Positions 1 to 64,000 of a DNA stretch of 64,000 bases are shown here, one piece after another; within the stretch, counting starts at the first letter, position 1; every line of letters begins with the position of its first letter. Origin of the DNA: Minisyncoccota bacterium (GTDB taxonomy: Bacteria; Patescibacteriota; Minisyncoccia; Phycocordibacterales; UBA1006); contig JAJOIF010000004.1 in the NCBI GenBank assembly GCA_021209525.1, positions 35,730 to 99,729 on the forward strand. Reading direction: 5' to 3'. Both the position numbers and the translations under genes were made by a program. The notes under the pieces are model-generated. The model did no database searches. It was not told where the DNA came from and saw only the letters and a program-made list of their open reading frames with translations.

Positions 1-1
1 G

Positions 2-142
2 GCTCTCGTCTTTCTTGAAAGAAAAACACGAGATATGTACGACTTTTTGAAGTCACGCATCAAAGGAAAAGTAGTGCCTCGTATCACCTTTATCAAAGAT
101 GAGGGAGAGAAAAACAGACAACGTATTGACCTCTTGGTATAA
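2..142 (+). CDS. rbfA: Ribosome-binding factor A, C-terminal part (5' end outside window)
   Basis: Manual translation ALVFLERKTRDMYDFLKSRIKGKVVPRITFIKDEGEKNRQRIDLLV* resembles the RbfA C-terminus (VP.l.F..D......RId.ll). Confidence 0.75.
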   Translation, partial: ALVFLERKTRDMYDFLKSRIKGKVVPRITFIKDEGEKNRQRIDLLV

Positions 143-195
143 AAAACGTAATATAGTACTGTATTTTCAAGATACATCGATCTGTTCAAGATCGT

Positions 196-267
196 GGCGT
201 GGTGGCGAAGTGGTAACGCTGCGGTCTGCAAAACCGCCATGCGCGGGTTCGATTCCCGCCCACGCCT
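196..267 (+). tRNA. tRNA-Cys(GCA)
   Basis: Acceptor stem GGCGTGG/CCACGCC, anticodon loop ct-GCA-aa, GGTTCGATTCC T-loop. Confidence 0.97.
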
Positions 268-304
268 CAGAGTGATTCATTCACTCTATCAGACACACCC
301 ACTT

Positions 305-386
305 GCCGGAGTGGTGAAATTGGTAGACACGCTTGCCTTAGGAGCAAGTGCCTTCGGGCATGCTGGTTCGAGTCCAGTCTCCGGCA
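305..386 (+). tRNA. tRNA-Leu(TAG)
   Basis: GCCGGAG/CTCCGGC acceptor, cttgc-ct-TAG-ga-gcaag, long variable arm. Confidence 0.97.
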
Positions 387-414
387 CCCATAGAGAAGAT
401 TATCTTCCCTATTT

Positions 415-486
<72 letters not shown>

Positions 487-575
487 CATGTCATGACGAG
501 AGGAATGACGAGTACATCTGGTTGTATGCTCTTTAGAGTATACATTGAGGGCGAGCTCTTTTTCATTGTAGATAT

Positions 576-659
576 GCCGAGATGGTGGAATAGGTAGACA
601 CGAGGGACTTAAAATCCCTTGCTAGCAATGGCGTGCGGGTTCGATTCCCGCTCTCGGCA
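576..659 (+). tRNA. tRNA-Leu(TAA)
   Basis: GCCGAGA/TCTCGGC acceptor, aggga-ct-TAA-aa-tccct, variable arm. Confidence 0.97.
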
Positions 660-1010
660 CAGAAAATATTAGTTCTGCAAGCGATAGCTTGTGGAACTTT
701 TATTTTCGTGTTGAGACGGGAATCAAAAAAAGTGAGCAATGCCGCACGGAGCAGAGCGAGTACGGCGCGAACGGCGTGGTCAGGCGAATGAGCTCGCAGC
801 GAGCACTTATGTGCGAAGCGAGAGCCATGAGGGTGACCGATTCCCGCTCTCGGCACAGCTTAAAGTGCCCTGGCCCGCTCAGCGGGTCCTCGGCACAGAA
901 AATACACGCCACGTGGTGTCACAGATGATATGATCCCTATGTGCGTGTTTTACGTTACATAAATATATTTGACGTGGTTACTTCTACAAGCGATAGCTTG
1001 CAGAACTTTT
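642..1010. repeat. tRNA-Leu 3'-end repeats plus repeated hairpin
   Basis: 21-bp direct repeat 642-662 = 838-858; 16-bp copy 889-904 = 653-668; imperfect inverted copy 708-724; AAGCGATAGCTT-centred hairpin at 679-690 and 988-999. Confidence 0.9.
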
Positions 1011-1105
1011 ACATTTGCCGCGTTTACCCCATCAGCCCCGTCAGACGGGTTAGGCGAGGCCAATGCGGCATGCTTGCGTATTCCGGGAATGGGTGGTTAT
1101 AAAAT

Positions 1106-1134
1106 TTGACTTTTATACCTAATTATGCTATAAT
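1106..1134 (+). promoter_or_regulatory. Sigma70 promoter
   Basis: TTGACT-17 bp-TATAAT with extended TG. Confidence 0.75.
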
Positions 1135-1161
1135 ATACTTAAATACGGACTTTGAAAATGC

Positions 1162-1235
1162 GTGTTAGTGAATATATTCCCCGTGATATTTCGTTGGTAG
1201 TATATTCACTAACACTAAAAAAATAAAAAATGAAA
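1162..1235 (+). repeat. Structured 5' leader, copy 1
   Basis: 1166-1235 is identical to 1716-1785; contains a 15-bp inverted repeat GTGTTAGTGAATATA/TATATTCACTAACAC. Confidence 0.95.
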
Positions 1236-1622
1236 ATATTTACAATCATCGCTGTGATATTTCTAGGAATCTTCACGGTAAACCTCTTGATCAAACCATT
1301 TGGTCAAGGAAGTATAGAAAAAATTTCTCATATTCAAGATGAATATGAGGGCAGAGGTCTTTCTCCTGGTGATTTTTGTTTTTCGCTGTACAAAAGCGAA
1401 GAGCAGGCCAAGAAAAAAGGCTATAATGTGACCCTGCCTACGGGCAAGACACAAGTATGGCGTGTACCCAACATAGATATAGTGATTGCCGACAAGTACG
1501 GCATCATTATCGGTGAAATAGGGCCCGGCAAGCCCTACTTGCCCATCAATGGAAATAAATTCTATGTATGGGCAAAAGAAAAAAAATATACAGGTGAAAC
1601 ATTCTGTATAGAAATTAAGTAG
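1230..1622 (+). CDS. Hypothetical protein with N-terminal membrane anchor/signal
   Basis: 130-aa ORF with hydrophobic N-terminus and its own promoter. Confidence 0.75.
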   Translation: MKIFTIIAVIFLGIFTVNLLIKPFGQGSIEKISHIQDEYEGRGLSPGDFCFSLYKSEEQAKKKGYNVTLPTGKTQVWRVPNIDIVIADKYGIIIGEIGPGKPYLPINGNKFYVWAKEKKYTGETFCIEIK

Positions 1623-1654
1623 CTCTGTGTAAAAATTAAAGCAAGTCAAAAGAC

Positions 1655-1683
1655 TTGCTTTTTTATTTTATATATGTTATAAT
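1655..1683 (+). promoter_or_regulatory. Sigma70 promoter
   Basis: TTGCTT-17 bp-TATAAT with extended TG. Confidence 0.7.
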
Positions 1684-1711
1684 ACATATAAATAAGAGCC
1701 TTAACAAAGAT

Positions 1712-1785
1712 GTGCTAGTGAATATATTCCCCGTGATATTTCGTTGGTAGTATATTCACTAACACTAAAAAAATAAAAAATGAAA
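1712..1785 (+). repeat. Structured 5' leader, copy 2
   Basis: 70-bp identity to copy 1, offset exactly 550 bp. Confidence 0.95.
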
Positions 1786-2829
1786 GAAACAACAAGAGAA
1801 TTTGCTGGTGGAGACATTGCCAGTAATTACCTCATCTCATCAGTACTTGCTGCAGGTGTAGGATTCATATGTGCACTCATTGGCTATGTTGTAATAACAA
1901 TAGCTGGTGAACTTACGGATTCTTTGGGAGGTATTATTCCCAAAGAGGTAAAAACTGGGATCAGCATAGGCCTTGCGCTTATGGGAATCATGGTATTCAA
2001 GGGCAAGATGAAAAACTGGGCTCACCAGGTAAAGGTGGGAGAGGTTCACATTGTAACCTTTTTTGGTCAACCAACCGAAACCATCCTTGAACCGGGAGAC
2101 AGATTTCTTCCTTTCAAGAAAAAGGTGTTTGATATTATTATTAGGAGTATTTTAATTGAGAGTATTGCATCAAAAGACAAAGTAGATGCAATATCAAAAG
2201 ATACTATTCCTTTATCAATTGATAATGTAGAAATACGCTATCAATTAGACAAGGATAATATCTTGAAAACTCTTGATGTCAACCTTGACACACTCAAGAA
2301 AGACCTGGAGTCAAATGTACTTACCTTTGTACGCCAGGTGATTAGTAAACTTGAGTGGGATAAAGTTACCGGGATAAAGGATTTGACGAATGGACTCCGT
2401 TTTGACAAAAATAAATCGGAGACAGAAATCAAAGCCGAGCTGGAGAAAAAATTTGAAGACATTGGCGTTCATGCCGATGATATTAAAATTTGCATTGAAT
2501 ACGCAATGTCAATCTTAGAACAAAGCAAGCAATACGGATTTGTAGTACTTGCTATTCAAATCGGAGATGTTATTTTATCTGAAGCGTTTAAAAAAGCAGC
2601 CGAGAAAAAGAAAATCGAAGAATTTGAAAGGGATGCCGAGCGTACTGAGGCTAATCACACCCTTGAATTAGTTGATGCGATGGTTAATCGCATGATAGCA
2701 CAAGACCCTACCATCAACAAAAAAGAAGCCTACGAGATCGCGGTGGCAAATGCCAACATGATCAAAGGCAAAGACGTTAAAATCATCCACACTTCTGGAA
2801 AAGGAGGCGGATTGATTAATAATGTGTAA
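1780..2829 (+). CDS. SPFH/band-7 domain membrane protein
   Basis: Two N-terminal TM segments, IVTFFGQP..ILEPG, SKD.IPLSID, YGFVVLAIQIGDV, C-terminal coiled coil. Confidence 0.8.
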   Translation: MKETTREFAGGDIASNYLISSVLAAGVGFICALIGYVVITIAGELTDSLGGIIPKEVKTGISIGLALMGIMVFKGKMKNWAHQVKVGEVHIVTFFGQPTETILEPGDRFLPFKKKVFDIIIRSILIESIASKDKVDAISKDTIPLSIDNVEIRYQLDKDNILKTLDVNLDTLKKDLESNVLTFVRQVISKLEWDKVTGIKDLTNGLRFDKNKSETEIKAELEKKFEDIGVHADDIKICIEYAMSILEQSKQYGFVVLAIQIGDVILSEAFKKAAEKKKIEEFERDAERTEANHTLELVDAMVNRMIAQDPTINKKEAYEIAVANANMIKGKDVKIIHTSGKGGGLINNV

Positions 2830-2846
2830 TCCTAATTTTTACAAAC

Positions 2847-2916
2847 AAAATCCTACGCAGTATTGCGTAGGATTTTTTCTATACAAAAAAACCGCCCATG
2901 TAGATGAGCGGTTTTT
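2847..2916. terminator. Two back-to-back intrinsic terminators between convergent genes
   Basis: AAAATCCTACGCA..TGCGTAGGATTTT and AAAAACCGC..GCGGTTTTT hairpins. Confidence 0.8.
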
Positions 2917-2924
2917 ATTGTGTA

Positions 2925-3218
2925 TTAGATTCTAATATCAGCACCAAGCGTATTAATGAGAATACGCATAATACCAAATACTGAAACCATAATAAACATA
3001 CCAATGATTCCCCAGAGCATATGCTGCCTTCCCTCTTGAGCTTTTTCAGTATTTCCCTGTTTATAAACAAAAAATTGAAGCATACCAATTAAAAAGAGGA
3101 CGAGTGCCAGCGCAAAAAAGAATACAATGAGCGGATTAATGATGACTTCGTATACACGAGCCATAAAATTTCCTACATTATCTTCAAGTGTTTGTGCAAA
3201 TGCGGTAAGTGGAAACAT
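2925..3218 (-). CDS. CPR pilin-like protein (TrbC/VirB2-like)
   Basis: AFAQ signal end, two TM helices, EGRQHMLWGIIGMFIMVSVFGI motif. Confidence 0.8.
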   Translation of the reverse strand: MFPLTAFAQTLEDNVGNFMARVYEVIINPLIVFFFALALVLFLIGMLQFFVYKQGNTEKAQEGRQHMLWGIIGMFIMVSVFGIMRILINTLGADIRI

Positions 3219-3226
3219 AAAAAATA

Positions 3227-3589
3227 CTAGAGTACAACACCAGGGATTTGTGACGGCGCGAGAGTTCCTCCTTGCTGAATACCAAAGGTATTGTTAACAA
3301 TACGAATCACTCCAAAAATAGATACCATCAAGAAAAGCGCGATAATTCCTTGAAGCATTACATCCCGCCCTGCTGCTTTTTTGGTATCATCTTTTGCAAT
3401 GATATAATTAACCATTCCCCAAATAAAGTACACAAGTCCAAGTGTAATCAAAATAGGGATAATTCTACCTAAGAGCGTACCAATAGTTTGTAAAATATTT
3501 CCTGCATTTGGTCCTGTAGATACGGTAATTTGAGCAAATGTTGCAAATGGTGTCAAAAGTGTTGCAAGGGCTCCTAAAAATTTTTTCAT
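3227..3589 (-). CDS. CPR pilin-like protein (TrbC/VirB2-like)
   Basis: Signal peptide, FIWGMVNYI..GRDVMLQGIIALFLMVSIFG motif. Confidence 0.82.
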   Translation of the reverse strand: MKKFLGALATLLTPFATFAQITVSTGPNAGNILQTIGTLLGRIIPILITLGLVYFIWGMVNYIIAKDDTKKAAGRDVMLQGIIALFLMVSIFGVIRIVNNTFGIQQGGTLAPSQIPGVVL

Positions 3590-3699
3590 AGTTATGAATG
3601 ATGTTAATTATAAATAAACGACATGTAATCTAATAATGTGTACCTTTTATTATACTACAGAGTATTGGGAAAGGTAAAGAGGAAGGGGTAAAAAATATA

Positions 3700-4116
3700 T
3701 TATCGAAACTGTGGAATAGCAAAAACACTGAGGCCGAAAGTATTGGTGAGCATTGCAACAATTCCCCAAATAGAAATCATAACAAATAACCCAATGATGC
3801 TCCACAACATGAACTGACGCCCTTCTTCACGCTTTGTTTGATCTCCGGCATTTGCAATAAACTTAACCATACCAAACATAAACATAACGAGCGCCAGAGA
3901 AATAATGAGGGGTACAATAGTTCGACTAAGGAGGCACGTGCCGTACACAAAAATATCTCCCAAAGTATTAAATTGTGCGGCACATGTATTGCTTTGCCCT
4001 TGTTGTGCATACGTGACAAGCGGCATACCGAGCAGTGTAATTGCGCCAAAACCTGTGGTATAAAGTGATTGTTGTAGTCTGGTGAAGTATTTCATAGAAG
4101 TAATAGCTTGGGACAT
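3700..4116 (-). CDS. CPR pilin-like protein (TrbC/VirB2-like)
   Basis: EGRQFMLWSIIGLFVMISIWGIV motif; start uncertain. Confidence 0.82.
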   Translation of the reverse strand: MSQAITSMKYFTRLQQSLYTTGFGAITLLGMPLVTYAQQGQSNTCAAQFNTLGDIFVYGTCLLSRTIVPLIISLALVMFMFGMVKFIANAGDQTKREEGRQFMLWSIIGLFVMISIWGIVAMLTNTFGLSVFAIPQFR

Positions 4117-4117
4117 A

Positions 4118-4615
4118 TTAAGCTCGTAATTGATTAATCGTACCGGCAATAGCATTTGCAATAATCACAGCTCCGAGCACGAGCGCTCCGCCGATAATAA
4201 CATAGAGGAATGTTTGCTTGGCCTCTTTGAGTTTATTAGGATCTCCTTGAGCCGCAATAAAGAGAAAGCCTGAATAAATAATAGCGAGTGCCACTAATGG
4301 TACAGCAATAAGTAGAGCGATATTTAAAATAGTGCTCACAAGACTTGGAATACTATCTACCGACCCTTCGAGAGGGTTTTTAAGATATGCAAAATCAGCA
4401 CCACGAGTACTTGATGTATCGCCAGGCCCCATAGTATCAGGATCATTTGTAGTTCCTCCGCCCGCGGCTGGAGTTGAGGTGGTCCCTCCTCCACCTATTG
4501 TATCTGAAACGGAAATCTGTCCATGCACAATATATTGCGGAGTCACTCCAATCAAGAAGAATACTCCGAAAAGCACGAATAAATATTTAATTGCGGTAAT
4601 GGTTATGTATTTCAT
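4118..4615 (-). CDS. CPR pilin-like protein (TrbC/VirB2-like)
   Basis: LKNPL..IIYSGFLFIAAQGDPNKLKEAK motif; start uncertain. Confidence 0.85.
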   Translation of the reverse strand: MKYITITAIKYLFVLFGVFFLIGVTPQYIVHGQISVSDTIGGGGTTSTPAAGGGTTNDPDTMGPGDTSSTRGADFAYLKNPLEGSVDSIPSLVSTILNIALLIAVPLVALAIIYSGFLFIAAQGDPNKLKEAKQTFLYVIIGGALVLGAVIIANAIAGTINQLRA

Positions 4616-4664
4616 GATATATCTCTTATGAATAAAATCTTTCTTATTGTACGTCACTTATGAC

Positions 4665-6758
4665 CTAGAAATCAAGGAAGCGGTATGCTTGATCGACACC
4701 AAGCGTTGAAAGGATCAGACTAACAATGAGCCATGCTGCCATAACAAATATAATTCCAAGCACTACTTTTCCAAAAATACTGCTTGCGAGTTTTCTCTTG
4801 TCTGGACTGGCACCACCGGTAATATACAAGAATCCGGCATACATAAATGCAATAGCTGCAATTGGGAAAATGAGCGCAAATGCAAAATTGATAAGGTTTT
4901 GAATGAGAATGATAATATGTTTAAATTCACAATCTTCGAGACCTGAGTGTCCACATGGTACCAATCCTACTTCTGAAACTGCATATTGCGTATTAGTTGA
5001 AAAACCCGCAAAAGCTTGATTGCCGGCACGCGGCTCACCAATATTACCTTGCCCTGAACCTGAAATAGAACCAGAAATTGGACCAGTTACATTTCCTTCA
5101 AATGCACCGCTGTCAATACTGCCGGAGGTCGGACCAGTTACATTTCCTTCAAATGCACCGCTGTCAATACTGCCGGAGGTCGGACCAGTTACATTTCCAG
5201 AAAAGGCACTGCTGTCAATATCCCCTGACGATATTGACTCTGGATCTAAAATCATCCCTAAAGATGTTCCTGCAATAGGTACTCCATCTTCGTACACTAA
5301 TGCAAAATACTCTCTGTTCATAGTGATAGGAATTCTTTGTGTGCCGTCAATTGATTCATAATTACTAAAGAAATTAAAAGCAAAAGATCTATTACCTGTA
5401 CCATAGACACGCTCAGTATCGGTAATAATTTGACTTGTCCATGATGAACCGATACTAAAATCAATACGCCCCACTCCTGTACGAGGCGTGCGCATATCCA
5501 CCGCATAACTGATTACATTTTGAAAATCAGGCGTGCGGCTTATAAAGCCAGCAAATTGCTGACTTTCAAATTTTACATCAATAGCATTTGCGGGTTCTGC
5601 AAATGCGGGTGTTTGTTGAAATGAAGCCAATTGGCCATTTACATAGAGTCCAAGGTAATATTTTTGACCTGGCACCACAAAATTATCACTATGCTGTGTC
5701 GGATCATATGTTCTATAGTAATAAAAAGATGGTGATGAGAGTACTTCACGAATCAATATTTTTGAATTATGCTGCGCAAAGTTTGGTGTCTCGCTCAATA
5801 CTACAGCAATATCAATTTCTGATTGATTCCCAGGGAAATCACCTAAATCACCCTGCAAAAGAATATCAAAAATATAATCATCATATTCATCAAGTTCTAC
5901 ATCAATGAGCCATCGGATAAATGGTCGATAACTTACCCGAAAATAGGACCCTGATTCTGTTTCAGGAAATGAAGATGATTCTGTTTCTGTAATCTGCGTA
6001 AAACCAGAAGATGTTGTAGAGAGCGTTCCTTGTCCTGTTGAAAAAGGAAGTGGCCCAGGCACTGCAGAGGCAAATGCCTGCTGGCTAATAAATGACCAAG
6101 ATGAAGAAAGCGCTTCGCCCGGACTTTGTCGAAATGCATACGACCCTAATGTGTATGAATTAAAAAGTGTTCGAGGTACATTATTGCCACGTATGTATAC
6201 ACGAACTACGAGAGGTGTATTTTGAGGTAATATAGCTGCAGGATTAAGGCTATTGTCAGCACGCACACCACGTTCATCAATTACAATAGCATCAAGTGGT
6301 TGAATGGAGGATCGGAATTGAATAACATTATCACCATTCACATCAAATGCCGCGGCAATGGGAACTTCATGAATACGGTGCCATAATTCCCCTTGCATAT
6401 CTTCGAGATGGAATTCTAATACATAATTTTGAGCAAGAGCAGCATCGGCATAATAAATAGCCGGAGATACAGCAATATAATTTTCAAAAACCTCGGCAGT
6501 GAATACAGTACCATTTGCTTGCTGTTGCGTATGCAAGAAATTTGTATCCGGAGTAATAAAACGATGTCCCGTTTGTAATTTTTGAGGAACTTGAAAACCT
6601 TGCGTATTTGCACCTGTCCAATCAATGGTGATAAGGTCAGTTGGCAATGTTGATTGCGCATGCACATAGCCGCCGATCACACCAAAAATCGCAACGCATG
6701 CAACTGCTAGCAAGAATCCTTTTTTGAAAAATGTAGTAATGAAAGAATGAGATGACAT
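4665..6758 (-). CDS. Large secreted protein with C-terminal pilin-like domain
   Basis: Signal peptide, GLVPCG..C motif, YAGFLYITGG..A..IF pilin-type C-terminus, internal 17-aa repeats. Confidence 0.8.
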   Translation of the reverse strand: MSSHSFITTFFKKGFLLAVACVAIFGVIGGYVHAQSTLPTDLITIDWTGANTQGFQVPQKLQTGHRFITPDTNFLHTQQQANGTVFTAEVFENYIAVSPAIYYADAALAQNYVLEFHLEDMQGELWHRIHEVPIAAAFDVNGDNVIQFRSSIQPLDAIVIDERGVRADNSLNPAAILPQNTPLVVRVYIRGNNVPRTLFNSYTLGSYAFRQSPGEALSSSWSFISQQAFASAVPGPLPFSTGQGTLSTTSSGFTQITETESSSFPETESGSYFRVSYRPFIRWLIDVELDEYDDYIFDILLQGDLGDFPGNQSEIDIAVVLSETPNFAQHNSKILIREVLSSPSFYYYRTYDPTQHSDNFVVPGQKYYLGLYVNGQLASFQQTPAFAEPANAIDVKFESQQFAGFISRTPDFQNVISYAVDMRTPRTGVGRIDFSIGSSWTSQIITDTERVYGTGNRSFAFNFFSNYESIDGTQRIPITMNREYFALVYEDGVPIAGTSLGMILDPESISSGDIDSSAFSGNVTGPTSGSIDSGAFEGNVTGPTSGSIDSGAFEGNVTGPISGSISGSGQGNIGEPRAGNQAFAGFSTNTQYAVSEVGLVPCGHSGLEDCEFKHIIILIQNLINFAFALIFPIAAIAFMYAGFLYITGGASPDKRKLASSIFGKVVLGIIFVMAAWLIVSLILSTLGVDQAYRFLDF
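5080..5219. repeat. 51-bp in-frame tandem repeat (2 exact copies + 1 degenerate)
   Basis: Units start at 5080, 5131 and 5182; encodes SIDSGAFEGNVTGPTSG. Confidence 0.95.
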
Positions 6759-6762
6759 AATA

Positions 6763-8052
6763 TTATGGTAATAATTGAACTAATCCTGCATGCATACGAC
6801 GTATTGCATCGTCTACGCGAACTCTACCTGATGCCGTGTCTTGAATGACAGCGCGCCAGAGTTCACGCGTCGCTTGAGGGTCTGGATCGGGCCACGACCT
6901 TGCACTGATAGCACTATTATAAAACATAAGCCATAGAGGATCTGTGGGTGTCTCTCGTAATAATGATCGCTGCACTGGTGGCACAAAGAATTGATCCCGA
7001 AGGTACGCCCCTGCAAATGGTTGAGCAAATTGCTGTGCGACCAAATATGCGCCTGGGATATTTTGAGACATACGACTTATCCCCACAAAAGTGAGACGAC
7101 CTGATGTTGCGCGTAATTGTGTGTCCCGCATTTGAGGCATCATACGCACATCAAAATTCAAATTCGGATTACGTTCTCGTAATAATCGCGCTTCACTTGC
7201 ATATCCAAAATACAGAGCAAGCGTTCCTTCAATGAATGCGTCTTGATCATTTTTTTGAGCGGTGCTCCATGAGTACGCTGGCTGCGCAGGATTTGAAAAA
7301 GTTGTGTAGAAACGAACCGCAGATGCTGCAACACCTCCTTCTTGAAAAACAACCACGGGTTCACGAGCTTCGTTACGCCCCACGAGAGGATTACCCGCTT
7401 GGAGCATAATGAGTTCAAGCACATCGGTCCCATGCGTAATATTTGCAAATGTACCCATTGCCACGAGAGACTGACGCAGTGCTCCTGCGTCGTTTTTTTG
7501 TACAATACGAGGCGCCAAAGCAAAAAACTCATCCCAAAAAACAGGAGGATCTACGACAAAAGAAGATGCGAGAATATCTCGGTTTACATACATAACCATT
7601 GGGTCAACCATAATAGGAAAACCAAGAACCCCTTCGGTGTCAACAAGCATTTCCGCCTGATCAATAAAGGTTTCGCGCACTGTTTCTGGTGGATAGCTTT
7701 CAAAAGGAATAGCAAATAATTTATTACGATGCGCAAGGAGTGTTTCATCGGTCACAAAAAAGAGATCAGGGCCTCTTCCTTCTGCAAGGGCACGTAATAA
7801 TTCACGGTCAAATGTTTGTGCATCTTTTTGAATATAGGAAACTGAAAGATTGGGGTACAAATCATCAATAGTTGTAATGAGCGGTGCCATGCCTTCTTGA
7901 GGTAAGGTACCCCACACAACGATAGCACCTGAAGGGCCGGCATTCCTCCCTCCTCCGCCTTGGCTCCCTGATGTTGCAAAAAGTGCAAAACCGATCAAGG
8001 CTCCTATTCCAAAAATAATGAGAAAGATTGTTTGAAAGTCTAATTTTTGCAT
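6763..8052 (-). CDS. Extracellular solute-binding protein
   Basis: N-terminal TM, ALAEGRGPDLF, PIMVDPMVMYVNRD, AFIEGTLALYFG. Confidence 0.88.
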   Translation of the reverse strand: MQKLDFQTIFLIIFGIGALIGFALFATSGSQGGGGRNAGPSGAIVVWGTLPQEGMAPLITTIDDLYPNLSVSYIQKDAQTFDRELLRALAEGRGPDLFFVTDETLLAHRNKLFAIPFESYPPETVRETFIDQAEMLVDTEGVLGFPIMVDPMVMYVNRDILASSFVVDPPVFWDEFFALAPRIVQKNDAGALRQSLVAMGTFANITHGTDVLELIMLQAGNPLVGRNEAREPVVVFQEGGVAASAVRFYTTFSNPAQPAYSWSTAQKNDQDAFIEGTLALYFGYASEARLLRERNPNLNFDVRMMPQMRDTQLRATSGRLTFVGISRMSQNIPGAYLVAQQFAQPFAGAYLRDQFFVPPVQRSLLRETPTDPLWLMFYNSAISARSWPDPDPQATRELWRAVIQDTASGRVRVDDAIRRMHAGLVQLLP

Positions 8053-8155
8053 ACGATACGATATATTATAAGTTGTTCCTTATTGTACCACATCAATTCC
8101 TTTTTGTAGCATACACCTGTGTATACCTCTTTCTATCGCCGTATGTGCGCTGCGA

Positions 8156-10609
8156 CTACAAAAGCGTGAGCGAAGCAATTTCATCACCTGCACGCAATTT
8201 CATAATACGCACCCCTTGTGTGGCGCGACCAAGCACTGAAATATCTTCTAAGGCAGTACGAATCACTTGACCTTTTTTAGAAATTACAATAACTTCAGTA
8301 TACGAAGCATCTACCACGCGAGCACCCACCAAGAGACCTGTTTTTGCGGTGAGTTGTGCGGTTTTAATGCCTGAACCTCCGCGATTTTGCACCTTGTATT
8401 CAGAGAGCTGTGTACGCTTACCAAAACCATTATCCGTTACCACGAGCATGTGCATCTCAGCAGCTACAGGAGTGATAACATCTACACTCACGAGCGTGTC
8501 ACCTTTTTTAAGTGCCATACCCTTGACCCCTGCGGCACCGCGCCCCATAGGACGAATATCAGCATTCTTGAAACGCACTGATTGACCATTACGAGACGAC
8601 ATAATAATGTCATCGTCTTCTGACAAGAGGCGCACATCAAGCAAGAGATCGTCACCCTTGAGCGAAAGTGCAATGAGCCCATTTCTGCGGACATTTTTGA
8701 ATTGATCAGCGGCTACTTTTTTGACAATACCTTTTTGAGTTGCAAAGAAGAATGACAATGTTTTTTGTTGTTCTGTTTTAGGAATAGCAAGAATTGAGGT
8801 GACTTTTTCATCATCAGCCAGTTGCAAGAAATTCATAATTGACTTGCCTTTGGTTGCGCGTTTTGCTTCGGGAATTTCGTACATCTTGATCGAATAGACC
8901 TTACCCATATTGGTAAAGAAAAGGAGGTCACTCTTAGTGCTCGTCACCAAGAGATGCGTCACGACATCTTCTTCTTTGGTTTCCATATCAACAACACCTA
9001 CGCCACCGCGTTTCTGTGCTTTGTATTCAGATGGATCAGTACGTTTTACATATCCTCCTTGAGTAAATACGAGTGCTGATTCTTTGTCTTGGACAAGGTC
9101 TTCGTCTGAAATTTCAGCAACACCGCGAGCTACGACACGTGTGCGTCGCTCGTCATTGTATTTTTCTTTGAGTTCAAGTAATTCGTCTTTGACGACTGCA
9201 AGCATTTTTGCAGGGCTCGCAAGTAATGCTTTGAGCGACTTAATGAGTTTGAGCATTTCTGCTAATTCATCTTCGATTTTCTTGCGCTCAAGGCCGGCAA
9301 GTTTTTGCAAGCGCATATCTAAAATAGCCTGAGCTTGAATATCAGAGAATTTGAATTTTTTAATAAGGTTTGCTTTGGCTGTAGGAGTATCAGGTGATGC
9401 TTTGATGGTTTTAATAACTTCGTCAATATGATCGAGAGCTTTTTTGAGACCTTCTAAGATATGCGCACGCGCTTCGGCTTTGCGTAAATCAAATTCTGCG
9501 CGACGCTTGATGACTTCTCGGCGGTGATCAATAAAGTTCACGAGAATGTCTTTGAGTGACAATGTTTGCGGCACACCATCAACGAGAGCAACGAGGTTAA
9601 AGTTAAAATTGCTTTCAAGGTCAGTATGTTTATAAATATAGTTCAAAATACGCTGCGGATTAATACCTGTCTTGAGTTCAATAACAATACGAATATCATG
9701 TGTTGATTCATCACGCAAATTTTTGATACCTTGAATTTTCTTGTCACGCACCAAATCCGCAATCTTGAGAATCAGATTCGCCTTGTTTACACGATATGGA
9801 ATTGAGGTAATGATAATTTGGAATGCACCACGAACGCTTTCTTCTATGGTTGCTTCGCCACGCGTCACAACACCGCCACGCCCTGTTGCATAAGCATGAG
9901 CGATATCTTTTTTGTTATAGATGACACCCCCTGTTGGAAAATCAGGCCCTTGTACATATTGCATCAAATCTTCATTGGTCGCATTTTTATTATCAATAAG
10001 TGCTACCGTAGCGTCAACCACTTCACCGAGATGGTGTGGCGGAATATTCGTCGCCATACCCACCGCAATACCCAATGTTCCATTCAAGAGCAGGCTTGGT
10101 ACTCCCGCAGGAAGCACAATAGGCTCTACTGTAGACCCGTCAAAGTTTGGACGAAAATCAACAGTTTCTTTGTTAATGTCGCGCATGAGTTCTCCTGCAA
10201 GCTTTGACATTTTTGCTTCAGTGTAACGATACGCAGCAGCAGCGTCGCCGTCAATAGAACCAAAGTTCCCTTGCCCAATAACAAGAGGATACCGGAATGA
10301 GAACTCTTGAGCCATACCCACCATAGAATCATATACGGCAGAGTCACCGTGCGGGTGATATTTACCGAGCACATCCCCTACAATAGTCGCTGATTTTTTG
10401 AAGCGTGCACTGGCGGTCAAATTGTTTTTGTACATAGAATACAAAATGCGACGATGTACCGGCTTGAGCCCATCGCGCACATCAGGAAGCGCACGCGAAG
10501 TAATCACGGACATAGAATACGCCAAAAATGAATCTTTCATTTCTTGGACAATAGGTACTGGTTCAATATGATCGTGAGGTGTTGATACGGGTGATTCTTT
10601 TTTAGCCAT
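8156..10609 (-). CDS. gyrA: DNA gyrase subunit A
   Basis: [29 protein letters not shown], GyrA box QKRGGVG. Confidence 0.99.
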
Positions 10610-10650
10610 AGATGATACAAGTATACTACAAATGAATAATTAATTAAAGT

Positions 10651-11076
10651 TTAAAGCTCTGTTTCGGATGTCTCGGTAATGTCTGTAATAGTGAGTTCGC
10701 GTTCTGCGGCGAGCTGTTCTTGATTTTCATTTGCAATACGACGCAGGCGTTCTTGCTCTAGTCGTTCAAAAAATGCCGCCTCGTCAACCTCTTGGGTAAG
10801 TTCTTCGGTGCCAATATTTTGAAAGAGTTCCGCGGCGTCCCTGCGGACACTTGGTCTATGTGCTTGAAAATCTTTGAATTGACTAGAGATTGATTGACGC
10901 AAGGCTTGAACTGGGCGAGCAGCCGAAGAGCGCTCCCTGCGATTATCTTCAAAGCGTCCAGCAATTAAGGCTATCCATATGCCTATAATACACAGCAATA
11001 TGACGAGCGAGATAATGAGTGCATAACGGCGACGTTCTGTATGAGTTTTCGTGCGTAATGTTTTCAAGAAATCCAT
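10651..11076 (-). CDS. Hypothetical single-TM protein
   Basis: 141-aa ORF with one TM helix, in operon context. Confidence 0.7.
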   Translation of the reverse strand: MDFLKTLRTKTHTERRRYALIISLVILLCIIGIWIALIAGRFEDNRRERSSAARPVQALRQSISSQFKDFQAHRPSVRRDAAELFQNIGTEELTQEVDEAAFFERLEQERLRRIANENQEQLAAERELTITDITETSETEL

Positions 11077-11090
11077 AAGGCGAGAACGGA

Positions 11091-11708
11091 TTATGCAAGC
11101 GGTATAATTTCTGCTTTCTTACCTGCAAGGTCTTTGTATTTGAGAGTAAGTTTTGGTTCTGCGGATACTTGCGCATCACCACCCTCTTTGACAAATTGAG
11201 TAAGTGATTCTTGGTCATATCCCATAGGGATAATAATGTGAGGATTAAATGATACCGCTAATTTATGAGCTTCTGCTGGCATCAAAAGTCCTTGCCCCAC
11301 AGGAACAAAGATGATATCTACATCTTCGATGACTTCTTGGACGGCGGCGGGGATTTCCTTGCTCGTTAATGCTCCTAAAAAGAGAATCTTGATATCGTCA
11401 AAGGTAAAGTAGTAGATAGTATTAATATATTCGCGCCCATCTAGAATAGTTTGCGTCATGAGCCCTTGGATAAAGTACCCATGCACTTCATATGATCCAG
11501 GACTATCTATAGTAAAGGGTTCTTTGTCGCCATAGGTAACATTTTCAAAACCATGATAGAGAGGATGCTGTACACTTGAAAGTGCTATATCAGCACCAAA
11601 TTTTGACACCTTGCCAGAGTCGGTATCTTTGCCGATAGGGTTAAGTGCGATAATGGTATCCCCTACTTGTAATTTAAAGAATTGTTTGCCGTGATGCGTA
11701 ATAATCAT
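11091..11708 (-). CDS. MBL-fold metallo-hydrolase-like protein
   Basis: MIITHHG..FKL, PGSYEV.G, DIIFVPVG, IIIPM motifs. Confidence 0.85.
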   Translation of the reverse strand: MIITHHGKQFFKLQVGDTIIALNPIGKDTDSGKVSKFGADIALSSVQHPLYHGFENVTYGDKEPFTIDSPGSYEVHGYFIQGLMTQTILDGREYINTIYYFTFDDIKILFLGALTSKEIPAAVQEVIEDVDIIFVPVGQGLLMPAEAHKLAVSFNPHIIIPMGYDQESLTQFVKEGGDAQVSAEPKLTLKYKDLAGKKAEIIPLA

Positions 11709-11784
11709 ATATGTATAGTATACACTAATTCACGTAAAAATAAAAAGCCGCACATAGTGCGACTTCCTTTTAAATACAGATGCG

Positions 11785-12198
11785 TTATTTTTTAGCAGCA
11801 TCTCTGGCATTTTTTGCCTCCACAGTATGCGTGGTATGCGGCACAATACGTAAACGCTCCGCAGGAATAAGCTCTCCTGTTTTTACACAAATACCGTAGG
11901 TACCATTTGCTATTCTCAGAAGCGCCCTATCAAGATGCGCAATCATCTCCTTTTGACGATTAGTAGCATCAATGAGTTGTTTTTTTTGGTCTTCTGCAAT
12001 TTGAAAGTCGAGACCATTTTCACTCCGCAGAGCATCTCCAGAATAATCAGTTTTGATTTGTTTTTCGAACTCTTTAATGTCTGCCAGGCATTGATTTTTT
12101 TTCTCAAGAATTAATGTTTTGAATTCTGCGAGTTCTTCTGATGAGTATTTTTTCTTTCCTGTACTCACTGTCGGTGTAATTTGTTTTACAGTCATCAT
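11785..12198 (-). CDS. dksA: TraR/DksA family transcription factor
   Basis: YSSEELAEFK..coiled coil..ALLRIANGTYGIC..TGELIPAERL..VPHT. Confidence 0.88.
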   Translation of the reverse strand: MMTVKQITPTVSTGKKKYSSEELAEFKTLILEKKNQCLADIKEFEKQIKTDYSGDALRSENGLDFQIAEDQKKQLIDATNRQKEMIAHLDRALLRIANGTYGICVKTGELIPAERLRIVPHTTHTVEAKNARDAAKK

Positions 12199-12403
12199 TT
12201 TTTAAGTTTTTTTGTGAACAATATTTGAAATGTATAATACAATATATACATACAAAGTGCAAGCAATCTTGCAATTTTCTTGTGAATAGGTATACTGTAT
12301 AAGCATTTTATTAGACAGATAACCTATAGCTTAACCTTTTGCTGGTAGTCACCTACCCGCAAAAACACTATAGGTGTCCGTTATATGCGGACTTTTATTT
12401 TTT

Positions 12404-13495
12404 ATGCAAACAGACAAATCAGAAGGAGTGCTTGCGCTTATGGATCAACTCATTGTTGACCTCAAAGACCGCGCAATTGCACCAGACGATCTCGTTGAAG
12501 GAACTGTTGTTGCGCTCGAACGACGCGCAGTATATATCAACCTCGGCGACCTCGGTACAGGAATTATTTACGGACGCGAATATATGAATGCGCGCGATAT
12601 TATCCGCAACCTCAATATTGGCGATCCTATCAAAGGAAAAGTAGTTGAAGCAGAAAACGAAGACGGGTACATTGAACTCTCTTTGAAAGAAGCAAAACAG
12701 GCACTTATTTGGAAAGAAGCAGATCAGGCAATGCGTGACAAAGTACAATTTGCTCTTGAAATTGCAGAAGCCAACAAAGGTGGACTCCTCGTTCACTGGC
12801 AAGGTGTTGAAGGCTTCCTTCCCGCATCACAACTCTCTCAAGACAATTACCCACGCGTTGCTGATGGCGACAAAGACAAGATCCTTGAAGAATTGAAAGG
12901 ACTCGTGGGCAAGAAACTTGAACTCAATATCATCGGCGTTAATCCAAAAGAAGGTAAACTTATCTTCTCAGAAAAAGGAAAAGACAAGGCTGAAAAACAA
13001 GAACGTATGGTGAAATACGAAGTAGGTGATACTATCGAAGGAGCCGTTACCGGAACCACAGACTTTGGTATTTTTATCAAACTCGAAGAAGGTCTCGAAG
13101 GATTGGTGCACATCTCTGAACTCGATTGGGCACTCGTAGAAGACCCAAAGAAACTCTTCAAAGTTGGCGATACTGCACATGCACGCATCATTGAAATCAA
13201 AGATGGTAAAGTATCTCTCTCTATTAAGCAACTCAAAGCAAATCCATGGGAAACAGCATCACAAAAATATGCTCCCGAACAAGAAGTGTCTGGTGTTGTT
13301 ATTAAACACAACAAACACGGAGCTCTCGTTGCTATTGAAGAAGGAGTTGCTGGCCTCGTACACGTAAGTGAATTTGGCGACGAAGCAACCTTGCGCAATA
13401 ATCTTGAAATTGGCAAGAGCTATCCATTCAAAATCAATGTATTTGAACCAAAACAACAAAAAATGACCTTGTCATACACAGGCGCAAAGAAATAA
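12404..13495 (+). CDS. rpsA: 30S ribosomal protein S1 (four S1 domains)
   Basis: ANKGGL, GFLPASQL, FGIFIKL..GLEGLVHISEL, SLSIKQLKANPW. Confidence 0.93.
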   Translation: MQTDKSEGVLALMDQLIVDLKDRAIAPDDLVEGTVVALERRAVYINLGDLGTGIIYGREYMNARDIIRNLNIGDPIKGKVVEAENEDGYIELSLKEAKQALIWKEADQAMRDKVQFALEIAEANKGGLLVHWQGVEGFLPASQLSQDNYPRVADGDKDKILEELKGLVGKKLELNIIGVNPKEGKLIFSEKGKDKAEKQERMVKYEVGDTIEGAVTGTTDFGIFIKLEEGLEGLVHISELDWALVEDPKKLFKVGDTAHARIIEIKDGKVSLSIKQLKANPWETASQKYAPEQEVSGVVIKHNKHGALVAIEEGVAGLVHVSEFGDEATLRNNLEIGKSYPFKINVFEPKQQKMTLSYTGAKK

Positions 13496-13510
13496 TATTC
13501 TCGCATGTGA

Positions 13511-13543
13511 AAATACCACCCTCATCAAGGGTGGTATTTTTTT
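13511..13543. terminator. Intrinsic terminator
   Basis: AAATACCACCCT..AGGGTGGTATTT followed by T-tract. Confidence 0.8.
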
Positions 13544-13635
13544 ATACCTCTATTTTTATAATATACAGTACCCCGGGCAGAGCATGGGGTATCACCTTTA
13601 CTCAGCGTAATGCTCTCATGTGGCGAAGTATATGT

Positions 13636-14196
13636 TCAAGAGTGTGCTTCATTGTATCTATTCATAGCGGCAGCATGGCCTTCTGCTATAATAACTGCCA
13701 GCGCTGAGGCAATACGCTTTGCAATATGAGGAATTTCTTGTAATTCATCATCAGGATGACGACCGAGCACAGGCGGTTTAATGATGCGACCATCTTGCCC
13801 TAATCGACTAATACCAATGCGTACACGCACAAAATCAAGCCCGCCGAGAGATCTGGCTATAGAATGTACGCCATTATTCCCTGCTGCACCTCGATTATAG
13901 GAAATCTTGAATGACCCAAAAAAAATATCGAGGTCATCATGAAGCACAACAATATGATCATGCGCTACATGATGACGATCCGCAAGAATGCGCACTGCAT
14001 GACCAGAGAGGTTCATCATGGTTTGTGGTTTTACATAAAGCGCATCTGATGTGGCATATGTGAGGGCATCTGCATATTTGTCATACTCCCAAGACGCTTC
14101 TGGTAAAAGCGCATCACATACCAACCAACCAATATTATGGCGGGTATATGTATATTTATCTCCCTTATTTCCAAGAGCAACAATGAGATATTTCAT
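13636..14196 (-). CDS. pth: Peptidyl-tRNA hydrolase
   Basis: LGN....YTRHNIG, KPQTMMNLSG, HDDLD, RVRIGI. Confidence 0.96.
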   Translation of the reverse strand: MKYLIVALGNKGDKYTYTRHNIGWLVCDALLPEASWEYDKYADALTYATSDALYVKPQTMMNLSGHAVRILADRHHVAHDHIVVLHDDLDIFFGSFKISYNRGAAGNNGVHSIARSLGGLDFVRVRIGISRLGQDGRIIKPPVLGRHPDDELQEIPHIAKRIASALAVIIAEGHAAAMNRYNEAHS

Positions 14197-14273
14197 GCCT
14201 ATGAGTATAGCATACTTGTATATGCATGGTAAGTGATATGTTTGAATTCCGTCTCATCTAAAATAATCCACCA

Positions 14274-14311
14274 ACAAAAAACACCCCTCAAAAGAGAAGT
14301 GTTTTTTGTTT
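14274..14311 (-). terminator. Putative terminator downstream of 16S rRNA
   Basis: AACAAAAAACAC..GTGTTTTTTGTT inverted repeat. Confidence 0.6.
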
Positions 14312-14503
14312 TTACTTTGTGAACTTTTTGTTTCGTTCTATGACCCATTATGTATTCAATTGATATACACAATCAGGCTTTTGCCTCTTCTTAACGCAGA
14401 AGAGGAACGTGTGCCAATTTTCGAACTTGAGCACAATTGTTCGTTGCGTATAGACACAACATCGACCAATATACTAACGGTCAAAGACTCGTATAGTATT
14501 GGC

Positions 14504-15960
<1,457 letters not shown>

Positions 15961-16251
15961 ATCCATAAAATGGATTCCATAGAACGAAACAAAAAATTCA
16001 CAAAATCACATAAGTGATGGTTCGTATTTGATTTACAAAGTAAAATGTCTGCAGGCACAGACACTTAGGAGATATACCGCTACAAATTGTATGTTAGTAT
16101 TTCTTCATAAGTATTGTGATGCAACGCACCTGTGTGAGAGTTTTCTCTAGGTGCGGTGAATATTATACTCATATAAAAAAAATATGCAAGTCTTTTCTTC
16201 AAGAAAATTTCTTGAAGTGCTGTGGAAAAGATATGGGGGTATATCAAGGGT

Positions 16252-16467
16252 AAATTCCAAATTACAAATTCCAAATTACGAACAAAATTACAAGCCCAAA
16301 AACACAAGCGCATCAAACGGGATTAAGTCCCGCCGAGCCGGAAAAGTAAACTACAGACAATACATCTCAAACCCCAAAAACCGGTTCTGTAGATTTTTAT
16401 GTTTTGTGTTTATTTTTGAAATTTGGGATTTGCATCTTGTTTGTACCTTGTATCTTGCATCTTGCTT
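16252..16467. repeat. Inverted arrays of degenerate heptamer repeats
   Basis: Left arm AATTCCA/AATTACA units; right arm TTGCATC/TTGTATC units. Confidence 0.75.
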
Positions 16468-16512
16468 TGCTCGACCTGTAACGTTCACCTCTTTTATGCT
16501 ACAATACCCCAT

Positions 16513-17232
16513 ATGTCTCAGAATAATAACAATCACTACAGACCTAAAAAATTAACCACTGACGAAATTCGCGAAGGATGCGTACTCTTGACCGATGGCG
16601 ACGAACACGAGACGCGTATTTGTGTCATCAATGAAGAGTTCCGCCAAGGGCTTGATTTCATCAAAACCTATGACGCATCTGTAACCATTTTTGGTTCTGC
16701 GCGCACTCCGGAAACTGACCCTTACTATGATCTCGCTCGCACTATAGCGCGACGCATTGTCCAAGATCTCGGATATGCTATCGTCACCGGCGGCGGACCT
16801 GGTATGATGGAAGCCGGCAATCGTGGCGCACATGATGCAAGGGGTCGCTCTATTGGATTTTCAATCAAACTCCCTATGGAGCAAACGAGTAATCCATACA
16901 TGACTGATGAGCTCTCGTTTTACTTTTTCTTTTCACGTAAAGTATGTATGACCTATGCATCAGAAGCATACATCTATATGCCCGGAGGGTTTGGAACATT
17001 GGATGAACTCTTTGAAATTCTGACACTCGTGCAAACAGAAAAAATTAGCAGGTTCCCTATTATTCTTGTTGGCGAAGATTTCTGGAGACCACTTGATGCA
17101 TTCATCAAGAAAACACTTCTGGAACAATATCAAACAATTAGTCCCGAAGACTTGGATCTCTATATCATCACTGACGATGTAGATCTCATTATAGAGACGA
17201 TCAAAAAAGCACCTGGCAAGCGTGATGACTAA
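16513..17232 (+). CDS. LOG family (TIGR00730-like) Rossmann-fold protein
   Basis: VTIFGSAR, TGGGPGMMEAGNRGA, PGGFGTLDE. Confidence 0.93.
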   Translation: MSQNNNNHYRPKKLTTDEIREGCVLLTDGDEHETRICVINEEFRQGLDFIKTYDASVTIFGSARTPETDPYYDLARTIARRIVQDLGYAIVTGGGPGMMEAGNRGAHDARGRSIGFSIKLPMEQTSNPYMTDELSFYFFFSRKVCMTYASEAYIYMPGGFGTLDELFEILTLVQTEKISRFPIILVGEDFWRPLDAFIKKTLLEQYQTISPEDLDLYIITDDVDLIIETIKKAPGKRDD

Positions 17233-17420
17233 TATGAAATCCCTCCGACACGGAGGGTTTTGTTGTGAATTACCCTTTGTCACCCCAAAGGAGGAAGAGT
17301 GTCACCTCATATGGTTAACTATACATTTACTTACAAATATTTCAGAAATAATGTATACTCTATGCACAAATGTCTTTCGGGATCCATCTCTTGTTTTCAA
17401 GAGAGGGAAATAAGAAAAAC

Positions 17421-17770
17421 TCAGAACAGTACTGTTTTGAGTTTTTCTTTTATTTTACCAAATTCTTTCTTTGGCACATTACCGATCTTTTCAGTGTATC
17501 GCTTTTTATCGATAACCTTTACTTGCGAAAGAATTACATATGACGAATTCTTATGTTTAGGGTTGTGTAATTCAACATCAGAAATCTTGTGGTAAAAATT
17601 ATTATCCTTGCCCTTTATTGTTAAGGCTGCTGTAAAGAACAAATTTACTATCTTTTTTAATATCAGAACCGGTCTCAGGAAATTATCTTTTCCTTTTTCT
17701 TCAAAACCAATATTTTGTCCGATTTTAGCAAACCATATTTCGCGAGGATTGATATAAATAAAATCACCTA
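17421..17770 (-). pseudogene. PemK/MazF family toxin, apparently 5'-truncated
   Basis: REIWFAKIGQNIGFEEKGK..RPVLILKK, VILSQVKVIDKKR; the only upstream ATG lies inside the neighbouring gene. Confidence 0.65.
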
Positions 17771-18025
17771 CACCTCCACTCCTTCTCGCTGCAATAACTC
17801 TTTCTTTGCGTCTTCGCCGCCGCGATTGTAGGCACCTGCTTTTCCTGAACTCAAAATTACGCGATGACATGGAATTGCTGGATCATAATTATTTTTCATA
17901 ATCGTTCCTACTGCGCGCGCAGCTTTGGGGTTTCCTGTGGCGCGTGCTACTTCGCCATAGGTCATGACAGAGCCTGCGGGTATTTTTGATACGACATGGA
18001 GGACTTTTTGGGTGAAGGTGGGCAT
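17768..18025 (-). CDS. MGMT/Ogt-family O6-alkylguanine DNA-binding protein
   Basis: TYGEVA....AARAVG, IPCHRV active-site motif. Confidence 0.92.
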   Translation of the reverse strand: MPTFTQKVLHVVSKIPAGSVMTYGEVARATGNPKAARAVGTIMKNNYDPAIPCHRVILSSGKAGAYNRGGEDAKKELLQREGVEV

Positions 18026-18077
18026 AGTAAATTAGAGAATGGTGATGAATCATGATTTTAACACTATTTCATTCATC

Positions 18078-21000
18078 TCATACACATATCCAAAATTTTG
18101 AGGTTTTTGATTCGATCAAGCCTTCATCATACGGCTCAGGTAGTTCATCATATAAAACATCTTTGATGGTTACTAAAACTTTTGCTCTGCCTTGTTGAGT
18201 TTTTCTCCAATCCAAAACAAATGCTGTTTGCTTTAGTGTTTTAAGTAACTCTTTTGCAACTTTTTTAATTTCCTTGATTTCATTTTCTTTCAAGTCTTCT
18301 TTGTAAAGCAAATCAAAAATCGCAAGCTCTTCTTCGATTAACTCTTCTCTCACTCCTCTTTTTTCCTCATCATTCAAAGATTCAGCAAATTTCATCAAAG
18401 CCTCAAAAAACTCTTCAATATTTTTTGAGCCAGAATTATATTCTGAAAGTAATTTTTCAAATTGCTCTACTAGTTTTTGTCTAGTCGGGTTCAACCTCAC
18501 CAATTCTTCAAGTTTTTCTTTCAAGGACTGCTTCAATTTTTCTGCTTCTTTTCTTTTATTTTTCTCAAAATACTTTCGCAATTTTTCAAAATCAATCTTA
18601 CTCAAATCATATGGTTTGTAATCTTCAGAAATCACATACCCTTCAGCAGTAATCGCATTATCAAGAAGCTCTTCAATAGCATCTGCAACGTCTTCTACAT
18701 TCACATCTTTTCGAGTCAGAATTCGCACCCTCTCTGCTAAAACTCGATACAATTTAACCACATTGAAAAATTCACTCGCGCTTGGGTCTGGCATAATAGC
18801 CCCCAAAAGACTCGTCGCACGATTACTCATCGTCAAAAATTCGTTCTTTGATTCTTCATCGGTCAAAATAGCATCAACTGCATTTTCTATTAAAGCCAAT
18901 TTTTCAAAATCTACTGCTTCACCAATTTGCACAATATTGATTCCATATTCACTACAATATTTATCAAGCTCGCCCAAAACTCCTCGTAATTCATTTACCA
19001 GTTCTGTTTTTGGTTTTATAGGCTTTGCATCTTCATCACCTCGCGCTCCATAAATAGCCAATGCTTTTTTCAGACTTCGAAATACTCCGATATAGTCCAC
19101 AATCAATCCATTTGTTTTTGCGCCCCACACACGGTTTGCACGAGCAATGGTTTGCATCAGAGTATGATTTTTCATTGGCTTGTCCAAATACACCGTCGAA
19201 ATAATCGGAGCATCAAATCCAGTCAGCCACATATTACACACAATCACAATTTTCAAAGGATCATTTACATCTTTAAATTTTTTTTCCAAATCCTCATTGA
19301 TCATTCTTCGGCGATGAGTTTCTATATCAAGCCCAAGCTTTCGGAAATCATCCACTTCGTTTTGAGTCGAACTCATCACCATCGCAATATCAGGACAGTT
19401 TGGCTGCGTTTTCATTTTGTTATACATTTTCACCGCAGTTGGTCGATCTATCGCCACAAACAACGCCTTACCATCATTCCCTTGGCTGTTAAAATGTTCA
19501 ATCACATCACGGGCAATAGTGTTCAATCGTTCTTCTCTCGTGATCAAATGATATTCAGTATTAAATTCTCGTTCAAGCTTTTTCTCTTGATCATCATCAA
19601 GCTCAAAAGTTTCAAGCACTGTTCCCAAATCCTGCCCTAAACTCTCCAAATCAATCTGCAGCTCTGGAATACGGTTATCGTAATACAAAGGCACTGTTGC
19701 CTTGTCATCCACAGACTGCTTAAAATCATAAATACTGACATAATCTCCAAAAGTGCTTTTGGTTTGTTCTTCTTCGCCAGAAATAAGCGGTGTTCCGGTA
19801 AAACCAATAAATGAAGCATTCGGTAAAGCCCGACGCATATTGAGCGCCAAAGTGTCATACTGACTTCTGTGTGCTTCGTCAGTCATCGCGATAATATCGC
19901 TTCGCTCTGAAAGTACAGGAAATTCCGTCTCGCCTTCTTGCAATTGGAATTTGTGAATCAAGGTGAAAATATTGCGATGGTCTTCGGTTAAAAGTTCGCG
20001 AAGTTTTTGCACACTGCTTGCACGTACCATTTCTTCTGGTTCAAGCACTGCACCCACACCGGCAAAATTTGCATAAATCTGCTTGTCGAGTTCCTGCCTG
20101 TCTGTTACCACAAGAAAAGTATAATTCCCTTCATATTTTCGCAAAATCTTTTGAGCGAAAAATACCATAGAATAACTTTTTCCTCCTCCTTGTGTATGCC
20201 AAAAGACCCCAATTCGCCCATTGTTTTCTTCTCGCTTTTCAAAAGATTTAATCGCATTATTTACTCCCAAATACTGATGATTTTTCCCAATCAATTTTAT
20301 CATCCCTTTGTTTGTATCTTGAAACAATACAAAGTTTTCAATAATATCAAGTAAACGCGTTTTGTCGCACATACCACGAAGCAAGGTTTCCAAATCCACC
20401 CTTCCTTTTTCTTCTTCATCACTAATTCTTTTCCAATCAGAAAAATGTTCAAATCCGCTCGTAATAGAACCCATCTTTGCATCAAGTCCGTTTGAAATAA
20501 TCAAAAGCTGGTTATACCAAAACATCTGCGGAATTGTGTCTTTATAGTCTCGAATATTACCATCAAAGGCATCTCGCAAGTTTTTGTGCGCAGCCTTAAG
20601 CTCGATAAACACCAAAGGCAAACCATTCACAAACCCCACCAAGTCCGCTCGGCGTTTATACATATCACCCAAGATCCACATTTGCGATACCAAAGTAAAA
20701 TGATTGTTCTCTGGATTATCAAAATCAATCACACGCACCGTTTCCACATCACGAGTTCCGTCACCGCTCACCACATCCACCTTGACCCCGTTTTTCAAAA
20801 GCTCATAGATTTCTTTATTCGCTTTGACCATACTCATTTTTGAGCGGTCTTTGGTGATTTCTTCTATTGCATCATCAATGGCACTTTTTGCAATGCTTGA
20901 ATTCAATTTCTCCAAAGTAGTCCGAAGACGAGAAACCAAGACAACCTGACCCTGATGTTCTCGCCCAAGCTTTGCATCACCTTCATCAGTATAGGCATTT

Positions 21001-21092
21001 ACAAAATCCATTTCGCCGTCGGTACCCCAAAGCTCCGACAAAAGCCGGATTACGGGTTGCTCTATGAGATTGTCTTCGTTGAAGGGGTTCAT
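18078..21092 (-). CDS. hsdR: Type I restriction endonuclease subunit R
   Basis: ADLVGFVNGLPLVFIELK nuclease, HTQGGGKS, DEAHR, FTGTP, QTIARANR. Confidence 0.97.
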   Translation of the reverse strand: MNPFNEDNLIEQPVIRLLSELWGTDGEMDFVNAYTDEGDAKLGREHQGQVVLVSRLRTTLEKLNSSIAKSAIDDAIEEITKDRSKMSMVKANKEIYELLKNGVKVDVVSGDGTRDVETVRVIDFDNPENNHFTLVSQMWILGDMYKRRADLVGFVNGLPLVFIELKAAHKNLRDAFDGNIRDYKDTIPQMFWYNQLLIISNGLDAKMGSITSGFEHFSDWKRISDEEEKGRVDLETLLRGMCDKTRLLDIIENFVLFQDTNKGMIKLIGKNHQYLGVNNAIKSFEKREENNGRIGVFWHTQGGGKSYSMVFFAQKILRKYEGNYTFLVVTDRQELDKQIYANFAGVGAVLEPEEMVRASSVQKLRELLTEDHRNIFTLIHKFQLQEGETEFPVLSERSDIIAMTDEAHRSQYDTLALNMRRALPNASFIGFTGTPLISGEEEQTKSTFGDYVSIYDFKQSVDDKATVPLYYDNRIPELQIDLESLGQDLGTVLETFELDDDQEKKLEREFNTEYHLITREERLNTIARDVIEHFNSQGNDGKALFVAIDRPTAVKMYNKMKTQPNCPDIAMVMSSTQNEVDDFRKLGLDIETHRRRMINEDLEKKFKDVNDPLKIVIVCNMWLTGFDAPIISTVYLDKPMKNHTLMQTIARANRVWGAKTNGLIVDYIGVFRSLKKALAIYGARGDEDAKPIKPKTELVNELRGVLGELDKYCSEYGINIVQIGEAVDFEKLALIENAVDAILTDEESKNEFLTMSNRATSLLGAIMPDPSASEFFNVVKLYRVLAERVRILTRKDVNVEDVADAIEELLDNAITAEGYVISEDYKPYDLSKIDFEKLRKYFEKNKRKEAEKLKQSLKEKLEELVRLNPTRQKLVEQFEKLLSEYNSGSKNIEEFFEALMKFAESLNDEEKRGVREELIEEELAIFDLLYKEDLKENEIKEIKKVAKELLKTLKQTAFVLDWRKTQQGRAKVLVTIKDVLYDELPEPYDEGLIESKTSKFWICV

Positions 21093-21105
21093 ATTTATAC
21101 TATAA

Positions 21106-22209
21106 TCAATTTATTAAATTATTTAAAGCGTTTTCAGCTCTCTCTATTAAATCATCGTAAGTTAAAACTTCAACCCAATGAAAATAAGAAAGAAGCCTTC
21201 TTAAGTTTTTTGGTTCTGCAGATATAGTTTGAGAAGTACTATTTTTTACCAATTCTTTACCGCGTCTTCCTATAAGTAAAATACCTTTTGGTTTATAGTA
21301 TTTCCCATATCTATCTTCAAGTATTTCGTGACCTGTTTCATCATCTCTTTCATGAGAATATTCACTATAGTAATATTCCATATAACCTGTTAATTGACCA
21401 AGAGATTCTGCTAATTTAGGTGAAATATATTGTCTTTCTCTATCATCAGCTCTTAGTAATTCTTCTGAAGGTAGTTTTACTTCTAAAATATCTGATAATC
21501 CATCTATTCTTAAAAGCCTACCATCAGGATGACCACTAAAACCTGCATCTCTAAAATCTAAATTCTTATATTCAGGACCAAAAATCCATGGATTATTTTT
21601 TAAGAAATTTTGAATATCTGAAACCTCTTTTACGTTTGGATCTTCTATGAGTTTTTTAAATTCTTTTATTTTTTCTTGCTTCTCCTGAATTTTATTTTTT
21701 GTTAAACCTTTTTTTATTAAATCAGGAACATCTAAATCAGAGGTTAAGTAGCCATCTTCAAAAAGTTTTATAAGAGTTTCTTTTCCTTTCTCATCACTAA
21801 CAAGAGTTTTTAATTTTTTATCTAAATCTTCGTCTAGCTCTAAATTATCTTCAAAAGAAAGCTTGCCAGCAGAAACAGAAGAAAGATTTGCAGAAGTAAT
21901 AAATTTCAAAAAATTTGTTAAAGTTATTAAATTTTTTGTATCAAGTCTCACTTCAGAAGCGGGTACAAGTTTACCAGCTTTAATTTCAAATTTTTGTATT
22001 TTTAATTCAACAACTTGGTCCTTCTGACTTATAAAAGTTGCTTTAATTTGAGTTCTACCTGTCTCGTAAATAATCTCCTCTTTGCTCTGAAAATCATCTG
22101 AAACAACAGAGAGTATTTTTCCATTAGGAAAATCCGAAGTATATATTTTATCTTCATGTTTATTTGAAACATAATCTTCTTCTGTCGGATCGTAATTACT
22201 TAAGCCCAT
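21106..22209 (-). CDS. sduA: Shedu-like anti-phage nuclease (DUF4263)
   Basis: QNFLKNNPWIFG, PD...ILEVKLP, LGQLTGY, KPKGILLIGR, VLTYDDLIERA. Confidence 0.85.
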   Translation of the reverse strand: MGLSNYDPTEEDYVSNKHEDKIYTSDFPNGKILSVVSDDFQSKEEIIYETGRTQIKATFISQKDQVVELKIQKFEIKAGKLVPASEVRLDTKNLITLTNFLKFITSANLSSVSAGKLSFEDNLELDEDLDKKLKTLVSDEKGKETLIKLFEDGYLTSDLDVPDLIKKGLTKNKIQEKQEKIKEFKKLIEDPNVKEVSDIQNFLKNNPWIFGPEYKNLDFRDAGFSGHPDGRLLRIDGLSDILEVKLPSEELLRADDRERQYISPKLAESLGQLTGYMEYYYSEYSHERDDETGHEILEDRYGKYYKPKGILLIGRRGKELVKNSTSQTISAEPKNLRRLLSYFHWVEVLTYDDLIERAENALNNLIN

Positions 22210-22213
22210 AATT

Positions 22214-23383
22214 TTATTTCACCTCAACTCTCCCGCCGACTAACTGCGGAATGAGGATGTCTCTTGTTTTTTGTAAATTTTGGTTTTGTTTTTCAAGATT
22301 ATATTTTTCAATCATCATCTCTTTTACATGTTCACCAAATTTTTCACACAAATCCACTGGTGGTAAATAAACTTTTTTTGCTGAAAATTCTGGCCAATGA
22401 CCCTTGTAGTCGTTGAAATAAATTAAATCTTTTGTTGCAAAATGTAACCAAAAAATATTTCTATAATTTTCTTTGCTAGGATAAAACGGCAAGACATTTT
22501 GAATAGCTGAAAACGGAAACATAATCAAATTTTGATAACATGTGTGATTTGCAAAAACAATAACAGGATTTTCTGTACTTGCATTTATACCTGGCTCATC
22601 ATTATGATAACCAATCACACCACTTTTCCCTTGATCTAAAATAGGAACATTTCCAATTGGTAAAGCTGTTTTATTGTCGTATTTTTTACCAACCGAAACT
22701 CTTTCAATCAAATCCTCAACTTTCTTCACCTCCCACCCATTAGGTAATCCATCTTTTACCGGTCTTACAAACCATTCTTTGTAGAGGGTTTGAGCGAGGG
22801 TTTCGAGGGTTTTTATTTTCTTTTGATTCACCTCAATCAAATCATCATACGCCGAAAGCACCTCCGCAATTTTCTTTTGTTCTTTATATTCTGGAACCAA
22901 AAAATCAATAGAAAGCATTTTTTCAAGACTCAAGTTATCTTGAGCAGCACCACTTGAAATAGATTGAAAATCTTTTTTAAACAAATCGAGCAAATATTTT
23001 ACAAATCTTACACCAGAAACATTTTCATAAGACCTAAATCCAACAACACTATCGGGAAAACATGCTGGTATTTTTAGAATAGCACTCTCAGAAATATTCG
23101 CCGCAATTGTAATACAAAGAGTATCAGGTTCCCAAAGTTTACTTTGAGCGAGTCCTTTTTCGTTATATGTTTGGGAATATTCTGAAATATAACAGTTAGC
23201 AGATTTTATATCTGAAGTTTGAATAAAAGGATATTCACCTCCATATAGACTTGAATCATTTCTTGGACGATGACGAGAGCGACCTCTATTTAATTCACCT
23301 AAATCGGTCAACCTCACCCTCTTCCACTCCGCCTTGCGAGTTTTCTCCCCACTATTCTTTTGTGTTGTTTGTGTTTTATTCAT
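22214..23383 (-). CDS. hsdS: Type I RM specificity subunit S
   Basis: Two TRDs with conserved EQKKIAEVLSAYDDLIE and LQKTRDILIPQL helices. Confidence 0.95.
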   Translation of the reverse strand: MNKTQTTQKNSGEKTRKAEWKRVRLTDLGELNRGRSRHRPRNDSSLYGGEYPFIQTSDIKSANCYISEYSQTYNEKGLAQSKLWEPDTLCITIAANISESAILKIPACFPDSVVGFRSYENVSGVRFVKYLLDLFKKDFQSISSGAAQDNLSLEKMLSIDFLVPEYKEQKKIAEVLSAYDDLIEVNQKKIKTLETLAQTLYKEWFVRPVKDGLPNGWEVKKVEDLIERVSVGKKYDNKTALPIGNVPILDQGKSGVIGYHNDEPGINASTENPVIVFANHTCYQNLIMFPFSAIQNVLPFYPSKENYRNIFWLHFATKDLIYFNDYKGHWPEFSAKKVYLPPVDLCEKFGEHVKEMMIEKYNLEKQNQNLQKTRDILIPQLVGGRVEVK

Positions 23384-23455
23384 AAATTCTTGTTTGTGGA
23401 TAACTATTTACATTTTTGACCATTTTTGATATATTGTAAATGTAGGTTTTTCCTA

Positions 23456-24166
23456 CTAATCACGCGGTCCCGCTTTTGCGGGATTTTCGCTTTTTGGCTC
23501 GTAATTTCTTTTTCCTGTATAGAGTCGCCCAAAATCAAAATATTTATCTTTAATTTTATGCAGTTCTTCTGCGACTTGATTTCTCACTCCACAAATCCCA
23601 ATCTTTTTATTTTCAATTTTCAATCTTTGTAAAGGACCCTGCATATCAGAATCCCCAGAAAACAAAATAACTGCAGAAAACTTTTTTGCATCATCTAATA
23701 TGTCCATAGTCATCTCTACATCAAAATTACATTTTGGTTCTTCTATTAAAATACCTGGTTTATGTAATTCGTCTACAAGTTCTTCAATTTTACTTTTTAC
23801 ACCATCATCAAAAAGAGTCATAGTTTTACGCTGAAAAAACATTCCTTCTTTTATTGTCTTGGGAATATACTTCATTGGTTTTGTTTTTAGGATTGCACCA
23901 GTTTTTAAAATTCTTTTATGAAAAGCTTTTGAGTTTTTCAAATCTCTGGTATTTAAACCATAGTAAACTTTTATTTCTTGAATATTTTTATATGTTTTTA
24001 GTTGTTCTATCAAGTCTTCTATTCTAAATTTCCAACCCAAAACATCTTGCCAGTGGAACATATTTGTTAAATCCAAATACACAAAAACCACAGGCTCTTT
24101 TTCTAACCATTCTAGATAGTCTTCTCTTACCATAATTTTATTTTTAATATCCTGTGGTATTTCCAT
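23456..24166 (-). CDS. NYN (LabA/DUF88, PIN-like) domain protein
   Basis: VYLDLTN, KCNFDVEM, LFSGDSD motifs. Confidence 0.9.
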   Translation of the reverse strand: MEIPQDIKNKIMVREDYLEWLEKEPVVFVYLDLTNMFHWQDVLGWKFRIEDLIEQLKTYKNIQEIKVYYGLNTRDLKNSKAFHKRILKTGAILKTKPMKYIPKTIKEGMFFQRKTMTLFDDGVKSKIEELVDELHKPGILIEEPKCNFDVEMTMDILDDAKKFSAVILFSGDSDMQGPLQRLKIENKKIGICGVRNQVAEELHKIKDKYFDFGRLYTGKRNYEPKSENPAKAGPRD

Positions 24167-24167
24167 A

Positions 24168-24272
24168 TTATTTTCTAAAATTAAATTTAAGTAAAATGCC
24201 CAACTTCACCCTTTTCCACTTTGCCTTGCGAGTTTTCTCCCCACTATTCTTTTGTGTCGTTTGTGTAGTCAT
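24168..24272 (-). pseudogene. hsdS 5' fragment (34-aa mini-ORF)
   Basis: MTTQTTQKNSGEKTRKAKWKRVKL matches the HsdS N-terminus MNKTQTTQKNSGEKTRKAEWKRVRL; 35-bp exact repeat 24223-24257 = 23331-23365. Confidence 0.85.
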
Positions 24273-24276
24273 GTAT

Positions 24277-25746
24277 TTATAGTAATAACAAATAATCTAA
24301 AGGAATCTTCACTATACTATCCTCTGATAATTCTAAAGAATCACTACCAAAAACAATTCCATACTTTGCTCGACCTTTTGTTTTTTTCATAGTTGTTTGA
24401 ACTTGGTTTATTTCATTCTTTGAAAAACCAATTTCAAATACAATTTCTGTATTGTCTTTAAATCGAACAATAAAGTCCGCTCCGCCTGACCCATAATCAT
24501 AGTATGCGTCTACTTGTCCATAGAGTTCTTTTGAAAATAGTAAAGCCAAATAATCTTCAAGAATTTTTCCTTTTATATCAACACCTATTACACCACTCAA
24601 AAGACCTATTCTAATATTAGGACTCATAAAGAGGTATTTCCCACTTTTTTTTACTTGCTTATATGGTTGTCCGTATGCTTTTAATTCATAAAGAATTTCA
24701 GCATCAGTGAGAGCGGATAGAATTTTATTCAAAGTTAACGGAGCCAAATCTATTGTTTCCGATAGTTTTTTTATACTTATCTCATCACTATTTGCAAGAA
24801 GAAAAAGTACATTTGGGATTTTTACCAGAGTCTCTGCATTAAAGTCATTAAGCAAAATCAAATCTCTTTGCACAATATTAATCAGAATCATTGCTTTTAT
24901 TCTTTCAAGGGCTTCTGACTCGTTAATCATTTCAGCAGAAAATGGAAAAGAGCCTCTATAAAAATAGTCTTTCTTGAGATCGTTTAAATTTGTAATAGTA
25001 GAAAGTTTTTTAATAATTACTGATTGTAGTTGTTTTATTTTATCAAAAACTTCTTGAGCATTTTTGCTATGAAAAATTGCTCGAGCTAGATTTTTAGATA
25101 AATCTTTCTCTGGAAAGATATCTTTATGTAAAGTTAGATACTCACAAAACTTTGTAGGTAAAACCCTTTCTGTTTTTGACCTTCTCACCAAATCTTTGTT
25201 TTTTTGATTAAGGAAAATTGCAGAAGATCCTGTTGCAATAACAAGAATATTTTTGTTTCCTTTTGTTTTATCAAAAAGTAATTTTAAGAACAAATCCCAC
25301 TTTGGATCGTATTGAATTTCATCAATAAGTAAAAGAATTTTCTTTTTATTCTGCAATAAATTTCCCCAAACATTTTTTTCTAAATAATCAATGAATTCAC
25401 CCAAAGAAATATCTTCAGAAAGCAAACGGTCAACAGAAATATAAATCCTTTCATCTACCGTAGTGTTAATATCTTTAGATAAATGGTTTACTGGTTTATT
25501 TATTTCAAAAAAATATAATTGAGATAACAAGGTTGTTTTACCAACACCACGAATACCTGGTAGAATAATTATTTTTTCCTCTTCGGGTAATTCTCCTGAT
25601 ATAAGTTTATTTACATATTTTTGTAACATTAAATAAGAGGAACGAGTTTTTCTCTTTTTCCCTTCAGGTGTTTGAAAGTAGCTTTTTAGATATTGATCTA
25701 AATTTGACTTCCATTCGATATAGAATTTTTCAATATTTTTGTTCAT
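24277..25746 (-). CDS. AAA+ ATPase (AAA_14/DUF4143-like) with C-terminal nuclease-like motif
   Basis: GIRGVGKT, LLIDEIQ, ATGSS, ADFIV......FEI. Confidence 0.85.
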   Translation of the reverse strand: MNKNIEKFYIEWKSNLDQYLKSYFQTPEGKKRKTRSSYLMLQKYVNKLISGELPEEEKIIILPGIRGVGKTTLLSQLYFFEINKPVNHLSKDINTTVDERIYISVDRLLSEDISLGEFIDYLEKNVWGNLLQNKKKILLLIDEIQYDPKWDLFLKLLFDKTKGNKNILVIATGSSAIFLNQKNKDLVRRSKTERVLPTKFCEYLTLHKDIFPEKDLSKNLARAIFHSKNAQEVFDKIKQLQSVIIKKLSTITNLNDLKKDYFYRGSFPFSAEMINESEALERIKAMILINIVQRDLILLNDFNAETLVKIPNVLFLLANSDEISIKKLSETIDLAPLTLNKILSALTDAEILYELKAYGQPYKQVKKSGKYLFMSPNIRIGLLSGVIGVDIKGKILEDYLALLFSKELYGQVDAYYDYGSGGADFIVRFKDNTEIVFEIGFSKNEINQVQTTMKKTKGRAKYGIVFGSDSLELSEDSIVKIPLDYLLLL

Positions 25747-25979
25747 ATTACAATATAATCATATCACATTTCTGATTATATCCTAGTGTTTTCAAAAAGT
25801 AAATACCCTTTATATCCTTATTTTAAAGAGTTTTTAACACATTTCTGATATTGAGTTTTTGGCATTTCACTTTTTATATGATTTCGTATAAAAAGTGAAA
25901 TACCAAAAATGTGTATAATTATACATAAACTATACACATTTTATACATATTCTGATTTTGAATTGTAAAATAAGGCTTT

Positions 25980-27497
25980 TTACAGTATTTTCTTCAGATT
26001 TTCTTTGATTTTCTTTTCTAAAACCGCTGATTCTTTAAACAGATTCTCTAGGTCATTTGAAAGATTTTTGACTTTTTCTTGGAAATCCTCTTCTGATTCT
26101 TCTATTACTTCAGTACCCACATATCGCCCTGGGTTGAGCGAATATCCAGCTTCAGCAACTTCTTGCAATGTTGCAACCTTACACAGTCCTTTTACATCTT
26201 CGTATTTCCCTGCCCCGCTTTCGCCACGATACGCACGAACAATATTTGCAATTTGATCTATTTGCTCTGGAGTGAATTCTCTATGTGCTCGATCAATTTG
26301 TCGGTAAATATTTCTTGCATCAATAAAAAGAATTTTATCTTTTCTATTAGAATTTATTTTTCCTTTATCAAAAAACCAAAGTGTACAAGAAAGAGTTACG
26401 GTATAGAAAAAATTTCCACCAATCGCAACCATCACATCTACCACACCTGACTCGATCAACTTTTTTCTAATTTCAAGTTCTGTTCCTCGTGCGTCACTCG
26501 CAGAATTTGCCATAACAAATCCTGCGCGTCCGTTTTTGTTTAAGCTTTCATAAAAATGCTCAATCCACAGATAGTTTGCATTGTCCACTGTTGGAATACC
26601 AAGTCTATATCTTTTATCTTCTCGTACTTTTTCCTTGTCTACACCACTGACATTAAACGGAGGATTTGCCATGACAAAATCAAATTGCCCCACACTTTCA
26701 TGCAAATCTTCATAAAAAGTATTTCCTTGTTTTATTTGCCCTTCGAGTCCGTGTACTGCAAGGTTCATTTTACACAAATCGGCACTTATTTCTGATTTTT
26801 CTTGTCCATAAATTGAAATAATATTTTGAGTGCTGTTTTTGTGTTTTTTTACAAATTCCGCGCTCTGTACAAACATGCCACCTGATCCACATGCAGGGTC
26901 ATAGACTTTTCCTTGGTACGGTTCGAGGATTTCTACAATCAATTTTACAAGTGAAGTCGGAGTAAAGAACTCTCCTCCACCCTGACCTTCTGCCATAGCA
27001 AAACTTGAAAGGAAATATTCATAAATTTTTCCAAAAACATCACCTTCTACATCCATCGGGATTTCACTAAAAGTTTTAAGAAGTCCAATCAAAATATGAT
27101 TTTCAAGTTTGTTGTATGTTTTTGGTAATACGCTTTTGAGGTTGGGATTATATTCCTCAATTTCTTTCATCGCATCATTGATTGCTTTTCCTATATTTAC
27201 ACCTTCTTTAAGATTGAGTAAATATGAAAAGCGAGCGATTTCAGGAATATACATAATTCCTTTTGCTTGATATTCTTCAGGACCGATCTTTCTCTCGCGA
27301 ACCAGAGAAGCTCCTGTTTTTTTAGTATTCTTCAGTTCATTATCCGCGTGTTCAAATTTAAATTCAGCAAATCTCAAGAAAATAAGCCCTAGAACTGGTT
27401 GAGAATATTGATGAACGGTAAGACCAGAATTTGCTCGCAATGAGTTTGCAGCATCCCACAATCGCTCTTCTAATTTTTTAAGACTTTCTTTTGCCAT
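25980..27497 (-). CDS. hsdM: Type I RM methyltransferase subunit M
   Basis: [37 protein letters not shown]. Confidence 0.97.
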
Positions 27498-27506
27498 ATT
27501 GTTATA

Positions 27507-28151
27507 TTAAAGCATTTTTTCACTTTTTATACTAGTAAAACCTTTTGCTGTAATAACCAAATGATCTTGCACTTGTACGCCCAATAATTCCCCCGCCTTT
27601 ACGAGTCTTTTAGTTACTTCAACATCCTCTATCGAAGGTTCCAATGATCCAGAGGGGTGATTATGAGTAATAATAATACTCGAAGCATGTAATCGTAAAG
27701 CTGGTTCAAAAACTTCTCGTGGGTGCACTAAGGATGCGTCGAGAATTCCGACGGAAACAATGATTCGTTCAATTAATCGACTTTGTGTGTCTAAATAAAA
27801 AACCACTAGATGTTCTTTTTTGGAATCTTTAATGTCAGAACACAACAGCCAAACATCTTTTGGGGATAGTATTTCTACTTGATCATTTTGAGTAAAGCGT
27901 TTTCCTAATTCAATAACTGCAAGTATTTGTAATGATTTCACCTTACCTAATCCTTTAATATCTAAAAAATCATTCAAGGAAATATCTTGGACTCCTTTCT
28001 TTTGAATTACCCGGAGCGCTTTACGAGAAATTTCAAGCACATTAATCCCTTGAATTCCTGAGCTAAGCAAAATAGCAAGCAGCTCATAATCTTGCATTTT
28101 TCGTGTTCCATATTTTTCTAATTTTTCACGAGGTAAATATTTTTCATACAT
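27507..28151 (-). CDS. radC: RadC/JAB (UPF0758) protein
   Basis: PREKL, ELLAILL, VHPREVF, HNHPSG..PS.ED, DH. Confidence 0.95.
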   Translation of the reverse strand: MYEKYLPREKLEKYGTRKMQDYELLAILLSSGIQGINVLEISRKALRVIQKKGVQDISLNDFLDIKGLGKVKSLQILAVIELGKRFTQNDQVEILSPKDVWLLCSDIKDSKKEHLVVFYLDTQSRLIERIIVSVGILDASLVHPREVFEPALRLHASSIIITHNHPSGSLEPSIEDVEVTKRLVKAGELLGVQVQDHLVITAKGFTSIKSEKML

Positions 28152-28255
28152 ATTTAAATATATTAAAATAATCATGCTCAATAGCTTATTAAATATAATA
28201 TAATCTACTTCATATAAAAATAAAAACAGCCCCTTCCAGAACTGTTTCTTTACCC

Positions 28256-28648
28256 TTACTCTGCATACTCAACATCCCACAAGAATCCATTGCTGCCTTG
28301 TGGCCATATACGATCCTCAAAACTATTATTAATATCAAGGCATATCTTGCCGCGCATGTTATAGAGCAATACCTTGCCATGTGGTGTTGCAATACGCACA
28401 CCACGATGTGACTGCATGAAATCAAAGGGGCGCTCACCATTTTGCTGTTCCGGCTCTGTGGATATAATCATAATCTCATTCCCGGTACGCGGATCGGTGG
28501 TAATTTTGAAATGACCTTGATCATAATGGTGAACAATATCTATGATGATTTTTTCAAAGTCTTTTTGTAGGTAAAATTTTTCATCAACGGTGCGATCAAT
28601 AAAGATATGATCGAATCTTTTTTTGAATATTTCTATTATATTTTCCAT
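28256..28648 (-). CDS. Hypothetical protein
   Basis: 130-aa ORF with an upstream TTGACA-16-TATCAT promoter-like sequence. Confidence 0.65.
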   Translation of the reverse strand: MENIIEIFKKRFDHIFIDRTVDEKFYLQKDFEKIIIDIVHHYDQGHFKITTDPRTGNEIMIISTEPEQQNGERPFDFMQSHRGVRIATPHGKVLLYNMRGKICLDINNSFEDRIWPQGSNGFLWDVEYAE

Positions 28649-28739
28649 AGGTGCTTTTTTGTTTGTATGATACTCGTGTAAAAGTATGTGTCAATTGATG
28701 ACTATGATCAATTTTGAGATATTTTTATATCGCAGATAC

Positions 28740-28885
28740 GCGGGCTCGAGGGGCGGACCTCGTCAAACAGGGCAGGCTTCGCGGGTCCTTGGTTCGAGCC
28801 CCATCCGTCAACATAAATAAAAACACCAAAAGCTGTCGCTTGTGGTGTTAATATTTATGTGTTGGCGTCCTTGAGCCAGAACCGT
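28740..28885 (-). repeat. Degenerate tRNA-3'-like remnant with hairpin; probable island boundary
   Basis: Hairpin 28811-28860 centred on AAGCGACAGCTT (minus strand), flanked by GGTTCGAGCCC/GGGCTCGA and a ...GGACGCCA end. Confidence 0.6.
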
Positions 28886-28952
28886 GGTCAGTCAAGCCCT
28901 GCAAGGACATTTTTAGTTTCTTTATCTTATCATTCCGACGGTCTTTGAGCAC

Positions 28953-29123
28953 CTATAAAATCACCTGGTTTCCGTCTTTATCTAGCACCACTCCTTTTGG
29001 CAGTTTATACCTATCTGGATTTTGTTTTCTATCCTGATCTAGTAGCCACTGAAAAACTGCTACCACTCTATCAGTTTCTTCCTTAGTCCAATTTTTAGGA
29101 TTTCTTTTATCTTCTTGATTCAT
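28953..29123 (-). CDS. Small hypothetical protein
   Basis: 56-aa ORF MNQEDKRNPKNW...VFQWLLDQDRKQNP downstream of cap15. Confidence 0.55.
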   Translation of the reverse strand: MNQEDKRNPKNWTKEETDRVVAVFQWLLDQDRKQNPDRYKLPKGVVLDKDGNQVIL

Positions 29124-29168
29124 AAAAAGTGACAAAAGTGACACAGTTTTGAGTATAAAAGTTACAAA

Positions 29169-29768
29169 TTACTGTAACTTTTTAACTTCAAAAGAGCCTG
29201 TATTATTACGATCTCTACCTGAGTAATATTCTGTTTGAAGCACTCCTTCATCTTCTAGCTTTGCAGATGCTGATCCCTCATGTATATGCATACTTTCAGG
29301 TGCATTATCTTTTGGTTTGTTTCTGTATTGATAATGTATTCTAGCCGTCCCGAATTCATCGACATTCATTGACGCTTCAAAACTGAAAGATTCTGATGTC
29401 TCTGTTTCCAGATAGATAAGTAGATGAGTCCATGTTTGTTTAATACAAAATTTCTTTATCTGTATTGGACCGTTGGCATGATTTGAATGAGATGTTATGG
29501 TTCCAGACCAATTTCCGTCTATGATAGGAGTTTTTATACTAGCAATTTTGCGAATAAAATTATTTCTCCACAAATTAGTTTCGAACCACTTATGTAAAAT
29601 TCCATAAAATCCAATTACCGAAGGAGCTTCTATCCACCACGGTAAGGGAAAGATGTTTTTTGAAAATAGATATAATCCCCATGCAAGCAATATCGATATT
29701 ACTGCAAGATAAAGCGACACATACTTGTGTTCTTCTGAGTTTATTGAATATGGATGTATGTTTTGCAT
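29169..29768 (-). CDS. cap15: CBASS membrane effector, Cap15 (2TM + beta-barrel)
   Basis: Two N-terminal TM helices, P.IDGNWSG, IKQTW..L.I.LET..SES.S, Y.Y.N.P, H.G, YYSGR...G. Confidence 0.88.
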   Translation of the reverse strand: MQNIHPYSINSEEHKYVSLYLAVISILLAWGLYLFSKNIFPLPWWIEAPSVIGFYGILHKWFETNLWRNNFIRKIASIKTPIIDGNWSGTITSHSNHANGPIQIKKFCIKQTWTHLLIYLETETSESFSFEASMNVDEFGTARIHYQYRNKPKDNAPESMHIHEGSASAKLEDEGVLQTEYYSGRDRNNTGSFEVKKLQ

Positions 29769-29770
29769 AG

Positions 29771-30694
29771 TTATTTATTCCAATTATCCCAAAGTTCCAC
29801 AAAAGCACTAATAGTTTTTACTGCATCATCTTGGTTCCACTGCTCCTCACTTTCACCAAATAATTCATGAAAATGGTTTTGACACATACATTGACCAAGA
29901 GCTAATGCAGACCAGAGATGTTTTAATACTGCGTGTACGGTTGTAGAATGATCACCAGTAAAGTGCTCATCAGGGACATTGTAAATTAATGACTGTAAGA
30001 AATATGAAGGCGCTACACCATCGGTAAGTTTACCTGTATCAACAAGATGATTTCTCATATTTTTGAAAATTCGCACTGTTGGCTTAAAACGCCCGCCTGT
30101 ACGAGTATCTGAATTTTTATCAACTCCATTTTGATAGTGGTGCTCTGGATAATTTATGATTCCACGATTTGTTGTGCGATGATAGAATTTAACACCCTCT
30201 TCCGCATTATGACTATTAGTACCATAGAAATAATCATATTTTCGATAATTTATAACAGGAACAATGTCGGCCTTTAGTCTTCCTGAAGAAGGTTTGAGTT
30301 TAATTGACTTATTACCACTTGTATCAACGGAAAGTAATCCATAATATTTAGTCAGAGCAGAAATGACATCTCTGCGTAAATCTTGCCAATCATAAACAGC
30401 ACTACCATATGCCTGATCATGAGCATTTTTCTGATCATAAGGAAGTTCGTGTGCATTATGACCAAATGTAGTTGTTAACTCGACAACTACATCCACATCA
30501 CTATCTGCTCGAATATTTGTATCGTTTTTATATGATCCCTGGAGATAGATTTTTACCGAACCATTACTGATACGATCTTTAAGTGGTGACTGATCATGTG
30601 TCAGTGCTGTTCGAATAGATTCATGAGTTGCTTTTGCTGAAACAGTAGCACCTTGATTCGACCATGTTGTTAGTTGAGAGAGTGGAATTGCCAT
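29771..30694 (-). CDS. cdnE: CBASS CD-NTase (cGAS/DncV-like), CdnE-like
   Basis: YLQGSYKNDTNIRADSDVDVVV, ADIVP, IINYP, FKPTVRIFK, PSYFLQSLIYNVP. Confidence 0.9.
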   Translation of the reverse strand: MAIPLSQLTTWSNQGATVSAKATHESIRTALTHDQSPLKDRISNGSVKIYLQGSYKNDTNIRADSDVDVVVELTTTFGHNAHELPYDQKNAHDQAYGSAVYDWQDLRRDVISALTKYYGLLSVDTSGNKSIKLKPSSGRLKADIVPVINYRKYDYFYGTNSHNAEEGVKFYHRTTNRGIINYPEHHYQNGVDKNSDTRTGGRFKPTVRIFKNMRNHLVDTGKLTDGVAPSYFLQSLIYNVPDEHFTGDHSTTVHAVLKHLWSALALGQCMCQNHFHELFGESEEQWNQDDAVKTISAFVELWDNWNK

Positions 30695-30695
30695 A

Positions 30696-31607
30696 TCATT
30701 TAAATAGATTATCGATTTCAGCCGACCAATTATCGCTATGTATTATCCTATCTTTTTGATAGTTATTTTTAAGTATTTCTGCTTTGGTCATTTGAGAAAG
30801 CACCTCCCAATCAGTACCTAACACGTAAGTAGCATTACCATAATGCAAACTTTCAAGTAAATAAATACTTTTATCTTTATATCCAAACACAAGATACCCA
30901 GTAAAACCTCCCAACCCTATCGCTATTTGATCAGGCTTGTAAGATTCAATTTTTTTGAACCTGTCAGCTATCATTGCTTTTTCTCCAACAGATCTTTTTT
31001 CAATAATTTCTTTTACTCTTTCGTTAACCTTACTCCAGGGATTTATTCCAGGAGGTAGTAACTCCCAGTTGAGTCTAATAATTTTAGTTTTGACTGGTAG
31101 AGTCAAATTTTCTTTAAAAATCTGAAACTCATCAAATATTTCAAAAAACAAATTCATTGCATGCTTAATATCAGCATATTCACTTTTTACTTTTTTAAAT
31201 TTCTTTGAAATAACTATTTTCTTTGCATCATTTTCAGCAATTTGAAACTCCAAACTAGGAGGAGGGACTAGTTCTCTTTGCCATCTTTCATATGGCATGT
31301 AATTTACACCACTATGTTCATAGCCGCCCCAATCAGTTAATGTCCATTCTCTAGGATAATAAACTGTCTCTTTTGGTAGATCTTTTCTAGGATTTTCTTT
31401 ACCTTCTGCATTAAACTCTGAAACATTTCCAAATATCGCAGGAAGAACAGTCTCACCCACATTGAGATTATTAGAGAAACCTATCTTTTTAAGTAAATCA
31501 AATAAATTATCATTAATCTCAATACCGACATAAAAATTCTCATTCTCTTTTATTAAGGAGAGGTATTTTTCAGGATTAATTACTCTTTTGTGTCTTTTCT
31601 TTGCCAT
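30696..31607 (-). CDS. Uncharacterised soluble protein (303 aa) in the CBASS operon
   Basis: Long ORF coupled to lexA (3-bp gap) and to the CD-NTase (1-bp gap); no named domain recognised. Confidence 0.85.
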   Translation of the reverse strand: MAKKRHKRVINPEKYLSLIKENENFYVGIEINDNLFDLLKKIGFSNNLNVGETVLPAIFGNVSEFNAEGKENPRKDLPKETVYYPREWTLTDWGGYEHSGVNYMPYERWQRELVPPPSLEFQIAENDAKKIVISKKFKKVKSEYADIKHAMNLFFEIFDEFQIFKENLTLPVKTKIIRLNWELLPPGINPWSKVNERVKEIIEKRSVGEKAMIADRFKKIESYKPDQIAIGLGGFTGYLVFGYKDKSIYLLESLHYGNATYVLGTDWEVLSQMTKAEILKNNYQKDRIIHSDNWSAEIDNLFK

Positions 31608-31610
31608 AAT

Positions 31611-32228
31611 TTAGTATAGATCACCAGGAAGTACAGCAACGACTACTCCTTGTATGATGCAGTTATCTGTTAATATAATCGGCTTATGGTCTTTGTTTGT
31701 TGATTTCGGTTGAAGTACAACAGCACCATTCGCTTTCTTGAACACCTTGACGGTTGCTTCGTCATTTATAAGGGCAACAACCTTTTCATTATCTTCCGCT
31801 GTATCCTGTTGTCGAATCAAAAGCAGATCTCCACTATTAATTCCTGCAAGATTCATCGAGTCACCCATAGCACGCAATAGAAAATATTTTGAACCCTTTT
31901 TAGCTAGCCCTGTTGATACAGGAATCATGGCTTGAATATTTTCTTCAGCTAGTACTGGTGAGCCACAAGTTACAGCACCAACCAAAGGAACATCAACTGT
32001 GCTTATTGAAGCTGTTGTCTGCGATCCAGTAAGGATAAGCTGTCGTCCGATTTTCTTTATTAGACCAGCCTCGATAAGTCGATTAACAACAAGGCTCGCA
32101 GATCGTGGAGATTTACCGCCTGTAACCTCATTAATCTCATCGAGAGTAGGGCTTTTGCCATAATGAACAATCTTGTTACGGATAAGGGCAAATGCTTTTT
32201 TGTCTTTGTCGCTAAGGTTATTTGTCAT
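31611..32228 (-). CDS. lexA: LexA/CI-like repressor (wHTH + S24 peptidase)
   Basis: SPTLDEI HTH, VPLVGAVTCG cleavage site, GDSM Ser, ATVK Lys. Confidence 0.9.
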   Translation of the reverse strand: MTNNLSDKDKKAFALIRNKIVHYGKSPTLDEINEVTGGKSPRSASLVVNRLIEAGLIKKIGRQLILTGSQTTASISTVDVPLVGAVTCGSPVLAEENIQAMIPVSTGLAKKGSKYFLLRAMGDSMNLAGINSGDLLLIRQQDTAEDNEKVVALINDEATVKVFKKANGAVVLQPKSTNKDHKPIILTDNCIIQGVVVAVLPGDLY

Positions 32229-32270
32229 AGTATAAATAGTATAAATTATACTATACAAAAAAGCAAGTAT
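32229..32270 (-). promoter_or_regulatory. Promoter with overlapping palindromic operator
   Basis: Minus strand TTGCTT-17-TATACT; palindrome ATAGTATA-aat-TATACTAT at 32236-32254. Confidence 0.6.
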
Positions 32271-32286
32271 TTGCTATGATATTCTT

Positions 32287-32919
32287 ATGGAAAATGACCA
32301 GAAAAAACCAATGACTGTCGGTGAACTGGTAGCAAAGATACACTCTCCTGTTTTAAGCGAGGGGCAGATTTCTCAATTTCGAGAGATTGGTAAAAGACAT
32401 GCGGAAATGATTGAAAATATCAGAAAAGTTGCACAACCTATTATTGAACAAATGAATCGTGTTCGCGAACAAACAAAGCTTTTTGAACCAGTAGAATATC
32501 CAGCAATAGTATATCGTCGCCCCGTTGAATATGACATCCTGGAAGAACTACAAGAATTAAATAAAAACCACAAACGTCTTCTGTCTTCAAGCGAAGATAG
32601 TAATATAATCATCTACGACACAAGTAATGGGTCGCTCGACAGACATTTGGGTGGCAAACTATTTTCATACGATCTCACTGAAAATGGAAAAAGAAAGAAA
32701 TTACTTGAAACATTACTGAATCGAGATGCTTATGTACAAACAAAAGACTTACAAAGAATACTCTCTTGCCCATCATCGCAGGCAGTAGCAAAAATAGTTC
32801 AAACTTTTAATGACTATGCGATAAACACACTAAGACTACCAAAGAAGACAAAACTCATTCAAGGAAAGAAAGGTTCTGGATATCGTATTAATCCTAAAAT
32901 ACACATAGAGAAAGAGTAA
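32287..32919 (+). CDS. Putative DNA-binding protein with C-terminal winged helix
   Basis: Divergent from lexA; C-terminal LIQGKKGSGYRIN wing motif. Confidence 0.65.
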   Translation: MENDQKKPMTVGELVAKIHSPVLSEGQISQFREIGKRHAEMIENIRKVAQPIIEQMNRVREQTKLFEPVEYPAIVYRRPVEYDILEELQELNKNHKRLLSSSEDSNIIIYDTSNGSLDRHLGGKLFSYDLTENGKRKKLLETLLNRDAYVQTKDLQRILSCPSSQAVAKIVQTFNDYAINTLRLPKKTKLIQGKKGSGYRINPKIHIEKE

Positions 32920-33093
32920 ATTCCTAAGTTGACACCAAGTTGAGTGGATAACTTTGAAAAATCGCCTTTAAATAGGCGTTTTTTCTTTATGTTACTCAAT
33001 TTTGTGGTGATTACATGACTATGTACCTTTTTGATTTCATAGAGTTAGTAGATTAGTCATCTACAAATTTATAAGTAATTAAATAAAAACTCT

Positions 33094-34371
33094 ATGAATA
33101 AAAAACCTTCATGGAAAACAGGAGTTAGAGAAGTCAAAGATTTACTCCCTTGGAAAGAAAATCCAAGAAAAATCTCACGGGTCGCTATGGAAAAATTAAA
33201 AGAGAAAATCATTCAAAGTGGTTTTCATAGTGTAATTGTTATTGATACAGACAATACGATTATTTCAGGTAATCAAAGAAAAACTGCTTTGATACAGCTC
33301 GGTATTAAACAAGTAAATGTACTGATTCCTGATCGTAAATTGTCTGACGAAGAACGTCGCAAGATTGCGATCGAAAGCAATGTCAACGACGGTGAGTGGG
33401 ATTTCGAAAAGCTTAAGTCTTTTGACCTTGAGCTTTTACAGTTCGCTGGATTCAACGAAAAAGAATTAGTTAAGTTTTGGGACGAAGAAAAGGATACCAA
33501 AGATGACAAATTCGATGTCGATAAAGAGTTAAAGAAAATAAAAACACCGCAAACAAAGCCGGGTGATCTTATCATCATGGGTGGTCATAAGTTGCTATGT
33601 GCTAGCTCAACCGACATGAATGCTGTCACTAAGCTATTCGGAAATGATAAAGCCACGGCTATCTATAATGATCCACCTTTTAATATCGGGCTTTCATACG
33701 ACAAAGGTGTTGGTAATAAATCTAACTACGGAGGTACGTTTGACGACAATCAATCACCTGAAGAATATAAAGAATTTATTCGCAAGGTTCTAAAATCTTC
33801 ACTAACCGTATCTACCAAAGATGTACACGTCGCTTTCTGGTGTGATGAAGCCTGGGTGTGGGTTTTTCAAACGCTCTATATGGAAAATGGAGTTAAGAAC
33901 CGAAGACTTAATGTCTGGGTTAAAAACAATTCATCACCGACACCAACTGTTGCGTTCAATAAGTGTCTTGAGTATTGCGTGTATGGCACAAAAGGATCTC
34001 CATATATTTCAGATCTCGTAAAAAATCTCAACGAAGTACAAAACAAAGACTATGGAACTGGTAACCAACTTCTTGAAGACATCTCAAATATCTGGGCAAC
34101 AAAACGACTACCTTCAAATCAAATGGAACATGCGACGAGTAAAAATCCTGAATTACACCATAAGTTTATTATGCGTTGCACTAAGCCAGGAGACATCATT
34201 TTTGATGCCTTCTCTGGATCTGCTAGCACCATGATCTGTGCAGAACAACTGGGTCGAAAGGTCTATTCCCTAGAGATAGAGCCTGTGTTTTGCGATTTGG
34301 CGATTCGTCGTTATGAAAAATTAACTGGTCATAAGGCACAAGTAATTAAGAACTTCTATGAAAAAGAATAA
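33094..34371 (+). CDS. ParB-like N-terminal domain + N6A/N4C DNA methyltransferase
   Basis: NPRKI..IISGNQR ParB-N; DPPF and FDAFSGSAST MTase motifs; H.T.K. Confidence 0.92.
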   Translation: MNKKPSWKTGVREVKDLLPWKENPRKISRVAMEKLKEKIIQSGFHSVIVIDTDNTIISGNQRKTALIQLGIKQVNVLIPDRKLSDEERRKIAIESNVNDGEWDFEKLKSFDLELLQFAGFNEKELVKFWDEEKDTKDDKFDVDKELKKIKTPQTKPGDLIIMGGHKLLCASSTDMNAVTKLFGNDKATAIYNDPPFNIGLSYDKGVGNKSNYGGTFDDNQSPEEYKEFIRKVLKSSLTVSTKDVHVAFWCDEAWVWVFQTLYMENGVKNRRLNVWVKNNSSPTPTVAFNKCLEYCVYGTKGSPYISDLVKNLNEVQNKDYGTGNQLLEDISNIWATKRLPSNQMEHATSKNPELHHKFIMRCTKPGDIIFDAFSGSASTMICAEQLGRKVYSLEIEPVFCDLAIRRYEKLTGHKAQVIKNFYEKE

Positions 34372-34765
34372 ATTTCAAGATCAGTTTCTTGATGAGCTAC
34401 GGAAAGTGCCAATCATTCAGGTTGCTTGCGAGAAATCAGGACTATCTCGTCAAAGTGTCTATCGGTGGAGAAAGGAAGATAAAGAATTTCTCAAGAAAAT
34501 GGATAGTGCACTTTCTGAAGGTGTCGCCTTGGTAAATGACATGAGTGAAAGTCAATTACTTACGCTCATCAAAGAGAAAAACTATCCTGCAATTAGTTTT
34601 TGGCTCCGTCACCGAAATGATAATTACAAAAACAAGCTTGAGATTACTACTAAAGATGATAACGAGGAACTAACACCGTCACAAGCGAAAATTGTAAAGC
34701 AGGCGCTCAAACTCGCAAAAATTACTAAGTCGAAATCTATTAAAAATATTAATCGTAAAAAATAA
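34358..34765 (+). CDS. HTH protein, probable terminase small subunit
   Basis: ACEKSGLSRQSVYRWRKED HTH and AISFWL motif; immediately upstream of TerL. Confidence 0.72.
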   Translation: MKKNKFQDQFLDELRKVPIIQVACEKSGLSRQSVYRWRKEDKEFLKKMDSALSEGVALVNDMSESQLLTLIKEKNYPAISFWLRHRNDNYKNKLEITTKDDNEELTPSQAKIVKQALKLAKITKSKSIKNINRKK

Positions 34766-34767
34766 TT

Positions 34768-36264
34768 ATGACTAAAATAATTCCCAAAGCACTGGTGAAT
34801 ACGATGATAAAAGATCGTTCAGTGCGAACATCAATTACCAAGGATAGTTTTCTGTATTTCTTCCATTTTTACTATGCACACTATGTAAAGTATGAGACAG
34901 CAGATTTTCAAAAAGAGATTATTCATAATCTCGAAAAAAGTACCACAGAAAATCTGTATGTAGTAGCATTTCGTGGATCAGGAAAATCGACCATGGTTAC
35001 AACAGCATACCCAATTTGGGCAATCCTCGGAAAACAACAAAAGAAGTTTTGTATTATCTTTTGTCAGACACGAGCACAAGCAAAGCAACATATGATGAAT
35101 ATCCGTACTGAACTTGAGGGTAATGACGTTCTTAAAAAAGACCTTGGACCTTTTCAAGAAGAAAGTGACGAATGGGGCTCATTCTCTCTTGTATTCAAAA
35201 AGCACGGAGCAAGAATTACTGTAGCTTCTGCCGAGCAAAGTATTCGTGGAATTCGTCATAATGAACACCGTCCTGATCTCATCATCTGCGATGACGTTGA
35301 AGATGTTCAATCTACTAAAACTCGTGAGGGTCGAGAAAAGACATATAACTGGCTCCGTGGCGAGGTTGTACCTGCTGGCGATAGAAATACACGCTTAATC
35401 ATAGTCGGAAACTTACTCCACGAAGATTCGTTGTTAATGCGTATTAAAGACGAAATTGCAAAAGGTAAGGCGAAAGGAATTTTCAAAGAGTATCCGTTGA
35501 TTGATAAGAATGGTGTTTGTTTATGGTCTGGGAAATATGCAACAGAAAGAGATCTTGAGGATGAGAAGTTAAAAGTTGCCAGTGAAATATCGTGGCAACG
35601 AGAATATTTACTCCGTATTATTCCAAGCGATGATCAAGTTATCTATCCAGAATGGATTCAGTTTTATGACGAACTGCCAGGAGAAAAACATCGTGGCTAT
35701 CGTGGTACCTATGCAGGAGTAGATCTTGCGATTTCAGCTTCAGAAACAGCTGATGACACAGCTGTGGTATTTGCCCACATTTATTCACGCCGTGAGAAAT
35801 TACGAATTTATATACTACCTAACCCTATTGCAAAGAAACTTAACTTTCCTGCACAGGTGGATCTTATGAAAGATATTCGCAACACTTTGCTCACAAGAAG
35901 CTCTGACGAGTTGTTTGTTGAGAGTGTTGCATATCAAGAAGCCCTACCACAAATGCTTGAACATCATGGTGTTAAGGCTACAGCAATAAAACCTAAGGGT
36001 GACAAAAGAACACGACTTGCTCTTACTTCAACTGCAATAAAATCAGCAAAAATTTTATTCCCAAGACAAGGGTGTGAAAGACTTATCGAGCAACTTGTTG
36101 GATTTGGAGTAGAAAAGCATGACGACTTAGCGGATGCATTTTCTCTCTTAATTAACTCAACTATGGATAAACATTCAGGAGAATCTACATGGCTTATGTA
36201 CTGGATGGGAGATGATGAACCTTTGTATTTTAGGGATTATGTAGATATGGGTCAAAAAAAGTAG
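34768..36264 (+). CDS. Terminase large subunit
   Basis: Walker A FRGSGKST, Walker B IICDDVED, nuclease GVDLA and HDDLADA. Confidence 0.9.
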   Translation: MTKIIPKALVNTMIKDRSVRTSITKDSFLYFFHFYYAHYVKYETADFQKEIIHNLEKSTTENLYVVAFRGSGKSTMVTTAYPIWAILGKQQKKFCIIFCQTRAQAKQHMMNIRTELEGNDVLKKDLGPFQEESDEWGSFSLVFKKHGARITVASAEQSIRGIRHNEHRPDLIICDDVEDVQSTKTREGREKTYNWLRGEVVPAGDRNTRLIIVGNLLHEDSLLMRIKDEIAKGKAKGIFKEYPLIDKNGVCLWSGKYATERDLEDEKLKVASEISWQREYLLRIIPSDDQVIYPEWIQFYDELPGEKHRGYRGTYAGVDLAISASETADDTAVVFAHIYSRREKLRIYILPNPIAKKLNFPAQVDLMKDIRNTLLTRSSDELFVESVAYQEALPQMLEHHGVKATAIKPKGDKRTRLALTSTAIKSAKILFPRQGCERLIEQLVGFGVEKHDDLADAFSLLINSTMDKHSGESTWLMYWMGDDEPLYFRDYVDMGQKK

Positions 36265-36336
36265 TCGCGAGTATGCAATATTTCGCTAGTTCTGCATAGA
36301 CTTAGCAAAACGCTCAAATTGCGTCATCAATATAAT

Positions 36337-37655
36337 ATGGAGACGCAATATATAAGTAATTTAGGGGTAAGGACAGAAGTACCAAAACCAAGATTCGGTA
36401 TGTCCTGTATGCTCGAAAATCAACCGAATCAGACGAAAAGCAAGCCTTATCTATTGAATCACAGGTTAAGGAAATGCTTGCCATAGCCGACCGTGACGGC
36501 TTAACAGTTGTTGATATTAGGCGTGAATCTCATTCAGCTAAAGAATCCGGTCAACGACCAGTATTTAGAGAGGTATTAGAGGATGTAAGACGTGGTAGAT
36601 ATAACGGAATACTCACATGGGCACCAGATCGTCTATCAAGAAACGCTGGCGACCTAGGATCAGTGGTTGACCTTATGGACGAGACAAAACTTCTTGAAAT
36701 AAGAACATATGGACAGCATTTTAAAAATTCTCCCAATGAGAAGTTTCTTTTGATGATCCTGTGTTCCCAAGCAAAGCTCGAAAACGATAACAAAAGTATA
36801 AATGTAAAACGAGGACTGCGAACAAGGTGTGAAATGGGATTGCGACCTGGACCTGCTGTAGTCGGATATCTTAATGAAAAGAGAATGGATAAAAAGTGCG
36901 AAGTGGTTATAGATCCTGAACGAGCACCGATAGTTAAACAAATGTTTGAAAAAGTAGCTTATGAAAAATGGTCAGGAAGAAAGCTCTATCACTGGCTTAA
37001 GTTTGATCTTAATTTCAAAACTCGTAGTGGCAACAAAGGTCTTACCCTTAGCAATATTTATCTCATACTTCAAAATCCATTCTATTATGGAGTTTTTGAG
37101 TATCCACGAAAAAGTGGAAATTTCTATACTGGAAGACACAAGCCAATAATCAATAAGGAGCTTTTTGAATTAGTCCAAGAGCAGGTAAAAAGCCAAGTTT
37201 TAAGGACCCAAGAACCAAAAGAGTTTGCTTTTACAAAAATGATGACTTGCGGGCTTTGTGGCTCAGGAATATGTGCTGATGAAAAGTTTAAAAAGTTAAA
37301 AGATGGGTCAGTAAACAGGCATATCTATTATGGATGTACTAGATCTAAAGATAAAAATTGTAAGTGTGGGTATATAAACGAGATTGAATTAATACAGCAA
37401 TTTGAAAAGTTGATTGATCAAGTAAATATCAACGAGATTGGGATGAAAGAGAAAATCAAATATGAAGTTGAGCGAATAAAACGCTTTAATCAATCTGTAT
37501 TAAATACAAAACAGCAGATACAAATAAAAGACGTAGACATCAGAGACTACGCCAAATTTATTTTGAAAGACGGTTTGATTGAGGAGAAACGAGAATTACT
37601 AACTTGTTTTAAGAGTAAGATTTTCCTAAAAGAGAAAAGAATTTTCCTCGACTAG
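36337..37655 (+). CDS. Large serine recombinase with Zn ribbon; frameshift near the 5' end
   Basis: YVLYARKS catalytic motif is in frame upstream of 36474, DRLSRN, C..CG...YYGC; ATG at 36337 is in a different frame. Confidence 0.88.
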
Positions 37656-37659
37656 ATAT

Positions 37660-38094
37660 TTAATTCTGTCTAAATCCCTGCATTCCTGAACCTAGCTGAA
37701 TCGACTGAGCATTTACGCTACCATCTGAATTTGCTTGACCCATAATAACCACATTCTCTCCCACAACCAAATCAGCAACAGTTCCTGCTTGTGTTTTGTT
37801 AATAGATGTCGAAGTTGAAAGTAGAATAATTTTAGATCCACCATCTGTGAGTTTTACAGTGATACTCGTATCGTCCTTAGCGATAATTTCACCAACAGTG
37901 CCACCACCGAACACACCTTGTCTACTTTGCGCTCCACTTGGACCGCCTTGTCCACCTCTAAATTGACCCGCTTGTCCCTCTGGGAACCCAGTTGGTCTAT
38001 CGCTAGATTGAGAAACTTTGGTACCTGCATAAAATGCACCACCCCCAACAACCAAAACACCAATAATCGCACCTATAATTATATTTTTGTTCAT
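37660..38094 (-). CDS. Membrane-anchored DUF5666-like protein
   Basis: TM, Gly-rich linker, GEII.KD..SITV...DL.VG..V.I.G....DG.V.A..IQ. Confidence 0.75.
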   Translation of the reverse strand: MNKNIIIGAIIGVLVVGGGAFYAGTKVSQSSDRPTGFPEGQAGQFRGGQGGPSGAQSRQGVFGGGTVGEIIAKDDTSITVKLTDGGSKIILLSTSTSINKTQAGTVADLVVGENVVIMGQANSDGSVNAQSIQLGSGMQGFRQN

Positions 38095-38119
38095 ATACTT
38101 TTATTAATTAAACTATTAA

Positions 38120-39343
38120 TTACTCATATCGCAGAGCCTCAATTGGATTGAGGGCGCCTGCGCGACGAGCTGGATAATATCCGAACACAATGCCGATTAC
38201 GGCAGATACACCAAAGGCAAGAAGTATGGAACCAACTGATACTTTTGTTTGGATAATTCCAAACGCTGTTAGTCCGAAGGAAAGCGTTGCACCTAATACA
38301 ACTCCTATTACACCTCCAACAAGGGTGATAACAATTGCTTCTACAAGGAATTGACGATTAATATCACTTCGTTTCGCGCCAATTGCCTTGCGAAGACCAA
38401 TCTCTCTTGTTCGTTCAGTTACGGTGGTAAGCATCATGTTCATGATTCCGATACCACCCACTACAAGAGAGATGCCTGCAACAGCTCCAAGGAGAATAGT
38501 GAACGTTTGCGTTACACTTGAAGCTGTTGCAACAATGTCATTTTGATTCAGAATACTAAAATCAGCTGAAGCAGGATCGGATATACGATGTCGATCGAGA
38601 AGTAAATTTGTAATGTCCGTTTGCGCTTGCGACATTGCGTCAGCGTCTATAGCCTGGGCTGCAATTGTTGATACATAATTGTCACCGGCGAGGAATTTCT
38701 GTGCACTCGTTAGAGGAATAAATATCATGTCATCTTGGTTTTGAAATCCTGAACCTCCTTTTGCTGTTGTAATTCCAATAACCTTGAACTGCATTCCGTT
38801 TATACGAATTGTTTGACCAACAGCAGAAGCACCTTCGCCGAATAAATCATCTCGAACAGTTGGACCAAGTACTACAACCTTTGAAAGACTCTTTAAATTC
38901 TGATCTGACAGAAATACTCCTTCTGAAACAGAAACATTACGAACACTTGGATAATTTGGTGTTGCCCCCATAACAGTAGTGTTTGTGTTCGTACCTTTAC
39001 CAGTTACTTGATATCTTCCTGAAAGCTCAGCGGATACCGCAGAAATCGTTGAGACTTCCTCTGCTACAGCCTGAGCATCTTCATATGTGAGAGTACGCGC
39101 ACTCCCTCGCCCCTGACTTACTTGTGAACCTGGACCACCCTGTGCTCCTGGTGTGACTTGGATTAGGTTCGCACCAAGGGATTGGATATTAGATTGAATT
39201 GTACCTTGTGCTCCTTGACCAATAGCAACCATAGCAATAACCGATCCAATACCGATTATGATGCCAAGCATAGTAAGCCCCGTTCTCACTTTATTAGAGA
39301 GAAGCGCTGTATATGTTTCATGAATAATATCTGATGTTTTCAT
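38120..39343 (-). CDS. MacB-family ABC transporter permease
   Basis: LTMLGIIIGI, GGIGIMNMML..VTERTREIGLRKA.GA, PIEALRYE. Confidence 0.95.
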   Translation of the reverse strand: MKTSDIIHETYTALLSNKVRTGLTMLGIIIGIGSVIAMVAIGQGAQGTIQSNIQSLGANLIQVTPGAQGGPGSQVSQGRGSARTLTYEDAQAVAEEVSTISAVSAELSGRYQVTGKGTNTNTTVMGATPNYPSVRNVSVSEGVFLSDQNLKSLSKVVVLGPTVRDDLFGEGASAVGQTIRINGMQFKVIGITTAKGGSGFQNQDDMIFIPLTSAQKFLAGDNYVSTIAAQAIDADAMSQAQTDITNLLLDRHRISDPASADFSILNQNDIVATASSVTQTFTILLGAVAGISLVVGGIGIMNMMLTTVTERTREIGLRKAIGAKRSDINRQFLVEAIVITLVGGVIGVVLGATLSFGLTAFGIIQTKVSVGSILLAFGVSAVIGIVFGYYPARRAGALNPIEALRYE

Positions 39344-40053
39344 ACGTGGTGTTTTGCGTCTCTCTTTGAATGCGCCTTACCATCTTCAACAATCTGGCCG
39401 TCACGAATAAAGATGATGCGGTCCGCATGCTCAGCGACATCTGGTTCATGTGTGATAAGAATGACTGTTCGACCAAGTTCTTCATTGAGTTTCTGGAATG
39501 TGCCAAGCACGATGTTTCCAGTTTTTGTATCAAGATTTCCCGTAGGTTCATCAGCGAGGATAAGCGATGGATCATTTACAAGTGCGCGCGAGATTGCAAC
39601 ACGTTGAATTTGTCCACCCGAGAGCTGATTAGAGAGATGTTGAAAGTGCGTTTCATCGAGTCCTGCCGCCTTGAGTGCTTTAATCGCTTTCTTTTCTCTG
39701 TGTTCTTCATCAAGACCTGCATATACCAACGGAAGCATTGTGTTACGAAGAACGGTTGTGCGTGGAAGTAAATTGAAAGATTGAAATACAAAACCAACCT
39801 TTTCTCTACGAATGTCTGCAAGTTCGTCATCCGAAAGTGTTGAGACATCTTTTCCATCAAGGAAATATGTCCCCGAGGTCGGCGTATCGAGACATCCGAG
39901 AATATGCATCAGGGTAGACTTTCCAGATCCCGAAGGCCCCATGATGGCAACAAACTCCCCATCATTGATAGTAAAACTAACTCCCTTAAGAGCCTGAAAG
40001 GAGTTATCACTCCCAGCGTTATATGTCTTATTAATGTTCTTTATCTCGATCAT
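39340..40053 (-). CDS. MacB/LolD-family ABC ATP-binding protein
   Basis: GPSGSGKST, LSGGQ, ADEPTGNLD, ITH. Confidence 0.96.
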   Translation of the reverse strand: MIEIKNINKTYNAGSDNSFQALKGVSFTINDGEFVAIMGPSGSGKSTLMHILGCLDTPTSGTYFLDGKDVSTLSDDELADIRREKVGFVFQSFNLLPRTTVLRNTMLPLVYAGLDEEHREKKAIKALKAAGLDETHFQHLSNQLSGGQIQRVAISRALVNDPSLILADEPTGNLDTKTGNIVLGTFQKLNEELGRTVILITHEPDVAEHADRIIFIRDGQIVEDGKAHSKRDAKHHV

Positions 40054-40056
40054 AAA

Positions 40057-41754
40057 TTATCGTGGGAAATTTCCGCCTCCACCACCGAATCCACCCGAAG
40101 GTCGACCGCCTCCTGTGCTTCCGCCAAATAAACTAGGTGCTGCACTCTGAGTTGACTGAGTAGCTGTTGAATTAGTGGTTACAGTTCTCGATACATACTG
40201 TTGGCCTTCCTCAAGTCCACTTACAATCTCGATCGTTTCATCATTTGAAAGTCCTGTAACCACTTCTACCTGACTTGGCGGGTTAGGTAGTAATACACCA
40301 GTTCCACCTTGTGATCCTTGTGGAATCTCCTGATTAACCACTTCAACATAACTAATATTTCCTTGTGTTTTAACTGCGCTCACTGGAATTGCAAGAACAT
40401 CTTGTTTCATCTCAGTAATAATGTTTGCAGTTACCGTCATCCCTGGTTTAACCTTGTCGTCGTCTGTATCAAATCCAATTTTTACAGTGTAATTCACCAC
40501 ACCGGAGCTAACCGTACCAACCATATCAACCTCAACGACTTGCCCTGAGATAGTCAGTTCCTCAAGAGCGTCGAATGTAAGCGTTGCCTTTTGTCCAACT
40601 TCAACTTTTGCAACATCAATCTCATTAAGAGAGATCTCGGCAACTTTCTGTTTTGTAATAAGCGTTGCAATTGTTGCACCGCTGTTCATACTGTCACCTT
40701 TGTGAGCATCGACTGAGGCAATCACTCCGTCGAACGGAGCGCGAACGTAATAATCAGCGAGAGCTTCTCGCTTTTGTCGAAGTGATAATTCCTCTGAGCG
40801 GAGATCGAGTGTATCAGGACCTGCTTTTAGATCTTCAAGATCACGTTCAGCATCTTCCAATGCTCTCTTACTTGTAGACAAAGAGCTTTTTGCAGATGAC
40901 AAACTTGAAACAACAGCATTTGCATCTGCTACTAAACCAGTAACTGTGGAGTATGCTTCATCAGCTTCAGTTTGATTATTATCTTCTCTATCTCGAAGAT
41001 ATACGACCGCATCTTGTGCGTATTTTGTAGCTTGAGCAACAGAAACAGATATTTGATACGACTCACTAATCATCTTCTCAATATCTTCTCGTGGAGTTGA
41101 AGCAGAGATGATTCTGTATTGTTTAATAAATTCTTTCTGAAGTTTGTTGGCTGCGTAATAACTTTCCTCAGCACGATCAATATAATCTTTTGAGGTTTTA
41201 CTTAGACTAAAATTATTTGTAGTACTTAAGTATCCACTAAATAATTCATCGACACTAGCAAGCACATCAGCCATGTCAGTCGAAGCACTTGTGAGCGATG
41301 CTCGTGCATCAGTATATGCATCGTTTAAGTCTTCAGTTGCATCAGTAACAGCTCTTTCAGCATCACGAAGATCATCGGCATCAACATTGACTAGTTCTGC
41401 ATAAGAAATCTCAGCAGTCTCAAGCTCATATGCCGCGTCTCCTGCATCAAGTTGTGCAATGAGAGTTCCTGCCTTTACCTCTTGTCCTGCTTTTGCGTTG
41501 AGATATATAAGATCCCCGGATGCTTTTGCAGAAACATCTACTTGGTTTGAAGCAGATACTTGTCCTGTTCCACTGATGGAAGAAATAATTGACCCGCGTT
41601 CTACGGTCGCAAGAACGTATCTGGTTTCTTCATCGCCTTTACTGAACATTTGAAATGCTCCATATATCAGGACAACTAGAACAAGTGCTAAAACAGCAGA
41701 AGTCTTTTTGTGAGTAAGAACCCATGTTTTTGATTTTAAAATAAATGGTTTCAT
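40057..41754 (-). CDS. MacA-like periplasmic adaptor (membrane fusion protein)
   Basis: TM anchor, lipoyl halves (V.AG..IA; APFDGVI), long coiled coil, PGMT. Confidence 0.9.
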   Translation of the reverse strand: MKPFILKSKTWVLTHKKTSAVLALVLVVLIYGAFQMFSKGDEETRYVLATVERGSIISSISGTGQVSASNQVDVSAKASGDLIYLNAKAGQEVKAGTLIAQLDAGDAAYELETAEISYAELVNVDADDLRDAERAVTDATEDLNDAYTDARASLTSASTDMADVLASVDELFSGYLSTTNNFSLSKTSKDYIDRAEESYYAANKLQKEFIKQYRIISASTPREDIEKMISESYQISVSVAQATKYAQDAVVYLRDREDNNQTEADEAYSTVTGLVADANAVVSSLSSAKSSLSTSKRALEDAERDLEDLKAGPDTLDLRSEELSLRQKREALADYYVRAPFDGVIASVDAHKGDSMNSGATIATLITKQKVAEISLNEIDVAKVEVGQKATLTFDALEELTISGQVVEVDMVGTVSSGVVNYTVKIGFDTDDDKVKPGMTVTANIITEMKQDVLAIPVSAVKTQGNISYVEVVNQEIPQGSQGGTGVLLPNPPSQVEVVTGLSNDETIEIVSGLEEGQQYVSRTVTTNSTATQSTQSAAPSLFGGSTGGGRPSGGFGGGGGNFPR

Positions 41755-41756
41755 AA

Positions 41757-42248
41757 TTATTGAGCAGGTTCGTTATTAGAGCGCATATCTGGTGGAGGCG
41801 GTGCCAAACGGATAAGCTTTGCATCGACCTGACCCTGATCATTTGGAGTTCCAAGAACAATAATGAAATCTCCAATAGAAAGCTGATCCGATTTTAGTGT
41901 GTCTCGGAACTCTCGAATCTCAGTGGTATCAGTAACAACCACTGTTTTTTCCAAATTATCTGGACCGGCAACGACAACTAATGGGAGGTTAATGCTTATA
42001 ATTTCTCCGACCGCTCCATGTCCACTGGGCATGTTCGCGCCTCCTGGGAGACCTCTCTGCATAAAGACTCCACCACGAGGATCTCTAAAATTTCTTTCAA
42101 AATTATCACCGAATCTATGCGCGAATGATGCCTTACGTTCTCCGACCGCTACACCAGATTGAAAGATGATGAGAGCGATGATTGCAATAAAAATTCCAAT
42201 AAGGATACCTTTGAACGACTGTGATTGTATGTATTCTTTTATGTTCAT
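41757..42248 (-). CDS. Membrane-anchored DUF5666-like protein
   Basis: TM followed by G.I.SI...L.IGD.I.V.G......AKLIR. Confidence 0.7.
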   Translation of the reverse strand: MNIKEYIQSQSFKGILIGIFIAIIALIIFQSGVAVGERKASFAHRFGDNFERNFRDPRGGVFMQRGLPGGANMPSGHGAVGEIISINLPLVVVAGPDNLEKTVVVTDTTEIREFRDTLKSDQLSIGDFIIVLGTPNDQGQVDAKLIRLAPPPPDMRSNNEPAQ

Positions 42249-42259
42249 ATTTTTAAAAG

Positions 42260-42637
42260 TTAATTGTTAAATGAGGGCATTAAATGTGGTTTCGCATTAT
42301 TTACTAATACACGCATTGAAGTGAGAAGTGTCGCAAGAGCAATGAGTGCAAGTGTTATCCCAACAAACGGTACTGTTTCAATGAGTGGCAGTGACAATTC
42401 TTTCCAATAAGAAACTGCGATATCAGGATCAGAGAAAATGAGTGAGAAGTAGCTATAAAAACTGGACTGATAAAACCCTTGGAGCATGTACTTAAACGCA
42501 AAAACCGCACCGAGAGATGAGGTTGCAATTGTGGCAAGTGCTACAAATACATACATTCGAGCACGACGAATTTCTTCACTTTTTATAGAAGCGATAATTT
42601 TTCCACGAAGTCCTTTAGGTAATTCTAATCTGTCCAT
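42260..42637 (-). CDS. Membrane protein, putative anti-sigma factor
   Basis: Two TM segments; directly downstream of the ECF sigma gene. Confidence 0.6.
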   Translation of the reverse strand: MDRLELPKGLRGKIIASIKSEEIRRARMYVFVALATIATSSLGAVFAFKYMLQGFYQSSFYSYFSLIFSDPDIAVSYWKELSLPLIETVPFVGITLALIALATLLTSMRVLVNNAKPHLMPSFNN

Positions 42638-42643
42638 AACATA

Positions 42644-42680
42644 TATACGAAAACAGGATGCATTTTGGTGCATCCTGTTT
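42644..42680 (-). promoter_or_regulatory. ECF-type promoter overlapping an inverted repeat
   Basis: TGCACC-17-CGTATA, 6 nt before ATG; AAACAGGATGCA/TGCATCCTGTTT inverted repeat. Confidence 0.55.
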
Positions 42681-42688
42681 CTTTGAGA

Positions 42689-43258
42689 TTAAGCGGTCTG
42701 GGTTTCAAGTAATCGCCGTAGTGCGACTAAACCTCTTCGATGTTGGCTTTTGACGGTATGGAGAGGTCGCTTGAGTACTTTGCCTATTTCATCAAATGTC
42801 ATATTGCTTGTGTGGCGAAGCGTGAGAACTTCCCGATACTCGGGGTTGATCTGTCCAAGTAGTATTCCGAGGAATCTCGCATCTTCTGCTCTGGCAAGTA
42901 ATTCATCAGGCAAAGGTCCTGTATCAGCAAGGGTTGCAACAAGCACATTCTCACCATCGGTATTTGTCTCAAAGGCAGAAAATGGTACTGCCTTTTTCTT
43001 TCTAAGAAAATCAATTGCTGTGTTGCGAATGATACTAAAAAGCCAACCTCGGAAACTATTTCCTGGCACAAATTTTCGCATATTCTTCCATGCTTTAGTA
43101 AAAGATTCTTGGGTGATATCTTCTGCAACTTGAGTATCGCCAGTTAGTTTAACTGCGAACGTATAAGCATCGCTAAGATAACGATCAACAAGAACCGTAA
43201 GGGCTTTTTCATTTCCCTCAAGATAATCAGAAATTAGTTGTTCGTCTGATTTATTCAT
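42689..43258 (-). CDS. ECF RNA polymerase sigma factor
   Basis: AEDITQESF.KAW, F.GWL..I.RN..ID..RK, region 4 EIG..L..P..TVKS. Confidence 0.93.
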   Translation of the reverse strand: MNKSDEQLISDYLEGNEKALTVLVDRYLSDAYTFAVKLTGDTQVAEDITQESFTKAWKNMRKFVPGNSFRGWLFSIIRNTAIDFLRKKKAVPFSAFETNTDGENVLVATLADTGPLPDELLARAEDARFLGILLGQINPEYREVLTLRHTSNMTFDEIGKVLKRPLHTVKSQHRRGLVALRRLLETQTA

Positions 43259-43388
43259 CTTTTACATTATAGCAAAAAATCACCGCTTTGTTGACGGTGA
43301 TTTTTTGCTCTGGTTACTGCTCTCAGCAGATATGCAATTACTGTATAGATTTCCTGATTAGCTCTATCTTTGAGCTAGCTCAAGTTTG

Positions 43389-43459
43389 CTGCCGGGCTAG
43401 GACTCGAACCTAGATACCCAGGACCAAAACCTGGTGTCCTACCATTAGACGACCCGGCA
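43389..43459 (-). tRNA. tRNA-Gln(TTG)
   Basis: Minus strand TGCCGGG...ccagg-tt-TTG-gt-cctgg...GGTTCGAGTCC...CCCGGCA. Confidence 0.97.
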
Positions 43460-43477
43460 CTACTGTGCATACCAGCG

Positions 43478-44515
43478 CTACATATCTTGCCCTAAAATAC
43501 GCATAAATGCAAGCTCAAGAGCAAGGACAGGAATCGCTGCGTGTCGCATATGTGCATGCGCTTCGAGCAAGTGCGCGATAGCTTGTGCATTAATATGCTT
43601 GCCCTCTATAGTACTCATTTTTTTCAAAAATGCAAAGTCTGTATCTGTGTATTCTTGAGCAAGATATGCTGATGCTTGGGGTGCAAAACGAATGAGGAGT
43701 ATTGCGCGTAATTGTTGCAATAAAAATAGTACTGATAATGAAATATCTGCATGATCAGCAGTGAGTTGTTGCAGTGCGCGCGTAATAGATTCAAAATCAT
43801 GATGCGCAATACCCGTAATGAGTTCGTGAATAATTTCTTGGGATGGAATACCGGTCACGAGACGGAGCGCATCATACGTAATTTCCGTACCCGGTGTTGC
43901 AGCAATGATCTTTTGGAGCATCCCTTGCGTGTCACGAAATGAACCATCACCCAAGAGCGCAATAGCTTCAGGTACACCTACGCCCAGTGTATATCCTTCG
44001 CGCGTAGCAATATCGCGCACGACATCCTGAAGGAGCGCATGCGTTGGTTTGTGAAAATGGAGTACCTGACAACGAGAAACAATGGTCGGCAAAATTTTGT
44101 CGAGTTCAGTCGTTGCTAAAATAAAAATAACATGAGCAGGTGGTTCTTCGAGGGTTTTCAAGAGTGCATTAAATGCATCCTTGGTGAGCATATGCACCTC
44201 GTCAATAATGTACACTTTGTATGGTGATGAAAATGGAAGTGTCCCTACTCCACTACGGAGTTCGCGAATATCATCAATACCTCGATGTGAAGCCGCGTCA
44301 ATTTCATAGAGATCATGATCGTGCGTACCAAGTGCTTTTGCAAAAATGCGCGCAAGAGTAGTCTTGCCGGTACCACGAGACCCCGCAAAGAGATAGGCGT
44401 GCGCAATAGATTGCTGAGCAAGAGCGCCTTCAAGGACAGAGACAATGTGATCTTGACCACGGACATCGGCAAATGTTTGTGGGCGATATTTACGATAGAG
44501 TGCTTGAAATGACAT
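43478..44515 (-). CDS. dnaX: DNA polymerase III subunit gamma/tau
   Basis: ALYRKYRPQTF, GSRGTGKTT, DEVHML, NALLKTLEEPP, SRC. Confidence 0.97.
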   Translation of the reverse strand: MSFQALYRKYRPQTFADVRGQDHIVSVLEGALAQQSIAHAYLFAGSRGTGKTTLARIFAKALGTHDHDLYEIDAASHRGIDDIRELRSGVGTLPFSSPYKVYIIDEVHMLTKDAFNALLKTLEEPPAHVIFILATTELDKILPTIVSRCQVLHFHKPTHALLQDVVRDIATREGYTLGVGVPEAIALLGDGSFRDTQGMLQKIIAATPGTEITYDALRLVTGIPSQEIIHELITGIAHHDFESITRALQQLTADHADISLSVLFLLQQLRAILLIRFAPQASAYLAQEYTDTDFAFLKKMSTIEGKHINAQAIAHLLEAHAHMRHAAIPVLALELAFMRILGQDM

Positions 44516-44535
44516 GCAGAGAGTATACCATATTT

Positions 44536-45546
44536 TTATAAAATAATAATATCATCCGCATGCGGACTTTCCTCAAGGAATTGTTGGACACGCGCTTGAA
44601 TAGTTGCATAATCTGGCGCATCCATAAGCTCAATACGTAATTCTTTTGCAGAAGGAAATCCGTGCACATATGCTTTGTAGTGCTTTTTCATTACAGAGAA
44701 TTTCTTGATGTCGCCAATGAGCTCTAAAAAGAGTTCAGTGTGCTCGAGCATCACCATGAGGCGTTCACGCACCGTCACTGTTTTCTTGGATTCATCAAAG
44801 AGCCATGGATTACCAAAAACAGCCTTACCCATCATCACCCCGTCACATCCCGTAAGCGCTACAACATGACGCGAATCATCATGATTCATGATGCCACCAT
44901 TGGCGATAATGCGTGTCTCCTTGCCAGAAGCATTGCGAATTTCTACAGCGCGCGCTACCGCATCCCAATGTGGAGGCACTTTGGAAAGCTCTTGGCGTGT
45001 ACGCGCATGAATGGTAATGACTGCAGGATCAGCTTCGAGCAGCGCCGGAAGCCATGTTTCAATTTCATTACGCGTCCATCCGATACGAATTTTTACACTA
45101 ATGGGTAAGTGCGGTGCACCTGCTTGTGTTGCACGAATAATTTCTTGGGCAAGGGGTGGGTTTTTGCAGAGTGCTGCACCAGCACCTTGTTTATTAACGG
45201 TACGATCTGGGCATCCCATATTAATATCAATGCCATCATATCCAAGATCAGCAACCATCCGCGCGACGAGGGTAAAATTTTCAGGACGTGCCCCAAAGAG
45301 TTGCGCAACAATAGGACGCTCCCCTTCTGAATACGCAAGATCACGCATGAGGCGATCGCGGCCACCCTCTGAAGCGAGTCCGTCAACAGATACGAATTCA
45401 TTCCATATCACCGAAGGACCACCACCTGGTGCTCCCATGCGAGAATATTTTGCAATGATGCGACGAAAAGCGCTGTCAGTGACATCAGCCATAGGGGCAA
45501 GTACGATGTACGGTTTTTCTAAATCTTTCCAAAATCCTAATTCCAT
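44536..45546 (-). CDS. dusB: tRNA-dihydrouridine synthase
   Basis: LAPMA..TD, DINMGCP, HARTR, ANGG, GNPW. Confidence 0.9.
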   Translation of the reverse strand: MELGFWKDLEKPYIVLAPMADVTDSAFRRIIAKYSRMGAPGGGPSVIWNEFVSVDGLASEGGRDRLMRDLAYSEGERPIVAQLFGARPENFTLVARMVADLGYDGIDINMGCPDRTVNKQGAGAALCKNPPLAQEIIRATQAGAPHLPISVKIRIGWTRNEIETWLPALLEADPAVITIHARTRQELSKVPPHWDAVARAVEIRNASGKETRIIANGGIMNHDDSRHVVALTGCDGVMMGKAVFGNPWLFDESKKTVTVRERLMVMLEHTELFLELIGDIKKFSVMKKHYKAYVHGFPSAKELRIELMDAPDYATIQARVQQFLEESPHADDIIIL

Positions 45547-45670
45547 ATAGCGCTTATACTACAGGTCAGCGCGCTAACAATCAAGTCCCTTTCTTTTTAT
45601 GCGCACCAAAAAAAACAACGAGATACTCATTGCTTTACTGACATATCTTGAGCAAAGAACAGAAATATTC

Positions 45671-46540
45671 TTAATAAAATTTAAAGAGTGCGCGTCCTTC
45701 AAAGCGTACATCAATATAGTGCAGGTCTTCGCCTTGTTGCAAGCGCTCACGAAAACGAGATTGCTCACGCACAGCAGTAATAGCAGCGAGAATGACGTCT
45801 GGATCTTGGGTAAGAGCAATACGTATATGACTCTCATGAGGCATACTGCGTCCGTCCAAGGTGTCAATATATAATTCAATATCACGATGCTCGCCTTGAG
45901 ATATTTTATACACAAAGACACCGCGTGATTCTAATTCTTGACGTAGGGCAAGGAGCATCTCAAAGTCGCCTTCATTAAAAACATACCTACCGAGCGGTTC
46001 TCCGTACTCAGCTTCGCGCGTATGAAATTTCATATACACATAATCAGAAAAAAGCGGCGCACGCGCAAAGACATATCCATCACGCGCCACATACCAACAT
46101 ATTTCAGATGTGCGCATTGTTGTAGATTCAGTTTCTGTATAGGTACACCATAAATACGCAGGCGCATATTCACGAAGCGAAATGACTATGTGACGCAATC
46201 CATTGCGCTCAATACGTATTTCTTCAATACGTGAAATACGATCAGGCAAGAGTGTACGCATGCGACGCTTGGGTACAAACAAGAGCGATGTGCGCGGTAC
46301 GAGCCCGAGCCATTTTTCTTCAAGGAGCGGATCCGTCACACGACGTAATTCATATTCAGCAATCATCGTATTGCCGATAAAAGTGACTGACTCAATCTGC
46401 AAAAAAGGACGCCGCAGCACCATCACGAGCAAGATACCCACCACAATGAGCGCACATAGATTGAGTACGCCAAAGACGATATTGGTACGAAGCGAGGCTT
46501 CTTGTTTTTCTTGCATGCGCACGCGACCTTTAGTAGACAT
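45671..46540 (-). CDS. FtsQ/DivIB-like (POTRA) cell-division protein
   Basis: TM, I..V...GN, C-terminal YIDVRF. Confidence 0.7.
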   Translation of the reverse strand: MSTKGRVRMQEKQEASLRTNIVFGVLNLCALIVVGILLVMVLRRPFLQIESVTFIGNTMIAEYELRRVTDPLLEEKWLGLVPRTSLLFVPKRRMRTLLPDRISRIEEIRIERNGLRHIVISLREYAPAYLWCTYTETESTTMRTSEICWYVARDGYVFARAPLFSDYVYMKFHTREAEYGEPLGRYVFNEGDFEMLLALRQELESRGVFVYKISQGEHRDIELYIDTLDGRSMPHESHIRIALTQDPDVILAAITAVREQSRFRERLQQGEDLHYIDVRFEGRALFKFY

Positions 46541-46549
46541 AGAGGAATG

Positions 46550-47821
46550 TTAGAGCGAATGACTTAAGATGTCTTTTTTCATATACGGACGAAGGACTTC
46601 GGGAATGACAACAGTTCCGTCAGCTTGTTGGAAATTTTCAACGAGTGCCACCAAGAGGCGCGGTGTTGCAGCAGCGGTATTGTTCAAGGAATGTGCAAAA
46701 CGCATATTACCTTCGGCGTCTTTGTAGCGCACATTAAAACGACGTGTTTGAAAATCATGAAAATATGATGCACTCGCTAATTCACGATATTGATTTTGTG
46801 ACGGGAACCACGCCTCAATGTCGTATTGTTTGACTTTGCTCGCAGAAAGATCACCTGTACAAATAAGGAGGCGACGGTATGGAATACCGAGCGATTCTAG
46901 AAACATTTCAAAATTGCGTGTAATTTCTTCGTGGAGTTCATGTGACACTTGATGATCCGCAGGGCACAACACAACTTGCTCTAATTTATAAAATTCATGT
47001 ACACGAATGAGCCCTTTGGTGTCCTTGCTATGACTCCCGGCTTCGCGGCGATAACATGGAGAGAAAGCGAGGAATCGTTTTGGAAAATCTGATGCCGCGA
47101 GCACTTCATCAGCATAATATCCCATCATAGAAACTTCTGATGTTCCGGTTAAGTAATCTTCGTCCTGAGTAACAAAAAGGTCTTCGGCATCATTGGGCAA
47201 GTGCCCTGTCGCATAAAAATATGGCTTGCGTACAACAGCTGGTGCAATGAATGATTCGAAATTACGCGCACCAAAAAAATCACGTGCATAATTCCAAATT
47301 GCCCATGACAATTCTGCGCCATCCTTTTTCAAGAAATACCCACGAAAACCGTGTACTTTGGTACCGCGCTCAAAATCAACCATATCCAAGTCTTTCATAA
47401 TATCAACATGGTCGCGCACCGGAAAATCAAATTGCGGTAGCGTACCCCATGTCGCCACTTCGACATTATCTTCTTCGCCCCGACCTTCGGGTACAGAAAT
47501 ATGAGGAATATTAGGCACAGCAAGCATGAGCATACGCCATTCTTCCATGATTGTTTTGAGGCGTTCTTCGTATTCTTGAAGATCCGCCTTGAGCGCACGC
47601 ATTTCAGTCAAGAGTTGCTCCTTGATATCTGGCGTTGCTGCAGTAGCAATGTTTTTGCTCACCATATTTTGTTCTGCGCGAAAATGTTCAACGCGCTGAA
47701 GTACTGCCCGGCGATCTTCGTCAACAGCCAATAGACGATCAATGTCTACAGTGATATTTTTCTTGCGCGCCGCTTCTTTGATAATGTCGGTGTGATTACG
47801 TATAAAATGGATATCTAACAT
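46550..47821 (-). CDS. serS: Serine--tRNA ligase
   Basis: MLDI.FIR, TSE, YRREAG, GLIRVHEF, HSLN.T, PEVLRPYM. Confidence 0.98.
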   Translation of the reverse strand: MLDIHFIRNHTDIIKEAARKKNITVDIDRLLAVDEDRRAVLQRVEHFRAEQNMVSKNIATAATPDIKEQLLTEMRALKADLQEYEERLKTIMEEWRMLMLAVPNIPHISVPEGRGEEDNVEVATWGTLPQFDFPVRDHVDIMKDLDMVDFERGTKVHGFRGYFLKKDGAELSWAIWNYARDFFGARNFESFIAPAVVRKPYFYATGHLPNDAEDLFVTQDEDYLTGTSEVSMMGYYADEVLAASDFPKRFLAFSPCYRREAGSHSKDTKGLIRVHEFYKLEQVVLCPADHQVSHELHEEITRNFEMFLESLGIPYRRLLICTGDLSASKVKQYDIEAWFPSQNQYRELASASYFHDFQTRRFNVRYKDAEGNMRFAHSLNNTAAATPRLLVALVENFQQADGTVVIPEVLRPYMKKDILSHSL

Positions 47822-47909
47822 ATACATATAGTATACATAATTTTATGATTTTAAGAAAATAAAAACCCCTCACCATTGTAGGCGGGGGTTTTGGTTAAGA
47901 AAATACTTA

Positions 47910-48458
47910 TTACACATTCATGAGCGCATAAGCATAATCTCTCTTTTTAAAAGAGAGTAGTTCGCACGCTCTCTTAAATGCCAGTTTATGTCCAGGGAAA
48001 ATCACCTTGGACAAATTTTGAGCGCTCATCCAAAAAGGAGGTGATACTTCTCCTGCATCAGCGCTTGATACGGTCTTTAATATACCGCCAGCTTTTCCAA
48101 TTAAAAAAAATACCTTGTGATGCACATTATATGCACCACTATTTTTCTTAGGTGGAAAAATTTGATGCTGAATGATCTCAGCTTCATTTTGAGCAGGAAA
48201 CAATCCTGTTTCGGTCTTCATTTCTCTTACAAGGTTTTCAAAAGGAGACTCTCCTTCTTTTGAGCACCCTCCAGGAAATTTGATCTGAAGTGGACCTATT
48301 CCATCTCTGCGATAATTCACTACTAAAAATTTTATTTCTCTTGAATCTGTATCAAAAGTATAAAAAATTCCCGCAGCAAAAAAATCATTTTCAGAATTAT
48401 GGATCATTTCAAGAATTTCTTGATTTTCCATTTCTTTAATTATTTGCTCTTTTTCCAT
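47910..48458 (-). CDS. NUDIX hydrolase
   Basis: Nudix box FPGG..KEGES....LVREMKTETG. Confidence 0.85.
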   Translation of the reverse strand: MEKEQIIKEMENQEILEMIHNSENDFFAAGIFYTFDTDSREIKFLVVNYRRDGIGPLQIKFPGGCSKEGESPFENLVREMKTETGLFPAQNEAEIIQHQIFPPKKNSGAYNVHHKVFFLIGKAGGILKTVSSADAGEVSPPFWMSAQNLSKVIFPGHKLAFKRACELLSFKKRDYAYALMNV

Positions 48459-48573
48459 TTTTTAAGTTTTAAAAGTTTTTGCCAATATTAGCCTAATAAA
48501 TATATTAGCATAGTTATCTATATATGTCAAATAATTTATCATAATTTGAAGAGATTCATGTTATATACATTCT

Positions 48574-49434
48574 ATGGAATATATACCTGCAGATGACCCG
48601 CGCTTTCCCCCGCTCTTGCGTCACATACAAAAACCACCCAAAGGTATCTATGTACGCGGAACATTACCAGCCCGCAATGACATTAAATATCTCTGTATTA
48701 TTGGATCAAGGAAATACACCTCTTATGGCAAAGCAGTGTGCGAATACCTTATCAAGGGACTCGCAGGATACCCTATTGTTATTGTATCTGGTTTAGCGAG
48801 CGGTATTGATGCATGCGCACATAGACAGGCTCTTGCTTGTAATATTCCTACTATTGCATTTCCAGGATCTGGTATTGATGATACGGTCATCTATCCCCGA
48901 AATAATCTGGCTCTTGCTCAGGATATTCTCAGATCAGGCGGTGCACTCATTTCAGAATTAGAACCACATACACCTTCATCGCACTGGGCTTTCCCGATGA
49001 GAAATAGGCTCATGGCAGGTATTAGTCATGCCGTACTCATTATTGAAGCAGAAGAAAAATCAGGAACACAAATTACAGCGACCTATGCGGCGACCTATGG
49101 TCGCGATGTGCTCGTGGTACCAGGAAATATTTTTTCACCCCAATCAAAAGGAGTGCATCAACTCCTTGCCCAAGGCGCTCTACCCATCACAGCGCCCCGA
49201 GATATTCTCGAGCATTTTCATTTTCACATACACCCAACAACGCCATCTCTCCTTGAAAAACATCATGATGAACTCGCTCAAAAAATCCTTGACCACCTCG
49301 TGCAACCGGCGGCGCGTAATGAACTCTTGCGCTTGCCGCATAGTACTGCGGTCGAGATACTGCACAAGCTCTCGGAACTAGAACTTGATGGCTATATCAA
49401 AGAAGAATACGGCACCTACATACGCATCCGCTGA
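48574..49434 (+). CDS. dprA: DNA-processing protein DprA
   Basis: IGSR, VSGLASGID..AH, FPMRNRLMAG, EA..KSG. Confidence 0.96.
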   Translation: MEYIPADDPRFPPLLRHIQKPPKGIYVRGTLPARNDIKYLCIIGSRKYTSYGKAVCEYLIKGLAGYPIVIVSGLASGIDACAHRQALACNIPTIAFPGSGIDDTVIYPRNNLALAQDILRSGGALISELEPHTPSSHWAFPMRNRLMAGISHAVLIIEAEEKSGTQITATYAATYGRDVLVVPGNIFSPQSKGVHQLLAQGALPITAPRDILEHFHFHIHPTTPSLLEKHHDELAQKILDHLVQPAARNELLRLPHSTAVEILHKLSELELDGYIKEEYGTYIRIR

Positions 49435-49506
49435 CAACCTTATGCACATGGGTATCTGTGCTCTATTTGCAAAAAAAATGTATGCGTGCTACTAATATGT
49501 GCATAT

Positions 49507-51942
49507 ATGAAACTCGTTATTGTAGAATCACCATCAAAAGCAAAGACCATTGAAAAGTATTTAGGTAGCCCGTACAAGGTGGTTTCAAGTATTGGTCATA
49601 TTCGCGACTTGCCCAAAACGAACAAAGACGCCATTGATATTGAAGGTGGTTTCGTACCCAAATACGAAGTGAGCAGCACCAAGAAAAAAGTCGTACGCGA
49701 TATTTTGCAATTAGCACATCGCGCCGATACAGTGCTTCTCGCTACTGACCCCGACCGCGAAGGAGAAGCTATTGCGTGGCACCTCCAAGAGCTCATCCAT
49801 AATGATGAGGTGAAGGCTCCGTGCGTACGAATTACATTTAATGAAATTACCCGAGATGCTGTCATGCATGCCATAGAACACCCGCGCGACGTTGATCAGA
49901 ATCTTCGTAAAGCTCAAGAAGCACGACGTGTTCTTGATCGTCTCGTAGGATATGATTTGTCAGGACTCATTTGGAAAAAGGTGCGCTATGGACTTTCTGC
50001 AGGGCGGGTGCAATCACCTGCATTACGCATTCTCATGGAACGCGAGCGAGAAATACGCGCTTTCATTCCCGAAGACTACTTTGTAATCACCGGACAATTC
50101 ACCAAAGACAAAACCGCCTTTCCCCTACTCTGCGAAGAGACTCCCGCAACACAAGCCGAAGCAGATCGTATTATTGCTGCCGGAAAAAAATATCCATGGC
50201 ATGTTCATGAAGTGAAAAAAACACCTGCGACACGCAAACCGTACGCACCGTTTACTACATCAACACTGCAACAAGCCGCATCAACATATCTAGGATTTGC
50301 GCCATCGCGCACGATGCAACTTGCCCAAAAATTGTATCAAGAAGGACATATTACCTATATGCGTACTGACAGCCCAGCGCTTTCAGCGCAGGCTCAAAAA
50401 AGTATCTTGGCGTACTTGCATAGTGCATACGATGCATCATATGTACAACCGCGCAATTATCGTGCGCGCTCAAAAAATGCTCAAGAAGCTCACGAAGCGA
50501 TTCGCCCTACATCATTTGCATCTGCAAGCCCCAAAGGCGCCACGCAAGCTGAGCGAGAATTATACACCCTCATCTGGAATCGTACGCTCTCATCACAAAT
50601 GGCAGATGCGCGTCTTGAGCGTACCAAAATTATTGCAACTATTACAGGCGATACCATTCCTCCTTTTTCTGCGACAGGGTCACGTCTCCTCTTTCCTGGT
50701 TGGCTTGCGCTGGATACGCGCGCACGCCGTGATGACGTAGAAGTACCTCCTCTCGAACAAGGAGACGCACTCGCTTGCACAGATATTTCTACAGAAGCAA
50801 AACAAACACAACCACCTCATCGCTATACCGAAGCAGGACTTATCAAAGAACTCGAAAAACGCGGTATTGGACGACCTTCAACCTATGCAAGCATTATGCA
50901 AACACTCCAAGAGCGTGGCTATGTTACCAAAGAAGGCAAAACACTCTTTCCTACCGATACAGGCGATGTCGTATCATCATTCCTTGAACAACATTTCATG
51001 GAATATATTAATGACACCTTTACAGCGAGTATGGAAGACAATCTTGATCATATTGCACATGGTGATGCTGAATATGTGCATGTTTTGCGCACATTTTATA
51101 TACCATTTCACGAGCATGTCATGTCAAAAAATGACATCGAGAAAATCACCAATCTTGGAGATGCTGATACGCGTCATCGATGCCCACTCTGTAGCGGTGA
51201 TATGGTTATCAAGCTCGGTAGTGCGGGTAAGTTTTTGTCATGCAAACGCTTCCCTGAATGTACTGGCGCGCTCACCCTCGAAGGATACGAAGTATCTGGC
51301 CACACTGCTCTTGGATATGACCCAGAGACCAACCTCCCTATTTTTGTTAAAGATGGACGCTTTGGTCCATATGTACAATTAGGAGAGTCTCCTGAAATAC
51401 CTCCCCTTACTCAATTCCCGAAAGGTCATAAAAAAACTGCCGAAGAAAAAGAGCTCGTCAAAAAAGAAAAAGAAGCGCGCGCAGCAGCACAAGAACTCCC
51501 TCAACCTAAACGCGCCAGTATTCCTAAAAATATTACTCCTGAAAATATTACCCTTGAACAAGCACTCCACCTCTTAGCGCTACCGCGCACCTTGGGTACG
51601 CATCCCGAAAGTGGCGATGATGTCATTGCAAATATCGGTCGCTTTGGTCCATATGTAGGCCATGGACGCACTTTTGCATCATTAAAAAAATCAAGCGGTC
51701 TTGACCCATATACCATTACCCTTGATGAAGCACTTAAGGTATTAAGCGCACCTAAAGCACTCCCCAAAGGAACAGAATTGGTACGCACTTTTGCGCATCC
51801 AAAAACAGGAAAAGAGTTGCGTATCTTGAAATCTAAATCAGGAACCTTTCTCATGCGCGGCATGAAGCGGCTCTACTTACCTGATACTTTTGATGCAGAG
51901 CATGCAACCCCCGAAGAGATTATGGCTGTGGTTGCAGTGTAG
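49507..51942 (+). CDS. topA: DNA topoisomerase I
   Basis: IVESPSKAK, ATDPDREGE, SAGRVQ, ITYMRTD, GRFGPY C-terminal repeats. Confidence 0.98.
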   Translation: MKLVIVESPSKAKTIEKYLGSPYKVVSSIGHIRDLPKTNKDAIDIEGGFVPKYEVSSTKKKVVRDILQLAHRADTVLLATDPDREGEAIAWHLQELIHNDEVKAPCVRITFNEITRDAVMHAIEHPRDVDQNLRKAQEARRVLDRLVGYDLSGLIWKKVRYGLSAGRVQSPALRILMEREREIRAFIPEDYFVITGQFTKDKTAFPLLCEETPATQAEADRIIAAGKKYPWHVHEVKKTPATRKPYAPFTTSTLQQAASTYLGFAPSRTMQLAQKLYQEGHITYMRTDSPALSAQAQKSILAYLHSAYDASYVQPRNYRARSKNAQEAHEAIRPTSFASASPKGATQAERELYTLIWNRTLSSQMADARLERTKIIATITGDTIPPFSATGSRLLFPGWLALDTRARRDDVEVPPLEQGDALACTDISTEAKQTQPPHRYTEAGLIKELEKRGIGRPSTYASIMQTLQERGYVTKEGKTLFPTDTGDVVSSFLEQHFMEYINDTFTASMEDNLDHIAHGDAEYVHVLRTFYIPFHEHVMSKNDIEKITNLGDADTRHRCPLCSGDMVIKLGSAGKFLSCKRFPECTGALTLEGYEVSGHTALGYDPETNLPIFVKDGRFGPYVQLGESPEIPPLTQFPKGHKKTAEEKELVKKEKEARAAAQELPQPKRASIPKNITPENITLEQALHLLALPRTLGTHPESGDDVIANIGRFGPYVGHGRTFASLKKSSGLDPYTITLDEALKVLSAPKALPKGTELVRTFAHPKTGKELRILKSKSGTFLMRGMKRLYLPDTFDAEHATPEEIMAVVAV

Positions 51943-52010
51943 AATACCTTCTGATGACATAATAAAACCCGCACATATCAGCGCGGGTTTTCATTTTTTA
52001 TTTTTTAAAA

Positions 52011-52544
52011 TTAAATTGAAATAATAGCTTCAACATGATGAGGAGACACTATGCCGTCATCTATACTATAATTATATGATATATCAAGCCTATCTAGATC
52101 ATGCTGAGCGGACTGTATGGTCTGCAAATCTTCGGTACGCACTCTATTTTGAACGCGAGACAAAGCAGTCTCATGGTCTACATTTATATGTACGGTAACC
52201 AATTGTATTGAATATCTTTTGGCAAGATTCTCAAGAAATTGATACATACCCTTATCCTGATGCACAGCATCAAGTATGAGCACATCAGTGCGATTATTGA
52301 GAAAAATTCCCTCAACCATGCTCATTTTTAATAATTTAATAGAATCTCTAATAAATACTGCTTGAGTGCATGCATACGTACTATTTACCGTACTGTCCTC
52401 AGTTCCTGTAATCATTTTTCTGATGACATCATTTTCAATAATCAGAATGTTTTTACCTTGACGCCTCAAAAATGTATACAATTCTTTTGCTAGCGTGCTC
52501 TTGCCAGCACCAGGTACGCCACTGATCACTATAATTTTTTTCAT
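52011..52544 (-). CDS. P-loop kinase (AAA_33-like)
   Basis: ISGVPGAGKST, ILDA, R...R lid. Confidence 0.8.
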   Translation of the reverse strand: MKKIIVISGVPGAGKSTLAKELYTFLRRQGKNILIIENDVIRKMITGTEDSTVNSTYACTQAVFIRDSIKLLKMSMVEGIFLNNRTDVLILDAVHQDKGMYQFLENLAKRYSIQLVTVHINVDHETALSRVQNRVRTEDLQTIQSAQHDLDRLDISYNYSIDDGIVSPHHVEAIISI

Positions 52545-52693
52545 GTGTTTTAATTTTTTAGTTTTAAATGTTAAAAGTATCCGCATTTTTATAGCATAAT
52601 TAATTACACAAGTCAAGTTTTCGTACTATTTCAGTGCCCTTTACCAAAACAATCTCCTACCCTTCTTTAATTCCATGATATACTACACTCCGT

Positions 52694-54376
52694 ATGAATA
52701 CATTTTTTGAATTTGCGCTACTCATGGCGCTCGCAACCACCATTGCTATCATTATGCGCCTGCTCAAGCAGCCGCTCATTATCGGACATATTATTACTGG
52801 ACTCATTGCAGGATCATTCTTTTTTGCTATTTTGCCTTCAATGGAAGTGCTCCATCTCTTTAGTGAAATTGGTATTGCTATCTTGCTCTTTCTCGTAGGT
52901 CTACACTTGCACCCAGACAATATTCGTCAATTTGGAAAAGTGTCAGTCATTACCGGTGTCGGACAAGTACTCTTTACTTCTCTTGTTGGTTTCGGCGTTG
53001 CATTACTCCTCAATTTTCCAGTACTCACCGCCATATATGTAAGCGTCGCCTATGCATTTAGTAGCACCATTATTATTCTCAAACTCATCCAAGACAAAGG
53101 TGACGTGGATGCACTCTATGGACGCATCAGTATTGGGTTTCTTTTAGTCCAAGACTTTATTGCCATTTTGATTCTGTTCTTGCTCCCTCTCGTAGCATCA
53201 GGTAATTTCTCTCTTGTAAATATTGCTATTCTTTTTGCGCGGGCAACGATATTGCTCATTATTGCATACATTGTGGCGCAGTACATCATTCCGCGCATTG
53301 GGCGATTCTTTGAACGGTCTCATGAGCTTTTGTTTATTTTCACCATAACATGGGGACTCTTGGTTGCAGGTATTTTCGGCATTACTGGTTTTGGTATTGA
53401 GAGTGGTGCCCTTATTGCAGGGATTACCCTTGCAGGGATGCCGTCTCGTCATGAAATTAATGCGCGCCTTACACCACTTCGTGACTTTTTTATTATTATG
53501 TTCTTTGTGATTTTGGGTGCGCAAATGAATCTTGGAAATATTCTAGAGCTCTTGCCATTGGCGCTCATTTTCTCAGCGCTCATCCTCATAGGAAATCCAC
53601 TTATCCTTATGAGTATTATGGGGCCCCTTGGCTACAAGAAAAAAACGAGTCTCCAAACAGGATTTACTGTTGCGCAAATTAGTGAATTCTCTCTCATTGT
53701 AATCGCGCTCGGCGTGCGTATTGGCCATGTCTCAGAGACAATTCTGTCACTCTCGACACTGGTTGCCCTGATTACGATTTTTGGATCAACATACCTCATT
53801 ACATATTCTGATCAGATCTATGTATTCTTGGAAAAGTATCTTGATATATTTGAGAGAAAAAATGTGCAAGCAGAGACACCCCTTAGCACCTCTCCTGAAA
53901 TTATTCTCTTTGGTGCAGGGCGTATTGGCCAAGAATTCGTGCATCATTTCAACGAGCGCAATCTATCCTATTTGGCAGTAGATCATAACCCAGATATTAT
54001 TGCAGAATTGAGCGCTGCAGGTGCCCATGCAATTCATGCTGATGCGGGAAGTATTGCATTTCTAGAGTCGCTCTTGGTAGAAAAAACACGGATGATTATT
54101 ATTACAACCCCCGAAATAGAAACATCGCTCACGATTAGCACTGCACTACGCGAGGCACAACCTACATGTCTCATTATAGGAGTTGCCGCACATCACAGAG
54201 ACGCTCAAACACTCTACACCGCAGGATATGATTATGTTATCACCCCTTATGCATTAGGAGCGCATCATGCTACAGAAATTTTTGGATCATATGGCTTTAA
54301 CAAAGAATCATATGCCTATATGCGCAGCGCGCATCAAAAACACCTCGAGAGATTTTACAGAGAACCTATCGTATAA
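52694..54376 (+). CDS. CPA2/Kef cation:proton antiporter with TrkA-N domain
   Basis: LKQP.I.G.I..G, SST, QD, QISEFS, FGAGRIG. Confidence 0.93.
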   Translation: MNTFFEFALLMALATTIAIIMRLLKQPLIIGHIITGLIAGSFFFAILPSMEVLHLFSEIGIAILLFLVGLHLHPDNIRQFGKVSVITGVGQVLFTSLVGFGVALLLNFPVLTAIYVSVAYAFSSTIIILKLIQDKGDVDALYGRISIGFLLVQDFIAILILFLLPLVASGNFSLVNIAILFARATILLIIAYIVAQYIIPRIGRFFERSHELLFIFTITWGLLVAGIFGITGFGIESGALIAGITLAGMPSRHEINARLTPLRDFFIIMFFVILGAQMNLGNILELLPLALIFSALILIGNPLILMSIMGPLGYKKKTSLQTGFTVAQISEFSLIVIALGVRIGHVSETILSLSTLVALITIFGSTYLITYSDQIYVFLEKYLDIFERKNVQAETPLSTSPEIILFGAGRIGQEFVHHFNERNLSYLAVDHNPDIIAELSAAGAHAIHADAGSIAFLESLLVEKTRMIIITTPEIETSLTISTALREAQPTCLIIGVAAHHRDAQTLYTAGYDYVITPYALGAHHATEIFGSYGFNKESYAYMRSAHQKHLERFYREPIV

Positions 54377-54927
54377 GCACCTTGCCGCACGAGTGTGTAT
54401 CCATCATCATGCAGGTGAATAATCGTTGATGGTTCAGTATTGTGTATCACACCTCCATCACTATACACATCAATGCCTCGAGGAAAATAATGTCGCGCCT
54501 CGTCGCATGTGGCTGCTGGTGTTTCGCCTTCCCTATTTGCGCTTGGTGCAATGAGCGGTCCTGATATACGCAAAAATTCACGGAGATGCTCGTCCTTGGG
54601 TATGCGAAATGCAAGAGATAATGTACCGCGATGAATATCTGCAAAGAGATCTTGATTAAGGTCTAAAATAACACTGAGCGGCGCCGGCCAATGTTTTCTG
54701 AGAAAATCTTTTTGAAATGAATTGAGGTCTATCGGAAATTGATCAAGGTCAGTAATATCAGCAATAAGAATAATACAGGGCTTTGTAGGCGTGCGCCCTT
54801 TGAGCTCATATACACGCGCAATAGCATCAGAATGAAACACTGACGCCACTATACCATAGAGCGTATCTGTGGGCAGAATTCCTATACCCCCTTGGCGGAG
54901 TATTTTTGCATCTAATGGAGAAAACAT
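54355..54927 (-). CDS. tsaC: L-threonylcarbamoyladenylate synthase (TsaC/YrdC)
   Basis: PTDTLYG, KGR...KP, APSAN, PSTI. Confidence 0.93.
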   Translation of the reverse strand: MFSPLDAKILRQGGIGILPTDTLYGIVASVFHSDAIARVYELKGRTPTKPCIILIADITDLDQFPIDLNSFQKDFLRKHWPAPLSVILDLNQDLFADIHRGTLSLAFRIPKDEHLREFLRISGPLIAPSANREGETPAATCDEARHYFPRGIDVYSDGGVIHNTEPSTIIHLHDDGYTLVRQGAYTIGSL

Positions 54928-54951
54928 ATAGAAATATGATACACTGCATCT

Positions 54952-55641
54952 ATGAAATACGCAAAAGAAATCACTTCATGGCATCCTCGTATCGCGGCAT
55001 TTTTTGTAAGTCATACAGGCAAGAAACTCCTTGAGGATATAGAGGCTGCCTATCGTACAGGCACAATATTTCCCCCGCCTCATGACATCTTTCATGCATA
55101 TAGACGTACTGCATTTGATGCAGTACGCGTCATTATAGTAGGCCAAGATCCTTATCATCAACCAGGTCAAGCACATGGTCTTGCATTTTCAGTACCAGAA
55201 AACACTCCATTACCGCCATCGCTCCGTAATATTTTGAAAGAAATATACACCAATGACCCTATGCCAAGATCAGGAGATTTGAGATACCTCGCCGATCAAG
55301 GAGTTCTTCTTCTAAACACCTATTTAACCGTACCTCAAGGATGTGCATTAGGTCATAAAAACATTGGCTGGCAAGCATGTACTGAGCTCGTCATACAAAC
55401 CCTCTCTCAAGAGAGAGAGCATCTCGTTTTTATGCTTTGGGGCGCTCATGCGCAGTCATATATACCACATATTCATAATACCAATCGCCATCTCATTCTC
55501 ACTGCACCGCATCCATCACCACTGTCTGCGCATCGTGGTTTTATAGGGTGTAATCACTTTGCATTGGCAAATGAGTATTTAGAAAAAAATGATACAGGAA
55601 AAATTATGTGGCAAAAAAAATCATTTGATAAACTTGAGTAA
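54952..55641 (+). CDS. ung: Uracil-DNA glycosylase
   Basis: GQDPYH, PPSLRNI, GVLLLN, HPSPLS. Confidence 0.97.
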   Translation: MKYAKEITSWHPRIAAFFVSHTGKKLLEDIEAAYRTGTIFPPPHDIFHAYRRTAFDAVRVIIVGQDPYHQPGQAHGLAFSVPENTPLPPSLRNILKEIYTNDPMPRSGDLRYLADQGVLLLNTYLTVPQGCALGHKNIGWQACTELVIQTLSQEREHLVFMLWGAHAQSYIPHIHNTNRHLILTAPHPSPLSAHRGFIGCNHFALANEYLEKNDTGKIMWQKKSFDKLE

Positions 55642-55763
55642 TGTTGCTCATTATATTAAATATGTATGCGGATAGAGTTACCTGTGCACACTGATCAAGA
55701 ATTTGACAAAAATAGCAAAATCTGTATAATAATATAAGATTTTTAACCTTAAAAACAAATACA

Positions 55764-56093
55764 ATGAGCACATTAGAAAAAAAAGTTGTTGACAGTCTAC
55801 TTCAGGTAAGCACACCAACACAAACCGTAGAAGAATTATTGCTGAAACAATTTGCCCAAGGCGAACATTTCACGCTTACAAATGGGAGCGGTGCCAAATG
55901 GAATATCCACCTCACCAACATGATGAGAGAAGACGGCAGTGGTAAAAAATTCATTTTCAAAGGAACATTATGTTCCACGGTATCACCCACGGGTAATATT
56001 ATTAATAAAGGAAATACTATTGCCTGTGAAGGTTTTGTTGATATGGCAACACAAAAAGGCACCCTCAAATTTCTTCCTAAAAAGAACGGATAA
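55764..56093 (+). CDS. Hypothetical protein
   Basis: 109-aa ORF with its own TTGACA..TATAAT promoter and a downstream hairpin. Confidence 0.7.
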   Translation: MSTLEKKVVDSLLQVSTPTQTVEELLLKQFAQGEHFTLTNGSGAKWNIHLTNMMREDGSGKKFIFKGTLCSTVSPTGNIINKGNTIACEGFVDMATQKGTLKFLPKKNG

Positions 56094-56282
56094 GAGTACT
56101 CGAATAAAAAAGCGCGGACAATTGTTCGCGCTTTGATTTTTAGAGGGTATTTAATTTTATTAATACCCATACAAGAAAGGTTCTAGAGTGTCTGACATCG
56201 CTTCTGACGTGACTAGTCTCATATTTGATTTTACCAAGATGTTTTCCCATTATCTTTACTCCTCCAAAACCTTTCCGTGTGC

Positions 56283-56603
56283 TTAATTATTAGTTTTTCG
56301 ATTATTCATATGTTCAATGAATACATCTATTTTTTCTAAGCCATCAACACGTGGGAAAAGTAGAGTGAAAACAACCCCCCCCACTCCAACAAAGAAGAAA
56401 TAAAGGAAAGCGGATTGTTCAATAGATAGCAAGAATCTCACCCAAACCCACATCCCAAAAATGTGAAACAAAGCGAGAAAATTTAAAACTATTATTGCAG
56501 CCGCAATGAATCGAAAATTTTTTGTCTGCACTATATACCAGAAAGCAGGTATAGTAAGAGCAGAAACAAGAAAAATTAAAAGTGTTACGAGTATTAGTGA
56601 CAT
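56283..56603 (-). CDS. Hypothetical membrane protein (3 TM)
   Basis: Hydrophobic 106-aa ORF. Confidence 0.65.
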   Translation of the reverse strand: MSLILVTLLIFLVSALTIPAFWYIVQTKNFRFIAAAIIVLNFLALFHIFGMWVWVRFLLSIEQSAFLYFFFVGVGGVVFTLLFPRVDGLEKIDVFIEHMNNRKTNN

Positions 56604-56702
56604 TTTAAAGAATTTTAAAGTTTAAAAAATTTAAACTAATAAAGTATGCAGCATATAGAAAAGTCAAGTTTTTACGCATACTTAAATTTAAGCTTTTATT
56701 TT

Positions 56703-57011
56703 TTAGAGAGTATACCTGCTAACATTGTTATTTTTAAGTTTGGATAGAATCGGATTAGGAACCCTCTCAAGACACAGTGAAATCTCAGCATCTGGAGTAA
56801 TGGACATTACATAATCAGTAATATCGATTGCGTCGCGAGGATCAAGTACTGCAAAACGTACGACATTGTCTTTATCCTCCGCATTTTCAACGAGTACATT
56901 GATATTCTTTTCAATACACAGCTTGCGTATTCTACCACGAAACATAACACCATGAAGAGGTTGTGTGGGCGAATATATTTCATAAATGGTGTAAAGATTG
57001 AGAGACTGCAT
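56703..57011 (-). CDS. Hypothetical protein
   Basis: 102-aa ORF (LHGVMFRGRIRKLC...). Confidence 0.6.
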   Translation of the reverse strand: MQSLNLYTIYEIYSPTQPLHGVMFRGRIRKLCIEKNINVLVENAEDKDNVVRFAVLDPRDAIDITDYVMSITPDAEISLCLERVPNPILSKLKNNNVSRYTL

Positions 57012-57058
57012 ACTATATATTTAAAAAGTTTTCTGTATTATACACTATTATACACTTT

Positions 57059-58178
57059 TTACGCCCCAATCTTGAACTCAATCACATCCCCATCTTGCAC
57101 AATATATTCCTTCCCTTCTGTGCGCATTTTGCCTAATTCACGTGCCTTGGCATGAGATCCAACTTCAAGGAGTACATCCCATCCAATCGTCTCAGCACGA
57201 ATAAACTTCTTTTCAAAATCAGTGTGAATCGCAGCGCCGGCCTGGGGTGCAGTACTGCCTTTTTTGATCGTCCATGCACGCGTTTCTACCTTACCTGTTG
57301 TAAAGTAGGTCATAAGCCCCAAGAGGTCATATCCTGCACGAATGAGCGCATCGATTCCTTCGCCTTCATAACCAAGGTCTTGGCGCATGAGTGATTTTTC
57401 TTCGGCATCAAATTCTGATAATTCATGCTCTGTAACAGCATCAATAACCACATAATGAGAACCATCAGCAGTCAGCGTAGATACAATATTCTTGAATGTT
57501 TCTGGATCAGTCTCGTCAAGATTATTCCCTCCTGATTTTTTATTGAATCCATAGAGGACCGGCTTCATAGTCAAGAGATGCAGTGATTTTGCTCGCTTTT
57601 TTTTCTTCGTCAGTTAATACAACAGTATTGGCGAGTTGTTCTGCTTCGAGTGCTGTGAGCAATTTTGCGCAGAGAGCGTCTTCGGCGAGTGCCTCTTTGT
57701 CGCCACGCTTGATATCGCGCGCGAGATTGGCGCGTCTCTTGTTTAAGGTTTCCATATCAGCCAAGATGAGCTCCATGGTAATGACTTGGGCATCACGAAG
57801 TGGATCAATATTTCCGTACACATGATGCTGTTCAGTTGAGGTGGTGTCGTGAATATCAAAAATACGAATGAGGTGCAAGATGGCATCTACTTCGCGAATA
57901 TGCGCAAGGAATTGATTGCCGAGACCTTCACCCTTGCTGGCGCCCTCAACGAGCCCCGCAATGTCAACGAATTCAACAACAGCAGGAATAGTTTTTTCTG
58001 ATTGTGAAAATTGCGCGAGTGCATGCAAACGATGGTCAGGTACAGCGACAATACCCACCGATGGATCAATGGTACAAAAAGGATAATTTTCTGCGGGTAC
58101 AGATTTTTGAGTCAGGGCATTAAAGAGTGTAGATTTACCAACATTCGGCAACCCTACAATACCAATAGAGAGTGACAT
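57059..58178 (-). CDS. ychF: Redox-regulated ATPase YchF, split by a frameshift in an A8 run
   Basis: GIVGLPNVGKST, NYPFCTI, DIAGLV in the first ORF; FTTG..ETRAW, IHTDF, EGKEY.V.DGD in the second. Confidence 0.95.
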
Positions 58179-58181
58179 AGA

Positions 58182-58433
58182 TTATTGCATGAGCGCTTTT
58201 TGGAATTCAGCCTGCATCTCTCGTTGTACTTGCATTGCAGCTGCTGTCTCATTCATACCTTGCGCTTGTTTTTCTTTCATTTTCTCTTCGGCCTTTTTAA
58301 AGAGGTCAAGGATTGCTGGATTGCTTTGGATTTTTTCCAAAATCATATCTATTTGAGCTTCAGGAATACCTTGTTTAGTTAATTGTCTTTTGAGCAATGC
58401 CATCATTGCTTTGTCGCGTAATTTCTTGAACAT
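58182..58433 (-). CDS. Small helical hypothetical protein
   Basis: MFKKLRDKAMM... start preceded by a -10-like box; lies upstream of ychF. Confidence 0.7.
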   Translation of the reverse strand: MFKKLRDKAMMALLKRQLTKQGIPEAQIDMILEKIQSNPAILDLFKKAEEKMKEKQAQGMNETAAAMQVQREMQAEFQKALMQ

Positions 58434-58630
58434 ATGGGGATATGGTAGCACGAGGGCAAGTAAATTACAAATCTCAAAATACGCACGTGCGGTGAATGAT
58501 CTATGGTCACAGCTGTACCTTGTGTCTTTTTCATATTTTGCTTGCTCGTCGTAGTACTTCATCCTTCGTCGCGTCGAATGCGACTATGGATGACACAGAG
58601 CGAAGGAAAGTATATTCTTCTATTTTCTTC

Positions 58631-61282
58631 TTATGCTTCGCTTCGTCTCACAAAGAATTTGCGCACTTCTTCAAAAAATATAATGGAACTCGCCACAGCA
58701 AGGGCGATAAGCCATTCATAGAATGACAAAGGTACTGTTTCAAATATTTTTTGCATAAAAGGTGTATATACTGCAAAACTTTGTAGCGCCAGTGCACCCA
58801 GTACTGCAAAGAATGTCAGCCGATGCGCAAATGGATTTACGGTGAAAACCGAGGTTGTATCTGACTGAATGGTGAGTAATCTAAAAATCTGGAAAAGTGC
58901 AAGGGTGACAAATACCATCGTACGCGCCACTTCAATACCTTGCCCAAGGTAAGCAATAAAGACAGCAAGTGTTCCTCCGGTAATAATGAGCGCGAAAAAT
59001 ACCATTCTCAAAAAGGTGGGCATATCTAAGATATATCGTGGATGTTTTTTATGAGCATCTTTATTGAGATCTTGTGTCATGCGTGGCAAAAATGCCAGCG
59101 TCATTACCAAGAAACTATCAGTCACCAAGTTGAGCCAAATAATCTGAGCAGGGATGAGCGGAATACGCATTATCACCAATACCCCAAACATAATCACGAG
59201 GAGTTCGGCAAGATTAGTTGAAAAAAGGTAAACTAAAGTCTTTTTGAGTGTTGCATAAATATGCCTCCCCTCTTCTACAGCGCGTGAAATATTACCAAAA
59301 TCATCATCAAGAAGAACAATGTCAGCTGCGTCTTTTGCTACTTCGGTACCCACAATACCCATTGCCACACCAAGATCTGCAGCAACGAGCGATGGTACGT
59401 CATTTACACCATCACCAGTCATGGCAATAATTTCTCCGCGTGCTTTGAATGCTTTGATAATACGCATTTTGTGCTGAGGAGCAACGCGCGCAAAAACCGT
59501 CACACCCACCACGCGTTCTTGTAATATTTCATCAGACATATGCGTCATATCATGACCTGTGAGTACCTTGTCGCCATCGACAAAAATACCCGCCTGCCTC
59601 GCAATTGCCTCTGCGGTAATTGCATGATCGCCTGTAATCATGACGACACGCATACCTGCATCTTTTGCTTTCTGAACGGCGAGAGGGACTTCGGGACGGA
59701 GCGCGTCTTGCATAGCAACAAATCCTACAAAGGTGACCCCATCTTCAGATGATTCAGCGAGACCAATAACACGCAATCCTTGTGTTGAGAAAAGATGCAT
59801 ATGCTCATCAAGCACACGACGCTCTGCTGGATCAAGTGGCGCGGCGCCATCACGCTTCCACACAAGAGCACTCATATCCAAAATGACTTCTGGAGCACCA
59901 ATCATAAGAGTGCGCTCTGTTCCTTGATCAGAAAATGTGGTCATCAAATATTTCTTTTCGAAATCAAAAGGAGTGTGTACGATATGATCAATACCCGAAA
60001 TACCTTTTTCTCGATCATAATTATTTTTCTTACCAAAAACAATGAGGGCGATTTCTGTAGGATCTCCTACATAGGTCACAGCGTCATCCTGATAAAAAAT
60101 CTTTGCATCAGAAGCGAGCGCAGATATCATCGTGATGTAATCAAGAGCTCTGCGATGATCTCTATCCTGAGAACCCTCAGGGCCGGTAATGGTGCCCTGA
60201 GGATTATATCCCGTACCTGAAACATTATAGAGCGTATCATCAATAAAACACTGCACTACTGATAATTCATTTTTGGTAAGTGTTCCTGTCTTATCAACAG
60301 CAATAATGGTCGCTTGCCCCAATGCTTCAACCGCTTGTAATCTCTTGACGAGCGCATTATGCTCACTCATTCTTTTGACACCTCGTGCTAGAATCAGGGT
60401 CATAACCACTGGTAATCCTTCGGGAATAACGGATACCATGAGCGACAATGCCACCAAGAACATATAAGAGACATCATTGCCGAGCAAAATACCCGCACCA
60501 AACAAGAACCCAATAGCAAGCACCACGACCACAATAATAATACGCGCCAAATTGCGCACCTGCACTTGCAGAGGTATTTCTGTGGTATTTTCTTTAATGT
60601 TTTGAGATATTTTTCCAAGCTCAGTTTCTATACCCGTAGCAACAACCACTACGTGAGCTGTTCCTTTTGCAACAGTGGTGCCACTCAGCACCATATTCAC
60701 TTGATCGGTAATCATGCGTTCCTCATTGAGTGGTAGTGTTGTATTATTTTTAGAAACAGGAAAAGACTCACCCGTGAGAAGAGCCTCACTCGTAGAAAAA
60801 TCTTTACTTTCCAAGATGCGCCCGTCAGCAGGCACCTTGTCTCCCTCGCGCAGTATAATCACATCACCAGGAACGAGCAGTGTGCTTGAAATTAAATCGT
60901 GCACACCATTACGCACCACCAATGTTTGAAAATCGGTTAATTTTTTCAGCGCAAAAAGAGCATCTTGTGCTTTTCCTTCTTGAAAGGCACCCATAAAACC
61001 ATTCAAGAGGAGCACTGCACCAATAATAATACCGTCAGTGATTTCACCAAGGAGCACGGCAATAATTGCAGCTCCCACAAGAATGTACAAGAGCGGACTC
61101 GTGAATTGACGCAAGAAGATAAAGAAATATGAATCCTTTGAAGTCTCAGGCAATGTATTCATGCCGTGTATTTCACGACGAGAGAGAACTGCCTCATCAG
61201 CAAGCCCTAATATGTTTGTTTCAAAAATTTCTAATGTTTCGTCAGGGGTGATACTACTCCAATCATGATTATAGAGAGACAT
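58631..61282 (-). CDS. Cation-transporting P-type ATPase (type II, Ca2+-like)
   Basis: TGES, PEGL, DKTGTLT, TGD, GDGVND. Confidence 0.97.
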   Translation of the reverse strand: MSLYNHDWSSITPDETLEIFETNILGLADEAVLSRREIHGMNTLPETSKDSYFFIFLRQFTSPLLYILVGAAIIAVLLGEITDGIIIGAVLLLNGFMGAFQEGKAQDALFALKKLTDFQTLVVRNGVHDLISSTLLVPGDVIILREGDKVPADGRILESKDFSTSEALLTGESFPVSKNNTTLPLNEERMITDQVNMVLSGTTVAKGTAHVVVVATGIETELGKISQNIKENTTEIPLQVQVRNLARIIIVVVVLAIGFLFGAGILLGNDVSYMFLVALSLMVSVIPEGLPVVMTLILARGVKRMSEHNALVKRLQAVEALGQATIIAVDKTGTLTKNELSVVQCFIDDTLYNVSGTGYNPQGTITGPEGSQDRDHRRALDYITMISALASDAKIFYQDDAVTYVGDPTEIALIVFGKKNNYDREKGISGIDHIVHTPFDFEKKYLMTTFSDQGTERTLMIGAPEVILDMSALVWKRDGAAPLDPAERRVLDEHMHLFSTQGLRVIGLAESSEDGVTFVGFVAMQDALRPEVPLAVQKAKDAGMRVVMITGDHAITAEAIARQAGIFVDGDKVLTGHDMTHMSDEILQERVVGVTVFARVAPQHKMRIIKAFKARGEIIAMTGDGVNDVPSLVAADLGVAMGIVGTEVAKDAADIVLLDDDFGNISRAVEEGRHIYATLKKTLVYLFSTNLAELLVIMFGVLVIMRIPLIPAQIIWLNLVTDSFLVMTLAFLPRMTQDLNKDAHKKHPRYILDMPTFLRMVFFALIITGGTLAVFIAYLGQGIEVARTMVFVTLALFQIFRLLTIQSDTTSVFTVNPFAHRLTFFAVLGALALQSFAVYTPFMQKIFETVPLSFYEWLIALAVASSIIFFEEVRKFFVRRSEA

Positions 61283-61298
61283 AGGCTGCGTTTGGTGA

Positions 61299-62495
61299 TT
61301 ATATTATTTCATTGCGAGCAAAAAATGCGCGCCATGCTTTGGGTAAGGATAAAATCGACAGATAGAATTTAAAGTCAATAATATGGCGCACGAGCCATGG
61401 CAAACGTCCATAAAAAGTACGATTACCTATAACGAGTGCTGCCCAACCAGGACCCACCGGCACATCAAAAGCAACAGGACGAGGGGTGTATAGTGTTTTT
61501 TTCTTGCCCAAAACATGTGCTTCAATAGAGCGCGCAATATAGGCGCCGTCATAGAGTGCTGTTTGCGCTAAACCAGAAAAAGGCGTTGCCGCATTATCGC
61601 CAGCAATAAAAATATGCTCGTGGCCTTTGGCTTGCAAATACTCATCAACAATAACGCGCCCCTTGCCGTCAAATTCAAAATGATCGACGAGTGATTGAAA
61701 GACATTATTGGTTTTAACTCCTGCTGTCCAAATAATAGTACGCGTTCCCATATTCATGTCTTTAAGGAGTGCTGTCCATGACTTACCTTGAATCAGTGTA
61801 CGATTCGGAAGCACATTCACCCCAAGCATACGCAGGCGCTGTGTTGCACGAGCAGATACTTCTTCGGGAAAAGTAGGTAAAATACGCGAAGACGCCTGAA
61901 TGAGATTAATAGAAATAAATGATTCTGGAATATTGTGTTTTTGAGCAAGTGCGCGTGCGTAGAGCGCGAGCTCACCAGCAAGTTCCACACCAGAAGGACC
62001 AGCTCCAACGACGAGAAAATTTAAGGCAACTAATGTTTCGTCGACTTCTTCGGGGCGAGCACGCTCAAAGAGCTGATGAATATGTTTTTTAAGTTCAAGT
62101 GCTTTGTGTACGCTCTTGAAATTAAATGATACTTGCTCGAGACCTTCGATGTTGAAGTAATTCATTTCTGATCCAAGCGCAAGTACGAGCATATCGCCCA
62201 CATAGGTTTCCCCTCCTTCGCATATAACCGTTTTGGTTGCAGTATCAATACGCTCTACCGTATCATGCACGAGACGCACACGCGTATGTTCAAAAATATC
62301 CCCTAGAGGTATTTGTACGCGCATAGGAGACGAACCTGTCACCACACGATACATAGCAGGATAATATTCAAAAAAAGGATAATTACTGATGAGTGTAATC
62401 TCGATAGTGTCTGTATGGCGAAAACGGTGTGCAAGGTCAAGCGCTGTACGCACACCTGCAAATCCACCTCCGACAATAATAATATGAGTATTCAT
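61299..62495 (-). CDS. ndh: Type II NADH dehydrogenase-like FAD oxidoreductase
   Basis: GGGFAG, VGAGPSGVELAGEL, WTAG, AGD. Confidence 0.88.
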   Translation of the reverse strand: MNTHIIIVGGGFAGVRTALDLAHRFRHTDTIEITLISNYPFFEYYPAMYRVVTGSSPMRVQIPLGDIFEHTRVRLVHDTVERIDTATKTVICEGGETYVGDMLVLALGSEMNYFNIEGLEQVSFNFKSVHKALELKKHIHQLFERARPEEVDETLVALNFLVVGAGPSGVELAGELALYARALAQKHNIPESFISINLIQASSRILPTFPEEVSARATQRLRMLGVNVLPNRTLIQGKSWTALLKDMNMGTRTIIWTAGVKTNNVFQSLVDHFEFDGKGRVIVDEYLQAKGHEHIFIAGDNAATPFSGLAQTALYDGAYIARSIEAHVLGKKKTLYTPRPVAFDVPVGPGWAALVIGNRTFYGRLPWLVRHIIDFKFYLSILSLPKAWRAFFARNEII

Positions 62496-62612
62496 GGGGA
62501 CTATATTAGCATATTTTAGGGGTATTAAAAACACACCTATGCGCTTTTCCTGCACATTTTGGGTATATCTATGCTATACTAAGCATTATACACCTCGTAT
62601 ATCTTGCTTTTA

Positions 62613-62640
62613 TGTAAGAATACTACTTGTGATGCGTCAT
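62613..62640 (+). promoter_or_regulatory. Autoregulatory ECF-type promoter
   Basis: TGTAAG-16 bp-CGTCAT, 5 nt before the sigma ATG. Confidence 0.6.
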
Positions 62641-62645
62641 CATAT

Positions 62646-63167
62646 ATGAACACGAATATGCCACAATACCAGGATTTTTCAGCAGCATATGACACCTATG
62701 CTGACGAGATTTTCCGATTCTGCCACTTCAAAGTGGGTAATCGTGATGATGCTCTTGATATTACCCAAGAAACATTTGCAAAAACATGGGTCTATCTCGA
62801 GAAAAACGGCACCGTACAAAATATACGCGCATTCCTCTACCAAGTAGCTCGCAATATGATTGTTGATTTCTTTCGCAAGAAAAAATCATACTCTCTAGAC
62901 GCAGTCCTTGAAGAAGGTATTGATTTTGGTTCTCATGATCATATCTCTATGATTGAGCGAACCGAAGCCCAGATATCTATTAGTATTCTCGAGCTCTTGA
63001 ACCCACTCGATCGAGAATTACTCGTACTGCGCTACGTCCAAGATATGGATATTCCTGACATTGCCCGCCTTGTTGGTCACAAAGAAAATACCGTTTCCGT
63101 CAGGATACATCGCGCACTCAAAAAAGCAAAAGAATTGATTGAAAAGAAAAACACCTATGAAACATAA
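62646..63167 (+). CDS. ECF RNA polymerase sigma factor
   Basis: DITQETFAKTW, LYQVARN..VD..RK, V.VRIHRA. Confidence 0.93.
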   Translation: MNTNMPQYQDFSAAYDTYADEIFRFCHFKVGNRDDALDITQETFAKTWVYLEKNGTVQNIRAFLYQVARNMIVDFFRKKKSYSLDAVLEEGIDFGSHDHISMIERTEAQISISILELLNPLDRELLVLRYVQDMDIPDIARLVGHKENTVSVRIHRALKKAKELIEKKNTYET

Positions 63168-64000
63168 TTTTATTACACAATTGAAAAAAGATTTTGACGC
63201 ATGGGGGCTCACCCCACTAGAAAAAGCTTCTCTCAAAAAGACGCTCTTTGAACGCATTGGCGCTTCATCATCTACACCAACACCTTCTCCGTATCATCGT
63301 ATAATGATCTTTTCAATGCGCGCATCAGTATTTGGCCTCATGATGATGCTTGGCGCAGGAGGAGGACTCACTTATGCATCTCAAAACACACTCCCTGGTG
63401 ACAGACTCTATGGATTCAAAGTACATGTCGTTGAGGAAATCAAAGAACATGTACAGCCCTCACCAGAAGCGCGTGCACGCATTGCCATTGAACGAGCGAC
63501 AGAACGCCTCGACGAAGCTCATGCACTCCTCTTGAAAGAAGAACTCACCCCAGAACATATTGAAAAAATTCACGAACTCATTACAGAAAATATCGCTACC
63601 ACACGCACTGTTCTTGCGCGTCATGACATTACACGCACCGAAAAAGCGCTTGATATTTATATGCGTATTGAGACACGTCTGCGTCCGCGCCACGAGGCAT
63701 TACGCCACGCCCAAGCATCTCTTGATTTTGGCACAGAAATAGCACTTCTTGATGATGTTGCACAACATCTTGACTATGTTATTGCTATGCAACAAGATCT
63801 CATTGAAATAGTTCCTGTACGCATTGCTGATGCATCTATTGTGCAAAACAAAGTTTCAACCATCAAAGAAAATCTTGCCCGCATAGAATCACTTATTCCC
63901 ACTTCAACAGAAGGAGGAGAACAGGAAACACCCGCTCTTGCAATGATGTCTACAGTATTCTCATCAGAATCAACAACCCAAGACACGCGAGACACCATTC
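63157..64000 (+). CDS. DUF5667-like membrane protein (putative anti-sigma), 3' end outside window
   Basis: Manual translation MKHNFITQ...TM...ASQNTLPGDRLYGFKV. Confidence 0.72.
   Translation, partial: MKHNFITQLKKDFDAWGLTPLEKASLKKTLFERIGASSSTPTPSPYHRIMIFSMRASVFGLMMMLGAGGGLTYASQNTLPGDRLYGFKVHVVEEIKEHVQPSPEARARIAIERATERLDEAHALLLKEELTPEHIEKIHELITENIATTRTVLARHDITRTEKALDIYMRIETRLRPRHEALRHAQASLDFGTEIALLDDVAQHLDYVIAMQQDLIEIVPVRIADASIVQNKVSTIKENLARIESLIPTSTEGGEQETPALAMMSTVFSSESTTQDTRDTI

Follow-up and report, generated by a model that had tools for sequence, protein, structure and literature searches.

A gene behind a LexA-type repressor on a Patescibacteria island is very probably a member of the Rhea family of single-gene anti-phage systems

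Rhea (pUCCL617_141) is a validated single-gene anti-phage system from lactococci that encodes a protein of 303 amino acids (Grafakou et al. 2024, PMC11381338). The available sections of that report give no InterPro or HHpred domain for Rhea, describe a C terminus that resembles TnsE (5D17, Z 6.2), and count 611 HMMER matches in other organisms, already remarking on the wide distribution. Rhea is described there as an Abi-like system that works after DNA injection and protects against skunaviruses and TP901-1, and a review table lists replication, transcription, and translation as unaffected (PMC13064643). All 14 Rhea escapers, obtained from four phages, carried mutations in TerL (T58A, S108I, A132G, H204Q/N, and G233V), and 3 of the 14 also had the E101K change in TerS; the mutations fall in the ATPase domain, and both the nuclease domain and the HNH gene are free of them in the parts of the study that describe them (PMC12184496). 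In the same parts, sk1 TerL was tested as a trigger of Rhea and is absent from the six triggers given; thus, the terminase alone does not turn on Rhea toxicity. Rhea is said to be missing from PADLOC and DefenseFinder (PMC13335696), the accessible text of PMC13586616 makes no mention of it, and the literature that we covered, which was mostly open access, held no paper on the mechanism of Rhea and no study of homologues outside the lactic acid bacteria. The terminase ATPase domain is also implicated in phage recognition by Avs2, which binds it (PMC11564622), a functional parallel only: unlike Avs2, a Rhea-type protein lacks a STAND ATPase, a repeat sensor, and any recognisable effector, and coexpression of the terminase fails to trigger Rhea toxicity.

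The window, by which we mean the whole stretch of 64,000 nucleotides that was analysed, encodes a soluble protein of 303 residues with two predicted domains on the reverse strand at 30696..31607. The gene begins with an ATG 3 nt downstream of the stop of a lexA-like gene, and its own stop lies 1 nt ahead of the ATG of a CD-NTase gene, giving the order lexA-like gene (31611-32258), 303-aa gene, CD-NTase (29771-30694), and Cap15 (29169-29768), with gaps of 3, 1, and 2 nt. No membrane segment was found in the protein, whose highest 19-residue Kyte-Doolittle mean was 0.75. These open reading frame coordinates and hydropathy values confirm what a sequence-only reading of this DNA had described, namely, a soluble 303-aa protein with no transmembrane segment and a stop 1 bp from the cyclase start. 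The five motifs that it had picked out (NWELLPPG, G..GF.GY.VF, ES..YGNATY, W..LS..TKAE, and RIIH...W) were found at residues 180, 233, 252, 267, and 287 and are conserved in the family. Fourteen residues (W181, P185, G187, G231, G234, Y238, E252, N258, A259, W267, K275, R287, H290, and W294) were invariant among 121 family sequences and 94 to 99% conserved among 148 cluster representatives, and the five motifs could not be tied to a catalytic site. Searches of the protein against Pfam, PADLOC, and PDB sequences gave no match (0 families at E up to 1 for Pfam and PADLOC), NCBIfam returned a single row at chance level (E 0.17), and a search of the ESM Atlas gave no usable match. When 150 family members were compared with NCBIfam, one of them matched, to an unrelated transposase model. 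RNA run X16 was set aside as expression evidence, since the gene was covered by contigs only, which does not show transcription.

The plasmid matches included WP_011669131.1, a 303-aa homologue on plasmid 5 of Lactococcus cremoris SK11. At both ends of the SK11 gene, the outermost 20 nt correspond exactly to the gene-specific part of the respective Rhea cloning primer (0 of 200 shuffles each), and WP_011669131.1 is likely a Rhea allele, a link made through the primers, the length, and the fold and not through the deposited pUCCL617_141 sequence. The window protein aligned with WP_011669131.1 over its full length, with 115 of 302 residues identical (38%; E 2e-67), and a family HMM built without WP_011669131.1 scored that protein at E 5e-86. 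Additionally, the family has 29 columns with at least 90% conservation, and 28 of these are kept by the window protein and 27 by WP_011669131.1. We discarded the A1-A2 profile match as support because the two alignments have members in common and the comparison is circular. Taken on its open reading frame, sequence comparison, and predicted fold, we are highly confident that the 303-aa gene belongs to the Rhea family: both are single genes of 303 aa with no library domain, a TnsE-like C-terminal domain, and full-length homology. The idea of a stand-alone defence gene, raised in the sequence-only reading, is thus supported by homology to a tested single-gene anti-phage system, and, judged from sequence, a defence function of the window copy is very likely. 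WP_011669131.1 sits on a long branch in an unresolved fork of a quick family tree, and, with an identity of 38%, the target specificity of the window protein may therefore differ. The settings of the genes differ as well. In the accessible text, Rhea is not colocalised with a known system (PMC11381338), while the SK11 copy instead sits after a restriction-modification gene; the window copy, unlike Rhea, is part of an island integrated in the small genome of a Patescibacteria host, where a LexA-type repressor precedes it and CBASS follows.

The AlphaFold2 model of the window protein (pLDDT 88, pTM 0.55) shows two domains joined by a low-confidence linker. The predicted N-terminal alpha/beta domain (approximately residues 6 to 170; 31098..31592, reverse strand) includes a long beta-hairpin (residues 70 to 114; 31266..31400, reverse strand; pLDDT about 96), which carries a conserved W-x4-W-x-G tip (W88, W93, and G95) in the model and the family alignment. 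The C-terminal domain (residues 179 to 303; 30699..31073, reverse strand) holds most of the invariant residues and has a predicted fold like those of TnsE-C, ZorC-C, and VCH_CASS14 (Z 5.8-8.3). Since Z values under 8 are common in VIA-align, for which whole-protein models were the queries, the fold scores given here are middling. The C-terminal domain matched the integron cassette protein VCH_CASS14 (Z 8.3, rmsd 3.2, 103 aligned), ZorC (Z 5.9), and TnsE 5D16 (Z 5.8, rmsd 3.1, 102 aligned), the last being a middling score tied with other folds, and the N-terminal domain weakly matched the UvrB-binding domain of UvrA (3FPN; Z 6.1, rmsd 3.8, 91 aligned). The model of WP_011669131.1 (pLDDT 86, pTM 0.77) has the same order of elements and recovered the same set of folds (Z 5.1-6.5), including TnsE 5D16 (Z 5.2, rmsd 3.9). 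These model-based scores reproduce the published TnsE likeness and assign no function. Foldseek with the window model found nothing in PDB or BFVD at E up to 0.001; its top PDB rows, the stems of pore-forming toxins, were rejected because they aligned through the hairpin (TM about 0.1). Among SAVED, TIR, HORMA, E1/E2, JAB, and nuclease folds, none was prominent, and the rows obtained were weak UEV/E2-like and VRR-NUC ones (Z 3.7-5.1).

In a word search, 413 of 1,105 candidates scored, and clustering at 50% gave 1,564 representatives at E up to 0.001, of which 282 reached E up to 1e-30. The top matches were almost all full length, at about 300 to 320 aa, and longer fused forms numbered 0 among the 7,999 scored candidates, a count that is weak evidence. 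Among 109 genome loci, the best 80 represent a wide range of bacterial phyla, plus a single Bathyarchaeota record, and homologues were carried on 21 plasmids, 1 INPHARED phage record, and 22 IMG/VR contigs. Within the phylum of the window host, 5 of 400 sampled genomes had a homologue, one of them as a weak partial match (L097), which was removed from the independent sample together with L093, identical to L020. The family is a patchy, mobile accessory gene. The cargo of Enterobacteriaceae prophages includes homologues (L025, L033, L048, L079, L181-L185, and L194-L195), and in one group of these prophages the homologue directly follows PD-Lambda-1. For the gene neighbourhoods, 892 open reading frames were called in the 80 loci and 458 neighbours were chosen, of which the nearest 294 (within about 2.5 kb) were scanned in PADLOC with one representative for most repeated clusters, leaving 164 more distant genes outside the scan; grouping the loci at 70% identity gave 61 homologue groups. 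With regulators and matches judged to be generic removed, a defence-type neighbour was present in 31 of the 61 groups, which is a raw count with no background set.

The operon is headed by a LexA-type S24 repressor (31611..32258, reverse strand; likely start ATG at 32228), which was identified by LexA/S24 profile matches. This LexA carries a Cys-Gly site and Ser/Lys motifs, and RecA is present in the host genome. With the motifs kept and RecA present, we infer that the operon would be induced by DNA damage. Of 53 groups, 17 had a LexA/S24 or CapP/M78 gene within 2 kb upstream of the homologue, compared with 2 of 52 for the downstream side, although the profiles were derived from the same loci, which tilts the comparison toward the upstream count. 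In a separate check, CapH-like and CapP-like genes were found upstream in all three new loci of the phylum (L094-L096). CapH and CapP are described as inducing defence operons upon DNA damage (bioRxiv 10.1101/2022.04.27.489752), and many homologues resemble those operons in having this damage-type switch upstream and DUF2188 nearby; the window copy differs in using a co-oriented, self-cleaving LexA/S24 repressor, by which it would presumably be regulated. DUF2188 adjoins the homologue in 14 loci from 7 groups. The arrangement of regulator, DUF2188, and Rhea-type gene (L020/L093, L013, L015, L023, L029, L047, and the L064 group) resembles a CapH/CapP system given as 'DUF2188 + hypothetical protein' in the available part of the same preprint (bioRxiv 10.1101/2022.04.27.489752). 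Just ahead of lexA, a 9-1-9 inverted repeat (32236..32254) is a weak operator candidate (16 of 1,000 shuffles) that is imperfect in L001 and L084. TATAC-type repeats (window 32227-32254; L087:3080-3130) lie ahead of where lexA starts in the window and in L001, L084, and L087; by sequence, they are a candidate operator of this LexA clade. No E. coli-type SOS box was found, and promoter-like sites were at chance level.

We mapped the Rhea escape sites onto the sk1 TerL sequence. S108 directly follows the Walker A motif GRGSGKS, A132 lies in the following strand, H204 is part of the Walker B motif DEVH, and G233 is part of TSGG, while T58 has no adjacent motif. H204 is a histidine in 31 of 31 distant terminases, and A132 is mostly conserved there. 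Four of the five escape sites lie beside ATP-pocket motifs, which makes the packaging motor the likely target. In the explanation that we favour, DNA damage would lift the LexA-type repressor, and the 303-aa gene would be induced together with the cargo behind it. The Rhea-type protein would then act alone, late in infection, on the assembled or running phage DNA-packaging motor (the large terminase ATPase), preferably through direct contact at the ATP-pocket face, so that few progeny would come from the infected cell. Taken as a whole, a stand-alone Rhea homologue aimed at the packaging motor is a likely explanation. By analogy with Rhea, the window copy may well act at packaging, whereas direct contact with the terminase is a more tentative proposal. 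Escape sites at residues of the motor core could act through the speed of the motor and not through a binding surface.

The last point also matters for a related explanation, in which a stand-alone Rhea-type defence would sense DNA: the C-terminal domain would bind ends or packaging intermediates made by the terminase and would trigger a hidden toxicity, with E252, K275, R287, and H290 as the candidate toxic site and with escape mutations that slow the motor. The folds that neighbour the C-terminal domain include those of TnsE, ZorC, MotA-C, and YjbR. These proteins bind DNA. Sensing of DNA intermediates was suggested by the authors who described Rhea (PMC11381338), the invariant polar residues cluster in the sequence of the C-terminal domain, and the failure of terminase alone to act as a trigger is consistent with such a sensor. 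However, the C-terminal domain is near neutral (net charge 0 in the window protein, family median +2), no nuclease or toxin fold was prominent, and the escape mutations lie in the ATPase domain and spare the nuclease domain and the HNH gene. Overall, we consider DNA sensing, the chief alternative, rather unlikely. A role as phage sensor, as proposed in the sequence-only reading, is plausible.

The gene lies on an island (approximately 28863-37638) that is common to other samples. The island core (32287..37655) comprises a divergent, unannotated 210-aa gene with a weak C-terminal HTH, about 87% conserved on the island (32287-32919), a ParB-methyltransferase (33094-34371), a TerS-like HTH protein (34358-34765), a TerL-like ATPase (34768-36264), and a serine recombinase (36474-37655, reverse strand). 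No att-like direct repeat appeared among the 20 largest repeat families listed, and there is no tRNA beside the island. An unannotated 130-aa open reading frame is found at 28256-28648, and an adjacent defence block on the reverse strand (17421..28181) encodes a PemK/MazF-like toxin, HsdR, HsdS, HsdM, Shedu, an NYN protein, a PDC-S01-like ATPase, and RadC. In this block, the type I restriction-modification operon (18078-27497) is interleaved with the genes for Shedu, the NYN protein, and the PDC-S01-like ATPase; the end of HsdR, which has an atypical tail, lies 14 nt past the Shedu stop. An 87-nt direct repeat (23288-23374 and 24180-24266, 85% identical) lies on either side of the NYN gene and copies the beginning of hsdS; it is possibly an insertion scar within the type I locus. 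Packaging genes on the island bring in a second function that the protein might serve, island maintenance, in which it would block the motor of a helper phage so that the island's own TerS and TerL fill the capsids. Interference with helper packaging has a model in Ppi of the PICIs. The lexA and 303-aa genes travel with TerS/TerL in L001, L084, and L087, related TerS or TerL genes are found near homologues in L037 and L041, and the island TerL differs in type from that of sk1 (DDVE and GNLLH versus DEVH and TSGG). On the other hand, most homologues have no island-like terminase gene nearby in the fetched DNA, the 303-aa gene is replaceable on the island (X8 contig), and no helper phage is known. 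Thus, we regard island maintenance as improbable.

Two genes downstream of the 303-aa gene make up a two-gene CBASS: a CdnE-like CD-NTase (29771..30694, reverse strand; PADLOC PDLC00788, E 1e-106) and the 2TM beta-barrel effector Cap15 (29169..29768, reverse strand; Pfam Cap15). The 303-aa gene, which matches no PADLOC model, is exchanged independently of this pair. The sequence-only reading had suggested that the protein could be a sensor, cyclase regulator, or second effector dedicated to this CBASS, and the 1-nt gap to the cyclase, the order lexA, 303-aa gene, and CBASS in L001, L086, and run X7, and a second lineage (L035/L040) with a different cyclase and NucC directly downstream of the homologue would fit such a partnership. 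However, within the scanned neighbours, a cyclase lies beside the homologue in only 2 of the 61 groups (L001 and L035/L040). The metagenome locus L084 has the same island (homologue 93%, TerL 98.6%, and LexA 94% identical) with other genes instead of CBASS; its DNA identity with the window ends at 30700 and restarts at 29186, two positions that bound the CBASS pair, and a quick tree places L084 as sister to the CBASS-bearing L001. Homologues at L085 (79%) and L087 (71%) also have other genes downstream and no CBASS, and at L088, the last of five metagenome loci, the match is partial and lies at the end of a contig. Conversely, one metagenomic contig of run X8, record 21 (88% likeness), has 236 other letters between 30695 and 31610, an arrangement with lexA and the cyclase but not the 303-aa gene. 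Among the 400 genomes of the phylum, 3 have a close cyclase and 5 a homologue, with an overlap of 0, and Rhea acts alone. The CBASS genes are thus swappable neighbours and probably not partners, and a dedicated role in CBASS is highly improbable. DS-2 was rejected as an explanation: the match of the cyclase to DS-2 was below the cut-off, and the third gene of DS-2 is described as a diadenylate cyclase (PMC13092281) and so does not explain the 303-aa gene.

Other genes were seen in the same slot. The X8 insert is about the size of DUF2188 genes (240 nt in L087). A 752-aa membrane protein takes the place of CBASS behind the Rhea-type gene in L084:4921-7179 and L085:1491-1871; it gave weak DUF2254 and S_4TM rows and no confident family and is a candidate defence gene. 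In L087:4941-7550, the slot holds a 439-aa Cys-x2-Cys protein and further unannotated genes with no Pfam or PADLOC match, and the N terminus encoded at L094:2901-3533 is related to the 439-aa protein. A non-defence accessory role, for example in repair of DNA damage, would suit the N-terminal likeness to UvrA (Z 5.1-6.1 over both models), the LexA or CapP/IrrE regulators upstream, and the homologues found among housekeeping genes in L006/L007, but with a homologue, Rhea, tested as anti-phage and a patchy family (5 of 400 phylum genomes) carried on plasmids and viral contigs, we consider it very doubtful.

Rhea and its wide distribution have already been published (PMC11381338); new here are the assignment of this clade to the Rhea family, the swaps in both directions of the 303-aa gene and its CBASS neighbours, the pattern of regulators, and the placement of the escape sites. 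A false lead toward a new CBASS component is removed as well. A more far-reaching idea, which we consider improbable, is that Rhea proteins are widespread, damage-inducible blockers that act directly on the motor by plugging the terminase ATP pocket, possibly with the hairpin, and that on Patescibacteria terminase islands they would also silence the helper terminase while the divergent island terminase packages island DNA. The invariant residues, the hairpin, the escape sites by the terminase ATP pocket, and the frequent DNA damage switches upstream offer handles on the mechanism of Rhea. Since Pfam, PADLOC, and NCBIfam miss the family, many genes annotated as 'hypothetical' in defence islands, plasmids, and prophages are candidate Rhea systems.
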